Assembly: GCA_038087875.1 (NCBI GenBank)
Contig: CM075993.1
Span: 10,604,001 to 10,668,000 of the forward strand
DNA length: 64,000 bases
Direction of reading: 5' to 3'
Source of the DNA: Malacoraja senta
Lineage: Eukaryota
Shown: positions 1 to 64,000 of the stretch, piece by piece
How the letters are laid out: each line of letters starts with the position of its first letter
Numbering within the stretch: position 1 is the first letter of the stretch
Notes under the pieces: generated by a model
Seen by the model: the letters and a program-made list of their open reading frames with translations, nothing else
Told to the model about the DNA's origin: nothing
The model's database searches: none
Position numbers and translations under genes: made by a program

Positions 1-405
1 ACCGGAACCCCATGCCGGTCACGGGGAGAGCGTGCAAACTCCGTACAGACAGCACCCATAATCTGGATCATACCGGGGTCTCTGGAGCTGTAAGGCAGCA
101 ACTCTACCACTGCACCACTGTTCGAGCAAGTTCCACTGTTGTTTTTGTTTTGTTTTAACAGACGTTCATTGTGTTGGAACTGAGCAGCTTTCTGGGCCAT
201 TTCAGAATGCATTTAAGAATCAGCTATACACCAGGGGAGGATTGTGTGTCTGCAATTGCGCAGAATCATCTGGAGAACATTAATGAATCAATGGATTTTT
301 ATGCCAATCTGGTTGCTCACCCAAAAGTCTCATCAACTCCCTTAATATAATTACTTATACTGCATCACTGCATCTTTATGTAATTAAAACACAAAAGAAC
401 CTTAC

Positions 406-486
406 CGCGTAGAGTACATACTGGTCCATTATCCTGGTTTTTGGATCTTTTGTTTCTGAACTGACTTGGGATATCTAATGAAAGAT
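406..486 (-). CDS. USP3: USP3 exon 11 (gene continues beyond left edge)
   Basis: ctttcaag| (D)LSLDIPSQFRNKRSKNQDNGPVCTLR |gtaagg; 81 nt; preceded by a short 84-bp intron (487-570). Confidence 0.96.
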
Positions 487-570
487 CTTGAAAGAGAAAA
501 AAAAAGTCAGAAATATAATAACCTCCCTATGTAGAAAACAGCTAAAACACAAACCTGCAAAATCACTCAC

Positions 571-677
571 CAAGGAATGGATCAAATTTCCGAGATTCAG
601 TTCCACATATTAGACAGTTTACTTCATTTTGAAGTATTCCTCCAAATATGTTAGTGACAACTGTAGAAACACCATTT
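571..677 (-). CDS. USP3: USP3 exon 10
   Basis: ttttcag| (I)NGVSTVVTNIFGGILQNEVNCLICGTESRKFDPFL(D) |gtgagt; 107 nt. Confidence 0.97.
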
Positions 678-1005
678 CTGAAAATAATCAAAACCTTATT
701 AGCAATAGGAAAATATAATAGCCATGTTATTGCTATTAACGGCTCCATTTATAAACAGCAACAAAGACGTCGGAATTTGTTAATTGGCTTGGTAAAAGTG
801 TAAATTGTGCCTAGTATGCGTAGGATTGTGTTAATGTGCGGGGATCACTGGTCGGTGCAGACTCGGTGGGACGAAGGGCCTGTTTCTGCACTGTATCTCT
901 AAACTAAACTAAAGTAATGGGTAACAGACTAAATGCAGCATTTGCCATTTAAAAAAAATTCCATTCTTATCTAACATAAAAGACAAGACTGAACCAGGGA
1001 CTTAC

Positions 1006-1152
1006 ATGCAGCATTTACTGGAAGACGAGATGCTCGAGCTGTCTGGCAAAATAAATGAAGTTGTCATCCCATTGTAGCTTCGCTGAAGCTCCAAGTGAAG
1101 ATGGTCTAACAAGTATCGCATAAACTCATGCGCATCTTGCTGTTGATATCCT
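1006..1152 (-). CDS. USP3: USP3 exon 9 (QQDAHEF motif)
   Basis: tgtgcag| (R)GYQQQDAHEFMRYLLDHLHLELQRSYNGMTTSFILPDSSSISSSSKCC(I) |gtaagt; 147 nt. Confidence 0.97.
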
Positions 1153-2011
1153 CTGCACAGAAAGATTAACAGTGTGTTATTTGGCAAGGTAAATATATTC
1201 AGTTCATACAAAATAATTCTTTCCATTAGAAACCGCACAGACTGCTCCACTTCTTTTGCTCCATTATCCTTATGGATGTTGTGATGCATAAGTTAAATGG
1301 ATTAGTTGTGAAAAAGGTGATCATTTCATTACAGTTTCAGTTTAGGTTATTGTCACGTGAAAAGTTTTTGTTGTCTGCTATCCAGTCAGCAGAAAGACAA
1401 AACATGATTACAATTGAGCCATTTACAACGTATAGATGCATGATAAGGGAATAACGTTTAGTGCAAGGTAAAACCAGTAACGTCCGATCAAGGGTAGGAG
1501 TTTAAGATCATAGTTGAAGTAAGAATATTTGCTGGAGGAATAGAGATTTAAGAGTGCGGAGCAATTGCATGATGTGTTTGTAGATCTGCTTATCTGGCTA
1601 GCACACAAATAGTTGCCTGCGTTGGGCGCCATCTTGGAAGCTAGCTGCAGTATTTCATATATTCTGCATCACCTTCTGTGGTTGGGTAAGAACATATACT
1701 GGGGAAGCAGCAATTGAGCTCTCTTGGGCTGAAACATGACATACAATAAATGTCAACTGCAGATGCTGGTTTACACTGAAGATAAACACAAAATGGTGGT
1801 GCAACTCAGCAGGTCAGGCAGTATCTCTGAAGAAAATGGAATAGGTGAAGATTCAGATCAAAACCTTTGTTCGGACTGGGACTCAGGGGAGAGGGAAACT
1901 AGAGGTATGAAATGGTTCAGAACCGGCAGAGCTGGCACCGATGACCAAGGAAAGGTGGAGCCCACAATGCAAGGGGCTTATTCTACTGGATAAAACAGAA
2001 CATTTTCCTCC

Positions 2012-2536
2012 ATCCATATTATGTCCTAATTTGAAGAAGGACATTCTTGCTATTGAGGGAGTGCAGCGTAGGTTTACAAGGTTAATTCCCGGGATGGCGG
2101 GACTGTTATATGCTGAGAGAATGGAGCAGCTGGGCTTGTACACTCTGGAGTTTAGAAGGATGAGAGGATATCTCATTGAAACATATAAGATTGTTAAGGG
2201 CTTGGACACACTAGAGGCAGGAAACATGTTCCCGATGTTGGGGGAGTCCAGAACCAGGGGCCACAGTTTAAGAATAAGGAGTAAGCCATTTAGAACGGAG
2301 ACGAGGAAACCCTTTTTCTCACGGAGAGTGGTGAGTCTGTGGAATTCTCTGCCTCAGGTTCTCTGGATGCTTTCAAGAGAGAGCTAGATAGGGCTCTTAA
2401 AAATAGCGGAGTCAGGGGATATGGGGAGAAGGCAGGAACGGGGTACTGATTGGGGATGATCAGCCATGATCACATTGAATGGCAGTGCCGGCTCGAAGGG
2501 CCAAATGGCCTACTCCTGCACCTATTGTCTATTGTC
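2012..2536 (+). mobile_element. CR1 (HER1-like) LINE 3' fragment
   Basis: EGVQRRFTRLIPGM...RRMRGYLIETYKI...RTRGHSLRI...VVSLWNSLP; (CTATTGT)n tail. Confidence 0.9.
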
Positions 2537-3008
2537 TAAAAGTAAATTACATGCAAATGGTAGTTGTTATAGACCCCAAAAGGGAACTAGTCCCTTTCCC
2601 TTCTCGTTGTAATCAACACCAGGTCATTAACAACTCTAGATTGATGATAAAGCAAATGGCAGCACTTTCAACTCACTTGCCTGAAAACATAATTAGTTTG
2701 TGGACATTCAGCAAGGCAACTCCCTGGTGTTTCACGCTGTCTTTGCAAGTGCAATGCAAAGAGCTTTTTTGAAACACACAATGCCCCAATTAAAGTTACT
2801 ATTTACAGTTCAAAGCAAAGCCACTGGAACAGACGTAAACACTGAGAATACCGTACACTGTTCAGGAAGCTTGGTACAGCATGGCATACTTTTAATTCTT
2901 GAAGCAGCAAAAAATAAAGACACATTTCTTTGTTTTTTTAGCTTGGTCAGAGATAAATCTTAATAAGCTGCATTGACACTATGGGCATTTTATCAGCATA
3001 TTTTATGT

Positions 3009-3292
3009 GCGGCACAGTGGTGAAGCAGTAGAGTTACTGCCTTACAGCATCAGAAACCCGGATTAAATCCTGACTATGTGTGTTGTCTGTATGGAGGTTG
3101 TACGTTGTCTCTGTGACCGCCTGGGTTTTCTCGGAGTGATCTGGTGTCCTCCCACACTCCAAAGACGTACCAGGTTTATAGGTTATTTGGCTTCCATAAA
3201 GATTGTAAATGGTCCCTAATATGTAGGATAATGCTCGAATACGAAGATCGCTGGTTGACGCAGACTCGATGGGCTGTATCTCTAAACTAAAC
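3009..3292 (+). mobile_element. tRNA-derived SINE (HE1/V-SINE-like)
   Basis: GGCACAGTGG..AGTAGAG A-box head, B-box-like segment, conserved core, (TAAAC)n tail. Family copies also at about 1-120(-), 765-913(+), 5740-6025(+), 19860-20062(-), 20150-20310(-), 35170-35485(-), 37550-37755(+), 38835-39140(-), 50297-50606(-), 50815-51105(+), 56120-56395(-), 59680-59990(-), 60535-60655(+). Confidence 0.85.
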
Positions 3293-3310
3293 TGTCCATA
3301 ACTTGAAATT

Positions 3311-3526
3311 TCTTTCACTTTCTCTTTTTTCTTAATTTCAACCTTTTTTTCTTTTAATAGCTTTAAAAAATGAAGGAGTACATTAAATGTAATAAGATAT
3401 ACGTGGTGTGCACTAATGTAATTGTTTGTAATTTAATGTACTACTAATAAATAAAATGTATTAAAAAAATAAAAAAAATAAACAAAAAAAATTAAAAATT
3501 AAAATAAAATAAAAAAATTAAAAAAA
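3311..3526 (+). mobile_element. L1 3' UTR fragment with A-rich tail
   Basis: Similar to the reverse complement of 43301-43450; long A-rich tail. Confidence 0.55.
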
Positions 3527-3803
3527 TCTCCCAGCTAAAATGCCTTTGAAGCAGTGTTGTATATTTATTATACCTTTTTTTTAACTGAAATTCCTTAAAC
3601 AAAATACATGCAGGAAACTTCTGCAACAGCAAATAACATCTCCATTGAGAGAGCAAAAAAACAATTTGCTGGAGGGCATTGCTGCCTGGCCAGCTGAGTT
3701 CTTCCAGCAGCTCAGATTACAGCATCTGCAGCCACCCGTGTCTCTGCAATGGGAAGGGCTGTTTAACCAAGTTTGGACGACACCAAAATAACCTGCTGCC
3801 TAC

Positions 3804-3917
3804 CTGAAATTTGGCATGATCTTCCAAATGACATAGAAGAGAGATTCAGGACAGAATGCGGTCTGGCTTCCTTGCCATAAGGCGCAGAGTGTTTTCCGGA
3901 ATTCTTCTACTAATGAA
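3804..3917 (-). CDS. USP3: USP3 exon 8
   Basis: taagcag| (V)SLVEEFRKTLCALWQGSQTAFCPESLFYVIWKIMPNF(R) |gtaggc; 114 nt. Confidence 0.96.
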
Positions 3918-3987
3918 CTGCTTATTTAGCAATGAAAAAGAAAAGGGTGGAATATTAATAGCACAACCCAAGTACACTGATGAGAAG

Positions 3988-4492
3988 TGTATGAAGGAAC
4001 GGCAGATGCTGGTCTACATAGTAGACACAACATGCTGGATTAACCTAGCGGGACAGGCAGCATCTCTGGAGAGAAGGAATGGGTGACGTTTCAGGTCCAG
4101 ACCCTTCTTCAGACCGATGTCAGGGGAGGGGGTGGGACAAAGATAGAATGTAGTCGGAGACAGTAAGACTAGTGGGAGAACTGGGGAGGGGATGGCGAGA
4201 GAAAGCAAGGGCTATCTGAAGTTAGAGAAGTCAACGTTCATACCGCTGGGGTGTAAACTACCCAAGCGAAATATGAGGTGCTGTTCCTCCAATTTGCGCC
4301 GGGCCTCACTCTGACAATGGAGGAGGCCCAGGACAGAAAGGTCAGATTGGGAATGGGAGGGGAGTTGAAGTGCTGAACCACCAGGAGATCAGGTAGGTTA
4401 AGACGGACTGAGCGGAGGTGTTCAGCAAAACGATCGCCGAGCCTGCGCTTGTTCTCGAAGATGTGGAGAAGTTGACACCCGGAACAGCAGAT
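3988..4492 (-). mobile_element. Penelope-like element 3' end (GIY-YIG endonuclease remnant plus hammerhead-bearing terminus)
   Basis: CSGCQLLHIFENKRRLGDRFAEHLRSV (decayed YIGET..R..EH) and, in a shifted frame, [28 protein letters not shown]; followed by CTGAAGA..GAAACGTC. Confidence 0.85.
4082..4115 (-). ncRNA. Minimal type-I hammerhead ribozyme motif (Penelope-associated)
   Basis: GGU-CUGAAGA-A-GGGU-CUGG-ACCU-GAAA-CGUC-ACC on the minus strand: intact catalytic core, stem II, palindromic stem III, GUC site and GGU/ACC stem I. Confidence 0.7.
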
Positions 4493-4790
4493 CGGCACAG
4501 ACATTGTAGGCCAAAGGGCCTGTTCTTGTGCTGTACTGTTCGATTGTCTAAAATGTCTACTTAGCTGCCCTCTGACAGGAATTCAATCCATCTGCTTTAA
4601 AGTCACAAACTATATATTAACTATGACAATATAATTTGGCAGATTCAATAAAAAGCAGCATTCTAATTTTTGGCATGGCCAATTTTTCAAGATTTGACAT
4701 TGAAGTATTTCTTCCAATTACAACCGAGTGCTTATATTTGTATACTTCGATGTTATGGTGCATGTGAGTTATAAAAAAGTAGTTACATAC

Positions 4791-4904
4791 ACACTGTTGT
4801 CGCCCTGGCTTCTGGTGTGATAGGTCCTTCTCCCTGCTGTTTTACCACTACGCAGTTCCACTGCTGGCAGCTCCTTGAAATAGCAGCAGAATTGCTGGAT
4901 GTTA
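4791..4904 (-). CDS. USP3: USP3 exon 7
   Basis: tttgcag| (S)NIQQFCCYFKELPAVELRSGKTAGRRTYHTRSQGDNS(V) |gtatgt; 114 nt. Confidence 0.97.
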
Positions 4905-7900
4905 CTGCAAATGGGGAGAAAAAACACCAATTGGCACTTCCAAAAATAGAACATTAAAAATGTTCAAGTATCTTTGCTTAGTGTTTCATACCCAAAAAAA
5001 CAAATAATCTGACCAATGAACTGTATAGATCAACAATAATTAAAAGTAGAAACAATACACTGGAAACACTCACATCCAGTAACTTGTGTGGAAAGAAAAA
5101 TGGTTAATGTAGCAAGTCAGATACCCAGTAATGTTAACTGTTTCTCTCACTATAGACACTGACTGACCTGCTGAATGTTTCCAGATTTTGCTTTTATTCA
5201 CACAAACAAATAATTTCCCTTTAAATTTTGATCCATATGCCCCATTTGATCTAAGGGCTTTTCAGCAAATATACTTTTGAAATGTGACAGCTAATTTGCA
5301 CCATGTCCTCACAAATAGCAAATCAAATAATCTTTTATTGATGGTGGATAATGAGATAAATGTTGGCCGAGATGTAGCAAGGTACATCGTCATCACATTG
5401 TGTAATGGATCTTTTACACCCACATGGGTCAGCTACCAGGGGCTCATTTAACATCCTATTGGGAAGGTGGCATATCACCATAATGGACCACTTGCTCATC
5501 GATGTACTGGATTGCCTGCCTAGACTTTGGTGCTCAGATACTCTCGGCATAATGCAACGTATGGTTCAAGTTGTGGTTAGCCAAGATAAGCAAATTAATA
5601 AGAGTCAGGTGCAACCAGTGGTCAAATGCTGGAAGATTCAGCTCTCATCGGTGAGAAAGAGGAAAAGGTAAAAGGTAGGTTCTCACTTACAATTCATCTT
5701 TTTAGCACACACACGATTCACAAGACCAAGAACCTTGGTCGGCATGGCAATGGAGTTGCTGCCTTACAGGGCCAGAGACCCGGGTTCGATCCCAATTACA
5801 GGTGATATCTATACAAAGTTTGTACGTTCTCCCTGTGACCTGTGTGGGTTTTCCCCGGGTGCTCTGGTTTCCTCCACTCCAGACATACGTTTGTAGGCTG
5901 ATTGGTTTGGTTAAATTGTACATTTTTCTAGTGTGTAAAACAGTGCTAGTGTATGGGGTGATCACTGGTCGGCATGGACTCAGTAGGCAGAAGGGCCTGT
6001 TTCCACACTGTAACTCAACTAAACCATGTTAGTCAGAGCCAGGATTTACCCAATCAGTAAAAAAACTAGTCTCTTAAATCAAAATACCCAATTTGCAAGG
6101 AAAATAATTGCAGATTCCGTAAATCAGACAGAACTTGTAGACAGAAATAGAATTAATATTTCAGGTCGACCACTTTTTATTAGATCTGGCTTTTCATGAA
6201 CACTGTTGAGTTTTGATGAAAGGTCATCAAATGTTTCATCCACAAGTATTGGCCAACGTTGAGCATTTCCAGTATTATCTGTGTTTAGATCAGATTTCAG
6301 CCATCTGCACCATTTGGCTCACAATTAACCTCGATTTAATCCCACACATAAAAACCACAAGATCAAGTACGGAATACATCTGCATTAAATACAACACAAC
6401 CACACAAACCTGACCAGATTACATAGATTATCACCCTAAATGTAATATTAAGTTCATTCAATTTTTCCTGCAGTACTTTAAATTCTAGCACCTTAAAAAC
6501 ATTTAGTATTGCAAAAAAAAACAATGCAAGGCATTGAATAAACATTTTGTACCTGCATCAACAATTACATTTAAAGTCAAAACACGTTCCTTTTGCTCAG
6601 ACATGTTTGTAGTTTTAAAAAAAATTAAGTGCCATTTTTTAAATGAAATCTATAGAAACAGTAAAGTTAATCAAAAATAAGGACAGCAATAATTACTATT
6701 TTATGTACTAAATATTAAAACCAAAAAGGCCTTTAACAATGTTACATTTTCAGGGTGCCTATTGCTAGACAACTTGTTCCAACATACCCGAAAGCACATT
6801 TTTAATCCAAGACCAACAAATGCTCATCTATCTGGGTTTCACTTTACAATTAAGTGGACTTTAAATAATTAGGTAAAAGCATCCACTATATCAGTAATGA
6901 TAAGTAGTTAAAATTATGCAAGTATATTTTAGGTGCCTCATTGCACTAATTTGAGAACATTTATCACCATCTCATTCCTATGTCAATGTTAATGTGGCCA
7001 CTCTTGCTTGTTCAAAAAAAATCCAGATCTAATGTGCATGCAGCATCAATAAATTATACATACTTGCAAAGTGTTCCCTATCTGTGAAATGCAGTACAGA
7101 AAAAGCTTGCAAGTAGAAAGACCAAGAACTGCTTTCTGTAATATTGTCCAGGGCCAGCTGTTCAAATGGAGATTACACAAACACTTTACCAGGACCAAGG
7201 CTCATCTGTTCAGACCTACTGTCACCTCATCTTTAGTTACAAGAGGGAGGTATAATAGGAGACGGCAAAATGTTTAGGGAAGGACCCAAAAAAGCTTTTA
7301 TTTTCTTATCGTTATCTAGAATTATCTAAAATTATGGGTCTTCCATACGAGGTGAGGGGGGAATCCTTCCTAGAGATGAGGAGGGAATGGAACCGTGGTC
7401 GCTTTCAGGAAGGAGGGCTCAGATAGGGTAGATAGCAAGAAACTTCTCCCCATGGAAGCGGTGTCTTGGAACGGGTTAGTTTAAGAGTTTAATGGGGATC
7501 TCAGAAAGAATCTTAGCACTCAATGAGTGGCTGGAATATGCCCAAGTTGGCAGAAGGAGGAGGCACTCATAATATTTAAAAAAACATCTGGACGACCATT
7601 TGCCTGGCCAAGGCAGAGTAGGCTGCAGATCAAGTGCTGGTAAATGGGATTCGTATAGACAGGCAGCGTCGTCACATAGACATGGTGGGTCAAAGTTCTG
7701 TGCAGTATGCCAACATTAAGAAGCCAATGCTAGAGATTAGTTAAAATTAAAATAAAAAATAAGGAGGAAATGTACAGACCCTAAACAGCCAGTACCCCAG
7801 AACTCCATTAGGTTGAAGATAGACACAAAATGCTGGAGTAACTGGCCTGAATGTGTAGAGCTAGACTGGATGAGCACTGCACCTGATAGCCAAGACCAAG

Positions 7901-8225
7901 TAGACCCAAACTCCATATCCAAGGCCCACTCTCTTGCACACCGACAGCTTTTGACAGCTTGCTGGGGCTGTGAAAGACTTTCCAAAATATTCCCCAATGG
8001 CTACATTTAAAAACTATTCAAATAAATAAAATTCAAACAATGCACTAATAGATATATTATATTCAAAATAATCAAAATATATTGTCTTTAAAAATCAAAA
8101 TAATGTAAAATTACAGTAATCTCAAACACCAGCAGTACCTGTCATAAAGTAAAGAGCTAAAATCACAAAGGATGCAGCAGTAGGCGATTAAGCTCTTCTG
8201 TGTCCACTCCATCATTACATACCAT

Positions 8226-8336
8226 CAGTGGCGGACTGGCCAGGGTGTCAGCTTGCCCGATGGCAAGTGGGCCCCTGATGAAGTGGGCCCCCTTCGTCTC
8301 CTGGCAACCAATATTTTTAGACCCAGTCCGCCACTG
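8226..8336. mobile_element. hAT-type MITE (111 bp)
   Basis: Perfect 14-bp TIR CAGTGGCGGACTGG; 8-bp TSD CATACCAT at 8218-8225 and 8337-8344. Confidence 0.9.
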
Positions 8337-8849
8337 CATACCATCATAGTTGAGATTTTACCTCAGCGGCACTTTCGCGCTCCAACTCCATATTTTTTAA
8401 TTCCCTTTAATGTCTGAAAGTTTATCAATCTTGAATATATTGATGGATTGAAGTTGCACATCTCCTTTGGGTAGAGAATTCGGAAGTTTCAGTTGATGCA
8501 ATGCAAGACCACCCCTTGTCAAGTGCAACATTGGCACTCCAAAAAGGAAAATAAAATTCCCCACTGCAAATGCCAGCAACCTCTTCCAGCTCAAAAATAA
8601 ACTGTGGCAAAGGAACTGTTCAATGTTGGCAAGACAATGTTCACTGAAGCAATCAGTTGTTCCAAGAAAAATAGTGGAACATTTGAAAAATGTTGGATAA
8701 AACCCATTATTTGTAATTATTTTGCATGTGTAATTACTTTTAAACTTTTCCTTGGTTTCCTTGTTTCTCATTCATCACAGTAGACCTCAGTAAAGCAGGA
8801 TCTTAGATGTATATTTTGCACTGCTGCAACAAAAAGCATCATCCATCAA

Positions 8850-9270
8850 TGTAGAAACAAAGAACTGCAATGCTGGTTTATACCAAAGATAGACACAAAG
8901 TGCTGGCGTATCCTCAGCAGGTCAGGCAGCGCTTCTGGAAGAAAGGATGGGTGATGTTTTGGGACGATCCCTACAGTTTCTGTCATTCATTCTGCAAAAT
9001 TCCTGCAGTTTTTTTTGCACTCACCAATAAAACCAACAGCCAAGAAGAACTCAAGGGTCTACAGTTAACTTTCAAACCTTTTCAACTACTCATTTTAACA
9101 TAAATTAAATTGTAGCAATTTATAAAACATCACCCATCCTTTTCCTCCAGAGATGCTGCCTGACCTGCTGAGTTACTCCGGCACTTTGTGAAACATCACA
9201 TATCCATGTTCTCCAGAGATGCTGCCTGACCCGCTGAGTTACTCCAGCACTTAGTGTCTACCTTTGGTAT
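8850..9270. mobile_element. Penelope-terminus fold-back with tandem right arms and a captured local segment
   Basis: Left arm 8850-8966; right arms 9123-9265 (two tandem copies); spacer similar to 11157-11298. Confidence 0.7.
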
Positions 9271-9341
9271 TAACCTTCAATTGCAATCTGCAGTGACTCA
9301 GCCAATCGATAAAGTGCAATAATGTTTGCGCTGTCAGTTAC

Positions 9342-9424
9342 CTGAGGGACTGGAGGATGGCATTCATAAAACATGTGTTCCCAAGATTGCGAAGCCCCGT
9401 AGCACAAATGGCAGAGGTTCCTCC
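9342..9424 (-). CDS. USP3: USP3 exon 6 (USP Cys box, catalytic Cys)
   Basis: ttaacag| GGTSAICATGLRNLGNTCFMNAILQSL(S) |gtaact; 83 nt; GLRNLGNTCFMN Cys-box motif. Confidence 0.97.
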
Positions 9425-9790
9425 CTGTTAAACAGTTGGATGATCAGTTAATTGGGTTATCCAGATAGCTAATGATGCATGAACAGTTAAAGTCAAAGTA
9501 CAGTCCCTTAGTAAAATCCAGTTACCACATATTGAACAAGACCAAACCTTTTCCCAGATGTCAGAATATTGATTCTTTTAAAAATCCAGCATAATTATGC
9601 AAAAGAGGAACACAAAGAAAAAATTGTGCTTAGCAAAGTTTCACGAGACCATCTTTTTTGCTACAGGAGAAAGTCAGCTATTAAAAAAGATCCAATGGAG
9701 ACTCCCTCCAATCCATTAAAAAATTATTTGTAAGTCATAAAGTCATGTGAAAGGAACATAATTAGGCCTTTCGGCCATCAAGTCTATCCC

Positions 9791-10598
9791 TACAGGGATG
9801 AGGTGGAGCAGCTGACAGGGTGGTGTGGAGAAAATAACCTGCTCCTCAACACCTCAAAGACCAAGGAGCTCATAATTGACTATAGGAAGAAGAAAACAGA
9901 CATTACACCACTAATCATCGATGGGGACTGTGTGGAAAGGGTGGCGGATTTCCGCTTCCTGGGAATCCACATTGAGGAGGACCCGACTTGGAGCGTGAAC
10001 ACCACTGCGCTGCTGAAAAAGGTCCAGCAGAGACTGTACTTCCTGAGCACCCTCAGGAAGAACAACATCACCCAGAGACTGCTGCTATCCTTTTATCGAT
10101 GCTCAATTGAGAGCATCTTAACATTCTGTGTATGCGTGTGGTACACCAGCTGCACAGCGGCTAAGAGGAAAGCGCTCCAGAGGGCAATTGACAAAGCCCA
10201 GAAGATCATCGGCTGCCCTCTCCTCACCTTGAAGGAACTACACAGTTCCCACTGTCTCAAAAAATCCAAGAAGATTATAAAGGACATTTTCCACCTGTTT
10301 GTACTGCTGCCTTCAGGCAGACGGTACAGATCAATGAGGACAAGGACAAACACTCAAAAACAGCTTTTATCCCACAGCAATAAATACACTTAATGTAGCC
10401 ACCAAATGAGTACAGGTGCGCTACACACCAAAGGGACTGGGAAATCGACAGAAGAATGTGTTTTTTTCCATGTTATTTATTTTAGTTGTTTATCTTAGAC
10501 TTTTGCGCTAAGAAAATGTGTGCACTGACTGGTTGGCATTTCTAATTTTGTTGTACGTGTTTACATGTTATAATGACAATAAAGTATTCATTCATTCA
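9791..10598 (+). mobile_element. Rex1/Babar LINE, 5'-truncated
   Basis: ORF 9803-10393 with WCGENNLLLNTSKTKELIID, FRFLGIHI and LLPSGRRYRS; (ATTC)n tail. Confidence 0.88.
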
Positions 10599-11590
10599 TC
10601 CCGCCATTCAATCTTGGCCGATCTACCTCTCCCTCCTAAACCCATTCTCCTGCCTTCTCCCCATAACAGAGGTTAAGGGGAGAAGGCACCCGTACTAATC
10701 AAGAATCTGTCCATCTCTGCCTTAAAATACACATTGACCGCCTCCACAGCCTTCTGTGGCGGGGAATTCTACAGATTCACCACCCTCTGACTAAAGAAAT
10801 TCTTCCTCATCTCCTTCCTAATGGAACATCCTTTCATTCTGAGGATGACTAGTCCTAGACTCTCCCGCTAGTGGAAATATCCTCTATCCAAGCCTTTCAC
10901 TATTCGGTACGTTTCAATGAGATTCCCCCCTCATTCTTCTAAACTCCAGCGAGTACAGGCCCAGTGCCGTCAAACGCTCTTGCTTTGCTTTTGCTGACAA
11001 TACAGTTCCTCCTTAGGAGGTCAAATGGCAAACTATCTTCACTGCTACATTTCTGTAACGCATAAATCAAGTGAGAGCAAATAAACCCACCTAAAATTTG
11101 AATACTCGTAATTCCTTGTGGACACATGACAAGCTTCCCAGCACGAATGCAGGACTAATTCCTGCAGTTCTTTTGCACTTGCCAATAAACCCAACGCACT
11201 TGCCAATAAACCCAACAGCCAAGAACACGACTTCAGGGTCTGCAGTTAGCTTTCAAACCTTTTCAACTGCTCATTTTAACATAAATTACATTGTTGCAGA
11301 TTTTAAAAAATGTAGATAGAATATTAACACCAAAGTCAGGATTATATACTTAGGCAAATAGATAGCATTAAATATCTATAAACAATCATGTGAAAACCGA
11401 CACAAGCAAATTTGTACATGATAAATATAGTCTCTTGTCATGTATGCCTTAGAGTTTAGTTAAAAGGCACTGCGTACCCAATTATTTTTTACTGAGCAAA
11501 CAAAATGTGGAGAATGATTGGCACAAGAACAAATTGTCAAATGAATGTTCCAATTAATAAGAATGCCAAGCAATTATGGTCTGTACTTAC

Positions 11591-11672
11591 ATTAAGCTTC
11601 AAATACTTGCTGTTTATGGATGAACTTTCCATCAGCTTTCTTTTGCAGTGTCTGTCTGCTGAAAATGCTGAA
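11591..11672 (-). CDS. USP3: USP3 exon 5
   Basis: ccaccacag| (N)SAFSADRHCKRKLMESSSINSKYLKLN |gtaagt; 82 nt, phase 2-0, linking exons 4 and 6 in frame. Confidence 0.93.
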
Positions 11673-12212
11673 CTGTGGTGGAGAGAACATGTTAGAAACT
11701 GGATTACTTTCACCAGACACTACAGTATTTTCAACTCTGCCATTTATCAAAGGATATTTTGTGCTCAATATCACAGCTAGGTTCAAGAAGTTAATTATGC
11801 AACGAGTCATGCTGCACAAATAGACAAATTCCCACTGAAACACAGCAAGAAACTGGATGTGATCCATTGATTATATCTAATCAGGTACCAGAATTATTCA
11901 TGCAACTATAGCATAAAGTCAAATGGTGGCCCAGAAATCTTGGTTAGCAAAATCAGACTAAAACACATTGTTCAAGATTTAGTGCAATGGGCCAAGCTCT
12001 TAATTCCTCAGTCAGATTGTTACATATCAGAGCTTCACATCTAACAGATACATGATGCTAGAATATTTCCATCATCATTCTCAGCAAAGATACTAGAGGA
12101 GCAAGATAAACCACTCGACGAAAAAGACGTAGTACGGTCATGGGCATTTTTATTCGCGCCATTTTGAGAATCGAATATATGAGTTTTTTTATTTTTTAAA
12201 TGGGCTTCTGTC

Positions 12213-12340
12213 ATGGCGTCCACATCTACCAGCGTAGCGAGCCGTTCTGCTATAGTGCTCAAATCGCCAATGTAAGCGATTCGAGCACTTTATAGCAGTC
12301 TTTCTTCAGGTTCCCCACTAAAGATAAGAAAACAATTATA
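12213..12340 (+). pseudogene. Frameshifted THAP zinc-finger N-terminus of a P-type transposase
   Basis: ATG at 12213; joining frames gives MASTSTSVAS(R/C)SAI/CSNRQCKRFEHFIA/SFFRFPTKDKK, resembling the THAP pattern C-x-A-x-x-C-x-N...SFFRFP-x-x-D. Confidence 0.6.
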
Positions 12341-12559
12341 ACTTTGTCTTGAGGCCGATCTCTTCCGATAGTTCAGATCGCGGAGCCGGGGGTCACCAGA
12401 AGAATTGCTCTGATCGCTGGCCCGCGGACTATAACATCTTGAATCCCTCCGGTGTGCGGAGCTTCTAGTCGCGGGGGCAGCGTGCACTTTCCCTCGCGGA
12501 GTCTGGGATTCCTCGCCAGAGAAAAGCTCCGACCGCCAGCCCGCGGAGATTGAGAGGGG

Positions 12560-12935
12560 ATCTTATAGAAACATACAAAATTCTTATGGGGTTGGACAGG
12601 CTTGATGCAGAAAGATTGTTCCTGATGTTGGGGAAGTCCAGAACAAGGGGTCACAGTTTAAGGATAAAGGGGAATCTTTTAGGACTGAGATGAGAAAAAC
12701 ATTTTTTACACAGAGTGTGGTGAATCTGTGGAATTCTCTGCCACAGAATGTAGTTGAGGCCAGTTCATTGGCTATATTTAAGAGGGAGTTAGATGTGGCC
12801 CTTGTGGCTAAAGGGATCAGGGGGTATGGAGAGAAAGCAGGTACGGGATACCGAGTTGGATGATCAGCCATGATCATATTGAATGGCCGAAGAGCCGAAT
12901 GGCCTACTCCTGCACCTATTTTCTATGTATCTATG
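12560..12935 (+). mobile_element. CR1 LINE 3' fragment nested in the P element
   Basis: RTRGHSLRI-type C-terminal coding remnant and 3' UTR ending TTCTATGTATCTATG. Confidence 0.85.
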
Positions 12936-13301
12936 TATAACATCATGAAGCCCCAGCAGTGGCGGTCCCGAATCGGCTTGTGTTTAAGCCGGTTCGAAAT
13001 AGTGTTTAAAATACATGATAAATGGTGTTAAATATACACAATGTACACGGATCAGTGGTGTTTGAAATACATGATAAATGGAGTTATAGTGAACAACGAC
13101 ATGCCACGAGGAGCACACATTAAAGCCTTAATTTCCTTCCCAATGTATGATGACTAACATATATAATTCTATTCTTATGATCCTGATAATGTATTATATT
13201 ATATGACATTTTTTGGTACATGAGCAAGTTATAGAAAGTCTTCTTTTATAAACCATTGAAAGTCTTCTTTTATAGATCTAGACTAAGCACAATAATAAAG
13301 G

Positions 13302-13377
13302 TAGACAAAAATACTGGAGAATTTCTCCAGCATTTTTGTCTACCTTCGATTTTCCAGCATCTGCAGTTCCTTCTTAA
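13302..13377. mobile_element. Tiny Penelope-terminus fold-back nested in the P element
   Basis: Short palindrome; TSD ACAATAATAAAGG at 13289-13301 and 13378-13390. Confidence 0.75.
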
Positions 13378-13478
13378 ACAATAATAAAGGTATCAATTTT
13401 TACACTGCTGTACTTTTTTGGTTTTGTTCTTGTTGTAAGGCATGCATGGTATTGTAAGCTCTTCTACATTTAAGATAA

Positions 13479-13510
13479 ATCAAGTCAAGTCAAGTCAAGT
13501 CAAGTCAAGT
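13479..13510. repeat. (TCAAG)n tail of a minus-strand Rex1-type 3' end
   Basis: Six TCAAG units followed by TTTATTGTCATGTGTCCC, the same sequence as at 39378 onward. Confidence 0.8.
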
Positions 13511-14932
13511 GAGTTTATTGTCATGTGTCCCAGATAGGACAATGAAATTCTTGCTTTGCTTCAGCACAACAGAATATAGTAGGCATGAATACAGAATTTA
13601 TTCAATAGGCATAAATTGACCGATTAGAGGAAAAATGCATCTTCAATATACATGTCCCTCCCCACCCCTGAAAACAATTGCATTTAAGTGACATATCATC
13701 CATTCTGCAGTTATGTAGTTATAATCAGATTTGTTCTTATAAGTTAATTCTATATGATATTTTACTGTAATTTCAGATGTTGACAGTGGGTCCAGAATAC
13801 TCGTTGATAAGATCTCCTATAGCAAACTACGGAGTACTTGTCAAAGAACTGCCGTCTTTGTTCTGAACACCCTGTATATCTCACACATAAAACAATAAAT
13901 TATGTAATCTTACCATAAATGACAGAAATAAAAAGTGTTATCCTTGTTTATGAATTTTGTTGTAGAATGATTTAAAATTGAGTGGATTGATGCAATATAC
14001 TGCTAACCCACAAATGTTTAGTAATGAGATATTCACATTTAAAAATTCACTCGGAGCTCGGGTGGCTGACAGCGGCCGCCCGAACCGCACAGCGGAGCCG
14101 CAGCTAGACCCGGGGCTCACAGGTGACTTGGGAACTGCAGCTAGTCCTGGAGGGTCCTGGCCCCTATGCAAAAAAGGCTGCGGACCTCTGGACTAAACCA
14201 AACCCTCGATCCTGTCCTGCCATCCTTTTAAATAAAAATTTGCAACTGAAATGGTGGTGCGTCTTCATTGCCGGGAAATACGGTGACTCATTTCCCTCAA
14301 ATATATGTCAGATTGTCCTCAATTATATGTTAAATTAAAAACTAAACTATGGTAGCAATGCACAGTATTCATGTTTAAAGCTCGCACTTCTGCATCAATG
14401 TAGGTATGTATACACTACATTTCTTTACACTAATATAGAATGAAAGAATATCTTGGCTTGTGTTCATTATTTTATTCACTATATTAGGATTTTGGAAAGA
14501 GGTTGAATGAAAGAAAGAAAAAGGTTCAATAAAGAGGAGAGCACAAGAAAGAAACTAGAGAAATACATATATGTGTGTTATATAATTATATACATCAATA
14601 TCACATATATATACATATACATATACAATACACAATACATATACATATATATGATCCATGAGGAACTTTGAAATCTATTATCTCTATCTTGCCTCTCACA
14701 CACAGAAACACACACATACCGTTCCCCCACAACACTGATTAAACCAAAGATAATGCATATGGTCCAGAGACCTTTCATTGCGCATTGCTGCTCATTTTAT
14801 ACGCTTTCCCTTTAAATTTTTTTTTATTTTTTTTAAGAAGCACCTTATTTATTATAAACAAAGATCATAATGGTCTATCATAGAAGGCTAAAATAGACCA
14901 AGATAAACTGCAAAATTCAATGGACTGATGTG

Positions 14933-14973
14933 GATTAAACCAAAGATACTCATCTAGTATCTTTGGATTAAAC
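14933..14973. mobile_element. P-type excision footprint
   Basis: GATTAAAC [CAAAGATACTCATCTAGTATCTTTG] GATTAAAC: an 8-bp direct repeat around fused stubs of both TIRs of the host element. Confidence 0.8.
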
Positions 14974-15276
14974 TGCGAGAGGCATAACGGAGATCGGGGT
15001 CTTATTCCTAAAATGGCGGCAGTGACGTTCCGTAACATTCCGATCCATACTGCACGTCAGTCCATTGGATTTCGTAGGAGTGGTCTATCTTGCTCCTCTA
15101 GTATCTTTGATTCTCAGTAAAATACAATAAATTTATTTTTACTTTTTTTTTTTTTTAACTGGAGTGGGGGGGGGGGGGGGGGGGGTGGTCAAAAGAGATA
15201 AATACCACATCTATACAATCTTGGCAAGAGTAAAGAACTCAAAGTTCCACATTGAGACCATCACTAAGCTTTTCTT

Positions 15277-15498
15277 GTGGAGGAACCGCAGATGCTGGTT
15301 CACCCTGCAGATAGACACGAAGTGCTGGAGTAACCCAGCAGGTCAGGCAGCATCTCTGGAGAAAGGGAACAGGTGACGTTTCGGGTCGAGACCTTTCTTC
15401 AGACAGTAGTGAAGGGTCTCAACCCGAAACGTCACCTATTCCTTTTCTCTAGAGATGGTGCCTGACCCACTGAGTTACTCCAGCATTTTGTGTCTATC
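15277..15498. mobile_element. Penelope-terminus fold-back element
   Basis: Inverted arms with a minus-strand hammerhead core CTGAAGAAAGGTCTCGACCCGAAACGTC; flanked by CTAAGCTT repeats. Confidence 0.8.
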
Positions 15499-16465
15499 TA
15501 AGCTTATCATTGGCAAAGTTGAGAAAAAAGGCATTGAGAATGTTGCAGAACAAAATAACATGGCTTCAAATTCAAGAGAATATTTGTGAAATAGGTTATT
15601 CTTTTATTTTTGTTTTACAAGTTTCAATATGCCATAATTTAAAATAAAGTTGAAGAATTACAGGATAAATGGGTAGTGCAGTTAAGCACAAACACTTAAT
15701 TAATATGTTAGCAGACACCATAGCCAGAAAGTATGTCACACTAATATCAGATTTCAATTGTGCTATTACCAAGTACGTTTCAAGCAATGTTTTCAAGTTA
15801 GATGGTGAGCTGGCAGTTCATATTTCTACCCATTCAAACTGTCTACTTTGCTGAGTATTTCCAGTATTCTCTTTTCAAGTTCAAGTCAAGTTCAAGTTAC
15901 ATTTATTGTCACATGCACCAACTGGTACAGTGAGATTTGAGTTACCACAGCCATACGAAAAAAACCACAATACACGATAGAGTTTAACATGAACATCCCC
16001 ACACAGCGGAATCAACGTTCCCACTGTGAGGGAAGGCAATAAAGTTCAGTCACCTTCCTCATTTGTTTAGATAAAGTGACACAGTTAGAGTGAGGTAAAA
16101 TACATAGCAGGAAACCGTCTGATTGTGATGAAAAGTATCCGATTAAATAAAAAGTGGCGATACATGCAATTTTTCAACAAGATGTAGGAATTCCTGGCTA
16201 AGAAATGATTTCTTGGCCACAACTACTCCTATTCAAGGGGGGGGGGGGGGGGGGATGATCTACCTTCCAAAAACTGCAATGTGATGAAGGCAGTGCCACA
16301 TTGTCGTCAGTCGGGAATTGGCAGGATTTGAGTCAAAGACAATGAAAGAATGGTAATATACTTCCAAGACAGGATGACAATTTTGTTCAGAATTTGGCCC
16401 TTTTGGTCAGGATTCAAGATGGTGGCGACAGACACAGGTGAGGTAAGGACAGCTGGTTAGATCCC

Positions 16466-17046
16466 ATATAACAATTACAGCACAGAAACAGGCCATCTCG
16501 GCCCTTCTAGTCCGTGCCGAACACTTACTCTCACCTAGTCCCATCTACCTGCACTCAGACCATAACCCTCCATTCCTTTCCCGTCCATATACCTATCCAA
16601 TTTATTTTTAAATGATAAAATTGAACCTGCCTCCACCACTTCCACTGGAAGCTCATTCCACACAGCTACCACTCTGAGTAAAGAAGTTCCCCCTCATGTT
16701 ACTCCTAAACTTTTGTCCCTTAATTCTCAAATCATGTCCTCTTGTTTGAATCTTCCCTACTCTCAATGGAAAAAGCTTATCCACGTCAACTCTGTCTATC
16801 CCTCTCATAATTTTAAAGACCTCTATCAAGTCCCCCCCTTAACCTTCTGCGCTCCAAAGAATAAAAACCTATCTTGTTCAGCCTTTCTCTGTAACTTAGG
16901 TGCTGAAACCCAGGCAACATTCTAGTAAATCTCCTCTGTATCTCTCTATTTGGTTGACATCTTTCCTATAATTTGGCGACCAAAATGGTACACCATACTC
17001 CAGAATTGGCCTCACCAATGCCGTGTACAATTTTAACATTACATCC
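16466..17046 (-). mobile_element. CR1 LINE 3' fragment
   Basis: LKLYTALVRPILEYGVPFWSP motif; ATCCC flanks both sides; inserted in a GC-rich repeat spanning about 16410-17520. Confidence 0.85.
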
Positions 17047-17777
17047 CTTGGGGGTGCTCTGGGTGTTCTGAGGTCGGCTGTGGGAGGTCCCCTGGGCACA
17101 GAGTCAGAGTGGTGGCTGCGAGAGTCAAGGGACGATGCGTTCATGGGTCAATGTGCCTTGATTGAGGCGTTGGTGGAGCAGGCCGGGCCGCTGGAGGATC
17201 TGCAGCAACCTCGGACTCGATTAGTTTGGGTGCTGCTAAGTGGTCGGGAGCGCAGATCGGATGTAGCATGCAGCGGCACGGAGTAGCACCAACCGACCGA
17301 CCTTGCGACTCTGACCCAGTGCTGCTGCAGAACATCGAGCATTTACGGTAAACTTAAGACTCCACGTTGTTAACAACTTTGGACTTGAATCTCACAAAAT
17401 GACGCCAGAAACCTGCCAATTCTGCCAAAACGCACTGTCTGTACAATCTACTATTCTTACACTTTTGTACTTAAACTATGATTGTGCCTATGTATAGTAA
17501 GATTTGTACTGAACTATAAACATTGAACTTTACATAATGCATTTTCCTGGAAGGTACAAGAGGTATTCGGGTAAATAAACACCCTTCTATCATTTTACAA
17601 GGCATATGGCAGGCTCAGACTCATTTGTTTCCAAATACCTTGGCTCTGACCTGTTCTTGATGGAACAGTGTGTGCAGTTGGTCCAGTTCATTCTGGTCAA
17701 TGGTGACTTACAATGAGAGGAATTGCACAATTCCGAATATAACCATGCCAATCCCAACTCTTTCTCCCCTAATCACA

Positions 17778-19040
17778 GAACATAGAACAATGCAGCACAC
17801 AAACGGGCCCTTCTCGGCCTACAATGCCTATGGCGAACATGATGCCAACTCATCTGCCTGCACCTAATCGATATCCATCCATTTGTCCATCCAAAAGTCT
17901 CTTTAATACCACTATCATACCTGCCTCAATTGTCACTCTCACCTTAAAACAATGTCCTCCAGTATTTGATTTTTCCATCCTGGGGAAAAAGGATCTGACT
18001 TTCTACCCTATCTACACCTGTCATTATTTTATATATTTCTATCATAACCTCCACTGTTCCAGAAATAACAATCCAAGTCTGTCCAACCAGTTCCCCTTGC
18101 TAATCCACACCTCATTCAGGTAAACCTCCTCCACACCCTTTCCAAAGCCTCCACATCCTTGCTGTAATGGGGTGACCTGAAGTGCACGCAGTATTCCAAA
18201 TGCACCTAACCAAAGTTCTAGAAAGCTGCATCATGACATCCCGACTTATACTCGATGCCCCAACCTCTGAAGGCAAGCATGCCTTCTTCACCACACAATC
18301 TACTTGTTCTGGCACTTACAGGGGTTATGCCCTGGGATCCCAAGATCCCTCTTGTACATCAATGCTGTTAAGGGTCGCATTTAATTGTATGTTTTCCCCT
18401 TGCATTCAACCTCAAAGTACAACAGTTCACACTTGCTATAATTAATCTCCATCCGCTGTTTCTCTGTCCATTTCTGCTGCTGATATATGCCACTGTATAC
18501 TTTGACAGCCTTCCTCGCAATCCACGATCCCAGCAATCTTGGTGTTATCTGTAAACTTACTAACTAACACATCTATGTTGACATCCAAGTAACTTATGTA
18601 TATCACTAACACCAGCGGTCCCAGCACAGATCCCTGCAGTACTCCACTGATCCTCTGCCTTCTATCAGTAAGCCTGTTTGGTGTCCACGTGATCGTCACT
18701 GTTAATCCCATGCATTTAATCTTCTGGATTAACCTACCAGGGAGGTCTTTATCAAATGCCTTATTAAAATTCATGTAGACTTCATCACCGCAAGAAACTC
18801 GATCTAGTAATACATGACCTGCATGTACAAAAACATGATGACTGTCCCTGATTATTAACCCATTCTCTTCCAAATGGGAGTAAAATCAATCCCGAAGAAT
18901 CTTCTCCAATGGTGTCTCTCCCACTGACGCGAGGCTAACCAACCTATAATTCCCCAGATTCTCTCTATTTTCCTTCTCAAATAAGAGGATAATTTTGGCT
19001 CCTTTCCAATCCTCTGGGACCTCACCGGTGGCTAGAGAAG
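17778..19040 (-). mobile_element. Old CR1 LINE fragment
   Basis: FNKAFDK, SGVLQGSVLGPLVLVIYI, KFTDNTKI, LSRTLVR motifs. Confidence 0.85.
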
Positions 19041-19144
19041 TTTAGTTTGGTGATATGGCATGGAAACATGCCTTTCGGCCCACCGAATCCGCGTTGACCA
19101 ACAACCCACATACACTAGTTTTATGTTATCCCAGTATCACATTC

Positions 19145-19795
19145 TAGGATGTGAAACCTACACCTTCCTCGAAGGTGGAGTCGCAGGTAGATGGGGTGGT
19201 CAAAAGGGCTTTTGCCACATTGGCTTTCATCAGTCAGAGTGGTCTCGACCCGAAACATCACCCATTCCTTCTCTCCAGAGATGCTGCCTGTCCTGCTGAG
19301 TTACTCCAGCTTTTAGTGTCTGTGAGTATAGAAGTTGGGAGGTCATGTTGCAGTTGAGTATTGTGTTCAGTTCTGGGCACCATGTTACAGGAGAGGGTAC
19401 AGAGAAGATTTACAATGATGTTGCCAGGACTAGAGGGTCTGATTTATACGCAGAGGCTGGGTAGGCTGGGACTCGAATCCTTGGAGCGCAGGAGGTTGAG
19501 GGGTGATCTTATAGAGGTGTATAAAATTATGGGAGGAATAGATCTGGTGGATACACAGAGTCTCTTTGGGTAAGTAGGTGAATCAAGGATCAGAGGACAT
19601 AGGTTTAGGATGAAGGGGGGAAGATTTAATAGGAATCTGAGGGGTAGCTTTTTCACACAAAGTGTGGTGGGTGTATGGAACAAGCTGCCAGAGGAGGTAG
19701 TTGAGGCAAGGGATATCCCAACTTTTAAGAAACAGTTGGACAGGTACATAGACAAGGACCGGTTGAGGGATATGGGCCAAAGTCAGGCAGGTGGG
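19145..19795 (+). mobile_element. CR1 LINE 3' fragment with a nested Penelope terminus
   Basis: ERVQRRFTMMLPGL, RRRLRGDLIEVYKI, VVGVWNKLP. Confidence 0.85.
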
Positions 19796-20384
19796 ACCTT
19801 CTGAATTTTGTAGTCAGTGGGCCAGTACTCTGCATATCGCCAACTTGGACAATTTTACATTTTTTTCATCAAGCCAATTAATCTACAAACCTGCACGTCT
19901 TTGGAGTGTGGGAGGAAACCGAAGATCTCGAAAAAAAACCACGCAGATCACGGGGAGAACGTCCAAACTACATACAGACAGCACCTGTAGTCGGGATCGA
20001 ACCCGGATCTCTGGTGCTGCATTTTGCTGTAAGGCAGCAACTCTACCGCTGTGCCACCGTGCCTATGGGGACTAGTGTAGCTGAGACATGTATGGGTAAG
20101 GTCTGTTTCTACACTGTATCACTATGATTCGATGACGCACAATGTACAGAAGCCAATTAACCTGCACATCTTTGGAATGTGGGAGGAAAGCGGAGTACCC
20201 GAAAAGCCTCTCCGTCACAGGGAGAACATACACACTCTGTACAGACAGCACCTATAAACAGGATCAAACCCAGATCTCTGGCAGTGCAAGGTAGCCACTG
20301 TGCTGCCCCGAAATATTTCCAAAGCATTTTCTCTACCCAGCAACTTATTCCATGTGCTACCAGTAACCTCAAAATGAAATCTTA

Positions 20385-21355
20385 GTGACAAGATGCAAAG
20401 ATCTTCATCAAGGCTCCTTCAATCTCGTCTCTTGACCTTCTCAATAACCTGTGATAATTCCATCAGGTCCCTGGGATTTATCCGCTTTAATGCTCTTCAA
20501 GCATGTCCTGCTTCTTAATCTGAAGCCATCCTTGCATTCTCCACACTGATCTCACTGTCTGCCATGTCAATTACCTTGGTGAAAACAGATGCAAAGTACT
20601 TGTTCAGTAACTCACCTAAACCTCCAGACTCCAAGCACAAGTTCCCTCCTTTATCCTTCAACAGTCCTACCTTCTCCCTGGGGGAGAAGGGATGAGGTTA
20701 CCCTCATGTTTTTAAATGCAGGTATGAAAAGTTTGGGGATTTTCATTAATCCAACTCAAAGGTATAATCCCTTTTGGTTCTTCTAATTGTCCACTCGAGT
20801 TCTTTCCTCCCCTCTTTATATTCCTGAAAGGCCCTGTCGGATTCCATCCTCTTAAACCTTACATGAGCTTCCTTCTTGCCAAACGTACTATGTCTTTCAT
20901 CATCAAAGGTTCCCTTACTTTGCGCCATCCTTATCCCTCCTCCTTACTGCAACATGCCAGTTCTGAATATCAATCAACTGTCCTTTAAACCTCTCCTATA
21001 TCAGATGTGGACTGACCCAATAACAACCCTGTGTACCCTCCCGAGCTCCAGCCTAATAACATTGTAGTTTGTCCAACTCCAATTTAGTACCTTCCTGCAG
21101 GCCCAGCCTTCTCCTTATTCAAAACAATCTTAAAACTTATGTTGTGATCACTCCCCCCCAAAATGTTCTTCCACTGTAACACCAGTCACCTAGCCAAGCT
21201 CATTTCCCAACAGAAGGTCCTGTATGTTCCCTTCTCAGGTTGGACTATCCACATAATGTTTCATGAAAACCCGTTGGATACACCTCAAATTCTACCCCGT
21301 CTAAGCCCATGGCAATGAGCAAGTCCCAGTCAATATTAGGGAAATAAAGTCACCA
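20385..21355 (-). mobile_element. Degraded CR1 LINE internal fragment
   Basis: KKEAHVRFK...RKELE..IRRTKRDY, typical of the CR1 ORF2 linker; heavily decayed. Confidence 0.55.
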
Positions 21356-21529
21356 AGAGATTTGCGTTACAACTAGTTTCAGTTGTAGTTTAAAAATAAA
21401 AAAAACTGCAGATCGGCTGAAAAGCTAAAATAAAAACAGAAAATGAGGAAAGTAGATTAGGCAGCTTCTGTGGGAAGAGAAACAGGAAACATTTCAGGTC
21501 AAAGACCCTCCGTCAAGTAATTTCACGGA

Positions 21530-22070
21530 AGAATGAAGATATGTTGCAATTGTAAAAACATTGATTATATGCCACTTGGAGTATTGCATATAGTTTTGGT
21601 TGCCACATTACAGGACGAATGAGGTAGTAATAGTGAAAGTGCAGAAGAGACTCACCAGGATGCCGCCATAAAAATCAAAGCTGCAGTTACAAGGAAAGAT
21701 TGGAAAGGCTGAGTTTCTTCTCAAGAAGAGAGACTGTCACAGAGGATAGTCAGAATCTTTTTCTCATGGCAGGGATGTCGAAAAATAGAGGGCACAAGTT
21801 TCCAAGTGAGAGGAGAGAAATTTCAAAGATATCAGAGAGGTACATTTTTTCACAAGAGGGTGGTGAATGTTTGGTACGAGCTGCCAGAGGTGGTAGTGGA
21901 GGCAGATACTACCACAACACTTAAAAGGTATTTAGATAGGTACCGGGATAGTAAAGAAGTAAAGGGATGCAGCCTAATGCAAGCAAATGGGACTAGTGTA
22001 GATGGGCATTGTGGTCAGCGTGGACGTGATGGGCCATAGGCCCATTTCCCTGCTGCACACCTATGATCTT
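21530..22070 (+). mobile_element. Degraded CR1 LINE 3' fragment
   Basis: FFHKRVVNVWYELPEVVVEA...LKRYLDRY. Confidence 0.75.
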
Positions 22071-22689
22071 CTATCGCACCGAGTTCAATTCTATCAAACA
22101 GATTATGTATACCATATGTCTACCAGGAGATTTGTAATCATTGTTATGTCTTGTAGGGTCAGTAGATGGCATCCACAATTTAATGAGGTTGAAGGATTAA
22201 GGATTTGAAAATGAAATTTTAGATAAAGTACCATTGCAGTGAAGGCAATTTTTTTTGCCTAAAGCCTGTAACTCAGAATTAAAATTACCTTTATCCACCA
22301 AGGCTTATAAATAGAAATGATCCAATGAAGGGTATGACATTTTATTCGCATTTTTCCTAGATATTTCTTACTTGGCCAACTCCCATAAAAGGCAAAATAT
22401 AAATCAGGTCCACAAGTTTCCTTCCACATTTAAATAAACTAAAAACAATCACCCTTTAAAAAGAAATTAACACTTTCATCAGACTCTATATAAATACAGT
22501 TCTGTCACACAGATTATTTTTAAATCTAATCTTAGACATATGGGATAACTATGTTGACAAAGCGAAGAGTGTTAAACTAAAACTCAGAAAGACAGTTAGC
22601 ATTGCTGCAACTAAATGTCCACAAAAAGCAGTAAACACCCAATAAATGAAGGCAAAGGATAGAGCTGAATCCAAACAATGCATATATAT

Positions 22690-23880
22690 TGAGAAACCTC
22701 TTCCTAAACAATAGACGATTGAAAATCCATGGTAGGATTTGTAAGCTGACTGCATCCTATAGGTAGGAGTGGAATCAGATCAAGGATATTCAGCAGGAAC
22801 CTAACTTAACATTTGTCAAAGAGAAAATGTTTAGATATTATTGAAGATGTTGTTGCAGGGTATTTAGATTTTTTAAAAAACCAAAGTAATGGCACGGTCG
22901 ACATGGTTTTGTGAAAGGGAAATCATGTTTGAACAATCTATCAAAGCTTTTTGAAAGTAACGCGAGCTGAGGATAAAGTGAACATTGGTGGATGCACAAT
23001 ATTTAGATTTCCAGAAGGCATCCAAGATGCCATAACAAAGATTAGTGGAAAATGAAAATGAGTGATGCAGGAAATAACAATGCATTGGAAAGAATATTGG
23101 TTGTCTCAGAAAAAAGACAACCAACAGTGGGCCATTTGCCAGTTGGCAAAATGTAATGAATGGTGTGCCACAAGTAACAACTGGGGCTCAACTGTTCACA
23201 ATTTAGATGAAGGCACCAAAGCCACGATTTATAAATTACCACATAAAGTGAAGACACAAAGGAATGTAAATTGTAAAAATAACACAAAAAGGGGGATAAA
23301 GACAGTTGCAATAAATAGGCACGGGTCTATCAAATGGTAGAGGTGAAAAAGTGAAAGTCTATTCTGGCAGGAAAAATAAAAATATGAGCATATTATATCA
23401 CTCAACTGAGAAGCGGAGATCTGTATTCATAGTTTGCTCCGATGTACATAGATACATAGACAATAGGTGCAGGATTAGGCCATTTGGCCCTTCGATGTCA
23501 TCATGGCTGATCATCCAAAATCTGTACCCCATTCCTGCCTTCTTCCCATACCCCTTGATTTAGGTGCAGAAATTAGGAAAGCTAATAGAATGTTACCAAT
23601 TATTGCTTGAGTAATTAAATATAAAAGTAGGGAGATTTTGCTTCAGATATATAGTTTACATGTGTGACTACACCTGGAGTACCGTGTATAGCGCAGGTCT
23701 AATTTAAGGATGTTAAAGCAATGAAGGTTTACTGGACTGATGCCCCAAATATGTGCAAGTTGTTTCAGGAGGAAAAGATGGACAGGCTAGTTTTGTATCC
23801 ACTGGTGTTTAGAAGGGAGTTAAGAAACTAGGTTGAAACAAGATCGTGAGGAGTCTTGACTGGGTGGATATTACGGAAAG
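22690..23880 (+). mobile_element. Very old CR1 RT remnants
   Basis: YLDFQKA-like sequence (TATTTAGATTTCCAGAAGGCA) and HGFVKGKSCL-like sequence; many indels. Confidence 0.55.
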
Positions 23881-26800
23881 AGGGGAAATAAATTTGTCAC
23901 CCACTGTGACTTAACATCAGACAATCTGATGCCTTTTCATAACTATATTTTAGGCAGAGGGGTTGAGAAGTCGGACTGATAGGTAACGAATGGGTTGAAA
24001 GGGACATTAACATAAAAGGAATTAAACGTCCAAATGTCCAAGTAGACAAGTGCGAGGTCCAAAGGCAAGTAGCCAAAACACACAAAGGGTGGCAAGATGT
24101 AATGCTGTAATTAAATACCCATGCATTTTGTTTTAATGAATAGGGTTAGGGTGGGGTTTCTAATGGGAATAGATGCCCATTTAATATATTTAAAGAAAAA
24201 AACCTAACAAGAAAATATTGATAAAAACAGGGAGCAAAGGTGGTGAGGTTTATCATTTTGAAACAAGTTCTTAACATTCAGCATTCAAGGCAAGTGAGAG
24301 TATGAATTATGCTCAGCAGGAATTTATTGTCATCTTCAAGCTTCAGAATCAATTTGGAATATAATGCTTTTAGAGAAAGAGGTACTGTAAAACCAAATTC
24401 AACAACCAAATAGGCCATTACACACACTTGTTTTTGGTTTAAGGCACTGTAACCAGAAAGTTATGTCACACGACCACTATCATGAGCCAGGCGGTGCTCC
24501 AGCAGTGTTACAGATCCATAGATGCTGCCAACTTGCTGAGCATTTCCAGCATTTGTAGTTTTTATTATAGGTAGCGAGACAGGGTCGTCAAAGACAGGTA
24601 AAGCACATGGATGGACACTGGTAATTTGGAGAGGCATGTACAAAGATTGAAGGGATTGTTGGGATGCAGAGTTGCACAAAATGAGGAAGAAAACTTTTTT
24701 TTAACAGCCAAATGTATATGAAATTATGTATAGTTAGGCGATGGGTGATTGAAACTTCAGATTCAGTGGGACAATCTCAACAGGGTGGGCATTAAGTGTT
24801 GGGGAGTTACCGATTTCTGGTAAAAAAAAAAAAAGAGGCATGGGTAAAATTGAAGTATTCCTAAAACAAATTAAATTATACAATTTTGTCAGAAATCATC
24901 ATCAGCAAAATGTGAATGAGGACATATTTGGTTCTATGTTGTTCTAATGGGATTGTAATGCATCAAACTAAAATACAAACATAGTAAGGCAACAGTTATC
25001 AGCTTCCATCCTCCAGTGACAAAAACATATTTGATCTCATATGTACAAAAAGGCCTTAAATTGGGGATTCTCTACATTTCAAAGGATAATTCAAAGGATA
25101 ATTCTCTGAAAAATTATAGATTTAAAAATCTTGCATCCACTCTAGCAGACACGTTACATTGCAAAAAGTTTACTCAATACTAGGAAAGTCTCATTTGTAA
25201 CTCCTTTCCATCTTGGAAAATATGCAATTTACATTTTAACTATATTTTCCACCAAAAAAAATAATCTAACTGTTGATTGGGATGGAGCATTTGAGTTAAG
25301 AGGACAGACTGAATACACAGGGCTTCTTTTTCTTGGATTCCACACTGCTGAGCAAGGAAGGGCAGCTATAGGAGGGGCACAGAGGTTGAGTAAACAAATT
25401 TATTTGGGGAATAGATAAGTGTGGATAGCAAGAAACTTGTCCCCGTGTCAGAAACATAGGAGGTTAAAGGAATGAGGAAGAATATTTTCACCCGGAGGGT
25501 GGTTGGAATCTGTAACCTACTGCTTGAGATGATGAAAGTTGAGATTCTCACGATATTTGACTATCCAGATGAGCAGTTAAATTATCAAAGCATAGAAGGG
25601 TACAGGCTGGAAAATAGAATTTTTCTTCACTTCCACGTTCCGACTCTTTAAAAACCTTTTGGACCAGACCCCATATCAGATCTGTCAAGGTTTTGCCAAA
25701 GTCCATGTAAAATGTATCAGTTGCACTGACTACATCAATACATTTTGCCACCTCTTCAAGAAAATTAAACTCTATTAATGTAAGCAGAAGACAATATAAA
25801 GCCAAAGATAGCAAAAAACTGCCAAAGGTAATTTGGGTCAATTTTCTTCGATAAGAATTCTGATATATTACGTGCAAAAAAATGTAACATGCGATTCCCC
25901 ATGTGATTTCCTAATATGAAACACAACACACATTTTAAGTATGACTAGCCGACAAGGGATGATGAATGTGAGGAACTGGCTGGAAATGTATCCGGACAAA
26001 AACGTTTCATATTGTGCATGATAATTGGATTGGCACAAAGTTGAGAGTAACTGAGCATAGGTCAGGCCAAATCATCCTAACACATGTAAAGCATCAACAG
26101 TCTTGTTCTGCTAGTTTCAAATGGATTATTCAAACAAAACAACAACAAAAACACTACGTGGAAGAGCTTGGCAACAAAGCAATAAAAGGGAGTGCAACTA
26201 ATAAAACTCATCATGCTTTAGAGCAGCTACTTCCCCCTGTGACGTGTCCAGAAAAGAGAGCGTTCATTGCCGGGTAATGTCAGGAAATAATTCTGCAAAC
26301 AAAGGGACAGTGCAAATCTGAAATGTCCCCTCAAGTCAAAATACTTGCTGTTGAGTAGGGAAGCCATAGGATATGAAGCAGCAAATGATTAACAGGGTGA
26401 AGCACATATTAGCAATTATCCAATTCATTAGCACCAAATGATTGACAAAAGTGAATGAACTATGGTCTACCCTTCCTTAAACACTCAATAATTTTTACAA
26501 ATTAATATCTGGTGTTCCACTATGTTTAAGCGACATATTAAATGCAAACTATCAAGTCAAATGGATTGCAAATTTGCACCTTACAAAGATGCAAATATTA
26601 GCCCAACTGTAATATATTCACCACAACCTAAAGCAGCCACCATTAACTCTACTTACTGTAATCAGCAAATAGGAATCTACAGAAGCCAAATTCATCACAC
26701 CTGGCTACAATAGCAGCAGGAGACATGAGATGTCTATGGGTGCTATGATCAGATACAAGCTCATCAAGATATTATCAACTTTCTGTTGTGAATCAACTTG

Positions 26801-28214
26801 TGAATCAGCCCCAACTTTTTGTTGAAGATGAATTTTCACACATTTCTGCAGATGTTAAAAATCTGGAGGGGAAAAAAATGCTGGAAATTGTCCGTTTAAG
26901 CAGCATTCTGAGCAACAGTTATAAAGCAGTTATTGTCTCTGATGAATTACTTTGAAAGAACCATTGAGTATTTCCAGCATTTTGTTTTTATTATTTCAAT
27001 TACTTCAAGGTGAGATGACAAAAAGGGGAAAGGCTCCATCACTGGGCTGGGAAGATTAAAGCATTTGCTATATTTATGCTGTAATTGTCAGTGCCCAGTT
27101 AGTATAATTATAACACAGCCACGACATATGCTTCAGGTAAACGTATCCTGCTCAGTGCTTGGATTTGTCGTCCAACACAAAGAGCACAAATTCATTCTGA
27201 GTTGCTTGGCTGGAAGCTGTTCAACCATTGATCTTGCTTTCACACAGATAATAAAGGCCACCAACCTGAAGAGACAAATGACACTGCGGGCACAGGGTAA
27301 AGATCATTAAAGGCATTTGGTTAATTCTCCAGCCTGAAACAAGTATCTCTGTATAGAATGAAAATGGAAAACAGATGCTGGAAATCTAAAATTTAAAAAA
27401 AAACTGCAGGAAATACTCAGGTCAGGCTGAATGTGAAGGTGACGTGGGGAGAGAAATGTAATTAATGATTCGGGTTGAAGACCCTTTGCAGAACTGGGAA
27501 GGAGAAATACAAAAAACTTAAGTACCAGGGTGCAGGGGTGGGGGGCAAGGGGTGGCTTTGATAGGGTAAATTAAGCTGGCCAAGGGGACATGCAATAAAC
27601 AAGGTTACCTCATCGATGAGTGAATGGGAGCAGTTAGAGAGTGAAAACATAGACAGAAGGAAACACGAGTTGTGAGATACAGAGCAGGAAAACATCCCAG
27701 CAAAGGCAATATGTCCAGAGAGTAAAAAAAGGTAGTATCCCAAGTTGTGGTTTTCTGTTCAACTAATATGCAGCTTAGAGTTGAGATTCAATAAATCACA
27801 ACATCAGAATTATTATGACACTAGAGTGTCCATATCAACTTTAAAAACAGTCCTCCATTAGCAGCAAACAGGAGTCCTACCCCTTTGCCTTTCCTTCCAA
27901 TACCTATCTAACTCCCTTTCAAAAGGAAACACAAAGTGATGGTGCAACTCAGTTCGTCAGGCAGCATCTTTGGAGAACATTGATAGTTGACTTTTCAGGG
28001 CGGGACTCTTCAGACTGATTCACCAGTAACCTTTCCATTGATGCTCGGTTTGGACTTTGCCAGGACCACTCAGCTCAAGGGAGTCTACATACTGTCTTGG
28101 TCTACACGTGGATAAAGAAGCTGATTTCTCGAGATAAGACAAGAATGCCAAGTCCAGCAACCAAGAATCCTATGATCCAAGTATCAAGTCAAAGGAAATC
28201 ACCTGAAACATCTA

Positions 28215-28490
28215 AATAGGCACAAAAAAAAGCTGGAGTAACACAGCGAGTCAGACAGCATCTCTGGAGAAAAATAATCGGTGACGTTTTGGTTAAAGAG
28301 TCTTCTTCAGACTGCGAGTCAGGGGAAAGGGAGACGCATTTCCCTTTCACCTGACTCTCAACCTGAAGAAGGGTCTTGACCGAAACATCACCTATTCCTT
28401 TTCTGCAGAGATGCTGTCTGACCCGCTGAGTTACTCCAGCTTTTTGCGTCTGTCTTCGGTTTAAACCAGCATCTGCAGTTCCTTCCTACG
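28215..28490. mobile_element. Penelope-terminus fold-back element
   Basis: Two inverted arms, each with a decayed CTGAAGA..GAAAC motif. Confidence 0.8.
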
Positions 28491-31400
28491 CAACTGAAAA
28501 ATCTACTCTGGCTGAACCATTCCTGGTTAAGAAAATGGTTGAGATTCTTGGGGATCGTTTATCTCAGACCCTGAACATTGCTGTTGACAGCTTTCAGGAC
28601 CATAACTGAGACACAAGCCATCCTCAACTGCTTTATCAATAATCTTTCATCATTTTATAAACAGGGACACTGCTGGTGACAAGACATCGTTCAATTCCAT
28701 TCACAACAGCAAAGATGACAAAGCAGCTCACATCCAATATTACAATCACACACATTATTCAGTGAAGGCACATTTGCATCAAACCATTTTGACAGGCAAA
28801 TAATATCACCAAGATTCTTGTCAACTACCTATAACTTTCAAATACATTAACACTGCCACATCCTACACCAACTTCCTGGAGGTCTCCGCCCAGCAGAAAC
28901 TTAATTGGTCACATACAAATGCGACTAGAAAAAAGGTCAATTTGGAAATCTGCAACAAATGACTCACCCAAACTCTCCAAAGCCTTTCCACCATCTACGA
29001 AGGCATGTCAAGAGAATTATTGTGCAGTCTTCATTAACACAACTCTAGGCCAGAACAAAGCAGCAGACTTGACTGCACTTCACACATTACGCTACACATC
29101 CACCAACAATACATTATAGGCACAAGGAACTGCAGATGCTGCATAAATCTTGGCTGCAGTGGTTATTGGTAAAACACAATACAATTATTCGACCAGCCTA
29201 CTTTACAGCATAAATCTATTATTATAAATCTATACATCTATCCGGGTTTGATCCTGATTAGGGGTGCCGTTTTCCCTGTGACGGCGTGGGGTTTCTCCGG
29301 GTGCTCCAGTTTCCACCCACATCTCAAAGATGTGAAGGTTTGTAAAAATAGAAACATAGAAAATAGGTGCAGGAGGCCGCCATTTGGCCCTTCGAGCCTG
29401 CATCGCCATTCATTGTGATCATGGCTGATCATCCACAATCAGTAACCCTTCTCCCCATATCCATAGAGCTCTATCTAACACTCTTTTAAATTCATCCAGT
29501 GAATTAGCCTCTACTGCCTTCTGGGGCAGAGAATTCCAAATTCACAACTACAAATGTCCAACATATAGACACCCCAACAACGAACAAGCTCCCATAATAT
29601 TATTACATTCTTAAGTCTAACGTACATACATTAGTTAATTCCTACTAATGACAGAACTAGTTTCCCCATCTCTCACTTTTAGTGATTGTTCTTTCTTATC
29701 AGTCTTCTATGCGTTTGATGCCATTTATTACAATACTGTGGAGGTGTAGTTTACAATAGTGTTTTTGTAGATCAGATTTATGGACAAAATAGTCTTAAAA
29801 TTGAACCTATTCTTTATCCAGGGCAGCCTGTACTTGAGAGAAATACAAAAAAAGAGCTTCTTCTACTCCAGGCTCTGTATCAGGAAAAGGAAAATCCCAG
29901 GCTTTATTTCAATTGCGAGGTACATCGGTATTAATCGATAATATTTTGCAACAGCCAATAAAATTTTAAAATATTCCTTTTCATCCCAGCAAACAATGAC
30001 TCAAGGTCAAATACTGAGGATTTCTAACAAATACAAGCCACTGAGCTGGAGGCACGAACACAATTCACGCACGATAACAATCCACTTTGTAGGCAGGGAA
30101 TGCACGAGATGTCATACTAGGCACAATGTCTAATTAGTATTATTCAGCCACAGTTCATCGTGGCTACACGTTCTTGCACCAGGAGAATGATTAAACGACA
30201 GTAGTGAATATAAATTTAATTATGATCCTTAATCTTTCTCTAAAAAATACCTGCACCCAATGCAACTTAATAGACTGCAACGGTTTCACACTAAATATCA
30301 ATGTAAATACACAACTACCCGTTGATCCACAAGATTTTCTGGCCTGGTATCACTATATCATTCAGTTTCAGAAATTAGTCCACTAAAAATGTCTTTAACT
30401 AATGCTGAACTCGGCTGTAAATATCATCTATTCCAACTTGCTTGCATGTATAGAGATAAAGATCTAAAGCGTAGTTCACCTTAAATAGTTTTTTTTTTAA
30501 ACTGGCAAACTATAACACAAAAAATGAAAATTAGTTGACATTTGAAACAAGTTGAAAATTAAGCAATGATCGGCAAAGCATATTTGCTGGTTCTAAATTC
30601 TTTTTTTTTTTTTTTTTAAACTGAAAGCAAATCACAGAAACTAAGAGGAAACGCACATTTACAAAATCAAATGAAACCAGTTATCAGGACCAACAATGTA
30701 TCCTGGTTTTCTTTATCTATGGACACACGCGTCCTCCAAGATGAGCAAACTCCTTCTAGCGTGATTCTTAACTTGATAAGATACCTCAATCACAAAATAA
30801 ATAAAACACAGTGGCACTTCTAGTAACATAGGATCATTAAAAAATATTATCAACAGTATTGATATGGGAAAGATATCACTTATTATTTTTAATCATTTAA
30901 ATGATAGATTATTAGACAACACAGCAGAGGCCAATTGTCCCTTCAGGCCTGTTCCACCATTCAACACGTTTGTATGGCTGATCATTCACTTTAATAACAT
31001 GCCCACCTCTTTCCCCGTATCCCTTTACTTCTATAGCATTCATATAGCTATTCACCTCCTTCATAAACATGTAGTGATCTTGGAATAGGCTGGATTGAAT
31101 TGAGTGGTGCGGAGCAGATGTTAGAGTCTAGGACCACAGGGCACAGCCTCAGAATAAAAGGATGTACCTTTAGAATGAAGACGAGGAGGAATTTCTTTAG
31201 CCAGAGGCCGGTGAATCGGTGGGATTTATAGCCACAGAAGCCGGTGGAGGCCAAGTCATTGGTTACTTTTAAAACGTAGATTGATTGGTTCTTGATTGGT
31301 AAGGTCATCAAAGGCTACTGGGAGAAGGCAGGAGAGTCTGGTTGAGAAGGCAAAATAGATCAGCCATCAGCACATGGTGAAACAGACTCAGTGGGTCAAA

Positions 31401-32441
31401 TGGCCTAATTCTGCACCTGTCTTTTGGTCTTATAAATGTTTAATAGCAGCAACTACCTTCCATGATGGAGAATTCCACAGGTGCACCATTCTATGGGTGC
31501 AGAGATTTCTCTTCATACTAGTTCTAAAATGCACCCACCTCATCCTAAAGCCGTGATCCTCCGTTCTGGATTTTCCCGCCTCCCTGTATTTAGTTTGTCC
31601 AGTCTCACTGGAATTTTATGTTTTTAATAAGATCGCCTCTCATTCATATACATTCCACTGATTATAGGCCTAGCTAATTGAATATCTCTTGTTATTTCTG
31701 CCTTTTTTTTTGTGTGTTCCTCCAAGGCAAGAAAATCCAAGGACAAGGAGGTCAAAACTGTAAATACACACCAGATAGAGCCATGTCAAGGCCCTGTAAG
31801 GCTGCAGTAAGACCTTACTTCCATACTTAAATTTGCTTGCCTTTCAAACTGCTTTCTTTCAAGATCTGGGATAGGAGGAACCGCAGGTCACAATTCTAAA
31901 GCACCACAAACAAAATAGCTCCCGCTCCAAGACACCAAACATACCAACTTAATGAATATCCTAATAATGCTCTTTTACATTAAAGTTTAGTGTTAACTGT
32001 TTTTATTTTAACAAAATCATGCAAAAGGAGAATTAGTTGGACATAGAGCAAATAATATTACAAACTAATGCAAATAACCCGTCCTTGAAGTATTTCACTA
32101 ATTTATTCTTTTAACGTTATCAGCCATACCCCAGCTGAAACATTCAACTCAGAGTGCGTAAATACACTTGTAGGAAAGATGCCCTGCTACTTTGTTTAGA
32201 TATTGTGAAGTTAGATCCTTTCATTCAGTGATGCAAATATATGCTGCAAAATCATCCCATTATGTGGAAATTTTCTTTCGGATACAAGGCCTAAACATTC
32301 ATGATTTATTATCGCTCTTTTGATCATAGAAGATCACACAAAAATCTTTCTGAACTGAATAAGAGACAGATGAGATAGTCCAGGAAACAAACCTCAATAT
32401 TCTAGGGATTACAGAAGAACCATTAATTTATTCGCACATAC

Positions 32442-32525
32442 TTCTCCAAGTTCTGTAGATGCTCTCGGACTCTCTGCACCAGACCCATCTTCGTATCGTT
32501 TACCACAAAATCATCGCACCTATAA
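32442..32525 (-). CDS. USP3: USP3 exon 4
   Basis: cttctag| (C)YRCDDFVVNDTKMGLVQRVREHLQNLE(N) |gtatgt; 84 nt. Confidence 0.96.
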
Positions 32526-33554
32526 CTAGAAGCAACAAAATGCAAATTAGGAACATTCTATAATAATATTTTTAAATATATTTAATATAAATAATGTTAG
32601 ATATGCATTTGCATTTCAAGGAATACATATAAGGCACAGGACCTGCAGATGATGGAATCTTGAGCTGCAGTAAACCAATGGGTCAGGCAGCATCTGTGGA
32701 GGGAATGGATAGGCGACATTTTGGATCAAGATCCTGCTTCGGATCGTCTTCTGTTGCCCTCAACAGCAGATCTACACAACAACGTCTGTGCTCCAGTGCA
32801 ATAAAGATTGATCTCTATACATTTTAGGAGTCCGAAGAAGGGTCCCGACCCAGAAAGTCGTCTGTCCATTCCAGGGCTCTCGCTTAACTTTTTTTCCCTG
32901 TTGCCAGCCAGGCAACCTAGGCAGCTTTTTAGGTTGCCAAATGACAGTTTAGGTGGTCATTTAAGATGGCTTGCATGACGCGTGCGATAATGTGCTCGGA
33001 CGAAGTGCGTAGTTACCAGTCGGAATTATACTCAATGAAGCATTCACATATTATTTCTGCTTCAAATAAAGTTACAAACTAAACATATTCACCAATCAAG
33101 ACATGATATATCCCACAATGACATGCAGCAAAATTATAAGACAGTATCTCAACTCTTTTTACACATTGCAATTAATGCAATTTCTATTAGTTCTTTCCAC
33201 TTCCAAACAAAAATGTGGTTGGATTATTCAGCATATGATCAACCTGTGTCAATAAATCCTGGACCATGGTAACATATATGCGTACATATAGTTGTGAATG
33301 TTACTCATTAAATAACTACAGTACTGATACTCCATATTAAGAGCATTGATTTGCTGTTAAAATGAATTCTGTAATAACGTGTCAACGGCAGCAGTGACAA
33401 TCGAACACTGCGGTTTTAATGTTTCACGTGTTCACAATTTAATTAATCCATCTTTATGGATTAAAACAAATAATAACATTGGGAATTAAAACAATTTGAT
33501 TGCATTCCGTTATCATAGTCAATGTTCGCTCTGAAGACATTTCCAGCACAATAG

Positions 33555-34395
33555 GGTCAGGGGTGGGGGGGGGGGGGAGTGTGAATCAGTGCGGGGTGGA
33601 TAGATGGCGGGGGTGGGGGATTAGAAGGCAGTCGGTGCAGAATGGATGGATTGAGGCAGGTGAATTAGTATGTGTTGGTTGGAGTAGGTAAAATTGTGAG
33701 GGGAGAGCACAGGGGATGTCAGTGGTGTTGAATGGGGGGGTTCAGTACAGGATGGATGGGGGTAGACAAAAGTGCTGGAGAAACTCAGCGGGTGAGGCAG
33801 CATCTATGGAGCGAAGGAAATAGGCAACGTTTCGGGTCGAGACCCTTCTTCAGACTGTTCCCCCCATTCTTCTTGAATGGGAGGATCAGTACAGGATGGA
33901 TGGGGGGGGGGGTATCAGCGCAGGATGAATGGGGGGAGGTTAGTACAGTGTTGATCGGAGGGTGTGCAGGATGAATGGAGAATCACTACAGGATGAATGA
34001 GGGGAAGGGGGGAAGGTGCAGGGTAAATGGAGGGTGGGTCAGTACGGGATGAATGCGTGGATTAGTACAGGATGGATGGAGGAGAAGTGCAGGATGGATG
34101 GGAAAGGGGTAAGTACAGGGTGTATTGGGGAACCAGTGTAGGATGAATTGGGGGGGGGGGTGGCAGGAGAATCAATGCGAGGTGGATAGGGTGATCAGCG
34201 CAGGATGAATAGATGGGGGGGGGGGTAGATGTGGAGGGGAGCACAGGGGATGTCAGTGAGGACTGAATAGACGCGGGAATGGGGATCAGTGCGGGATGGA
34301 GTGGAGGGGTCCCAGGATAAGGGGGTGGAGGGGGCGTACAAGAGAGAGGGAGAGAGAGAGGGAGATGGGGTGCAAGGTGGAGAGGAAGGAAGGTC
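33555..34395 (+). repeat. G-rich degenerate tandem repeat inside the 5-bp-TSD element
   Basis: Repeated CAGGATG(A/G)ATGGGGG units with long G runs. Confidence 0.8.
33823..33856 (-). ncRNA. Minimal type-I hammerhead ribozyme motif (Penelope-associated)
   Basis: AGU-CUGAAGA-A-GGGU-CUCG-ACCC-GAAA-CGUU-GCC. Confidence 0.65.
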
Positions 34396-35827
34396 AGCAC
34401 TCCTCGGACAACATCGCCCCGCTGTCTTGGCCGTTGGGAACTCCTCGCCACCGCCTCCCTCCTCCGCCAGCCAACAGCAAGGTGCGGGGCCGAGCGGTGC
34501 AGCTCAGAGATCCTATAGCTATAAGATCTTTGGTGCAGCTGCTTCAGACGAGTCGAAGCGAATGACGGGCTTCGCAGAGCGGCAGCAGCACCAGCGGCCG
34601 CGGCTCCATCTGCTCCTCCTCCCGCCCCCCCGCCCGCCCTGATTAGGGCATCTGCTTGTAAACCCGCTAACGGGCTTTCAAAACAAACCCTCCTGCACGC
34701 CGAGGCCGGGAGTAGGGAGGGAGGGGGAGGCCTCGGCGTGCGGGAGGGTTTGTTTCGAAAGCGGTTATCGCCGTTAGCAGATTTACAAGCAGAGGCCCTT
34801 ATCAGGGCGGGCGGAGGAGCAGATGGAGCCGCCGCTGCCGCTGTGCAGGGCCTGTCGTTCGCTCCGACCCTTCGTCACCCTGCACCTAGTATCTTTCCCA
34901 CGCAATACAGCCCTCACCGCCGACACAAAACGTCGCGTTCCTTTTCTCCAGAGATGCTGCCTGACCCGCGGAGTTACTCCATTTTTTTGTGTCTATCTTC
35001 GGTACAAACCAGTATCTGGTTGCCAAGCCGGGCAAAATGACTCGGTGTTTAGGTTGCCCGGCGGCGCTTTGAGTGGTCAGTGGCACCTGGGCAACCTCTA
35101 ATTTCAAGCCCTGCATTCCCTCCACAAATGCTGTCGGATGCATAATGTTACTTCAGCACTTTACATTTTTATACATATTGGTTTAGTATGTAGCAAGGAA
35201 ATATGCCTTTCAGCCTGTTGATTCTATGCTGACCATCAATCATTCATGTACATTAATCCTACATTAACACTTTTTAAATTCTCCCTACTCTCAACAACTT
35301 CAGCCAGATTCCAAAACCCACCCAAACTAGGGGCAATTTAACAAATCCAATTAACCTACCAACTTACATGACTGGACTGGAAACTGGAGCACCCAGAGGA
35401 AACTTACAATCACAGATAATGTCCACACATTAGGCACCCATGGTTAGTGGTTTCCAGCAATGTGAGGCAGCAGCTCGACTAGCTTTAAGCCATGCATCTT
35501 TTTCTTCAGTAATAGATCGACCTTTCCTATCAAAAATAGATCCACCAGCGGGACCACAAAAGAGCAGCATAGTTTACAAGAACAATTTGCATCGAAGTGA
35601 AATGAAATAATGATTCAAATGAAATAATTATTTACAATGGAAATAGGCAGGCTCAGATTTTCTTGGAAATTCCAAAGTAACCAGACACAAATCTCTTTAC
35701 ACTTCAGTCAATTGATTTACATTAGTTTTTACACTAAAACATTTCCAACATGCTATCAACATGTGTGGCTTCTGAAACAAAATTGAGGGCGGCACAGTGG
35801 TAGAGACCCGGATTCAATCCCGACTAC

Positions 35828-35829
<2 letters not shown>

Positions 35830-35910
<81 letters not shown>

Positions 35911-35922
35911 TGTGAGTGTGTG
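35830..35922. repeat. (GT)n microsatellite
   Basis: About 45 near-perfect GT units. Confidence 0.98.
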
Positions 35923-36576
35923 ATTTCTATTAAAAAAAATTAATACATGGTTTAGGTTTTTTTTATTGTCACGTTTAACTGAGGTAAAGTGAAAAGCTTT
36001 GTTTTGCATTCTATCTTATCAGATAATATTATACATAAATACAATCACATCAAACTCAAGTACAAGAGGTAGAGCAAAGGGGAAGACAGAGTACAGAATA
36101 TAGTTCTCAGCATTGTCCCATGGACAAAGTCCAATCTCCTCAATGGGATAGGGGTGAATTGTCAGTACCATAGCTTATGGAAGGACGGTTCAGAAGCTTA
36201 ATAACACAGAGGGGAAGAAGCTCTTCCTGAGTTTGGTGACAATGAGGATGCACCAGAAAATCTATGGCCTCAAGAAAATAATAAGCAGTAATATATGACC
36301 AAGGTTTTCCTAACGTTCTACTATATATTTTTTAAACAATATAACAGGCACTATTTAGGAGAAATCTGATTTCTAAATGCACAATGACAGGAGCAAATTA
36401 GTAAAATTATAAATTCAGGAATTTAATTGATCATTGTTAACCAAATTCTTCAACATTTGTTGATTTCTTTTGATCTTCCAGTAGGTCGGTTTTAAGTTTG
36501 GTCATTCCACAAAAAACTCAATAAATCATCTTCTTCAATGAATAATGACACCACTGGCCACTAGAATATTCATCAG

Positions 36577-36742
36577 TGTAAGAAGGAACTGCAGATGCTG
36601 GTTTACACTGAAGATAGACACAAAATGCTGGAATAGCTCAGCGGGACAGGCGACAACTTTGGATAGAAGGAATGGGTCATTCCTTCTATCCAGATATGTT
36701 GCCTGATCTGCTGAGGTACTCCAGCATTTTGTGTCTATCTTC
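36577..36742. mobile_element. Penelope-terminus fold-back element
   Basis: Inverted arms; 14-bp TSD AGAATATTCATCAG at 36563-36576 and 36743-36756. Confidence 0.85.
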
Positions 36743-37762
36743 AGAATATTCATCAGACAGACTGAATTCTGCCTATTGCCAGAAGTAATAGCTCCCATTC
36801 CCAGTGATTTATATAAATGCGGAATATATTTATGAAAATATTGCTGCTCCTTATACATCTACATAAAAGTAACCCATTTCACTTCAATGTTCCACATGTC
36901 ATGCTCCACATTTTACATAGTAAAATGCACTCCGTCTAATATACCAAAGCATATGAATTTCCAATTTCTGAATATTTTTTAATGTGATCAAGTTTTAAGG
37001 GTACAGCAACAATTTAAATAAATGACTGGATCAGTTGATCATAAACACCTTCAAGCACAACAGTTGCAGTCACTCAGCCTCAACACCTTTCCAGATTATC
37101 CTTGCATCCCTCATTTCCCTTGGTGTTTCTAAAAAAAAATTACACCCTTGAATGCTTCCCTACAGAAGAATTGCAAAGATTCACAATCTTCCATCTTACC
37201 CCAAAGAATGTGTGACTCCTAGTTATAAAGTCGCAAACATAAAATCTTGAATTTTTCATCCATCAAGGTGCTTGAAATAGGAGGGGGGAAAAGGAGGGGG
37301 GGAATAAATAAATAAAAAAAATAAAAAAAATAGGGTCACCTCTATTCTTTCAGCTTTTGGAAGAAAAGCGGATCTACTCAAAATTACCTTAAAAGCAAAC
37401 CTTTCATTGTAGGTCAATGGTTCATTATAGAAAGTCAAGAAAGGATTTGCTAATAGGCTTATTAATTCTGGGATCGCAGGTACATTTGTTCAGACCCTTC
37501 AGTTTCATGGAGTAAGCTCAGGGCATTGTTCAAGAACATCAATCAAGATGGGGCAGCACAGAGGTGCAGCTAGCTGGTAAAGCTGCTGCCTCACAGGACT
37601 AGAAACCCAGGTTCAATCGAGACCTTATCTGTGAGGAGTTTGTACATTCCCCCTAAGGCTACATGGCTTTCCTCCAGGAGCTCCAGTTGCCCCCCACATC
37701 CTAAAAAAAAGTGTGGGGGAGTCTCTGTAAATTGCTCTTTGTGTGTAGGGAGAGGCAATATC

Positions 37763-38804
37763 TAGGTATGTTACAATACTTGCCTTCAGCGGCGCTGTAA
37801 TTCTGTCACTGGCCGTGTGCGCGATTTTGGCGCCTTTAAGGGGGGGGCGGGGTTAAAGCGCGGGTTGCTCCTCCCTTGTCCTGAATTATACTTTGTTGGA
37901 GTACCAGCTTCTCTGGAAGAAGCGTTCCGAGTGCCGTTTTGCGTAGTTTGTTTTAAAAATCTCCCAACAAGTTCAGCGTTGGAATCATTTTAAAATCATC
38001 TTCTGAAGCGTCAACGCCAACAACGGGGACGGATTTCACACAAGGGAAAGGTAAACGAAAGTGCTTTATTTTAATGTATAAACGTTCTCCTTAAGAGGCC
38101 TTTAATTCACATTTTTACATGCGACACGGTGATTTTATTCCCCGAATTAACGGCAGTATTTTTCATGCCAATACGGGGTTAAATTCACCGCAAATGAACG
38201 TTCCAAAATATCGCGTTCCAGAAATCCTCACTCGTAAGATGAATTAAATCCCCATTAATTTACAGGTATTAAACATTCAATTCCTTCCATTTGGCCTGTA
38301 AATTCATGAAAATTAGATTTAAAAATTATGTTATATTGTGAATTATTGTGTGAATGTTATTTGGACACTTAGGCTATTTAAAAATGTTAATCTATTCTTA
38401 AGAAATTGATAGATGTTTAGATCTAGTAATTGAATTTTGTAATTAGCTACAATTAGGTAACTAACTAATTATATGCTTTACTTTCATGTCTTCGAAGTAA
38501 GATTGTTTCATATTTGTTTCAGAATGCTTCAATCTATAATAACTGAAAATTTCTTTCAGTTATCATAATTTTTAAGAAAGTTATGGGCTTTTAACTGTCC
38601 TCGATCACAGCTTTTGTGTTAAGTCAATGGAAAAGCAATAGGGAACTAGATGCTAATTTCTGAGTATGATAATGGCCATAACTTTTTTAATACTGAAGAT
38701 ATGAAAGTGAATTAAGTGTCAAATTAAACTTCTTTTTATGCTTTATCTGATGGGATAAATTGCAGACTTTATTTTTAAAATCTCAAAATTATGTAACATT
38801 GCTA
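37763..38804. mobile_element. Non-autonomous DNA transposon with TAG termini and 7-bp TSD (hATw-like)
   Basis: TIR TAGGTATGTTACA versus TAGCAATGTTACA (11/13); TSD CAATATC at 37756-37762 and 38805-38811; inserted into a tRNA-SINE. Confidence 0.75.
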
Positions 38805-39367
38805 CAATATCGAGGGAATAAAATTGGATTAGATTAGTTTTGTTTAGAATTTCACCATGGAAACAAGCCACTTGGCCCACTGAGCCTACACCAATCATCG
38901 ATCACCCATTCACACTAGTCGTTTGTTATCCCACATTCTCATCCATTCTCTACACATTGGGAACATTTACAAAGGGCAATTAACCTGCAAACTCGCACAT
39001 CTCTGGCATATGGGAGGAAACCAGAGCCCTTAGAAGAAACCCACAGTCACAGGGAGAATGTGCAAACTCCACACAAACAACACCAGAGGTCAAAATCGAC
39101 CACGGGTCTCTGGTGCTGTGCGGCAGCAGCTGGGCCGCCATTAGTGGTTGATGTCGGCGTGGATTCAGTGGGCTGAAGGGTCTTTGCATGCACCACCTCT
39201 TAACAGAGGAAGAAAGGAGTCACAAGTGAATGTATTTTTGATGAACTAAAGCAGTAGCACAAATATGATTTCAATCCATTTAAATTAGTTCAAGAAAATA
39301 AAAGCTACATTCCTTAAAAAGATTTTTTTTTTTTTAAACATATATATACATTTTTTTTTAATAAAGA

Positions 39368-41215
39368 ATTCAAGAGAGTTTATTGTCATGTGTCCCTGAT
39401 AGGACAATGAAATTCTTGCTTTGCTTCAGCACACCAGAACATAGTAGGCACGAATACTGAATAGATCAGTGTGTCCATATACCATTGCATAAATATATAC
39501 ACACATGAATAATTAAACTGATGAAGTGCAAATAAACAGATTATTGGCTATTAATGTTCAGAGTTTTGTCCGAGCCGAGTTTAATAGCCTGGTGGCCTGT
39601 GGGGAAAAAGCTGTTCCTGAACCTGGTCTTTGCCGTCTTCAGGCTGAAGGTAGTGGGGGGGATGTGTATGTGGCCAGGATGGTGTGGGTCCTTGATGATG
39701 CTGCCAGCCTTTTTAAGGCAGCGACTGCGATAGATCCCCTCGATGGAAGGGAGGTCAGAGCCGATGATGGACTGGGCAGTGTTTATCACTTTTTGTAGTC
39801 TTTTCCGCTCCAGGGCGCTCAAGTTTCCGAACCAAGCCACGATGCAACCGGTCAGCATGCTCTCCACTGTGCACCTGTAGAAGTTAGAGAGAGTCCTCCT
39901 TGACATACCGACTCTCCGCAATCTTCTCAGGTAGTAGAGGCGCTGATGAGCTTTCTTTATAATTGCATCAGTGTTCTCGGACCAAGAAAGATCTTCAGAG
40001 ATATGCACGCGCAGGAATTTGAAGCTCTTGACCCTTTCCACCAACGACCCGTTGATATAAACGGGACTGTGGGTCCCCATCCTCCCCCTTTCAAAGTCCA
40101 CAATCAGTTCCTTGGTTTTGTTGGAGTTGAGGGCCAGGTTATTGTGCTGGCACCATTTGGTCAGTCGATCAATCTCACTTCTGTACTCTGACTCGTCCCC
40201 ATCAGTGATACGTCCAACAGTGGTATCGTCAGCGAACTTGATGATGGAGTTCACACTATGATTGGCTACGCAGTCATGAGTATAGAGTGAATATAGCAGG
40301 GGGCTAAACACGCAGCCTTGAGGTGCTCCCGTGCTGATTGTTATTGAGGCTGACACATTTCCATCAATACGAACTGACTGTGGTCTGTGAATGCTGAATT
40401 CGAGAATCCAATTGCAGAGGGATGAGCAGAGACCCAGTTCTGCGAGTTCGGTAACCAGTTTGGAGGGGATGATTGTATTAAATGTCGAGTTGTAATCAAT
40501 GAATAACAGCCTGACATTTGAGTTTTTGTTGTCCAAGAGGTCCAGAGCGGAGTGGAGAGCTAGCGAGATCGCATCCACCGTTGGTTGATATGTTGTGGCG
40601 GTAAGCGAACTGCAGAGGGTCCAGGTTTTTGTCGAGGTAGGAGTTGATTTGCGCCATGAGCAACCTCTCAAAGCACCACCGGAAATTGGAGGAGCAGCAC
40701 CTCATATTCCCCTAGCGGCATAAACATTGACTTCCCCAATTTCCGGTAGCCCTTGCTGTCTCCTCCCCTTCTCAGCTCTCCCTCAGCCTCCTCTTCCTTT
40801 CTCCTTTCTTCTCCCCCCACCATTCATCAGTCTGAAGAAGGGTTTCAGCCCAAAACGTTGCTTATTTCCTTTGCTCCATAGATGCTGCTGCACCCGCTGA
40901 GTTTCTCCAGCACTTTTGTCTACTCTCAAAGCACTTCATCACCACAGACGTTAGTGCCACTGGTCGATAGTCATTGAGGCACGTCACCTTGCTCTTCTTG
41001 GGCACCGGTATAATTGATGCCCTTTTAAAGCAGGTGGGAACCTCAGACCTTAGAATTGAGAGGTTGAAAATGTTCATAAAAACTCCAGCCAGTTGGTCCG
41101 CACAGGTTTTTAGAACATGACCGGGTATACCATCAGGTCCAGGCGCTTTTCGAGGGTTCACCCCTCCGAAGGATTTTCTGACGTTGGCCTCTGTGACTGA
41201 AATACTATCAAAAGA
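39368..41215 (-). mobile_element. Rex1/Babar LINE, RT region to 3' end, interrupted by a Penelope fragment
   Basis: ORFs 40862-41221 and 39541-40671: [39 protein letters not shown]. Confidence 0.92.
40677..40922 (+). mobile_element. Penelope 3' fragment nested in Rex1
   Basis: [10 protein letters not shown] remnant and a hammerhead with GAAA mutated to AAAA; 12-bp TSD CTCTCAAAGCAC at 40665-40676 and 40923-40934. Confidence 0.85.
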
Positions 41216-43300
41216 GAACATCTTTAATCTATGGTGTTCACAGAATTGATAAAACCCTTTGGAATTTTCTGTGTGTGCGCGCGCGCAATACTAGACATAA
41301 TTTATGTAGCAAATACAGCAGCAGTGAAGCAAAGCTTCAATAGCACACTCAAATCACATCATTGCAGTACAAGTAACAGAATATTACAATATAATGATTG
41401 TATGATCATCTATCATCCCTAGCCAAGACTACTTTATTACTAGGACAAGTGAAAAAGGGAGGAGAATTTGAAGACACAATGAGAATGTGAACTTCGCTCC
41501 CCAAGGCAAAGTATAAAGTCATTTTAAGTAGAGTGACCCTCTCATTGCAATCTCCGGAATAAAAAGTCCCGTGGAAAAATAACCTAAGCTTAAAGCAGGC
41601 TTAATCTTTGTATCATACACATGGCTTTATAACAAGAAATGTCATTAATAACTGACTTTGTCTTCTATTTCAATTAAAATGCAGGCAAAGTACAAACTGC
41701 TGTCTGACTATTCCCATGGTAGCTTTGATGTCTGGGAACAATGCAAGTTCTGGAGTGAACAGTTGCTGCCCTTCAAGCCTTCAGATGTGCTGCATTATTC
41801 AGGCCAGGACCCGAGGGGTTGGATTCTATTATAATGGGCTGCTCAGTGTTATAGCTGGTAATGCTGTTGCCTCATACCTTCAGTGGCGCAGGTTTGATCC
41901 TGACTTTGGCTGCTGTATTAAGTTTGCATGTTCTCACTGCGACTTTCCACCAGGTTATATGGTTTCCTCCCATATCCCCAAAGATATAGTTAATTGGATA
42001 CAGTAAATTGCTGCTAGTTAGATGACTGGCAGGAAAATTGGAAGTTGGGAATTAACAGGAATGCAAGAGAGAATATGTTGAAGGGGAAATAAAATTTTCT
42101 TATAACAAGCCCATTTAAGCCCATATCGTCTAGTCAATCCCAGTCATCTTTAATGTTCCCAGCAACGTATTCTTCCCTTGTTCCCATCCACTCTCCCCCC
42201 CGACCAACCCCAGAATCTATCACCCACTTATACTTGGGGCAATTTACAGCAGCCAATCAACCTACCATCGCTTTTGCATGTAGAAGGAAACCTAGCAACT
42301 GGGACATGTTCACTCATGCACAAGGTGAAGATGGAAATGCCACACATTTGATCACACCAAGATAAGTGTGAAAATGGGACAAATGGGTATGATCTGCGAG
42401 CCGGCATGATAGCAATCCTGCATCATAAGGGAATATGAAATAAAAATCCAACCCATATTAACACAACTACTTCTTTACCCAAGGACATAATTTACAATCT
42501 TTTCATCTTTTGCCTTCTTGCTACAACCTGCATTCATTGTACAAATGCCACGGCCAAGTCTTTATTTGTCCATCTAGCCCATGCTTTGTCTAAAAGGGAT
42601 ACGATTAACTTTGATTCAACACATTTGCTCAAGTTTGCCAAGAAACAGGAAAATAAAATTTCATAATTTTAAAACAGTCTGAAAATAATTTAACAACTTA
42701 AATATGCAAAAATCAAGATCCAACTTGGAATTGTTGAAATTCAGATCAGTGAGATGCAAGGCATAACTTCTGGATTACACCCAAGCTGAATGAACCGAGG
42801 ACTGATAATGGATTAAACATTGCCTTGTAACTGCTCTGTCACAACATAATACGGCTGACACCTCCTTTTGGTTTGTTTCCAGAATTATCATCTTCAGCAC
42901 CAACTTTTCCCAAATATAATTATTGTAGCAATAAATCACAACACATCACCATTAACCTTTTCCCCCACTGAAGAATGTTTTTAGGCAGCATTTTTCCTGA
43001 GCACTGGTCATACCAAATCTACCACACATAACAATGATATAGAGGAACTCTGTAACTAATCCAAACATTTTTGCTTCATAAAAAAAAAAAAAATTAAGGA
43101 TAAATTGCACGCCTTCAAAACCATTTCAAATAATCGGATTAAAAAATTAAAAATACTAGCTAAGCTATATTTACAATTTGCATTTAAAATTATAAGAGCT
43201 TTGGAATTCTAGTATCCAATCAATGATCAGCTGAAGGAGATCTTCAGAGGAATAGTTAAATATTTGATCCAAATTTGGGTTGTAAATACAAGCAGAGAGG

Positions 43301-44107
43301 TTTTTTTTTTTTTAAATAATTTTTTTAATAGAAGTACGGTAGATTACAGTAATGTACAACACGTATATATTAATACATTTTTTGTACCGCTTCACTTTTT
43401 TAAACTTTAAGAAAGAAAAAGAAAGAAGTAAGAAAAGTGAAGAAAGTGCGCAAAGGTTGTGAAGTGCAAAAGAGTGTTGGGAAAAGAAAGCCCCTTAGAA
43501 AAGAAGTTAGAGAAGGAAGTAAAGTTAGAAAATAGACCCTAGAAAAGAAAGAGAAAGAAAGAAGGAACAATCGCTCTATTATAACTCTTATAACATACTT
43601 CATAGAGAAGGAACTACCAACCAAGTCTGTTTTTGTTTTACCTCCCATTACCAGGTCCAGATACCTTTTATTTATTTATTTGTTTTTCTAAATTACTATT
43701 GCACCTCATGCTTGTAATAGGTCCAAAAACGTAGACCACGTCTTTTGAAATTGGTCTACTTTGCCTACTAGGAGGAATCTCATCTCTTCCAGATGTAATG
43801 TTTCCAACATATTTGATGTCCACATTTTTATTGTTGGTGTGGGCGCATTTTTCCAGAATTTAAGTATAAGCTTTTTTCCCATTATTAGCCCATAATTGAG
43901 TAAATTCTTCTGATACACGTTTAATTCAGGAATACCTTCCGATATTCCAAAAATAATCCATTCTGGTTTTGGTACCAGTTTTATTTTGATTAATTTTGAA
44001 AAAATATCAAATATTTCAAACCAGAATTTTTGGATTTTTGTACAAAAAACAAAAGAATGTGCTATGGTAGCTTCTTGACATATACATTTATCACAGATTG
44101 GTGAGAC
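43301..44107 (-). mobile_element. L1-clade LINE, 5'-truncated
   Basis: ORF2 C-terminal CCHC region (CDKC...H...C...FW); poly(A) tail (T run at 43301); TSD CAAGCAGAGAGG at 43289-43300 and 44108-44119; TT/AAAC-like endonuclease site. Confidence 0.9.
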
Positions 44108-44821
44108 CAAGCAGAGAGGTTTAAGGAGGAATATTTCATGATGTGAATCTCAAACAGCAGAAGGCATAAATTCTTGGTGTTCTAAAAAGAACCGTATGCA
44201 CACAAGGGCAGAAAATGAATATGCCGAGGTGGAAAAGGTTTCTGAGGCAATGCTGCAATAGTGCTATTATTAAGAGGTGTTTTTTGTTTAATAACTAAAA
44301 ACAAAGATCTAATTTTTAATGAAAAATTAAGGATTTTTTGGTCTATCATGTCCAACCTTCATTCAAAAAGAACCAATACTATTAGTTCTGGGCTTTTCAG
44401 AACCTCGTTGAAATACCTTAGAACGGTAATAATCAAACCTGCAGCGCAGCTCGAAATTTTTCATTTCCTGAACTATATTTTGACCAACAGTCAGAAAATA
44501 AATTACTGATATTCTATTAGCTGGAACATCCTCAGGACATGAAATGATAAATTGACCCAAGTCTATTCATTCCAGTGCAGAGAAATAGTCAACTTTATAT
44601 ACTTTGATATTCAGTCTGTTGAAAAGGCTATCAGTTTCAGTCAAAACACACAAACCAGTACCTGCTCGAGTTTCCTGAGGCAAATGTTATTTAGCTTCGA
44701 AGGTTAAACAAAGAAGTCCTTTAAATTCCAACAGAAGGTACATTAAAACTGCATACCAAGCCTTGTGGCTTGAACAAATTACTACCTGCATTAAAAGATT
44801 TTATATCCAAGCTTCACATAC

Positions 44822-44959
44822 CAGTAGGTGCTGTAACTGCTGCAATCCATACATACTGCATGCTGCAGCTTCTCCTTTTCATGCTTTTCTGATTTTTTGA
44901 CATTGTTGGAATGAATCTGGGAATCTTCATAGTGTTTCTTGGCATGCCCATTCACATAT
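44822..44959 (-). CDS. USP3: USP3 exon 3 (ZnF-UBP)
   Basis: ttttgcag| (R)YVNGHAKKHYEDSQIHSNNVKKSEKHEKEKLQHAVCMDCSSYSTY(C) |gtatgt; 138 nt, phase 2-2. Confidence 0.96.
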
Positions 44960-45867
44960 CTGCAAAATAAAATGCAACGTTCTTTGGTTTCAAAGTATTC
45001 ACCATTTATTGAGAACAGAACTTTTTAAACGGTGATGCTTGGAATACCAAGTGCTGTACTGTCAGAGATATCATTCTCCAGTTCCATTTGACACTGCAGT
45101 CAAGTGCAAATAAAAATCTATGGCACTTTAGGGAGGTTCTCCTGGAGAACAGTTAGCCCTCAACTGATACCCACAAAAGCAGAATAACTGCTCATTTACG
45201 GTACTGCTGATTACAGGAGCTAACTGCAAGCCATTGATTACATTGCACATTCCAGCTGCTGTGAGAGTGCTTCGGGGTATAACAGAGCAGCAAAAATAGA
45301 AGTTTGTAGATCAACACTAATATTTAACCACGTTAATTTCAAACATTTTATGCAACTTGCCCCCTCTTACACCAATCCTGGTGGTTCAAGTGTTACTGGG
45401 TATATATTAGTGTGACCTGTGATATGTACTTGTTTGCAGCATCTCAGCCAAGTTAGCACAGTGGAAATTTGGCTCAGACACCTCAAAGTTAATGAAACAC
45501 GAAAGCACAGAAGACAATATTATTCAACATTACTCACTGCATCACAGCCCCACAATTTAAAACCCTCCCCAAAAAAACAGACAAAACTGAGAGGCCTTGA
45601 CCTGATGAACAAAACCTACTTCCCTAAACAGAGCAGACAATGGGTTGAATGAATGGTCCTCAGTAATAGAGTGGAAGGATTAGAGGGAGGTTGAGGAAAA
45701 CCTTTCTATCTAAAGAAGAGTGGGAGGCCTAAAATTCATGACATGAAACAAGATGCCCAAGGCAAAATCTCTCATCACATTTGAAAAATTGGTTGGACAA
45801 GCACAATAGGACCATAACCCACAAAGCAAGCTGGGGAGTGGGGCTATTAAAACAGTACAACCTCCAA

Positions 45868-46828
45868 ATAAGCGAGCTCGGTATTCTGAAAAACACAAGG
45901 AATCATGGGATATGTCAAAGGTCACTCGCTATAAAGAAAAAGTGAACAAAGCGCTGACTGTATAAACTGTGTATACATTTATATCTTTATTCATGATTTA
46001 TGTGAAAAAATATTTAACCTGAGGATCGGGGGTGCCATGTAGCGGGAGAGCGAGGTGTAACAGCGAGATAGAGGGGGCAGATGCGAGTGGGAGACACGGG
46101 GGGGGGGGGGGGGGGGGGGAAAGAGACTGGACCGGCGGAGAGACATTCTCGGCAGCTGCATGCACACAGGCCCACGCCTCATCTGCAGCCAGGATCGAAC
46201 CCGGGTCCCAGGCGCCAAAAGCGCTGACGAACGGCCACTGGACCCCCCCCCCCCCCCCCGAGTGTCCAATTCCCGCCCAGGGGGCGGCCAGAGATGTCCG
46301 GAGAAGCAGCCCCCAGGCCCACACACAGCGGGGAGAAGCGCCAACCTCAGCTCAACTCCGCCTGCCCCCGCCGAGCCAACCGACAGCTGAAGCCAGCTCC
46401 CCCCCCCCCCGCCCGTGCCGGCTGCCAGTCCGGGGCCGCCACCGCTTCAGGCCTGCGCCCGACTACACAGGCAGAGCCGGGAGGAGCCAGCATCCTGTGT
46501 CCCCTCCCCCCCCCCCCCCCCCCCCCCGGCTGCAAGTCCGGGGCCGGCATTGCTCCAGGCCCGAGCCCCAGCTGGACAGGCAGAACAGAGCTGGAGCCAG
46601 CACCCCCGCACCGGCTGCAAGTCCGGGACAGCCTGCCCAGGGCCACCCTGGACAGGGGCGGGACACCCAGGAGGGAACAGCCCAGCAGCACCTCAACCGC
46701 GCCTGCAGCACCAGAGACCCGGGCCCGACACCGACCATGGACGAAACGCAGCACCACAGCTGCAAGAATGGTTATAGCGAGGAACCTATGACCTGGGCAT
46801 GCGCAGTCGGAATACCGAACTCGTTTAT
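45868..46828. mobile_element. Unclassified GC-rich TIR element inserted in a Rex1-type 3' tail
   Basis: Bipartite imperfect TIRs: ATAA(G/A)CGAG(C/T)TCGGTATTC(T/C)GA plus an inner GTCA(A/T)AGGT..CTCGCTATAA on both sides; TSD probably 2 bp (AT or TA, ambiguous). Confidence 0.65.
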
Positions 46829-47459
46829 AAACTCTGAACTACATGGATTTGGGGGCATTGTTTTTGTCTTTGCACTATTACTGGGGGTTTTTAAAGACGC
46901 ATATATACACACATTAATACATATGCATCAATACATATACTGAACAACTTTGTTCTTGTAATGGTGTTTACAAAGTACTACATTAAATATATGTTGTGCG
47001 GCTGCAGGCAAGAATTTCATTGTTCCGTTTCGAGGCATTCGACGATAAAACACTCTTAACTCTCGAATCAATTCATTCCATCTGGCATAATATAACAGTA
47101 CAAATGGCCTCCTCCTGCACCATGAATTACGATGACTATACGTGTGAATCCAATTAAAGCAAGGAGATTTTGCATAAATATACCCGAAGGCTATAAAAAT
47201 AAAGCAGTCCGGAATGCTTATGTTCGCACATTGAATACTGAAGCCCAAGAGTCAGAAACTTCATTAGCTTAAGGGGCTGAGTATATTTACCACCCAGTAC
47301 CCCAAGTCAATGCCATTCCCAGCATTGGTCAGAGATGCCACTTTGAGCTGTGAAATTAAGCCTTGTCTGCTTACTCAGGTACTGCACAATTTAGAAGAGA
47401 ATGGAAGTGTCATCCAACATGCCTTTGCCTACAGGTATGCCTCAAACAACCCTACAAAA

Positions 47460-48640
47460 CAAACAAGCTGCTGAAGAAATTCAGGTCACACTGCATCTGT
47501 GGAGGGAATGGACAGTTGACATTTTAGGTTGAGACCTTTTCTCGGGACTGAAAGAGTGGAGGGGAGATGGCCAACATAAATAAGTGAGCGGTGGTGGCGG
47601 CGTGGGGTGGAACACGAGCTGGCATACAGGTGGATCCCGGCGAGGAGAAGCGGTTGGTTGATGGGGCAGGCAAGGGAGGGAGGGGTGGAGAAAACAACAG
47701 GTTGGGATGTGATAGGTGGAGTGTGTGTGCGTGTGTGTGTGTTTGTGTCTGTCTGCGCGTCTGTCTGCGCGTCTGTGTGTGTGTGTGCGTGTGTGTGTGT
47801 GTCTGCTTGCGTGCGTGTGTGTCTGAGTGGATATGGGTGATTGCTGGGGGGAGGGGGAAAGCAGAAAAGCAGAATTAGAGAATTCAACATTCATACCGTC
47901 AGAAGGCAGAATACCAAGGTGGAATACGAAATGCTGTCCCTCTAGTATGCGTTTGGCCTCACTCAGGCAGATTGCCAGCCTAATGCTGCTGTATCTCACT
48001 GTTCCACCCAACCGCCTCCAGACTGGGCCCCTGATGTTGAACTCATCTCCTCATATCTTGACTCGATCGTGTCCCCACTTGTCCAGCATCTTTTCACCTA
48101 CATCTGAGACACCTTGCAACTCCACCATTTCAACAACTTCCAATTCCCCAGGCCCACTGCCTTATGTTCACTATGGATGTAGAGTCCCTATACCCCATCA
48201 AGAAGGCAACGGGGCTCTGTTTCTAAGAACAGAGACTCAACCCGTTCCCCTCCGCCTGGCAGAATTATGTTACCCTTACAGCTTATCTTTCAACTACTGC
48301 CACTTGCTACTAATGAAAGGCAGTTATGGGCACGCAAATGGACTCTAACTATGCGTGCCCCTTTGTTAGCCATGTAGAGCATTGTGTGCAGCTTGTAGAA
48401 ATTGTATATTTTAAATCTACCATTTTCCCCATATCAATATCACCGCCCTGCCCTCAAATTCACTTGGACCAACCCCTAGCCACTGGCCATCTCCCCTCCA
48501 CTCTTTCATCCAAAGGTCTCGATGCAAAATGACAACTGTACATTAGAGAGTTACTATCCATTATACAGATACTGTCCGACCTGAGGAGTTCCTGCAGCGA
48601 TTTGCTTTTTGCTCCAGATTCCAGTATCCGTACTCGTGTT
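47460..48640. mobile_element. Rearranged old Penelope element (minus-strand endonuclease tail, plus-strand RT fragment)
   Basis: Minus: [24 protein letters not shown]. Plus: TMDVESLY and MGTQMDSNYACPFV (PLE RT motifs). Contains a (GT)n tract at 47720-47826. Confidence 0.7.
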
Positions 48641-49440
48641 CACTAAACAAAAATCCTGGTAACTATCAATTTCCTGCTGTTGTGGCTAACATTTATCCCT
48701 CAACAAGAGCAGGTTCATTACCACAAATTAACAAATAAACTATCAAGAGAACATTCGAAGGTGGAGCAAGACATATGAAAACATCACCAAGAATGACTGC
48801 TAGCCTGCAGGATATGGTGCAAAAGGCATAGAACAAGATTACCTGCTGAAATAATCAAAGTTGGATGAGAGATGGAGGGATTTATAAACAATAAGGATTT
48901 TGCAATTTTGCAAAATTGCTATTTAATTTATTTTAACCAACAGCCTAATTTTTAAACCTGGCTGATTTAGCCTATCAGTTGAATCAGTGAAAGAGCAATA
49001 CAAACTGCTCTCCTGTTCCTGCTGGGCAGCATCATGAAGGACAGGTGGCAGAAGAGAAACAATGTTATTTTTAAATAATCCCTGTCAAACTAAGATTTAA
49101 CTAATCCTCTCACCAGCCAAAGTATGGGCTGTAAACAGAATGTTACTTCTACATGTGATAAACTGAAAAATTCCTATCTAAAAAGATAACAAGGCCTAAA
49201 AAAATGTTTTCAGAATTGAAAGATTTGCTTAACATAAATAAAAACTCCTTGGAAGATTTTGAACAGCATGGGCACCAGACTTTCCTTCCATATTTTCTGT
49301 AAAATAGTTGGAGCCAAATTAGGTTAAAAAAAAATCAGCTCAATAGAAAAAAGCAAAAGACGGGGTGATAGGGATCACCATCTCTCAGATGCTGCGGTTG
49401 GCTCCTTGTTTTGCACGATATCAAGATTCAATAATAGTTT

Positions 49441-49646
49441 TAAAGGAGGAACTGCAGATGCTGGAAAATCGAAGGTACACAAAAATGCTGGAGAAACTCA
49501 GCGGGTGCAGCAGCATCTATGGAGCGAAGGAAACAGATAACGTTTCGGGCCGAAACCCTTCTTTCGGCCCGAAACGTTATCTGTTTCCTTCGCTCCATAG
49601 ATGCTGCTGCACCCACTGAGTTTCTCCAGCATTTTTGTGTACCTTC
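49441..49646. mobile_element. Penelope-terminus fold-back element
   Basis: About 85-bp near-perfect inverted repeat centred near 49558; TSD AATAATAGTTT (up to 14 bp). Confidence 0.85.
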
Positions 49647-50296
49647 AATAATAGTTTATTGTACAGTGATATGCTTTGTTTTGCATACAACTCAGTAAAA
49701 TCATACAGCAGACCTCACCCTAGGCAGTACACAAGAGCCGGCACATTTCTGGCGACAACAAAGTTACAAAAGTTCACCGAACTGAATTATATAGGCTGAT
49801 CGCTCCTGCATCGGGGTGGATGTCAGCTCCCCGCGCTAGACGAACCTTCTGCGACTGGAGCTTCCCGACATCAGTCTCCATCTGAGACGGCGAGCTCCGC
49901 GATGTTGAAATCTGCAGGACGCGGTTGGAGCGTCGATCCCAAGCAAAGGATCGACTCCGATGGTAAGACCACGGGCCCCGTGGTGGGACACAAAGTCAGT
50001 CCCGAGCAAGGTCTCCAGCTCCATGATGTTAGGCTGCAGAGCAACCGGATATATGATCCGGAAAACAATCGCATTTCCGACAAGATAAGAGATGGAAAAA
50101 GTTTCCCCCGACCCCCTCCCCCACATGAAACAAACCAGTGAACATTAACACAAACTTTTAAAACACTAAAAATAACAATAAAAGACAAACAGACTGTTGG
50201 GCGAGGCTGCCATTGTGCGGCGCCTCCTGGTCATATTCACAAGTGGACATACAAATAAATTAAAACAATTTCTTTATGGCTATGAATCTAACAGTA

Positions 50297-50606
50297 GCTT
50301 AGTTTAGAGATACAGTGCAGAACTGGCCCTTCGGCCCACCGAGTTCATACCGAACAGCGATCCCCACACATAAACACTACCCTACATATACGAGGGACAA
50401 TTTTACATTAATACAATTATACCAAGCCAATTAACCTGCAGGCCTGTACGTCTTTGGAGTGTGGGAGGCAACCAAAGATTTCGGAGCAAACCCATGCAGG
50501 TCACAGGGAGAACGTACAAACTCAGTACAGACAAGCACCCCCAGTCAAGATCGAACTCGGGTCTCTAGCGCTGTAAGGTGGTAGTTCTACCGCTGCGCCA
50601 CCGTGC
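50297..50606 (-). mobile_element. tRNA-derived SINE, near full length
   Basis: Head GCACGGTGGCGCAGCGGTAGA...GAGTTCGATC (A and B boxes), conserved core, TAAAC tail. Confidence 0.85.
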
Positions 50607-51853
50607 AGCGATATTCAACAGCAAATCAGAGACACACAGTGAAAGGTTCATCTGATACCGAGTTATGGATATCATGACAAATGTGGGAGGTGCCTCATAT
50701 ATTTGGAAATAAAATTGGGGTTGCTAGTCCTACGAAGTGTGACATTAAAATGGCTGGTGCATCATGAAACACATCAGCAACATCGGTAGACAGAGAACTA
50801 AATATACAAGTTCTCTGGCACAATGGCGCAGCTGCTGCCTCACAGCACCAGAGACCTTGGCTCACTCCTGACTCGGGTGCTGTCAGTGTGGAGCTTCCAC
50901 ACTTCCCTTGTGACAGTGTGGGTTTTCTCCGGGTGCTCCGGTTTAGATGCGCAGGTTTGTAGGTTAATTGTTCCCTGTAAATTGTCCCTAGTGTGTAGGG
51001 AGTGGAATGTAAAAGTAGGATAACATGGAACTAGTGTGAACAGCTGATCAATGGCAAGTGTGGACTTGGTGGGCCAAAGAGCTTGTTTAGATGCTGTATC
51101 TTTCAATCAAACAAAAACAGATAAACAAAAATAAAAATACCTGCCAGGCTGTCAGATCAGACCCATTGTGTAGTCAAAGCACTAATTTAAAAGTATTCAA
51201 AACATTTATAAAACCACTTTCTCAGAAACTACTTCCCTCTCTCAAAACGTGCATTGCCTGAAACAGACATTCAAATCTTGACAGTACCCGAAGTGGGAAA
51301 AAAAAAATTCCCTAATGTTGTTCGACTAACCTACATAAACTAAACAGGAAGCTTCAGTGTCACTATCTCTAGGCAACACAGCATTAAACTATGGACACGG
51401 CTTTGCAAGGCAAGCAATATTTCAAATGTAATGATAGAACTTTAACTGCATGTTAAAATCATACTGTGATTACAATCGGTCTCCAAATTCAACACACTGT
51501 AGTCCAACTGAGGATATGAGCAAGTCTACATACCCACCAGTATTTACAAAAAATATAACCAATGAAAAACATTGTGCAACAATTGACGAAACAAGGAACT
51601 GCAGATGCTGCTTTTCAAAAAAAGGACTCAAAGTGCTGGAGTAACTCAGCAGGTCATGCAGCATCACCGGAGAACATGTATACAGTTCCCTCCATAATGT
51701 TTGGGACAAAGACCCATAATTTATTTATTTGCCTCTGTACTCCACAATTTGAGATTTGTAATAGGAAAAAATCAAATGTGGTTAAAGTGCAGTCAGATTT
51801 TATTAAAAAGGTATATTTGATACATTTTGGTTTCACCACGTAGAAATTGCAGC

Positions 51854-52290
51854 TAAGTAAGTACGTTTATTGGCCAAGTATTCATATACAAGGAATTTGC
51901 CTTGGTGCTCCGCCCACAAGTAACAACATGACATAGTGACACTTACAAATGACTCAGAAAACACTAAACATTAATAATAATAAAACATTAATGATAAAAC
52001 ACCATTGATCAAGCATGTGAACCAACAAAATACCAGATCAAAGGGCAGCTACAGATTTTTGGCTGTTGAGTAGAGCAACTACTCGTGGATAAAAACTGTT
52101 TTTATGTCTGGCTCTAGCAGCTTTGACAGTCCGGAGTCGCCTTCCAGAGGGAAGCGATTCAAAGAGTTTGTGGCCAGGGTGAGAGGGGTCAGAGATGATC
52201 TTGCCCACTCGCTTCCTGGCCCTTGCAGTGTACAGTTCATCAATGGAGGGAAGGTTGCAGCCAATAACCTGCTCTGCTGATCGGACATAG
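51854..52290 (-). mobile_element. Rex1/Babar LINE 3' fragment nested in the Tc1 left TIR
   Basis: ORF end DPSHPGHKLFESLPSGRRLRTVKAARARHKNSFYPRVVALLN, typical of the Rex1 C-terminus, plus 3' UTR. Confidence 0.8.
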
Positions 52291-53013
52291 TTCCCCCCCC
52301 CCTCCCCTGTCCCCCCTGTTAGAGACATCAGCCAAACCTTAGGCTTACCAAAATCAACTGTTTGGAACATTATTAAGAAGAAAGAGAGCACTGGTGAGCT
52401 TGCTAATCACAAAGGGACTGGTAGGCCAAAGAAGACATCCATAGCTGATGACAGAAGAACTCTCTCTATAATAAAGAAAAATCCCCAAAAACCTGTCCAA
52501 CAGATCAGAAATACTCTTCAGGAGTCAGGTGTGGATTTGTCAATGACCACTGTCCGCAGAAGACTTCATGAACAGAAATACAGAGGCTGCACTGCAAGAT
52601 GCAAACCACTGGTTAGCTGCAAAAATAGGATGGCCAGGTTACGGTTTGCCAAGAAGTACTTAAAAGAGCAACCACAGTTCTGGAAAAAGGTCTAGTGGAC
52701 AGATAAGACAAATATTAACTTATATCAGAGTGATGGCAAGAGTAAAGTATGAAGGAGAGAAGGAACTGTCCAAGATCCAAAGCATACCACCTCATCTGTG
52801 AAACACAGTGATGGGGGTGTTATGGCCTGGGCATGTATGGCTGCTGAAGGTGCTGGCTCACTTATCTTCATTGATGATACAACTGCTGATGGTAATAGCA
52901 TTCTGAAGTGTATAACGAATTCTGAAGTGTATAGACACATCTTATCTGCTCAAGTTCAAACAAATGCCACAAAACTTATTGGCCAACAGTTCATTCTACA
53001 ACAAGACAATGAT

Positions 53014-53897
53014 CGCCGTTTGGAGCCACTAGGGGCGCCGCATTGAAGGCAGCCTCTGCCTACAGTCTGTCTGTTTTTTTTCTATTTTTTTTTAAATTTT
53101 AGTTTGTCTAAACAGTTTGTTTTGGGGATTCTTTCGTTTTTCTATGTGGGGGAGTGGGGTAGAGTAAGGGGGGGAAACGTTTCCCAGTCGCTTCCTGGCG
53201 AGGATGCGACTATTTCTCCGAGTCGCGTCCTCGCCCCCCTCCTCGTGGCCTACCATCTGGATCGGAGCGGACTTTCCTACCAGAGACTGGGGACCGGACC
53301 AGAGCTACAACAGCGGCGGCGCGACGCTGGATTCACCGCGGAGCGGGCGATACCTACCTGGATCGCCGTTTGGAGCTCCGGAGCGTTGGGCCGCTGCTCT
53401 AACATCGCGGGGCTGCGGTTCGCGGAGCTCCCAGCGCGGGTGGCACTGACCGACATCGCAGACTCCTGGGACCCTTTGCCGAGGGCCGCCAGCGTTGAAT
53501 CTCTGCCCGGCGTGGCCTGGGGACTTCGGGAGCCGCGGACTCCGGTGGGAAGCGGACGATTGGGAGGTCCATGCCGCTGAGGTTAGCCTCCCGTTCCGAC
53601 GTCGGAGTTCCAACATCCCGGCGAGCGGGCCTGAGTGGCGGGCTGCCCGTAGCGGCGACTGCGGTGGGCTCCGGAGGCCCTGACCACGGGTGAACATCAG
53701 GAACATTAGAGGAAGATGACTGACTTTGGTGCCTTCCCTCACAGTGGGAAACTTTGATTCTGCTGTGTGGGGATGTTTTATGTTGAACTCTATCGTGTGT
53801 TGTGTTGTTTATTTTATTGTATGGCTGTATGGTGATCACACATTTCACTGTGCCAACTGGCACATGTGACAAATAAATGTATCTTGTATCTTGTATC
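53014..53897 (+). mobile_element. GC-rich non-autonomous retroelement with Rex1-like tail nested in the Tc1 transposase
   Basis: Splits QQDND / KHTAK; ends GTGACAAATAAATGT(ATCTTGT)n; the tail is shared with 15878-16060 (-) and 58433-58616 (+), the head with 49657-50232 (-). Confidence 0.65.
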
Positions 53898-54572
53898 CGA
53901 TTCCAAACATACTGCTAAAGCAACAAAGGAGTTTTTCAAGTCTAAAAAATGGTCGATTCTTGAGTGGCCAAGTAAATCACCCAATCTGAACCCAATTGAT
54001 CATGCCTTTTATACACTGAAGAGAAAACTGAAGGGGACTAGCCCCTAAAAGAAGCATAACCTAAAGATGGCTGCAATACTGGCCTGGCAGAGCGTCACCA
54101 GAGAAGACACCCAGCAAATGGTATGTCCATGAATTGCAGACTTCAAGCAGTCATTGCATGCAAAGGATATGCCACACAATATTAAACATGACTACTTTCA
54201 TTTACATGACATTGCTGTGTCCCAAACATTATGGTGCCCTGAAATGGGGGAACCATGTATAAACACTGCTGTAATTTCTACATGGTGAAACCAAAAAGTA
54301 TAAAAATGGCCTACGTTAAAATCTGACAATGTGCACTTTAACCACGTGATTTTTTCTATTACAAATCTCAAATTGTGGAGTACAGAGGCAAATAAATGAT
54401 GGGTCTTTGTCCCAAACATTATGACGTTTTGAGACCTGGCGCTGGTCACCTATCCATGTTCTTCAGACATGCTGCCTGACCCGCTGAGTTACTCCGACAC
54501 TTTGTGTCTTTTTTTGTGCAACAATTGTATTCTACCTTAAGGATAGTATGTAACTCAAAATTTTAGCCATAC

Positions 54573-54595
54573 CTTCCACAGTGAACACTTGAACA
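54573..54595 (-). CDS. USP3: USP3 exon 2, 3' part only (5' part lost in N gap)
   Basis: Reads CSSVHCG(R) followed by donor AG|GTATGG; abuts the N run starting at 54596. Confidence 0.9.
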
Positions 54596-54795
54596 NNNNN
54601 NNNNNNNNNNNNNNNNNNNNNNNNNNNNNNNNNNNNNNNNNNNNNNNNNNNNNNNNNNNNNNNNNNNNNNNNNNNNNNNNNNNNNNNNNNNNNNNNNNNN
54701 NNNNNNNNNNNNNNNNNNNNNNNNNNNNNNNNNNNNNNNNNNNNNNNNNNNNNNNNNNNNNNNNNNNNNNNNNNNNNNNNNNNNNNNNNNNNNNN
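54596..54795. other. Assembly gap (200 N)
   Basis: Run of exactly 200 N. Confidence 1.
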
Positions 54796-57700
54796 TCTCT
54801 CTCTGTACAACTCTCCTCACCCCTTCCTTTTCCTGTTTTGCACGTGCTTAAAATCTACTACATTGCTAACTTGGAACAAAAACCAGAATGCTGAAAGACT
54901 TGGTTCGAGCAGCATCTGACGAGGCAAAAGATATATCATCATTTCATCAATTCTTGTCATAACTAAAAACGTCAAAGCGACGTTTTGCCTCCATAGTTGC
55001 AGCATGAAGCACTGAGTACATACTCTCATCCTGTTCTTTGGTCCAGATTCCAGCATATAAAGTCTCGTTGGCCTAAATTTCTAACACTGATTATAGGTTA
55101 TCAACCTTGAATGTTAGCATTTCGCTTTCCACTGATCAGTAATTTTGATTAAAAATATAGCATGGTTTGCAAAGGATAATGTATACAAGTAATTAATGCT
55201 TCATGAGAATTCTACTGTATAATAGGTAAACTTTCAGCAGCAAGCCCTCAGGTGTTGATTAACTATTTAAGTGCAATGGGTATTAAATATTTACCAGCAA
55301 TTTTTCACTCCCAAACAATCAGACCATTTGACTGACTCAAATTGTCTACTAACGTAGCTGATAACTGATTAATATGGATGACAGAAATATTTGTTCGTAT
55401 TGTGTTCCAAGGAACCAACGACGAATGGAACACAATATGAACAAATATCATCAAGCAGCCTCCAAATTCTGTTCAAATTCAAATGCAACTTAAGAAAAAC
55501 AATCTTATTTCAAACACAAGGATAAAGAATTTCTTCAAATGCTCATTTTTCATATTTGAAAAATTCAAGGCCCTAGTAAAATTCTTGCTTCAGATCCTTA
55601 TAAAGAGTCAAATCAACAGCAGGAATTTTAATTTGGTTATTAGTTACATGAGGACACAGGAGACTGCGGATGCTGGAACCTGGAGCAAAAACCAAGCTGC
55701 CGGAGGAACTGCTGGACAACATCCGACCCAAGATAGACAAGATAATCAGATTGAACTGTCAACCATTCTGTTGCATCCGAGTTGCTTCAGTGGTTTGTTT
55801 GTTGTTGTTATATGAATAAAATGGTCTACCAGGATAACTGTTCTCATTTAACCTGCACATGTAATGGTGACTGTAGCATTCTTACTGTTTGTACCACATT
55901 ACTTCAAATTTTGGTTAAATTAACTTTCACGACAAAATGTTTATCTATTTCCTCTGGTTTTCTCTTTTTATCTGCATGGCTTTCATTCATACATCGTTAA
56001 TCAGAAGTAATGCAAACGTCGTGAAATCTATTTTAATTTGCCGGTTTAAAACTTCTAACAATTTCAAACATCCTAAAATTTGTGGTACAATATTTATCTC
56101 CATAAATTATGACTTTTGAATTAGAGATGCAGCATGGAAACAGACCCTTCAGCCCACACCGACCATTGATTACCCCTTCATATTTGTTCTGTTATCCCAC
56201 TTTCCACACACATTAGGGGCTATTTACAGAGGCTAATCAACCTACAGACCTGCACGTCTTTGGGATAGGAGAGGAAACTGGAGCAGCCACAGGAAACGGA
56301 GAAGTGCAAACTATACACAGACACCAGCCAATGTTAGGTAGGATCAAACACAGGTCTCTGGCATTGAGGCAGCAGCTCTACCAGCTGTGCCACAATCCCT
56401 ATTATGGTTGATAATTAACTCATGCATTACGTCAAAAGCCTCTGGTAACAATTATTTAAATAGAATCGACAGTTCTGGCTAATTTATCCCACAGGAAAAA
56501 AAGCGCCCTAAAATAGAAGTGACGCCAAACAAATCAAGATAATCAGTTACATTTGCTTAAATTAAATCATTTAAATAACCTGGCAAAATTAAAGGGGTAG
56601 TGGGAGAGGGTTGTATAGCTATAAATTAGGTATACTAGAATTTCTAAACCCCAATTTAATCCATATGGCCGATTATTGTTCCTTGGCAAATACAACAATC
56701 CAAGTTCCATGCTGAGCCTCGGAAATACGCAAAAGCTACTACAATGAATCAGGGTTGCAATAAGAACAGTTCTATTATTCTGACAAGCCCTGAAATAAAC
56801 ATCTGATTTTGCAGAAATCATTTCCTTCCCTTCCCATCCCATGTTGTTTTCATGTTACCTCCCAGCTTGACTTTTCACTGGGAATTTTTGCCACCTTTAA
56901 AGTTAACATCAGCTGGCCCTCCAATTTTTGCTGCCCATTTCATTTATCAGGTAGATAAACAGCATGATGATTAACCCTATGTTTCAACCCCCAAAAGAAA
57001 AACTACAATTTGTTATTGCAAGTTAATTCCCCATATTGTGTCACAGAGGCCCTGTAGTGAAATAGAAGAGGAACCCTCCTAAACCAGATGTGACACTGGC
57101 CTTTGCACTTCCTCTTGCAAACCCCACCACTAGCAGGAAACAGGCCTCTTCAAAATAGTTTCATGATTACTTAATCCTTCACAAAACTATTGTTTAAAAG
57201 TTGCATTTCCACTCTCAGGATCGATCCCCTGCTAATGCCATTGTGCAATGCATATGATGTGTAGTTTCCGTACATTTCAAAATTACTGGTTCAATATTTA
57301 AATGCTTCAATACATTCATGCTTTTAAATTAATTGTTCACCAGTTAGATCTCAGATACTGCAACACTTCAACTACAAAAGCATGTTAATGATTGAAAATA
57401 TATAGATGTATTTCACAAGTAGATCCTTCTTTATAATAAGCCTTGATCTTTATTTCAAAACAGTTTAATTTCAGTTACAGGGAGTGAATATTTAGGACAA
57501 TGGATCAGATACCAATCTAACTTTAATTGTATAAACACTGAGCTGAGGGTGGGGGGGGCAGCCTTGCCTTGCATAACAAAATCTATTCCAAGGAGTCTGA
57601 AGAAGAGTCTCCATACGAAACATCACCGTCCATGTTCTCCAGAGATGCTGTCTGACCTGCTGCGTTACACCAGCAATGTCTCTTTTTTCCTCCCCCAAGG

Positions 57701-57919
57701 AGTTAGAAACTAGAAACATAGAAAATAGGTGCAGGAATAGGCCATTCGGCCCTTCAAGCAAGCACCACCAATCAATATGATCATGGCTGATCATACAAAA
57801 TTAGTATCCCGTTCCTGCTTTTTCCCCAAACACGTCTTAGAACATAGAAAAATACAGCACAAGAACAGGCCCTTCAGCCCACAATAACTGTGCCAATCAA
57901 GATGCCAAGACCAAATCTT

Positions 57920-59117
57920 ATGAATGAATGAATGAATGGGTTTATTGGCCTAGTATTCACATACAAGGAATTTGCCTTGGCGCTCAGCCCGCAAGTAACA
58001 TGACATCGTGACATTTAGGAATGACACATAAAACATTAACAATAAAACATTATTAATTAACCATGTGAATTAAATAAAATACCAGAGCAAAAGGAGGCTA
58101 CAGATTTTTAGTTAAAGAGTAGAGCTACTACTCGTGGAAAAAAAGCTGTTTTTATGTCTGGCTGTGGCAGCTTTGACAGTCCGGAGTCACTTCCAGAGGG
58201 AAGTGATTCAAAGAGTTTGTGGCCAGGGGGAGAGGGGTCAGAGATGATCTTACCTGCTCGCTTCCTGGCCCTTGCAGTGTACAGTTCGTCAATGGAGGGA
58301 AGGTTGCCGCCAATAACCTTCTCAGCTGATCGGACGATTCGCTGCAGCCTCCGGGTGTCGTGCTTGGTGGCTGAGCCAAACCAGACCACGATGGAGAAGG
58401 TGAGGACAGACTCTACGATGGGTGTATAGAATCTGGACTTTGCTGCCTTCCCCCACAGTGGGAACCATTGTGGGGGGGTGTTTTTATGGTTATTGTTAAA
58501 TTCTGTTAAATTCTTTAATGTTGTGTATTATCTTTATTCATGTGCTGCATTGGCAAGTCGAATTTCACTACACCAAGTGGTGTATGTGACAATAAATGTC
58601 CTTTGTCCTTTGTCCTTAGAATTGGACCATCATTGCCTGTGGCAGATTGTGCTTCCTCAGCTGCTACAGGAAGTACATCCTCTGTTGTGTCTTTTTGACG
58701 GTGGAGTTGATGGTAGCCCCCCCCCCCCCCCCATTTAAGGTCCTTGGAGATGATGGTTCCCAGGAACTTAAGACTCCACAGATGTGACTGTGGTGTTGTT
58801 GATGGTGAATGGGGTGAGGGGGAGGGGGAATCTACAATCAATTCCAATGTGTTAAGAGCATTGAGCTCCAGGTTGTTGCGATGGCACCAGGACGCCAGCT
58901 GTGTCACTTCCTGTCTATAGGCAGATTCCTCCCCATCCTGGATCAGTCCAATCAGGGTTGTGTCAGCCGCAAACTTGAGAAACTTGACAGAGGAGACCGT
59001 GAAGTTGCAGTCATTGGTGTAGAGAGAGTAGAGGAGAGGGGAGAGTACACAGCCTTGCGGTGCTCCTAAGCTGAGGGTCTGCGGGTCCAAGATGTGCTTT
59101 CCCAGCCTCACATGCTG
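57920..59117 (-). mobile_element. Rex1/Babar LINE, 5'-truncated, with a nested insert at 58433-58616
   Basis: [34 protein letters not shown]; (ATTC)n tail on the minus strand; same subfamily as 51854-52290. Confidence 0.88.
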
Positions 59118-59679
59118 CCTGCACTGCATCTCGGACACACGTACACACTCCGTACAGACAGCACCCGTAGTGCCTGCACTAAATCCTTATCCCCCCCCCT
59201 CCCATTCCTTGCATTTCCATACGTCTATCCAAAATTTCACTATTGTATCATTATAACGCTCAACAATATGCTTAATGATAGATGCAAGAAACTGCAGATC
59301 TTGGAATCTTGAGCAGAAAGTCACAAAGTGCTGGAGTAACTCAGTATATCAGGCAGCATCTCTGGAGAAAATGGACAGGCAATGTTTCAGGTTGGGACCT
59401 TTCTTCAGCCTGCTTAATAATAATGGATGCCAAGAGATTTACTGCAATGCATGGAGAAACAAGAAGGTGCAGATGCTGGAATCTTGACCAAAAAAACAAA
59501 ATGCTGGACGAACTCAGCAGGTCAGACAGCATCTGTGGAGGGAATGGACATGTCATTTTGAGTTGGGTCTAAAGAAACGTCTCGTCCCAAAACGTCATCT
59601 GTCCATTCCTTCCACAGATGCTGCCTGGCCCGCTGAGCTCCTCCAACACTTTTTTTTTGTTGCAATAACACACGATTGT

Positions 59680-59990
59680 CTTTAGTTTAGTTTAGAGCTA
59701 CAGGGCGGAAACAGGCCCTTCGGCCTACCGAGTCTGCACCGACCAGCGATTCCCGCACATCAACACCATCCCACACACACTAGGGACAATCAAAACTTAT
59801 ACCAAGCCAATTAACCAACAAACTTGAACATCTTTGGAGTGTGGGAGTAAACCGAAGATCTCAGAGAAAACCCACGCAGGTCACAGGGAGAACGTACACA
59901 CTCCATACAGAGAGCACCCGTATTGGGGATCGAGCCCGGGCATCCGGCGCTGCAAGGCGGCAATTCTACTGCTGCGCCACCGTGTCGCAC
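59680..59990 (-). mobile_element. tRNA-derived SINE, near full length
   Basis: Head CACGGTGGCGCAGCAGTAGA...GGCTCGATCC, conserved core, (TAAAC)n tail. Confidence 0.85.
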
Positions 59991-62900
59991 TGTTTTCTGA
60001 TGCACTAACACAATGGAACAAATGCCAATGTTTTGTATACTATTGTTCTTCGGTCCTCACTGTGCAGCTGAAAGTTACTAATTCAACTGCTTTGTAAAGT
60101 AATGTTGTGAGAATGCCATCACTTTTACTACTTGCAACATTGCCAACAGTTTTCTGCAAGTCCTTTGAAAAATATTTTAAGAACATTTCCTGTTGGCCAG
60201 CCACTGGACCAAATAGATTGAAAAAATTACAAACTTATTAATGCAGAACTAAATTAATATAGCTAAGCATTCCTTGCACAATTGCCAAAATTCTAAGCAT
60301 ACCATTCCTCTGTTGATTATCCTAAGGCAGGTGTTGACTACTTTATTCTAAATCAGGTTAATCTCCTCGGCTAAAAATATAAGATGGAGAAATGTCAGCC
60401 AAATGTACTAATTGCCTGTATAACTAGGTGGAATTTCCACCCCTACGTGTAAGCTGACAGATAATGATAGATTCAACTACAAGACAATTCAACAGAGATA
60501 TTGCTATTTTACTATATACAACTCATATAGTATAGGGCAGGCCACGGTGGCACAGTTGCTGCCTCACAGCGCTTGCAGCGCCGGAGACCCTGGATCGATC
60601 CCGACCACGGGTGCCGTCTGTAAGGAGCTGGCACGTTCTCCCCATGACCACGTGGGTCCTCTACCAAATCTTCTGTTTCCTTCTGTACTCCATAGTTCTG
60701 ATAAAAGAGCACTGACCCGAAACATCAAATCTGCTTTTTTCACAAATCCTGCCCGACCCAAATACTTAGCAATTTCTGGTTTCAAGACAGTTATTTACAA
60801 GAGTAAGCAACATTCTAAATTGCAATTTTGCCCATTCTGCAATACCTAGCCTCGACAATAGCCTCCATCATCCAAATCCCATGTCTGTCTACCCAATTAC
60901 AGATCTCATGAATCAAGCCAATCACATTCGAGGATTGCTCATCCCGAACGTTAGGTCGGGACTTATCAATGACAAATTTAGGAAGCGGCATCAGAATGTT
61001 AATCTTGACAAGAGGTATTAAAAATTAGAACATTTATCACATGGATAGAAACAGTTTCTGCAAGAAGGATATGCAACTAGAGGACTCTGATTGAAGATAA
61101 CTGCCTAAAGAAACAAGAGATGATTTTTATGAGAGAAAAAATGCAGCCTGGAATGTTTTGCCTGTAAAACTGGTAGAAACAGATCCAATAATAACTGTTA
61201 CTGGGGAATTGGATAAAAGACATGAAAAAAGCTCTTTCAATAAGACCAGAGTCACACTGGTCCAAATAGCTTCTCCCCTGTGTTATACGACTATGATTCT
61301 GACACTTGGAATGGATCTTCGCCAGGAGGTGAACACGCCGACATTAATTATTCGCATGAGGGCCTCAACTACAATTATCGTAAGATCTCAAAATTGTATT
61401 CTCCTGGCAGAAATGAGGACAGCATTGCCCAGTTTACAACTCCCATTCACAATGTCACACAACAGCTAGTTAATTATACATGCCTGTTCCTTGGCTGCTT
61501 TGATGATCACAGTGACAATACATCACCGGATAATACCCATTTATAACATTTGGGACTGCATGACAGACAAGGCTTTAATTTAAAAGGTCTATTATGCTAC
61601 ATCCAAGAAGGTTATGAGATCACAGGTATAGTCACAACTGATCTATATTTCAATACACTCCCATCAAAGTCCTTATTTGGGAGTCAGATGGTAAATATGT
61701 CAATGGAACACCACACTTGAAACCAAAACAACCTTGGGAGAAAATGCCAAGAAAAAACAAGACTGCTTTTAAACTCCGCAAACTGGAACGATTTATTTTC
61801 CGCATGGAAAATGCTCAAAAAACAAAATAATTAACATTTTGGACAGTTAATGTATAATATACATTCTTAAAACAGGATGTCTTAATAGGCTTCCCTTGAT
61901 TACAACTAGCAGGAAAAAAATCTTCTGCAGAACCCAATTTAATTTTTAATTAAATATATTCCAGATTTTCCATGCAGTTAAAAGAAATGTTATGTTCCTA
62001 TTCTGAAGTCAAGATTAGAAACCCTGGAGGTTACTCGCTGCAGAGTACACTACAAGTCCACTACAAGAAGGCAGCAGCAGTACAGGATTTCCAGGGCTTC
62101 AACTCCCTGTGTTAGAATACCACCATTCCCATCACACACATGGTTAAGAAGCTTACAGATGTGAACATTATCTGTGGGGAAATTGTTTTAAAAATCTTGG
62201 CTTGGTTATTTGCCATTAAAGCTGCTAATAATTATGCAGAAAACTTCACCTCACTAAACTGAAAGTCATATTGTATTCCTCGCCGCCTTAGGGTGCAGCC
62301 AGACAAAGCAGATTAGATGTCAATCCCATCCTGTCTCCATCATACGAGTTTTATCAGTGTATGATTCACGTACAGAAAATTCTGCAATAAATTGGCCTGT
62401 AAAACAGTTAAATTTACCAGGCGCAATTTCCCATTAAACCTAAAGCAGATTGGAACAAGTTTCCTCCAGACGTTACACTGGGCAGCCCAGACAATGGAAA
62501 CAATGTAGGGCCTAATTACTCTACGAGAAGAAAGTCAGTCTGGTCTGACTCCGAACGCCTTTACACAAAGAAAGTCATCGAAGTCATCTGGGTACACACT
62601 AATCCACTTATTCTCCCTCACAAAATAAATACCGCATTCCTGCAACAAAAAAACCCGGCGGTTTATTGAAGTGAAATGCCTGCGTGCATCACAACTTTAT
62701 GGATGGTACGTGGCAAAAATGTCAATCCAGTGTGGGGTTACCTTTCAAATAAACACAGGCAATCTACTCCGCACCAAAAACTTCTAAATCCAGCCTCCAG
62801 GCAGTCTAATTCAATTGGTCGGAGACTTTTTAGTGGAGCTGCAATCTTGCGTTTTGCCCAGGGGGATAAATCGGGTTAAAGGCAAGAGAAGTGGAGAAAG

Positions 62901-63284
62901 CATTGGATTTATGTGCAGGATTAAGAGGGAGAATGTGCCAACGTGACCTCGAGTCTGAGCCCCAGGCGCCAGCCACCCACTCCACACAAAGCTCAGAGGC
63001 TCTGTTGAGAAGAGACCTTGTTACACCTCCAATTTTTGTGGTTTTGAATCATATATAAAACAGCTTTTCTGGTGTTTTAGTTGTACACGGTGGGCCGGGA
63101 TCAAGCCTGCCGAGGACCGGCCTTTCCTGGCGCTTTGGCGCCGGGAGAGATGCAGCTGTCGAGCGGAGGGAGCGCTGAAGCGCTGCCCTTTCTTTAAAAA
63201 AAAAAGCACAACACACAATGCAAAGATTACAAAGAGGGAAAGTGCGCCCAAGATATGGAGAGAGCGGAACCGTGCGGCACTCAC

Positions 63285-63374
63285 CGGCACAGCACCAGGA
63301 GGACGGCGACCCGTTGGGGAACTTGGTGGAATCTGGCACGATGCAGACGCTGGTCGCCAAGTGGGGCACTCCAT
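63285..63374 (-). CDS. USP3: USP3 coding exon 1 (start of ZnF-UBP domain); apparent 1-bp deletion in a C run
   Basis: ATG at 63374-63372 reads MECP, then in a shifted frame HLATSVCIVPDSTKFPNGSPSSWCCA, matching the recalled vertebrate USP3 N-terminus MECPHLSSSVCIAPDSAKFPNGSPSSWCCS. Donor G|GTGAGT at 63284. Length is 90 nt; 91 nt is needed for frame. Confidence 0.93.
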
Positions 63375-63780
63375 GTTCAGGGAGCTGGAAAGCGGCAGTC
63401 TCGGTGCAGAGGCTCGGTGTGGAGGAAGGAGGAGGCGGGGGAAGAGGGAGGGGAAGGGGGGCGGGCAGGAAGGGGAGGAGGAGGAGGAGGAGAGCACGGA
63501 ACAGGCGGCCAGCGGGCTCCGCCTCACGACGCCGCCTCCGCCGCCGCCATCTTCTCGGGCCTAGTCCGTGCCTTGCAGCCTGGCCTCATCCCCCGCCCGC
63601 CGGCCTGCCTGCCTGCTGACCGGGGGAACGAGAGAGAGAGAGAGGAAAGGAGGGTGGCTGGATGCAGGCTTTATTGTTAATGGGGATGGAGAGCGAGAGA
63701 CAGAAGGGTCTGACTGCGATTAAGCAGCGACTTTTGGTCGCTGGCCGTTGGTCCCTCGTTAACCGCCGCCCGGCCGGCTG

Positions 63781-64000
63781 GTCTCCGTGGCAACGATTGT
63801 TCCCCCCCCCCCTCGTCTCGCCCCCCTCCCCCAGGTCTCCGTGGCAACGGTTGCCTTCTCTCCCCCCCCCGGTTTCCATGACAACGATTGTTTCTAAGCC
63901 CGTGGCAACGATCCCCCCTCCCCGCCGACAATTTCCATGGCAACGATTGTCTTCCCCACCCCCCCGCCGACAATTTCCATGGCAACGATTGTCTTCCCCT
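63781..64000. repeat. Minisatellite of RFX X-box-like motifs
   Basis: Six units containing (GT/AT)(T/C)TCC(A/G)TG(G/A)CAAC-like 14-mers at 63781, 63835, 63872, 63896 (degenerate), 63931 and 63973, mostly followed by GATTG and C runs. Confidence 0.7.

Follow-up and report, generated by a model that had tools for sequence, protein, structure and literature searches.

The closest described counterpart of the element reported here is Izanagi, a non-autonomous P element of medaka (PMC2820524). Izanagi is 1316 bp long, has terminal inverted repeats (TIRs) of 27 bp that begin with CAA and an 8-bp target-site duplication (TSD), occurs in 13-28 copies, and carries a degenerate THAP domain over three putative exons together with a nested LINE and without a transposase (PMC2820524). 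A first-pass annotation of the present locus held that vertebrate P elements are documented mainly in zebrafish and as THAP9, a statement that misses Izanagi, a near-exact structural precedent (PMC2820524). The zebrafish protein zfTHAP9 carries out excision but not integration in the assays reported (PMC10983969). P-element TIRs are 27-32 bp long (PMC1562414, PMC3698922), and of the two DNA strands, one is cleaved by P transposase at the element end and its partner 17 nt into the TIR (PMC7776569, PMC10983969). At Drosophila P donor junctions both 8-bp TSDs are kept and the trimmed 17-nt tails are joined at 1-3-nt microhomologies, one junction having a 10 + 2 + 15 form (PMC2895639, Table 1). 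Cleavage by hAT, MULE and Transib transposases leaves hairpins on the flanking DNA (PMC5499845), from which it would follow that hAT and MULE elements leave no TIR arms at the donor site. Our literature search, which extended to neither Repbase, Dfam nor most subscription papers, found no published description of P elements in cartilaginous fishes; the accessible part of PMC12361510 discusses TcMar only. The element described below probably belongs to the P superfamily, as a non-autonomous DNA transposon of the cut-and-paste type with a THAP-first ancestor, a reading to which we assign a probability of about 0.7.

Host gene, ends and internal structure of the element

The window, i.e., the whole stretch of 64,000 nucleotides that was analyzed, contains USP3, and tblastn places the element in a USP3 intron, between the exons at 32444-32524 and ~11570-11671. 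Its THAP-like frame runs antisense to USP3. Among the best 120 of 353 matches, the exon at 1005-1154 shows 98% identity to sawfish USP3, 96% to that of four sharks and 90% to that of a chimaera, vs. at most 76% to all the other matches listed. Judged by this exon, the host is a cartilaginous fish of ray or shark type, in keeping with the earlier call of a probably chondrichthyan genome. The host exons and the ends of the element are as follows.

11570-11671, minus strand: nearest host exon (USP3), 414 bp from the element
63286-63366, ~54569-54595 (adjoining an N gap), 44818-44961 and 32444-32524, minus strand: USP3 exons at higher coordinates than the element
9344-9424, 4790-4936, 3803-3922, 1005-1154 and 407-676, minus strand: remaining USP3 exons
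12077-12084 and 15110-15117, no strand: TSD ATTCTCAG, an exact 8-bp match
12085-12116, plus strand: left TIR, 32 bp, with similarity continuing to ~40 bp
15078-15109, minus strand: right TIR, 32 bp
12157-12165, plus strand: subterminal motif, with an inverted partner at 15010-15018

The TIR-bounded element (12085-15109) measures 3025 bp, or ~2.4 kb once nested repeats and an internal stub are subtracted. Its TIRs are complementary at 31/32 positions (97%), and their similarity extends over 40 columns with one gap and two mismatches. The outer duplication matches at a length of 8 only, of all lengths from 2 to 13 tried; two random 8-mers from the 64-kb window are identical with a chance of 2.85e-5. 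Hence, both the 32-bp TIRs with one mismatch and the perfect 8-bp TSD claimed by the first-pass annotation are borne out. The sole TIR mismatch (A at 12109) is private to the present copy, since the position is G elsewhere, in 96-98% of the depth of all three DNA runs (3/3) and in 121 of 123 RNA reads. An 8-bp TSD flanks two of the two TIR-bounded units in the window, namely the outer element and the stub. The observed/expected CpG ratio is 1.0-1.2 at both element ends vs. 0.37-0.46 outside. The partial TIR word found at 4967-4976 lacks a partner and was taken as chance, and the TIR pattern gave, as expected, no match in viral and metagenome contigs.

The termini are of the YARNG type. An 8-bp TSD combined with YARNG termini is typical of hAT elements (PMC3014272), while YARNG is cited for P in the Izanagi paper (PMC2820524); the ends fit hAT equally and therefore do not decide the superfamily by themselves. 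Indeed, Izanagi's own assignment to P rests on its THAP domain and on YARNG, a motif given to hAT elsewhere (PMC2820524, PMC3014272). The 32-bp TIRs fall within the published range for P of ~13-32 bp (PMC10983969, PMC1562414, PMC3698922). Two superfamilies are excluded by the 8-bp TSD: ISL2EU, which carries THAP and has an AT TSD, and Kolobok, which has a TTAA TSD (PMC4482050, PMC9587614).

Several repeats lie within the element, as listed here.

12401-12547, plus strand: GC- and CpG-rich duplicated unit with 119-bp spacing, resuming at 12936 past the nested retroelement
12548-12934, plus strand: 3′ fragment of a nested retroelement, presumably CR1/L2-like; several copies in the window, depth in the millions, no Pfam match
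13289-13392 (core 13304-13377), no strand: nested SINE-like fragment with its own 15-bp target duplication
13480-13600, plus strand: another nested repeat of high copy number, preceded by a (TCAAG)n tract, with a second copy at 39367-39462

One more repeat, nested or shared, may be present in a GC-rich block (57%) at 14040-14240, where DNA depth is raised (14099-14217) and the RNA is biased toward the opposite strand. Immediately left of the stub, at 14890-14937, the right subterminal sequence recurs in inverted and decayed form (80% over 30 nt against 15048-15077); an older MITE-like unit may make up the final 200 bp of the element. In Rfam nothing reached gathering score, and 10 weak matches to hairpins fell on SINE-like palindromes. 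Tight head-to-head palindromes of one SINE-like repeat occur at 15309-15499, 49468-49649, 36608-36744 and 13298-13346, and in three of them the long arms are 3-13 nt apart. Elsewhere in the window, a Tc1-like element at 51723-54397 has 48-bp inverted arms (98%), a transposase frame at 52291-52692 (HTH_Tnp_Tc3_2, E 2.4e-19) and an apparent GC-rich insert near 53047-53900. By eye, a short element at 8220-8345 seems to have inverted ends and to be flanked by a direct repeat of ~8-10 bp; it is possibly a hAT-type MITE.

A dispersed family with abundant ends

Reads from four of the 22 runs listed, derived from the related organisms A, B and F (best word share 0.60), were placed on 11600-15166 at 80% likeness. 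The DNA runs were X1, X2 and X13, and the small-share runs X15-X20 were left out. Summed depth was 0-35 in the four flank bins and at least 234 in every interior bin. The two bins over the THAP-like region reached 8,999-9,522 in X1, 3,709-4,538 in X2 and 677-879 in X13, and the end bins 191,818-214,135, 84,999-120,775 and 15,627-22,294, respectively; these depths are not copy numbers. The coverage shows a dispersed multicopy family in which ends are far more numerous than interiors, a pattern expected with MITE derivatives. Uniqueness of the TIR pair in the genome, which the first-pass annotation had named as an outcome that would speak against its reading, is contradicted by multicopy depth in all three DNA runs from related organisms (3/3). 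Outside the retroelement, the pieces listed (24 of ~287,000) diverge from the present copy by ~5-14%, which points either to an old age of this copy or to diversity within the family. No piece spanning an element end together with its flank was found among those listed, nor among the joints listed (15 of 460).

PolyA RNA of organism B (X22, 6% of the run) covers the element and leaves the flanks uncovered. Assuming the usual library orientation, this family RNA is biased to the plus strand over 12195-12432 (23 vs. 3-5) and in the bin 13742-13860 (130 vs. 3.5). The reads stem from the family, and not demonstrably from the present copy.

A THAP-like remnant near the left end

Three regions of the element carry possible coding traces.

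12213-12349, plus strand: putative decayed N-terminal half of a THAP-like domain in three frames (ATG at 12213, Cys at 12248 and 12256, SFFRFP at 12299)
12328-12465, plus strand: open frame, possibly a decayed second THAP half (NFVLRP ... CSDRW in the expected CxxH position)
13777-13860, plus strand: candidate exon after an acceptor-like site, at a strand-biased peak of family RNA

The frameshifted peptide CSNRQCK...SFFRFPTKD reported about 130 bp inside the left end is present, its two parts lying in different forward frames (CSNRQCK starting at 12256 and QSFFRFPTKD at 12296), with the ATG at 12213 in the third frame, 128 bp inside the end. Some other family copies have 7 extra nt after 12319. 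A THAP domain is recognized by the landmarks C, C, P, W, C, H, F and P (PMC3698922). Two Cys and FP are found here, spread across frames; neither W nor CxxH is intact, and C-x-x-H-F/Y is absent from all forward frames. The word CSDRW stands at about the right distance, yet within the GC-rich duplicated unit, and this overlap weakens the reading of a second THAP half.

A single instance of the motif pair "C-x-N then S/T-F/L/Y-F/H/Y-x-F-P-x(1-2)-D/E" is present in the window vs. 0.013 per resampled 64-kb window (150 Markov resamplings), a comparison for which the motifs were chosen post hoc. Pfam returned no family match for 16 frames in or overlapping the element, and none to hAT or BED domains in the frames scanned. 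A PDB sequence search with two THAP read-throughs gave no match at E ≤ 10, and the atlas had no usable match for two natural frames. The claim of a decayed THAP domain is thus supported by the post hoc motif count only and was not confirmed by a profile or homology match: a THAP profile hit, whose absence the first-pass annotation counted against itself, was missing from Pfam, as were PDB and atlas matches, for pieces of only 21-50 aa. We consider a decayed THAP domain near the left end likely, as read from the motifs.

The remainder of the coding search was negative. For 13776-13895, three candidate homologs included none at E ≤ 10, and none was found at E ≤ 0.001 among 1.84 billion representatives; for 14108-14335, there was likewise none among 18 candidates. 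A control with USP3 confirmed that proteins of cartilaginous fishes are present in the word-indexed database; the blanks themselves weigh little because the queries were short and decayed. Differences at 13781, 13808 and 13820 were considered as synonymous changes under selection and rejected, being private to the present copy. No catalytic remnant of a transposase was seen in the frames scanned in the present copy, as expected of a non-autonomous element.

The internal TIR-TIR stub and the superfamily

In the right subterminal region of the element, two short TIR segments are joined between copies of an 8-bp repeat.

14933-14973, no strand: candidate excision footprint, a duplication GATTAAAC at 14933-14940 and 14966-14973 around a 25-bp stub
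14737-14752, plus strand: third occurrence of the GATTAAAC octamer, with the initial 8 bases of the TIR behind it; 3-5 additional letters stand at this place in some other copies

The stub, CAAAGATACTCATCTAGTATCTTTG at 14941-14965, combines the left TIR's first 10 nt with the right TIR's last 17, overlapping by 2 nt, with one mismatch in the 17 nt of the right arm. The two flanking GATTAAAC copies are exact, directly abut both TIR termini of the stub and have the same length as the outer TSD. Other copies skip 33 nt of the stub region (four X1 contigs, one X13 contig and four X22 reads among 15 of 460 joints listed), and no such skip was seen in X2 among the same joints. One X2 contig, from organism B, starts at 14953, inside the stub, so that some other copies keep at least its right arm.

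When joining was simulated with identical tails of 5-35 nt (31 lengths), the stub arose from n = 17 only, where it was the sole product with at least 2 nt of terminal microhomology (24/25 positions matching); the stub is a single example and had been spotted before the simulation. An alternative parse as 10 + 2 filler + 13 has zero mismatches, so that the reading with 17 costs one substitution. The repeat around the stub can also be read as 10 bp, in which case the stub-less copies could be deletions. The recurrence of the octamer plus 8 TIR bases at 14737 likewise speaks against the scar reading. From its form we take the stub as a candidate scar of P-style excision with 17-nt cleavage, and we regard this feature, which the first-pass annotation had overlooked, as a better argument for P than the TSD and YARNG ends or the THAP call. 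It may have formed once, in an ancestor of the subfamily.

These features can be joined in a single history. In the parent element, a THAP domain close to the left end would have formed the start of the gene, and a transposase encoded elsewhere would have bound the ends of the present element and moved it in trans, with insertion into the USP3 intron at an 8-bp stagger. A second element with the same ends would have entered the right subterminal region, creating an 8-bp duplication, and its P-style excision would have left 17-nt 3′ TIR tails on the donor DNA, which joined via a 2-nt microhomology into the 25-bp stub. The retroelements entered the dead copy later; this invasion, the insertion with an 8-bp stagger and the amplification as a family are shown by the data.

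THAP domains are also fused to hAT-type transposases, in the THAP12/Zaphod group. The element could be a non-autonomous hAT with a THAP-bearing transposase, its stub being an extreme internal deletion or an aborted gap repair of a nested copy, although the accessible parts of PMC5753468 and PMC13631171 contain no confirmation of a THAP-hAT fusion. The 8-bp TSD and YARNG termini suit such an origin, hAT occurs in all vertebrate lineages (PMC4350176), and internally deleted copies do arise from interrupted gap repair (PMC3014272). Under a hAT mechanism, the stub, in which the two TIR arms and the two TSDs are all retained, could have arisen by deletion; however, hairpins form on the flank in hAT cleavage (PMC5499845), and blunt junctions from random deletion within the TIR arms are of the stub type in only 6 of 1024 cases. 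Moreover, anole hAT TIRs span 12-16 bp in the table excerpt of PMC3014272, vs. 32-40 bp here, and the Pfam scan described above was blank for hAT and BED. We therefore think a hAT origin unlikely. More improbable still is another or unclassified TIR superfamily such as Merlin (TSD 8-9 bp; PMC4482050) or MULE (8-10 bp; PMC5499845), with THAP-like words captured or due to chance and the stub an ancestral subterminal palindrome lost by slippage from some copies: THAP and transposase lack database confirmation and the right subterminal region holds repeated TIR-like words, but the motif pair would seldom arise by chance, lies 128-215 bp inside an end, by eye like Izanagi's THAP, and a perfect 8-bp repeat abutting both stub termini is what insertion produces.

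Membership in the P superfamily thus appears the likeliest reading. The proposal that a P lineage was mobile in this genome holds insofar as a mobile multicopy TIR family is present, with P its likeliest affiliation; the grounds originally offered, TSD and THAP, do not establish P. The abundant non-autonomous DNA transposon family is real, has a close teleost precedent and probably belongs to P. It would go considerably further, and we hold it doubtful, to conclude that an Izanagi-related P lineage was amplified to thousands of ends in ray- or skate-type genomes, that a fly-like 17-nt stagger left germ-line footprints and that an intact, expressed partner able to excise and integrate persists. 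The single dead intronic copy is itself without evident function. The stub type offers a genome-wide readout, in a vertebrate, for the 17-nt staggered cut known from Drosophila and could also separate P from hAT in non-coding families with 8-bp TSDs, while the TIRs could guide the search for a possible autonomous partner and for a P transposase of vertebrates that is able to integrate.

Compared with known systems, non-autonomous hAT elements likewise have 8-bp TSDs and YARNG termini and differ in their shorter TIRs (table excerpt), flank-hairpin cleavage and, in Hermes-type members, a BED rather than a THAP finger. The Drosophila P element shares with the present one TIRs of ~31 bp, an 8-bp TSD, donor junctions shaped like the stub (PMC2895639) and, probably, an N-terminal THAP domain, whereas its TIR sequence is unrelated past the first bases; a catalytic or GTP-binding domain of its type was undetectable in the present copy. 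Zebrafish Pdre/zfTHAP9 is likewise vertebrate and P-like, with 8-bp TSDs and internally deleted copies, but in Pdre2 the TIRs are 13 bp long and unrelated in sequence, and the element has subterminal repeats of 12 bp, a full transposase and ~50 copies (PMC10983969, PMC7776569). Izanagi comes nearest, sharing the 8-bp TSD, TIRs of similar length with a CAA start, a nested retroelement, the lack of a transposase, multicopy status and, probably, a decayed THAP near one end (PMC2820524). The 10-nt word at 12092-12101 is also found in the Izanagi TIR and, within the window, occurs only in the two TIRs; by eye, the end of Izanagi carries a word resembling the subterminal motif at 12157-12165. Unlike Izanagi, which is from a teleost, the present element resides in a cartilaginous fish, is ~2.4 kb long, is apparently far commoner, and has an internal TIR-TIR stub and a THAP remnant without a profile match. 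If it is indeed a P element, mobile P-like elements would extend from teleosts to cartilaginous fishes, where their abundance would be far above that of the P families of zebrafish (~50) or medaka (13-28).

Follow-up and report, generated by a model that had tools for sequence, protein, structure and literature searches.

A probable excision footprint of a P-superfamily transposon inside a member of its own family in the skate Malacoraja senta

Introduction

The closest described counterparts of the locus reported here are the P elements of Drosophila, whose transposase has a long staggered cut as its hallmark: one strand is cut 17 nt inside the terminal inverted repeat (TIR) (PMC7776569). Among the repair junctions of Drosophila P{wa}, a class listed in Tables 1 and 2 of PMC5466332 has the order target-site duplication (TSD), stub, microhomology of 1-3 nt, stub, TSD. 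TIRs of the P superfamily are about 30 bp long (PMC3698922), and the ends of the Drosophila P element show CA...TG termini (PMC5466332).

A second point of reference is the zebrafish pair Pdre2/zfTHAP9, which shares with the family described below a vertebrate P-type transposase, a THAP domain and an 8-bp TSD (PMC10983969). With a Drosophila P reporter in S2 cells, zfTHAP9 produced excision accompanied by larger deletions of the flanks, and integration was not detected (PMC10983969). A 17-nt stub was not found in the text examined, and junction figures S6-S7 might show stubs. No mapping of the cut position of vertebrate P/THAP9 enzymes was found in the portions of the literature examined.

Elements of the hAT superfamily also produce 8-bp TSDs, so that a TSD of this length does not by itself separate P from hAT. 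Their excision is unlike that of P elements: in the case of TcBuster, the flanks are hairpinned and flank-derived bases are left (PMC3499496).

Here we describe a 64,000-nt stretch of the Malacoraja senta genome (contig CM075993.1 of assembly GCA_038087875.1), hereafter the window, in which a 33-bp insertion is probably the footprint left on excision by a P-superfamily transposon nested in a member of its own family.

Results

The scar and its host element

The scar lies within a 3,025-bp terminal-inverted-repeat element that occupies positions 12085-15109 and is flanked by a perfect 8-bp TSD. The features of this host element are listed below.

12077..12084, + strand: left TSD of the host, ATTCTCAG, 8 bp, identical to 15110-15117
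12085..12116, + strand: left TIR of the host, 31/32 identical to the right TIR, with similarity extending to about 40 nt
12213..12331, + strand: decayed first THAP zinc finger exon in three frameshifted pieces, located by tblastn
12551..12937, no strand assigned: dispersed repeat within the host, probably a LINE fragment, with 67-80% blastn matches elsewhere in the window
13775..13870, + strand: remnant of the second THAP exon, preceded by TTTCAG, which resembles a splice acceptor, and interrupted by four stop codons
14737..14752, + strand: third GATTAAAC with a TIR-like tip, a 16-bp exact repeat of 14933-14948
14880..14932, + strand: degenerate inverted copy of the right terminal region of the host, found by local alignment
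15078..15109, - strand: right TIR of the host, the top depth bin in the runs of all four relatives
15110..15117, + strand: right TSD of the host, ATTCTCAG, 8 bp

CA...TG termini are a general rule in the P superfamily, and the host TIR, which begins CAAAG, agrees with this rule and with a TIR length of around 30 bp. P-superfamily TSDs measure 7-9 bp (8 bp in P proper); ATTCTCAG is found twice, and the two scars described in this work also have repeats of 8 bp. A separate observation is that the word CGCCATTTT, which we take to resemble a YY1 site, occupies mirror positions within both host ends (12157-12166 and 15010-15018). Elsewhere in the window, a common short repeat forms head-to-head inverted pairs at 15309-15499 and 49468-49649, with arms of 88-89 nt and a gap of 6-13 nt.

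The scar is found 136 bp inward of the right end of the host. It consists of a 25-bp core, CAAAGATACTCATCTAGTATCTTTG (14941-14965), between two copies of GATTAAAC (14933-14940 and 14966-14973), and the motif read by the first-pass annotation is confirmed letter for letter.

14933..14940, + strand: left TSD of the scar, GATTAAAC, present as a single copy in sister elements
14941..14950, + strand: left TIR stub, 10 nt, exact
14949..14965, + strand: right TIR stub, 13 nt exact, 15 nt without the overlap (one mismatch) and 17 nt including the CT overlap
14966..14973, + strand: right TSD of the scar, GATTAAAC

The left part of the core matches exactly the first 10 nt of the left host TIR, and the right part matches the last 17 nt of the right host TIR with one mismatch, overlapping the left part at CT; if no mismatch is allowed, the right match is 13 nt long. 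The core is made solely of two TIR tips, neither of which exceeds 17 nt (10 and 13-17 nt).

The window was scanned without assumptions on the TIR for 8-bp direct repeats enclosing a core of 18-80 bp with inverted tips. The stretch 14933-14973 was the sole site detected, and 40 shuffles yielded one match in total (mean 0.025). A scan guided by the tips gave two real matches, compared with shuffle means of 0, 0 and 0.17 when 0, 1 and 2 TSD mismatches were allowed (30 shuffles each); an earlier, looser version had given a match in 1 of 60 shuffles. The motif at 14933-14973 is not due to chance. A 9-mer found at 4968-4976 is not continued by TIR sequence.

A second scar in the window

The other match of the tip-guided scan, on which the first-pass annotation was silent, has the following location:

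34497..34540, + strand: second scar, of the same form as the first

Its sequence, GTGCAGCT-CAGAGATCCTATAGCTATAAGATCTTTG-GTGCAGCT, comprises a 28-bp core made of two sister-type tips within a perfect 8-bp TSD. In its tip, 11 of 14 nt are those of the host tip, and similar sister tips occur among the loose ends of relatives' contigs. The arms are symmetric, 14-16 nt each, with the tip known to 14 nt only. The assumption-free scan missed this site as it allows just one mismatch across the first 9 nt.

Tip pairs with matching 8-bp repeats have lengths of 25, 28, 221 and 3,025 bp in the window, and none falls between 29 and 220 bp. This gap lends weak support to a ceiling on stub length. Judged from the two scars, the stubs measure at least 13-15 nt and do not exceed 17 nt, which with n = 2 is not a measured ceiling.

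Two further observations concern the same region. The second scar adjoins an imperfect palindrome of 317 bp (34552-34868), and CTAGTATCTTTC, at 34886-34897, matches 11 of the last 12 nt of the right host TIR and has no clear TSD; it is possibly a one-sided remnant or a chance match.

An empty site in sister copies

In 20 of the 21 listed runs, which represent eight organisms, 25-42% of the words of 13600-15135 were present. No run reached half, which indicates that the runs derive from relatives or contain related copies. Contigs were compared in four of the 21 (X15, X2, X3 and X8), from four related organisms. Every depth bin over the host showed many times the depth of a single contig in these four runs, and the host is therefore a member of a high-copy family in the relatives. 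The segment 14050-14284, which is GC-richer and has a high depth of its own, with many loose ends at 14284 in run X8, is likely a separate nested DNA element.

At the scar, at least ten contigs of sister copies skip 33 bp (nine contigs) or 34 bp (one contig), a length that corresponds to the core plus one repeat. Among those listed, four belong to X15 and two each to X2, X3 and X8; in most of them the bases between the joined flanks are not known. Two further X3 contigs, also among those listed, read through the junction with a single GATTAAAC. Because sister copies carry one GATTAAAC, the motif is an insertion and not a fixed repeat. Comparison of sibling copies had been put forward by the first-pass annotation as a check, and its outcome is that an empty-site variant with one GATTAAAC exists and that the motif is not carried by every member of the family. 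The scar thus combines two retained TSDs with a one-copy empty site, the latter observed among paralogues in the four relatives.

In X3, one contig that covers 14855-15033 is, on balance, only 8 letters short and possibly contains a filled site. An intact element at the scar site was not seen in any relative among the contigs listed for the four runs.

Assignment of the family to the P lineage

The identity of the family was examined through its protein remnants. A six-frame Pfam scan gave one weak match, to THAP (PF05485) at about 13763-13870, with an E value of 0.02-0.05, below the cut-off. Over 32 aa, the second THAP exon (13775-13870) is 62-75% identical to THAP proteins, with tblastn E values of 6e-11 to 5e-8, and the first base of all four of its stop codons is C in most of the relatives' depth. 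The pieces of the first THAP exon (12213-12331) are individually weak (E values of 0.03-0.13) and co-linear with the N-termini of proteins P0010 and P0021.

A phmmer search against 1.84 billion proteins produced 14 matches, 13 of them through the THAP exon; P0011, which contains fibronectin repeats, was aligned to another part of the query and was discarded as spurious. P0010 contains PF12017 above the cut-off; P0013 is a complete P-type transposase. P0010 is in turn linked to P0039-P0041, with 68-87% identity over 24-29% of its length, and the latter carry PF12017, PF21787, PF21788 and PF21789 (P HTH, RNase H, GTP-binding). A skate protein, P0007, has THAP in common with these proteins: it is 68% identical to P0010, and 31 of 36 residues coincide with the start of P0039. 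The close named proteins include ones from Amblyraja and Leucoraja. As a side observation, the Leucoraja gene models P0007, P0036 and P0037 show the THAP region of the family fused to TRIM-like or other host exons, possibly as a result of exon capture or as annotation artefacts.

No hAT domain (dimerisation or DUF4371-type) follows THAP in any of the 14 phmmer matches, several of which are short and end before such a domain, nor in any of the 10 proteins of the follow-up set linked to P0010. An N-terminal THAP domain of the P-transposase lineage is present in the family, with a Pfam score below the cut-off in the window copy. RNase H with a GTP-binding insertion is found in the linked proteins P0039-P0041, P0038 and P0013, whose own TIRs were not seen. 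No remnant of a catalytic or C-terminal transposase region was found in the window or in the host copy, and assignment to P consequently rests on the THAP lineage together with the TIR and the TSD. What counts against a P identity is that the database names of several matches are of the form '52 kDa repressor ... -like', and we take the 52 kDa repressor to be a hAT-derived gene. The proposal of a P-like rather than hAT family thus appears to hold as judged from protein similarity, with THAP relatives that lead to P transposases and no hAT domain among them.

P0039 gave no loci in viral and prokaryote contigs, so the TIRs of the family are not tied directly to a full transposase. A word-indexed protein search with the 48-aa THAP exon gave no match, and a PDB sequence search gave two, both unrelated. 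An exact 24-mer of the TIR had no match in metagenomes. A gapped TIR pattern was found at four metagenome loci and in one viral contig, and all five were rejected as chance matches with no similarity beyond the pattern.

Target site and the third GATTAAAC

The consensus of loose ends just outside the right TIR starts with GTTTAAAC in X8 (38 contigs, agreement 0.39) and with GTCAAAAC in X15 (33 contigs, agreement 0.41). GATTAAAC is identical to GTTTAAAC at 7 of 8 positions, while two of the window's three TSDs, those of the host and of the second scar, agree with it at only 3 of 8 each. Since GATTAAAC resembles so closely the consensus outside the family ends, local hopping, as suggested by the first-pass annotation, is indistinguishable from ordinary use of a preferred target. 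Nesting is apparently explained by such a preference without local hopping.

The third GATTAAAC, at 14737, is followed by CAAAGATA (14737-14752); the first-pass annotation does not mention it. Contigs in all four runs have CATAG added after 14751, as in sister tips, and one X3 contig joins 14744 straight to the TIR. These 16 bp are likely the trace of an older, shared event in which a sister subfamily used the same 8-mer. The degenerate inverted copy at 14880-14932 has a local alignment score of 44, reached by none of 200 shuffles, and includes a 20-nt core with 90% identity. About 190 bp that follow the third GATTAAAC, up to 14932, end in this inverted copy of the right end and are common to the relatives' copies. 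The possibility that 14745-14965 is a single 221-bp element was considered and rejected, as sister copies lack only its last 33 bp.

Discussion

A probable P-type excision footprint

The scar can be accounted for by a short series of events. A copy of the family would have inserted at GATTAAAC, near the apparent preferred target, thereby duplicating the 8-mer. The transposase of the inserted copy would then have cut the ends with a long stagger, leaving single-stranded TIR tips on both flanks, and both tips would have been fused by end joining. If the overhangs were 17 nt long, the simplest route would start with pairing between the terminal AG-3' of one overhang and the only CT in the other, followed by trimming of a 7-nt flap and filling of the gaps; one substitution would have arisen later or during repair. 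The scar would finally have become fixed in the germ line.

The likeness to Drosophila P footprints includes retention of both 8-bp TSDs, two TIR stubs no longer than 17 nt, a microhomology of 1-3 nt or a short filler, and the joining of a full-length stub to a shortened one, as reported for the junctions of PMC5466332. However, the footprints of Drosophila assays differ from the skate scar, which is natural and fixed in the germ line; its TIR sequence is unrelated, and its cut position is deduced from the junction. The apparent target consensus is also different, near GTTTAAAC in the skate family and GTCCGGAC in the Drosophila P element.

The likeness to hAT elements is limited to the 8-bp TSD and to the target motif, GTTTAAAC being the target described for the hAT element hobo (PMC2577343). 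On the side of the differences, the THAP of the host links to P domains and the core of the scar is TIR-derived, instead of the flank-derived bases without TIR stubs that characterize a hAT footprint.

The first-pass annotation had gone one step further, reading the core as a match to the exact 17-nt cut of the P transposase. Insertion into a family member, a P host and the form of the junction withstand the analysis, and P-type excision is likely. The exact position of the cut is not established, as other joins fit and only two scars are at hand. The core can be built equally well as 10 + 15 nt joined bluntly, with the same mismatch, or as 10 + 13 nt with a CA filler and no mismatch. The value of 17 depends on one mismatch and a 2-nt overlap, and is not unique because these other joins fit. 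With 17-nt overhangs, 11 microhomology joins are possible, and the 10/17 join belongs to the only two in which a terminal base takes part. If joins may lie at any point within the first 40 nt of either end, 11 of 50 microhomology joins still leave both stubs at 17 nt or less. We infer an overhang of at least 13-15 nt, into which 17 fits without being singled out.

Alternative explanations

Another origin to be considered is that abortive gap repair, or a transposase-independent deletion across the TIR stem, left only the tips of the nested copy and that no long overhangs were involved. Retention of both TSDs and both tips, as well as the existence of an empty-site variant, would be equally expected in that case; internally deleted P-like copies are described in zebrafish (PMC7776569), and the 14737 site, where two copies of GATTAAAC lie about 190 bp apart, looks like a longer repair-like product. 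Slippage, however, should favour the longest self-complementary word, and the first junction does not use it: slippage on the host tip via CTAG predicts a 20-bp product, and the core has 25 bp. On the second tip, with the TIR known to 14 nt, slippage via AGATCT predicts 12 bp, and the core has 28 bp, although its central AGCT is compatible with a 4-nt slippage join. Besides, both scars end within 17 nt of both ends, and the window contains no TSD-flanked remnant of 29-220 bp. We regard tip reduction as unlikely. Nearly precise excision of Tn10 offers a parallel, as it leaves, between two TSDs, a short palindrome derived from both ends, in a transposase-independent manner and with a fixed length. 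The skate remnants, in contrast, differ in length from one another, and the first one skips the longest palindromic word of the tip.

Much less credible is the view that the cores of 25-28 bp are ultra-short non-autonomous elements inserted by the transposase of the family. Two of them in 64 kb, each within a perfect 8-bp TSD, would agree with this view, as would the X3 contig that may have a filled site. The two cores are nevertheless unlike in length, junction and tip type, and they are devoid of the inner TIR and subterminal sequence needed for transposase binding in Drosophila P (PMC7776569).

Interpretation of the motif as a subterminal repeat with a fixed structural role, in transposase binding or as a hairpin, is barely tenable in spite of the TIR-like repeats nearby (14737-14752 and 14880-14932) and of a similar 12-mer called a subterminal repeat in zebrafish Pdre2 (PMC10983969), since precisely the core and one 8-mer are absent from sister copies in all four runs, and a similar motif with a different 8-mer is found in unrelated sequence at 34497-34540.

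A second reading of Pdre2

The 12-bp 'subterminal repeats' of Pdre2 read like the TSD-plus-tip junctions of the skate family, with the difference that Pdre2 is described with 13-bp TIRs (PMC10983969). A palindromic TSD with CAA/TTG tips can be recognized in the repeats (T-GTTTAAAC-CAA and TTG-GTTTAAAC-A), which agree with the skate junctions at 14736-14747 and 14963-14974 in 11/12 and 10/12 positions. On the basis of this sequence likeness, the true P ends of Pdre2 may be the inner 'subterminal repeats'. If so, this could explain why zfTHAP9 does not transpose the larger unit. Evidence against such a re-reading is the existence of internally deleted zebrafish copies with repeats and TSDs (PMC7776569).

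Significance

Excision of this kind is already known from Drosophila, and what is likely new is its natural setting in a vertebrate, the skate. Titles and openings of abstracts, searched outside subscription journals and Repbase, contained no mention of natural P footprints in vertebrates or of this family. For an assay of vertebrate P transposition, P0039 and P0040 provide a better start, as they are intact-looking transposases of a lineage with defined ends.

Given two scars in 64 kb and a family with a high copy number in relatives, a skate assembly could yield the length of the overhang, the target consensus and the repair preferences of the germ line. A tentative extension, which we consider possible without favouring it, is that the genomes of skate-like animals preserve fossil scars in large numbers, perhaps thousands, left by a vertebrate P family that was once highly active and cut with a 17-nt stagger of the Drosophila type. 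If this were true, the scars would reveal where a vertebrate P transposase cuts and which end-joining options the germ line chooses, without the need for biochemistry.
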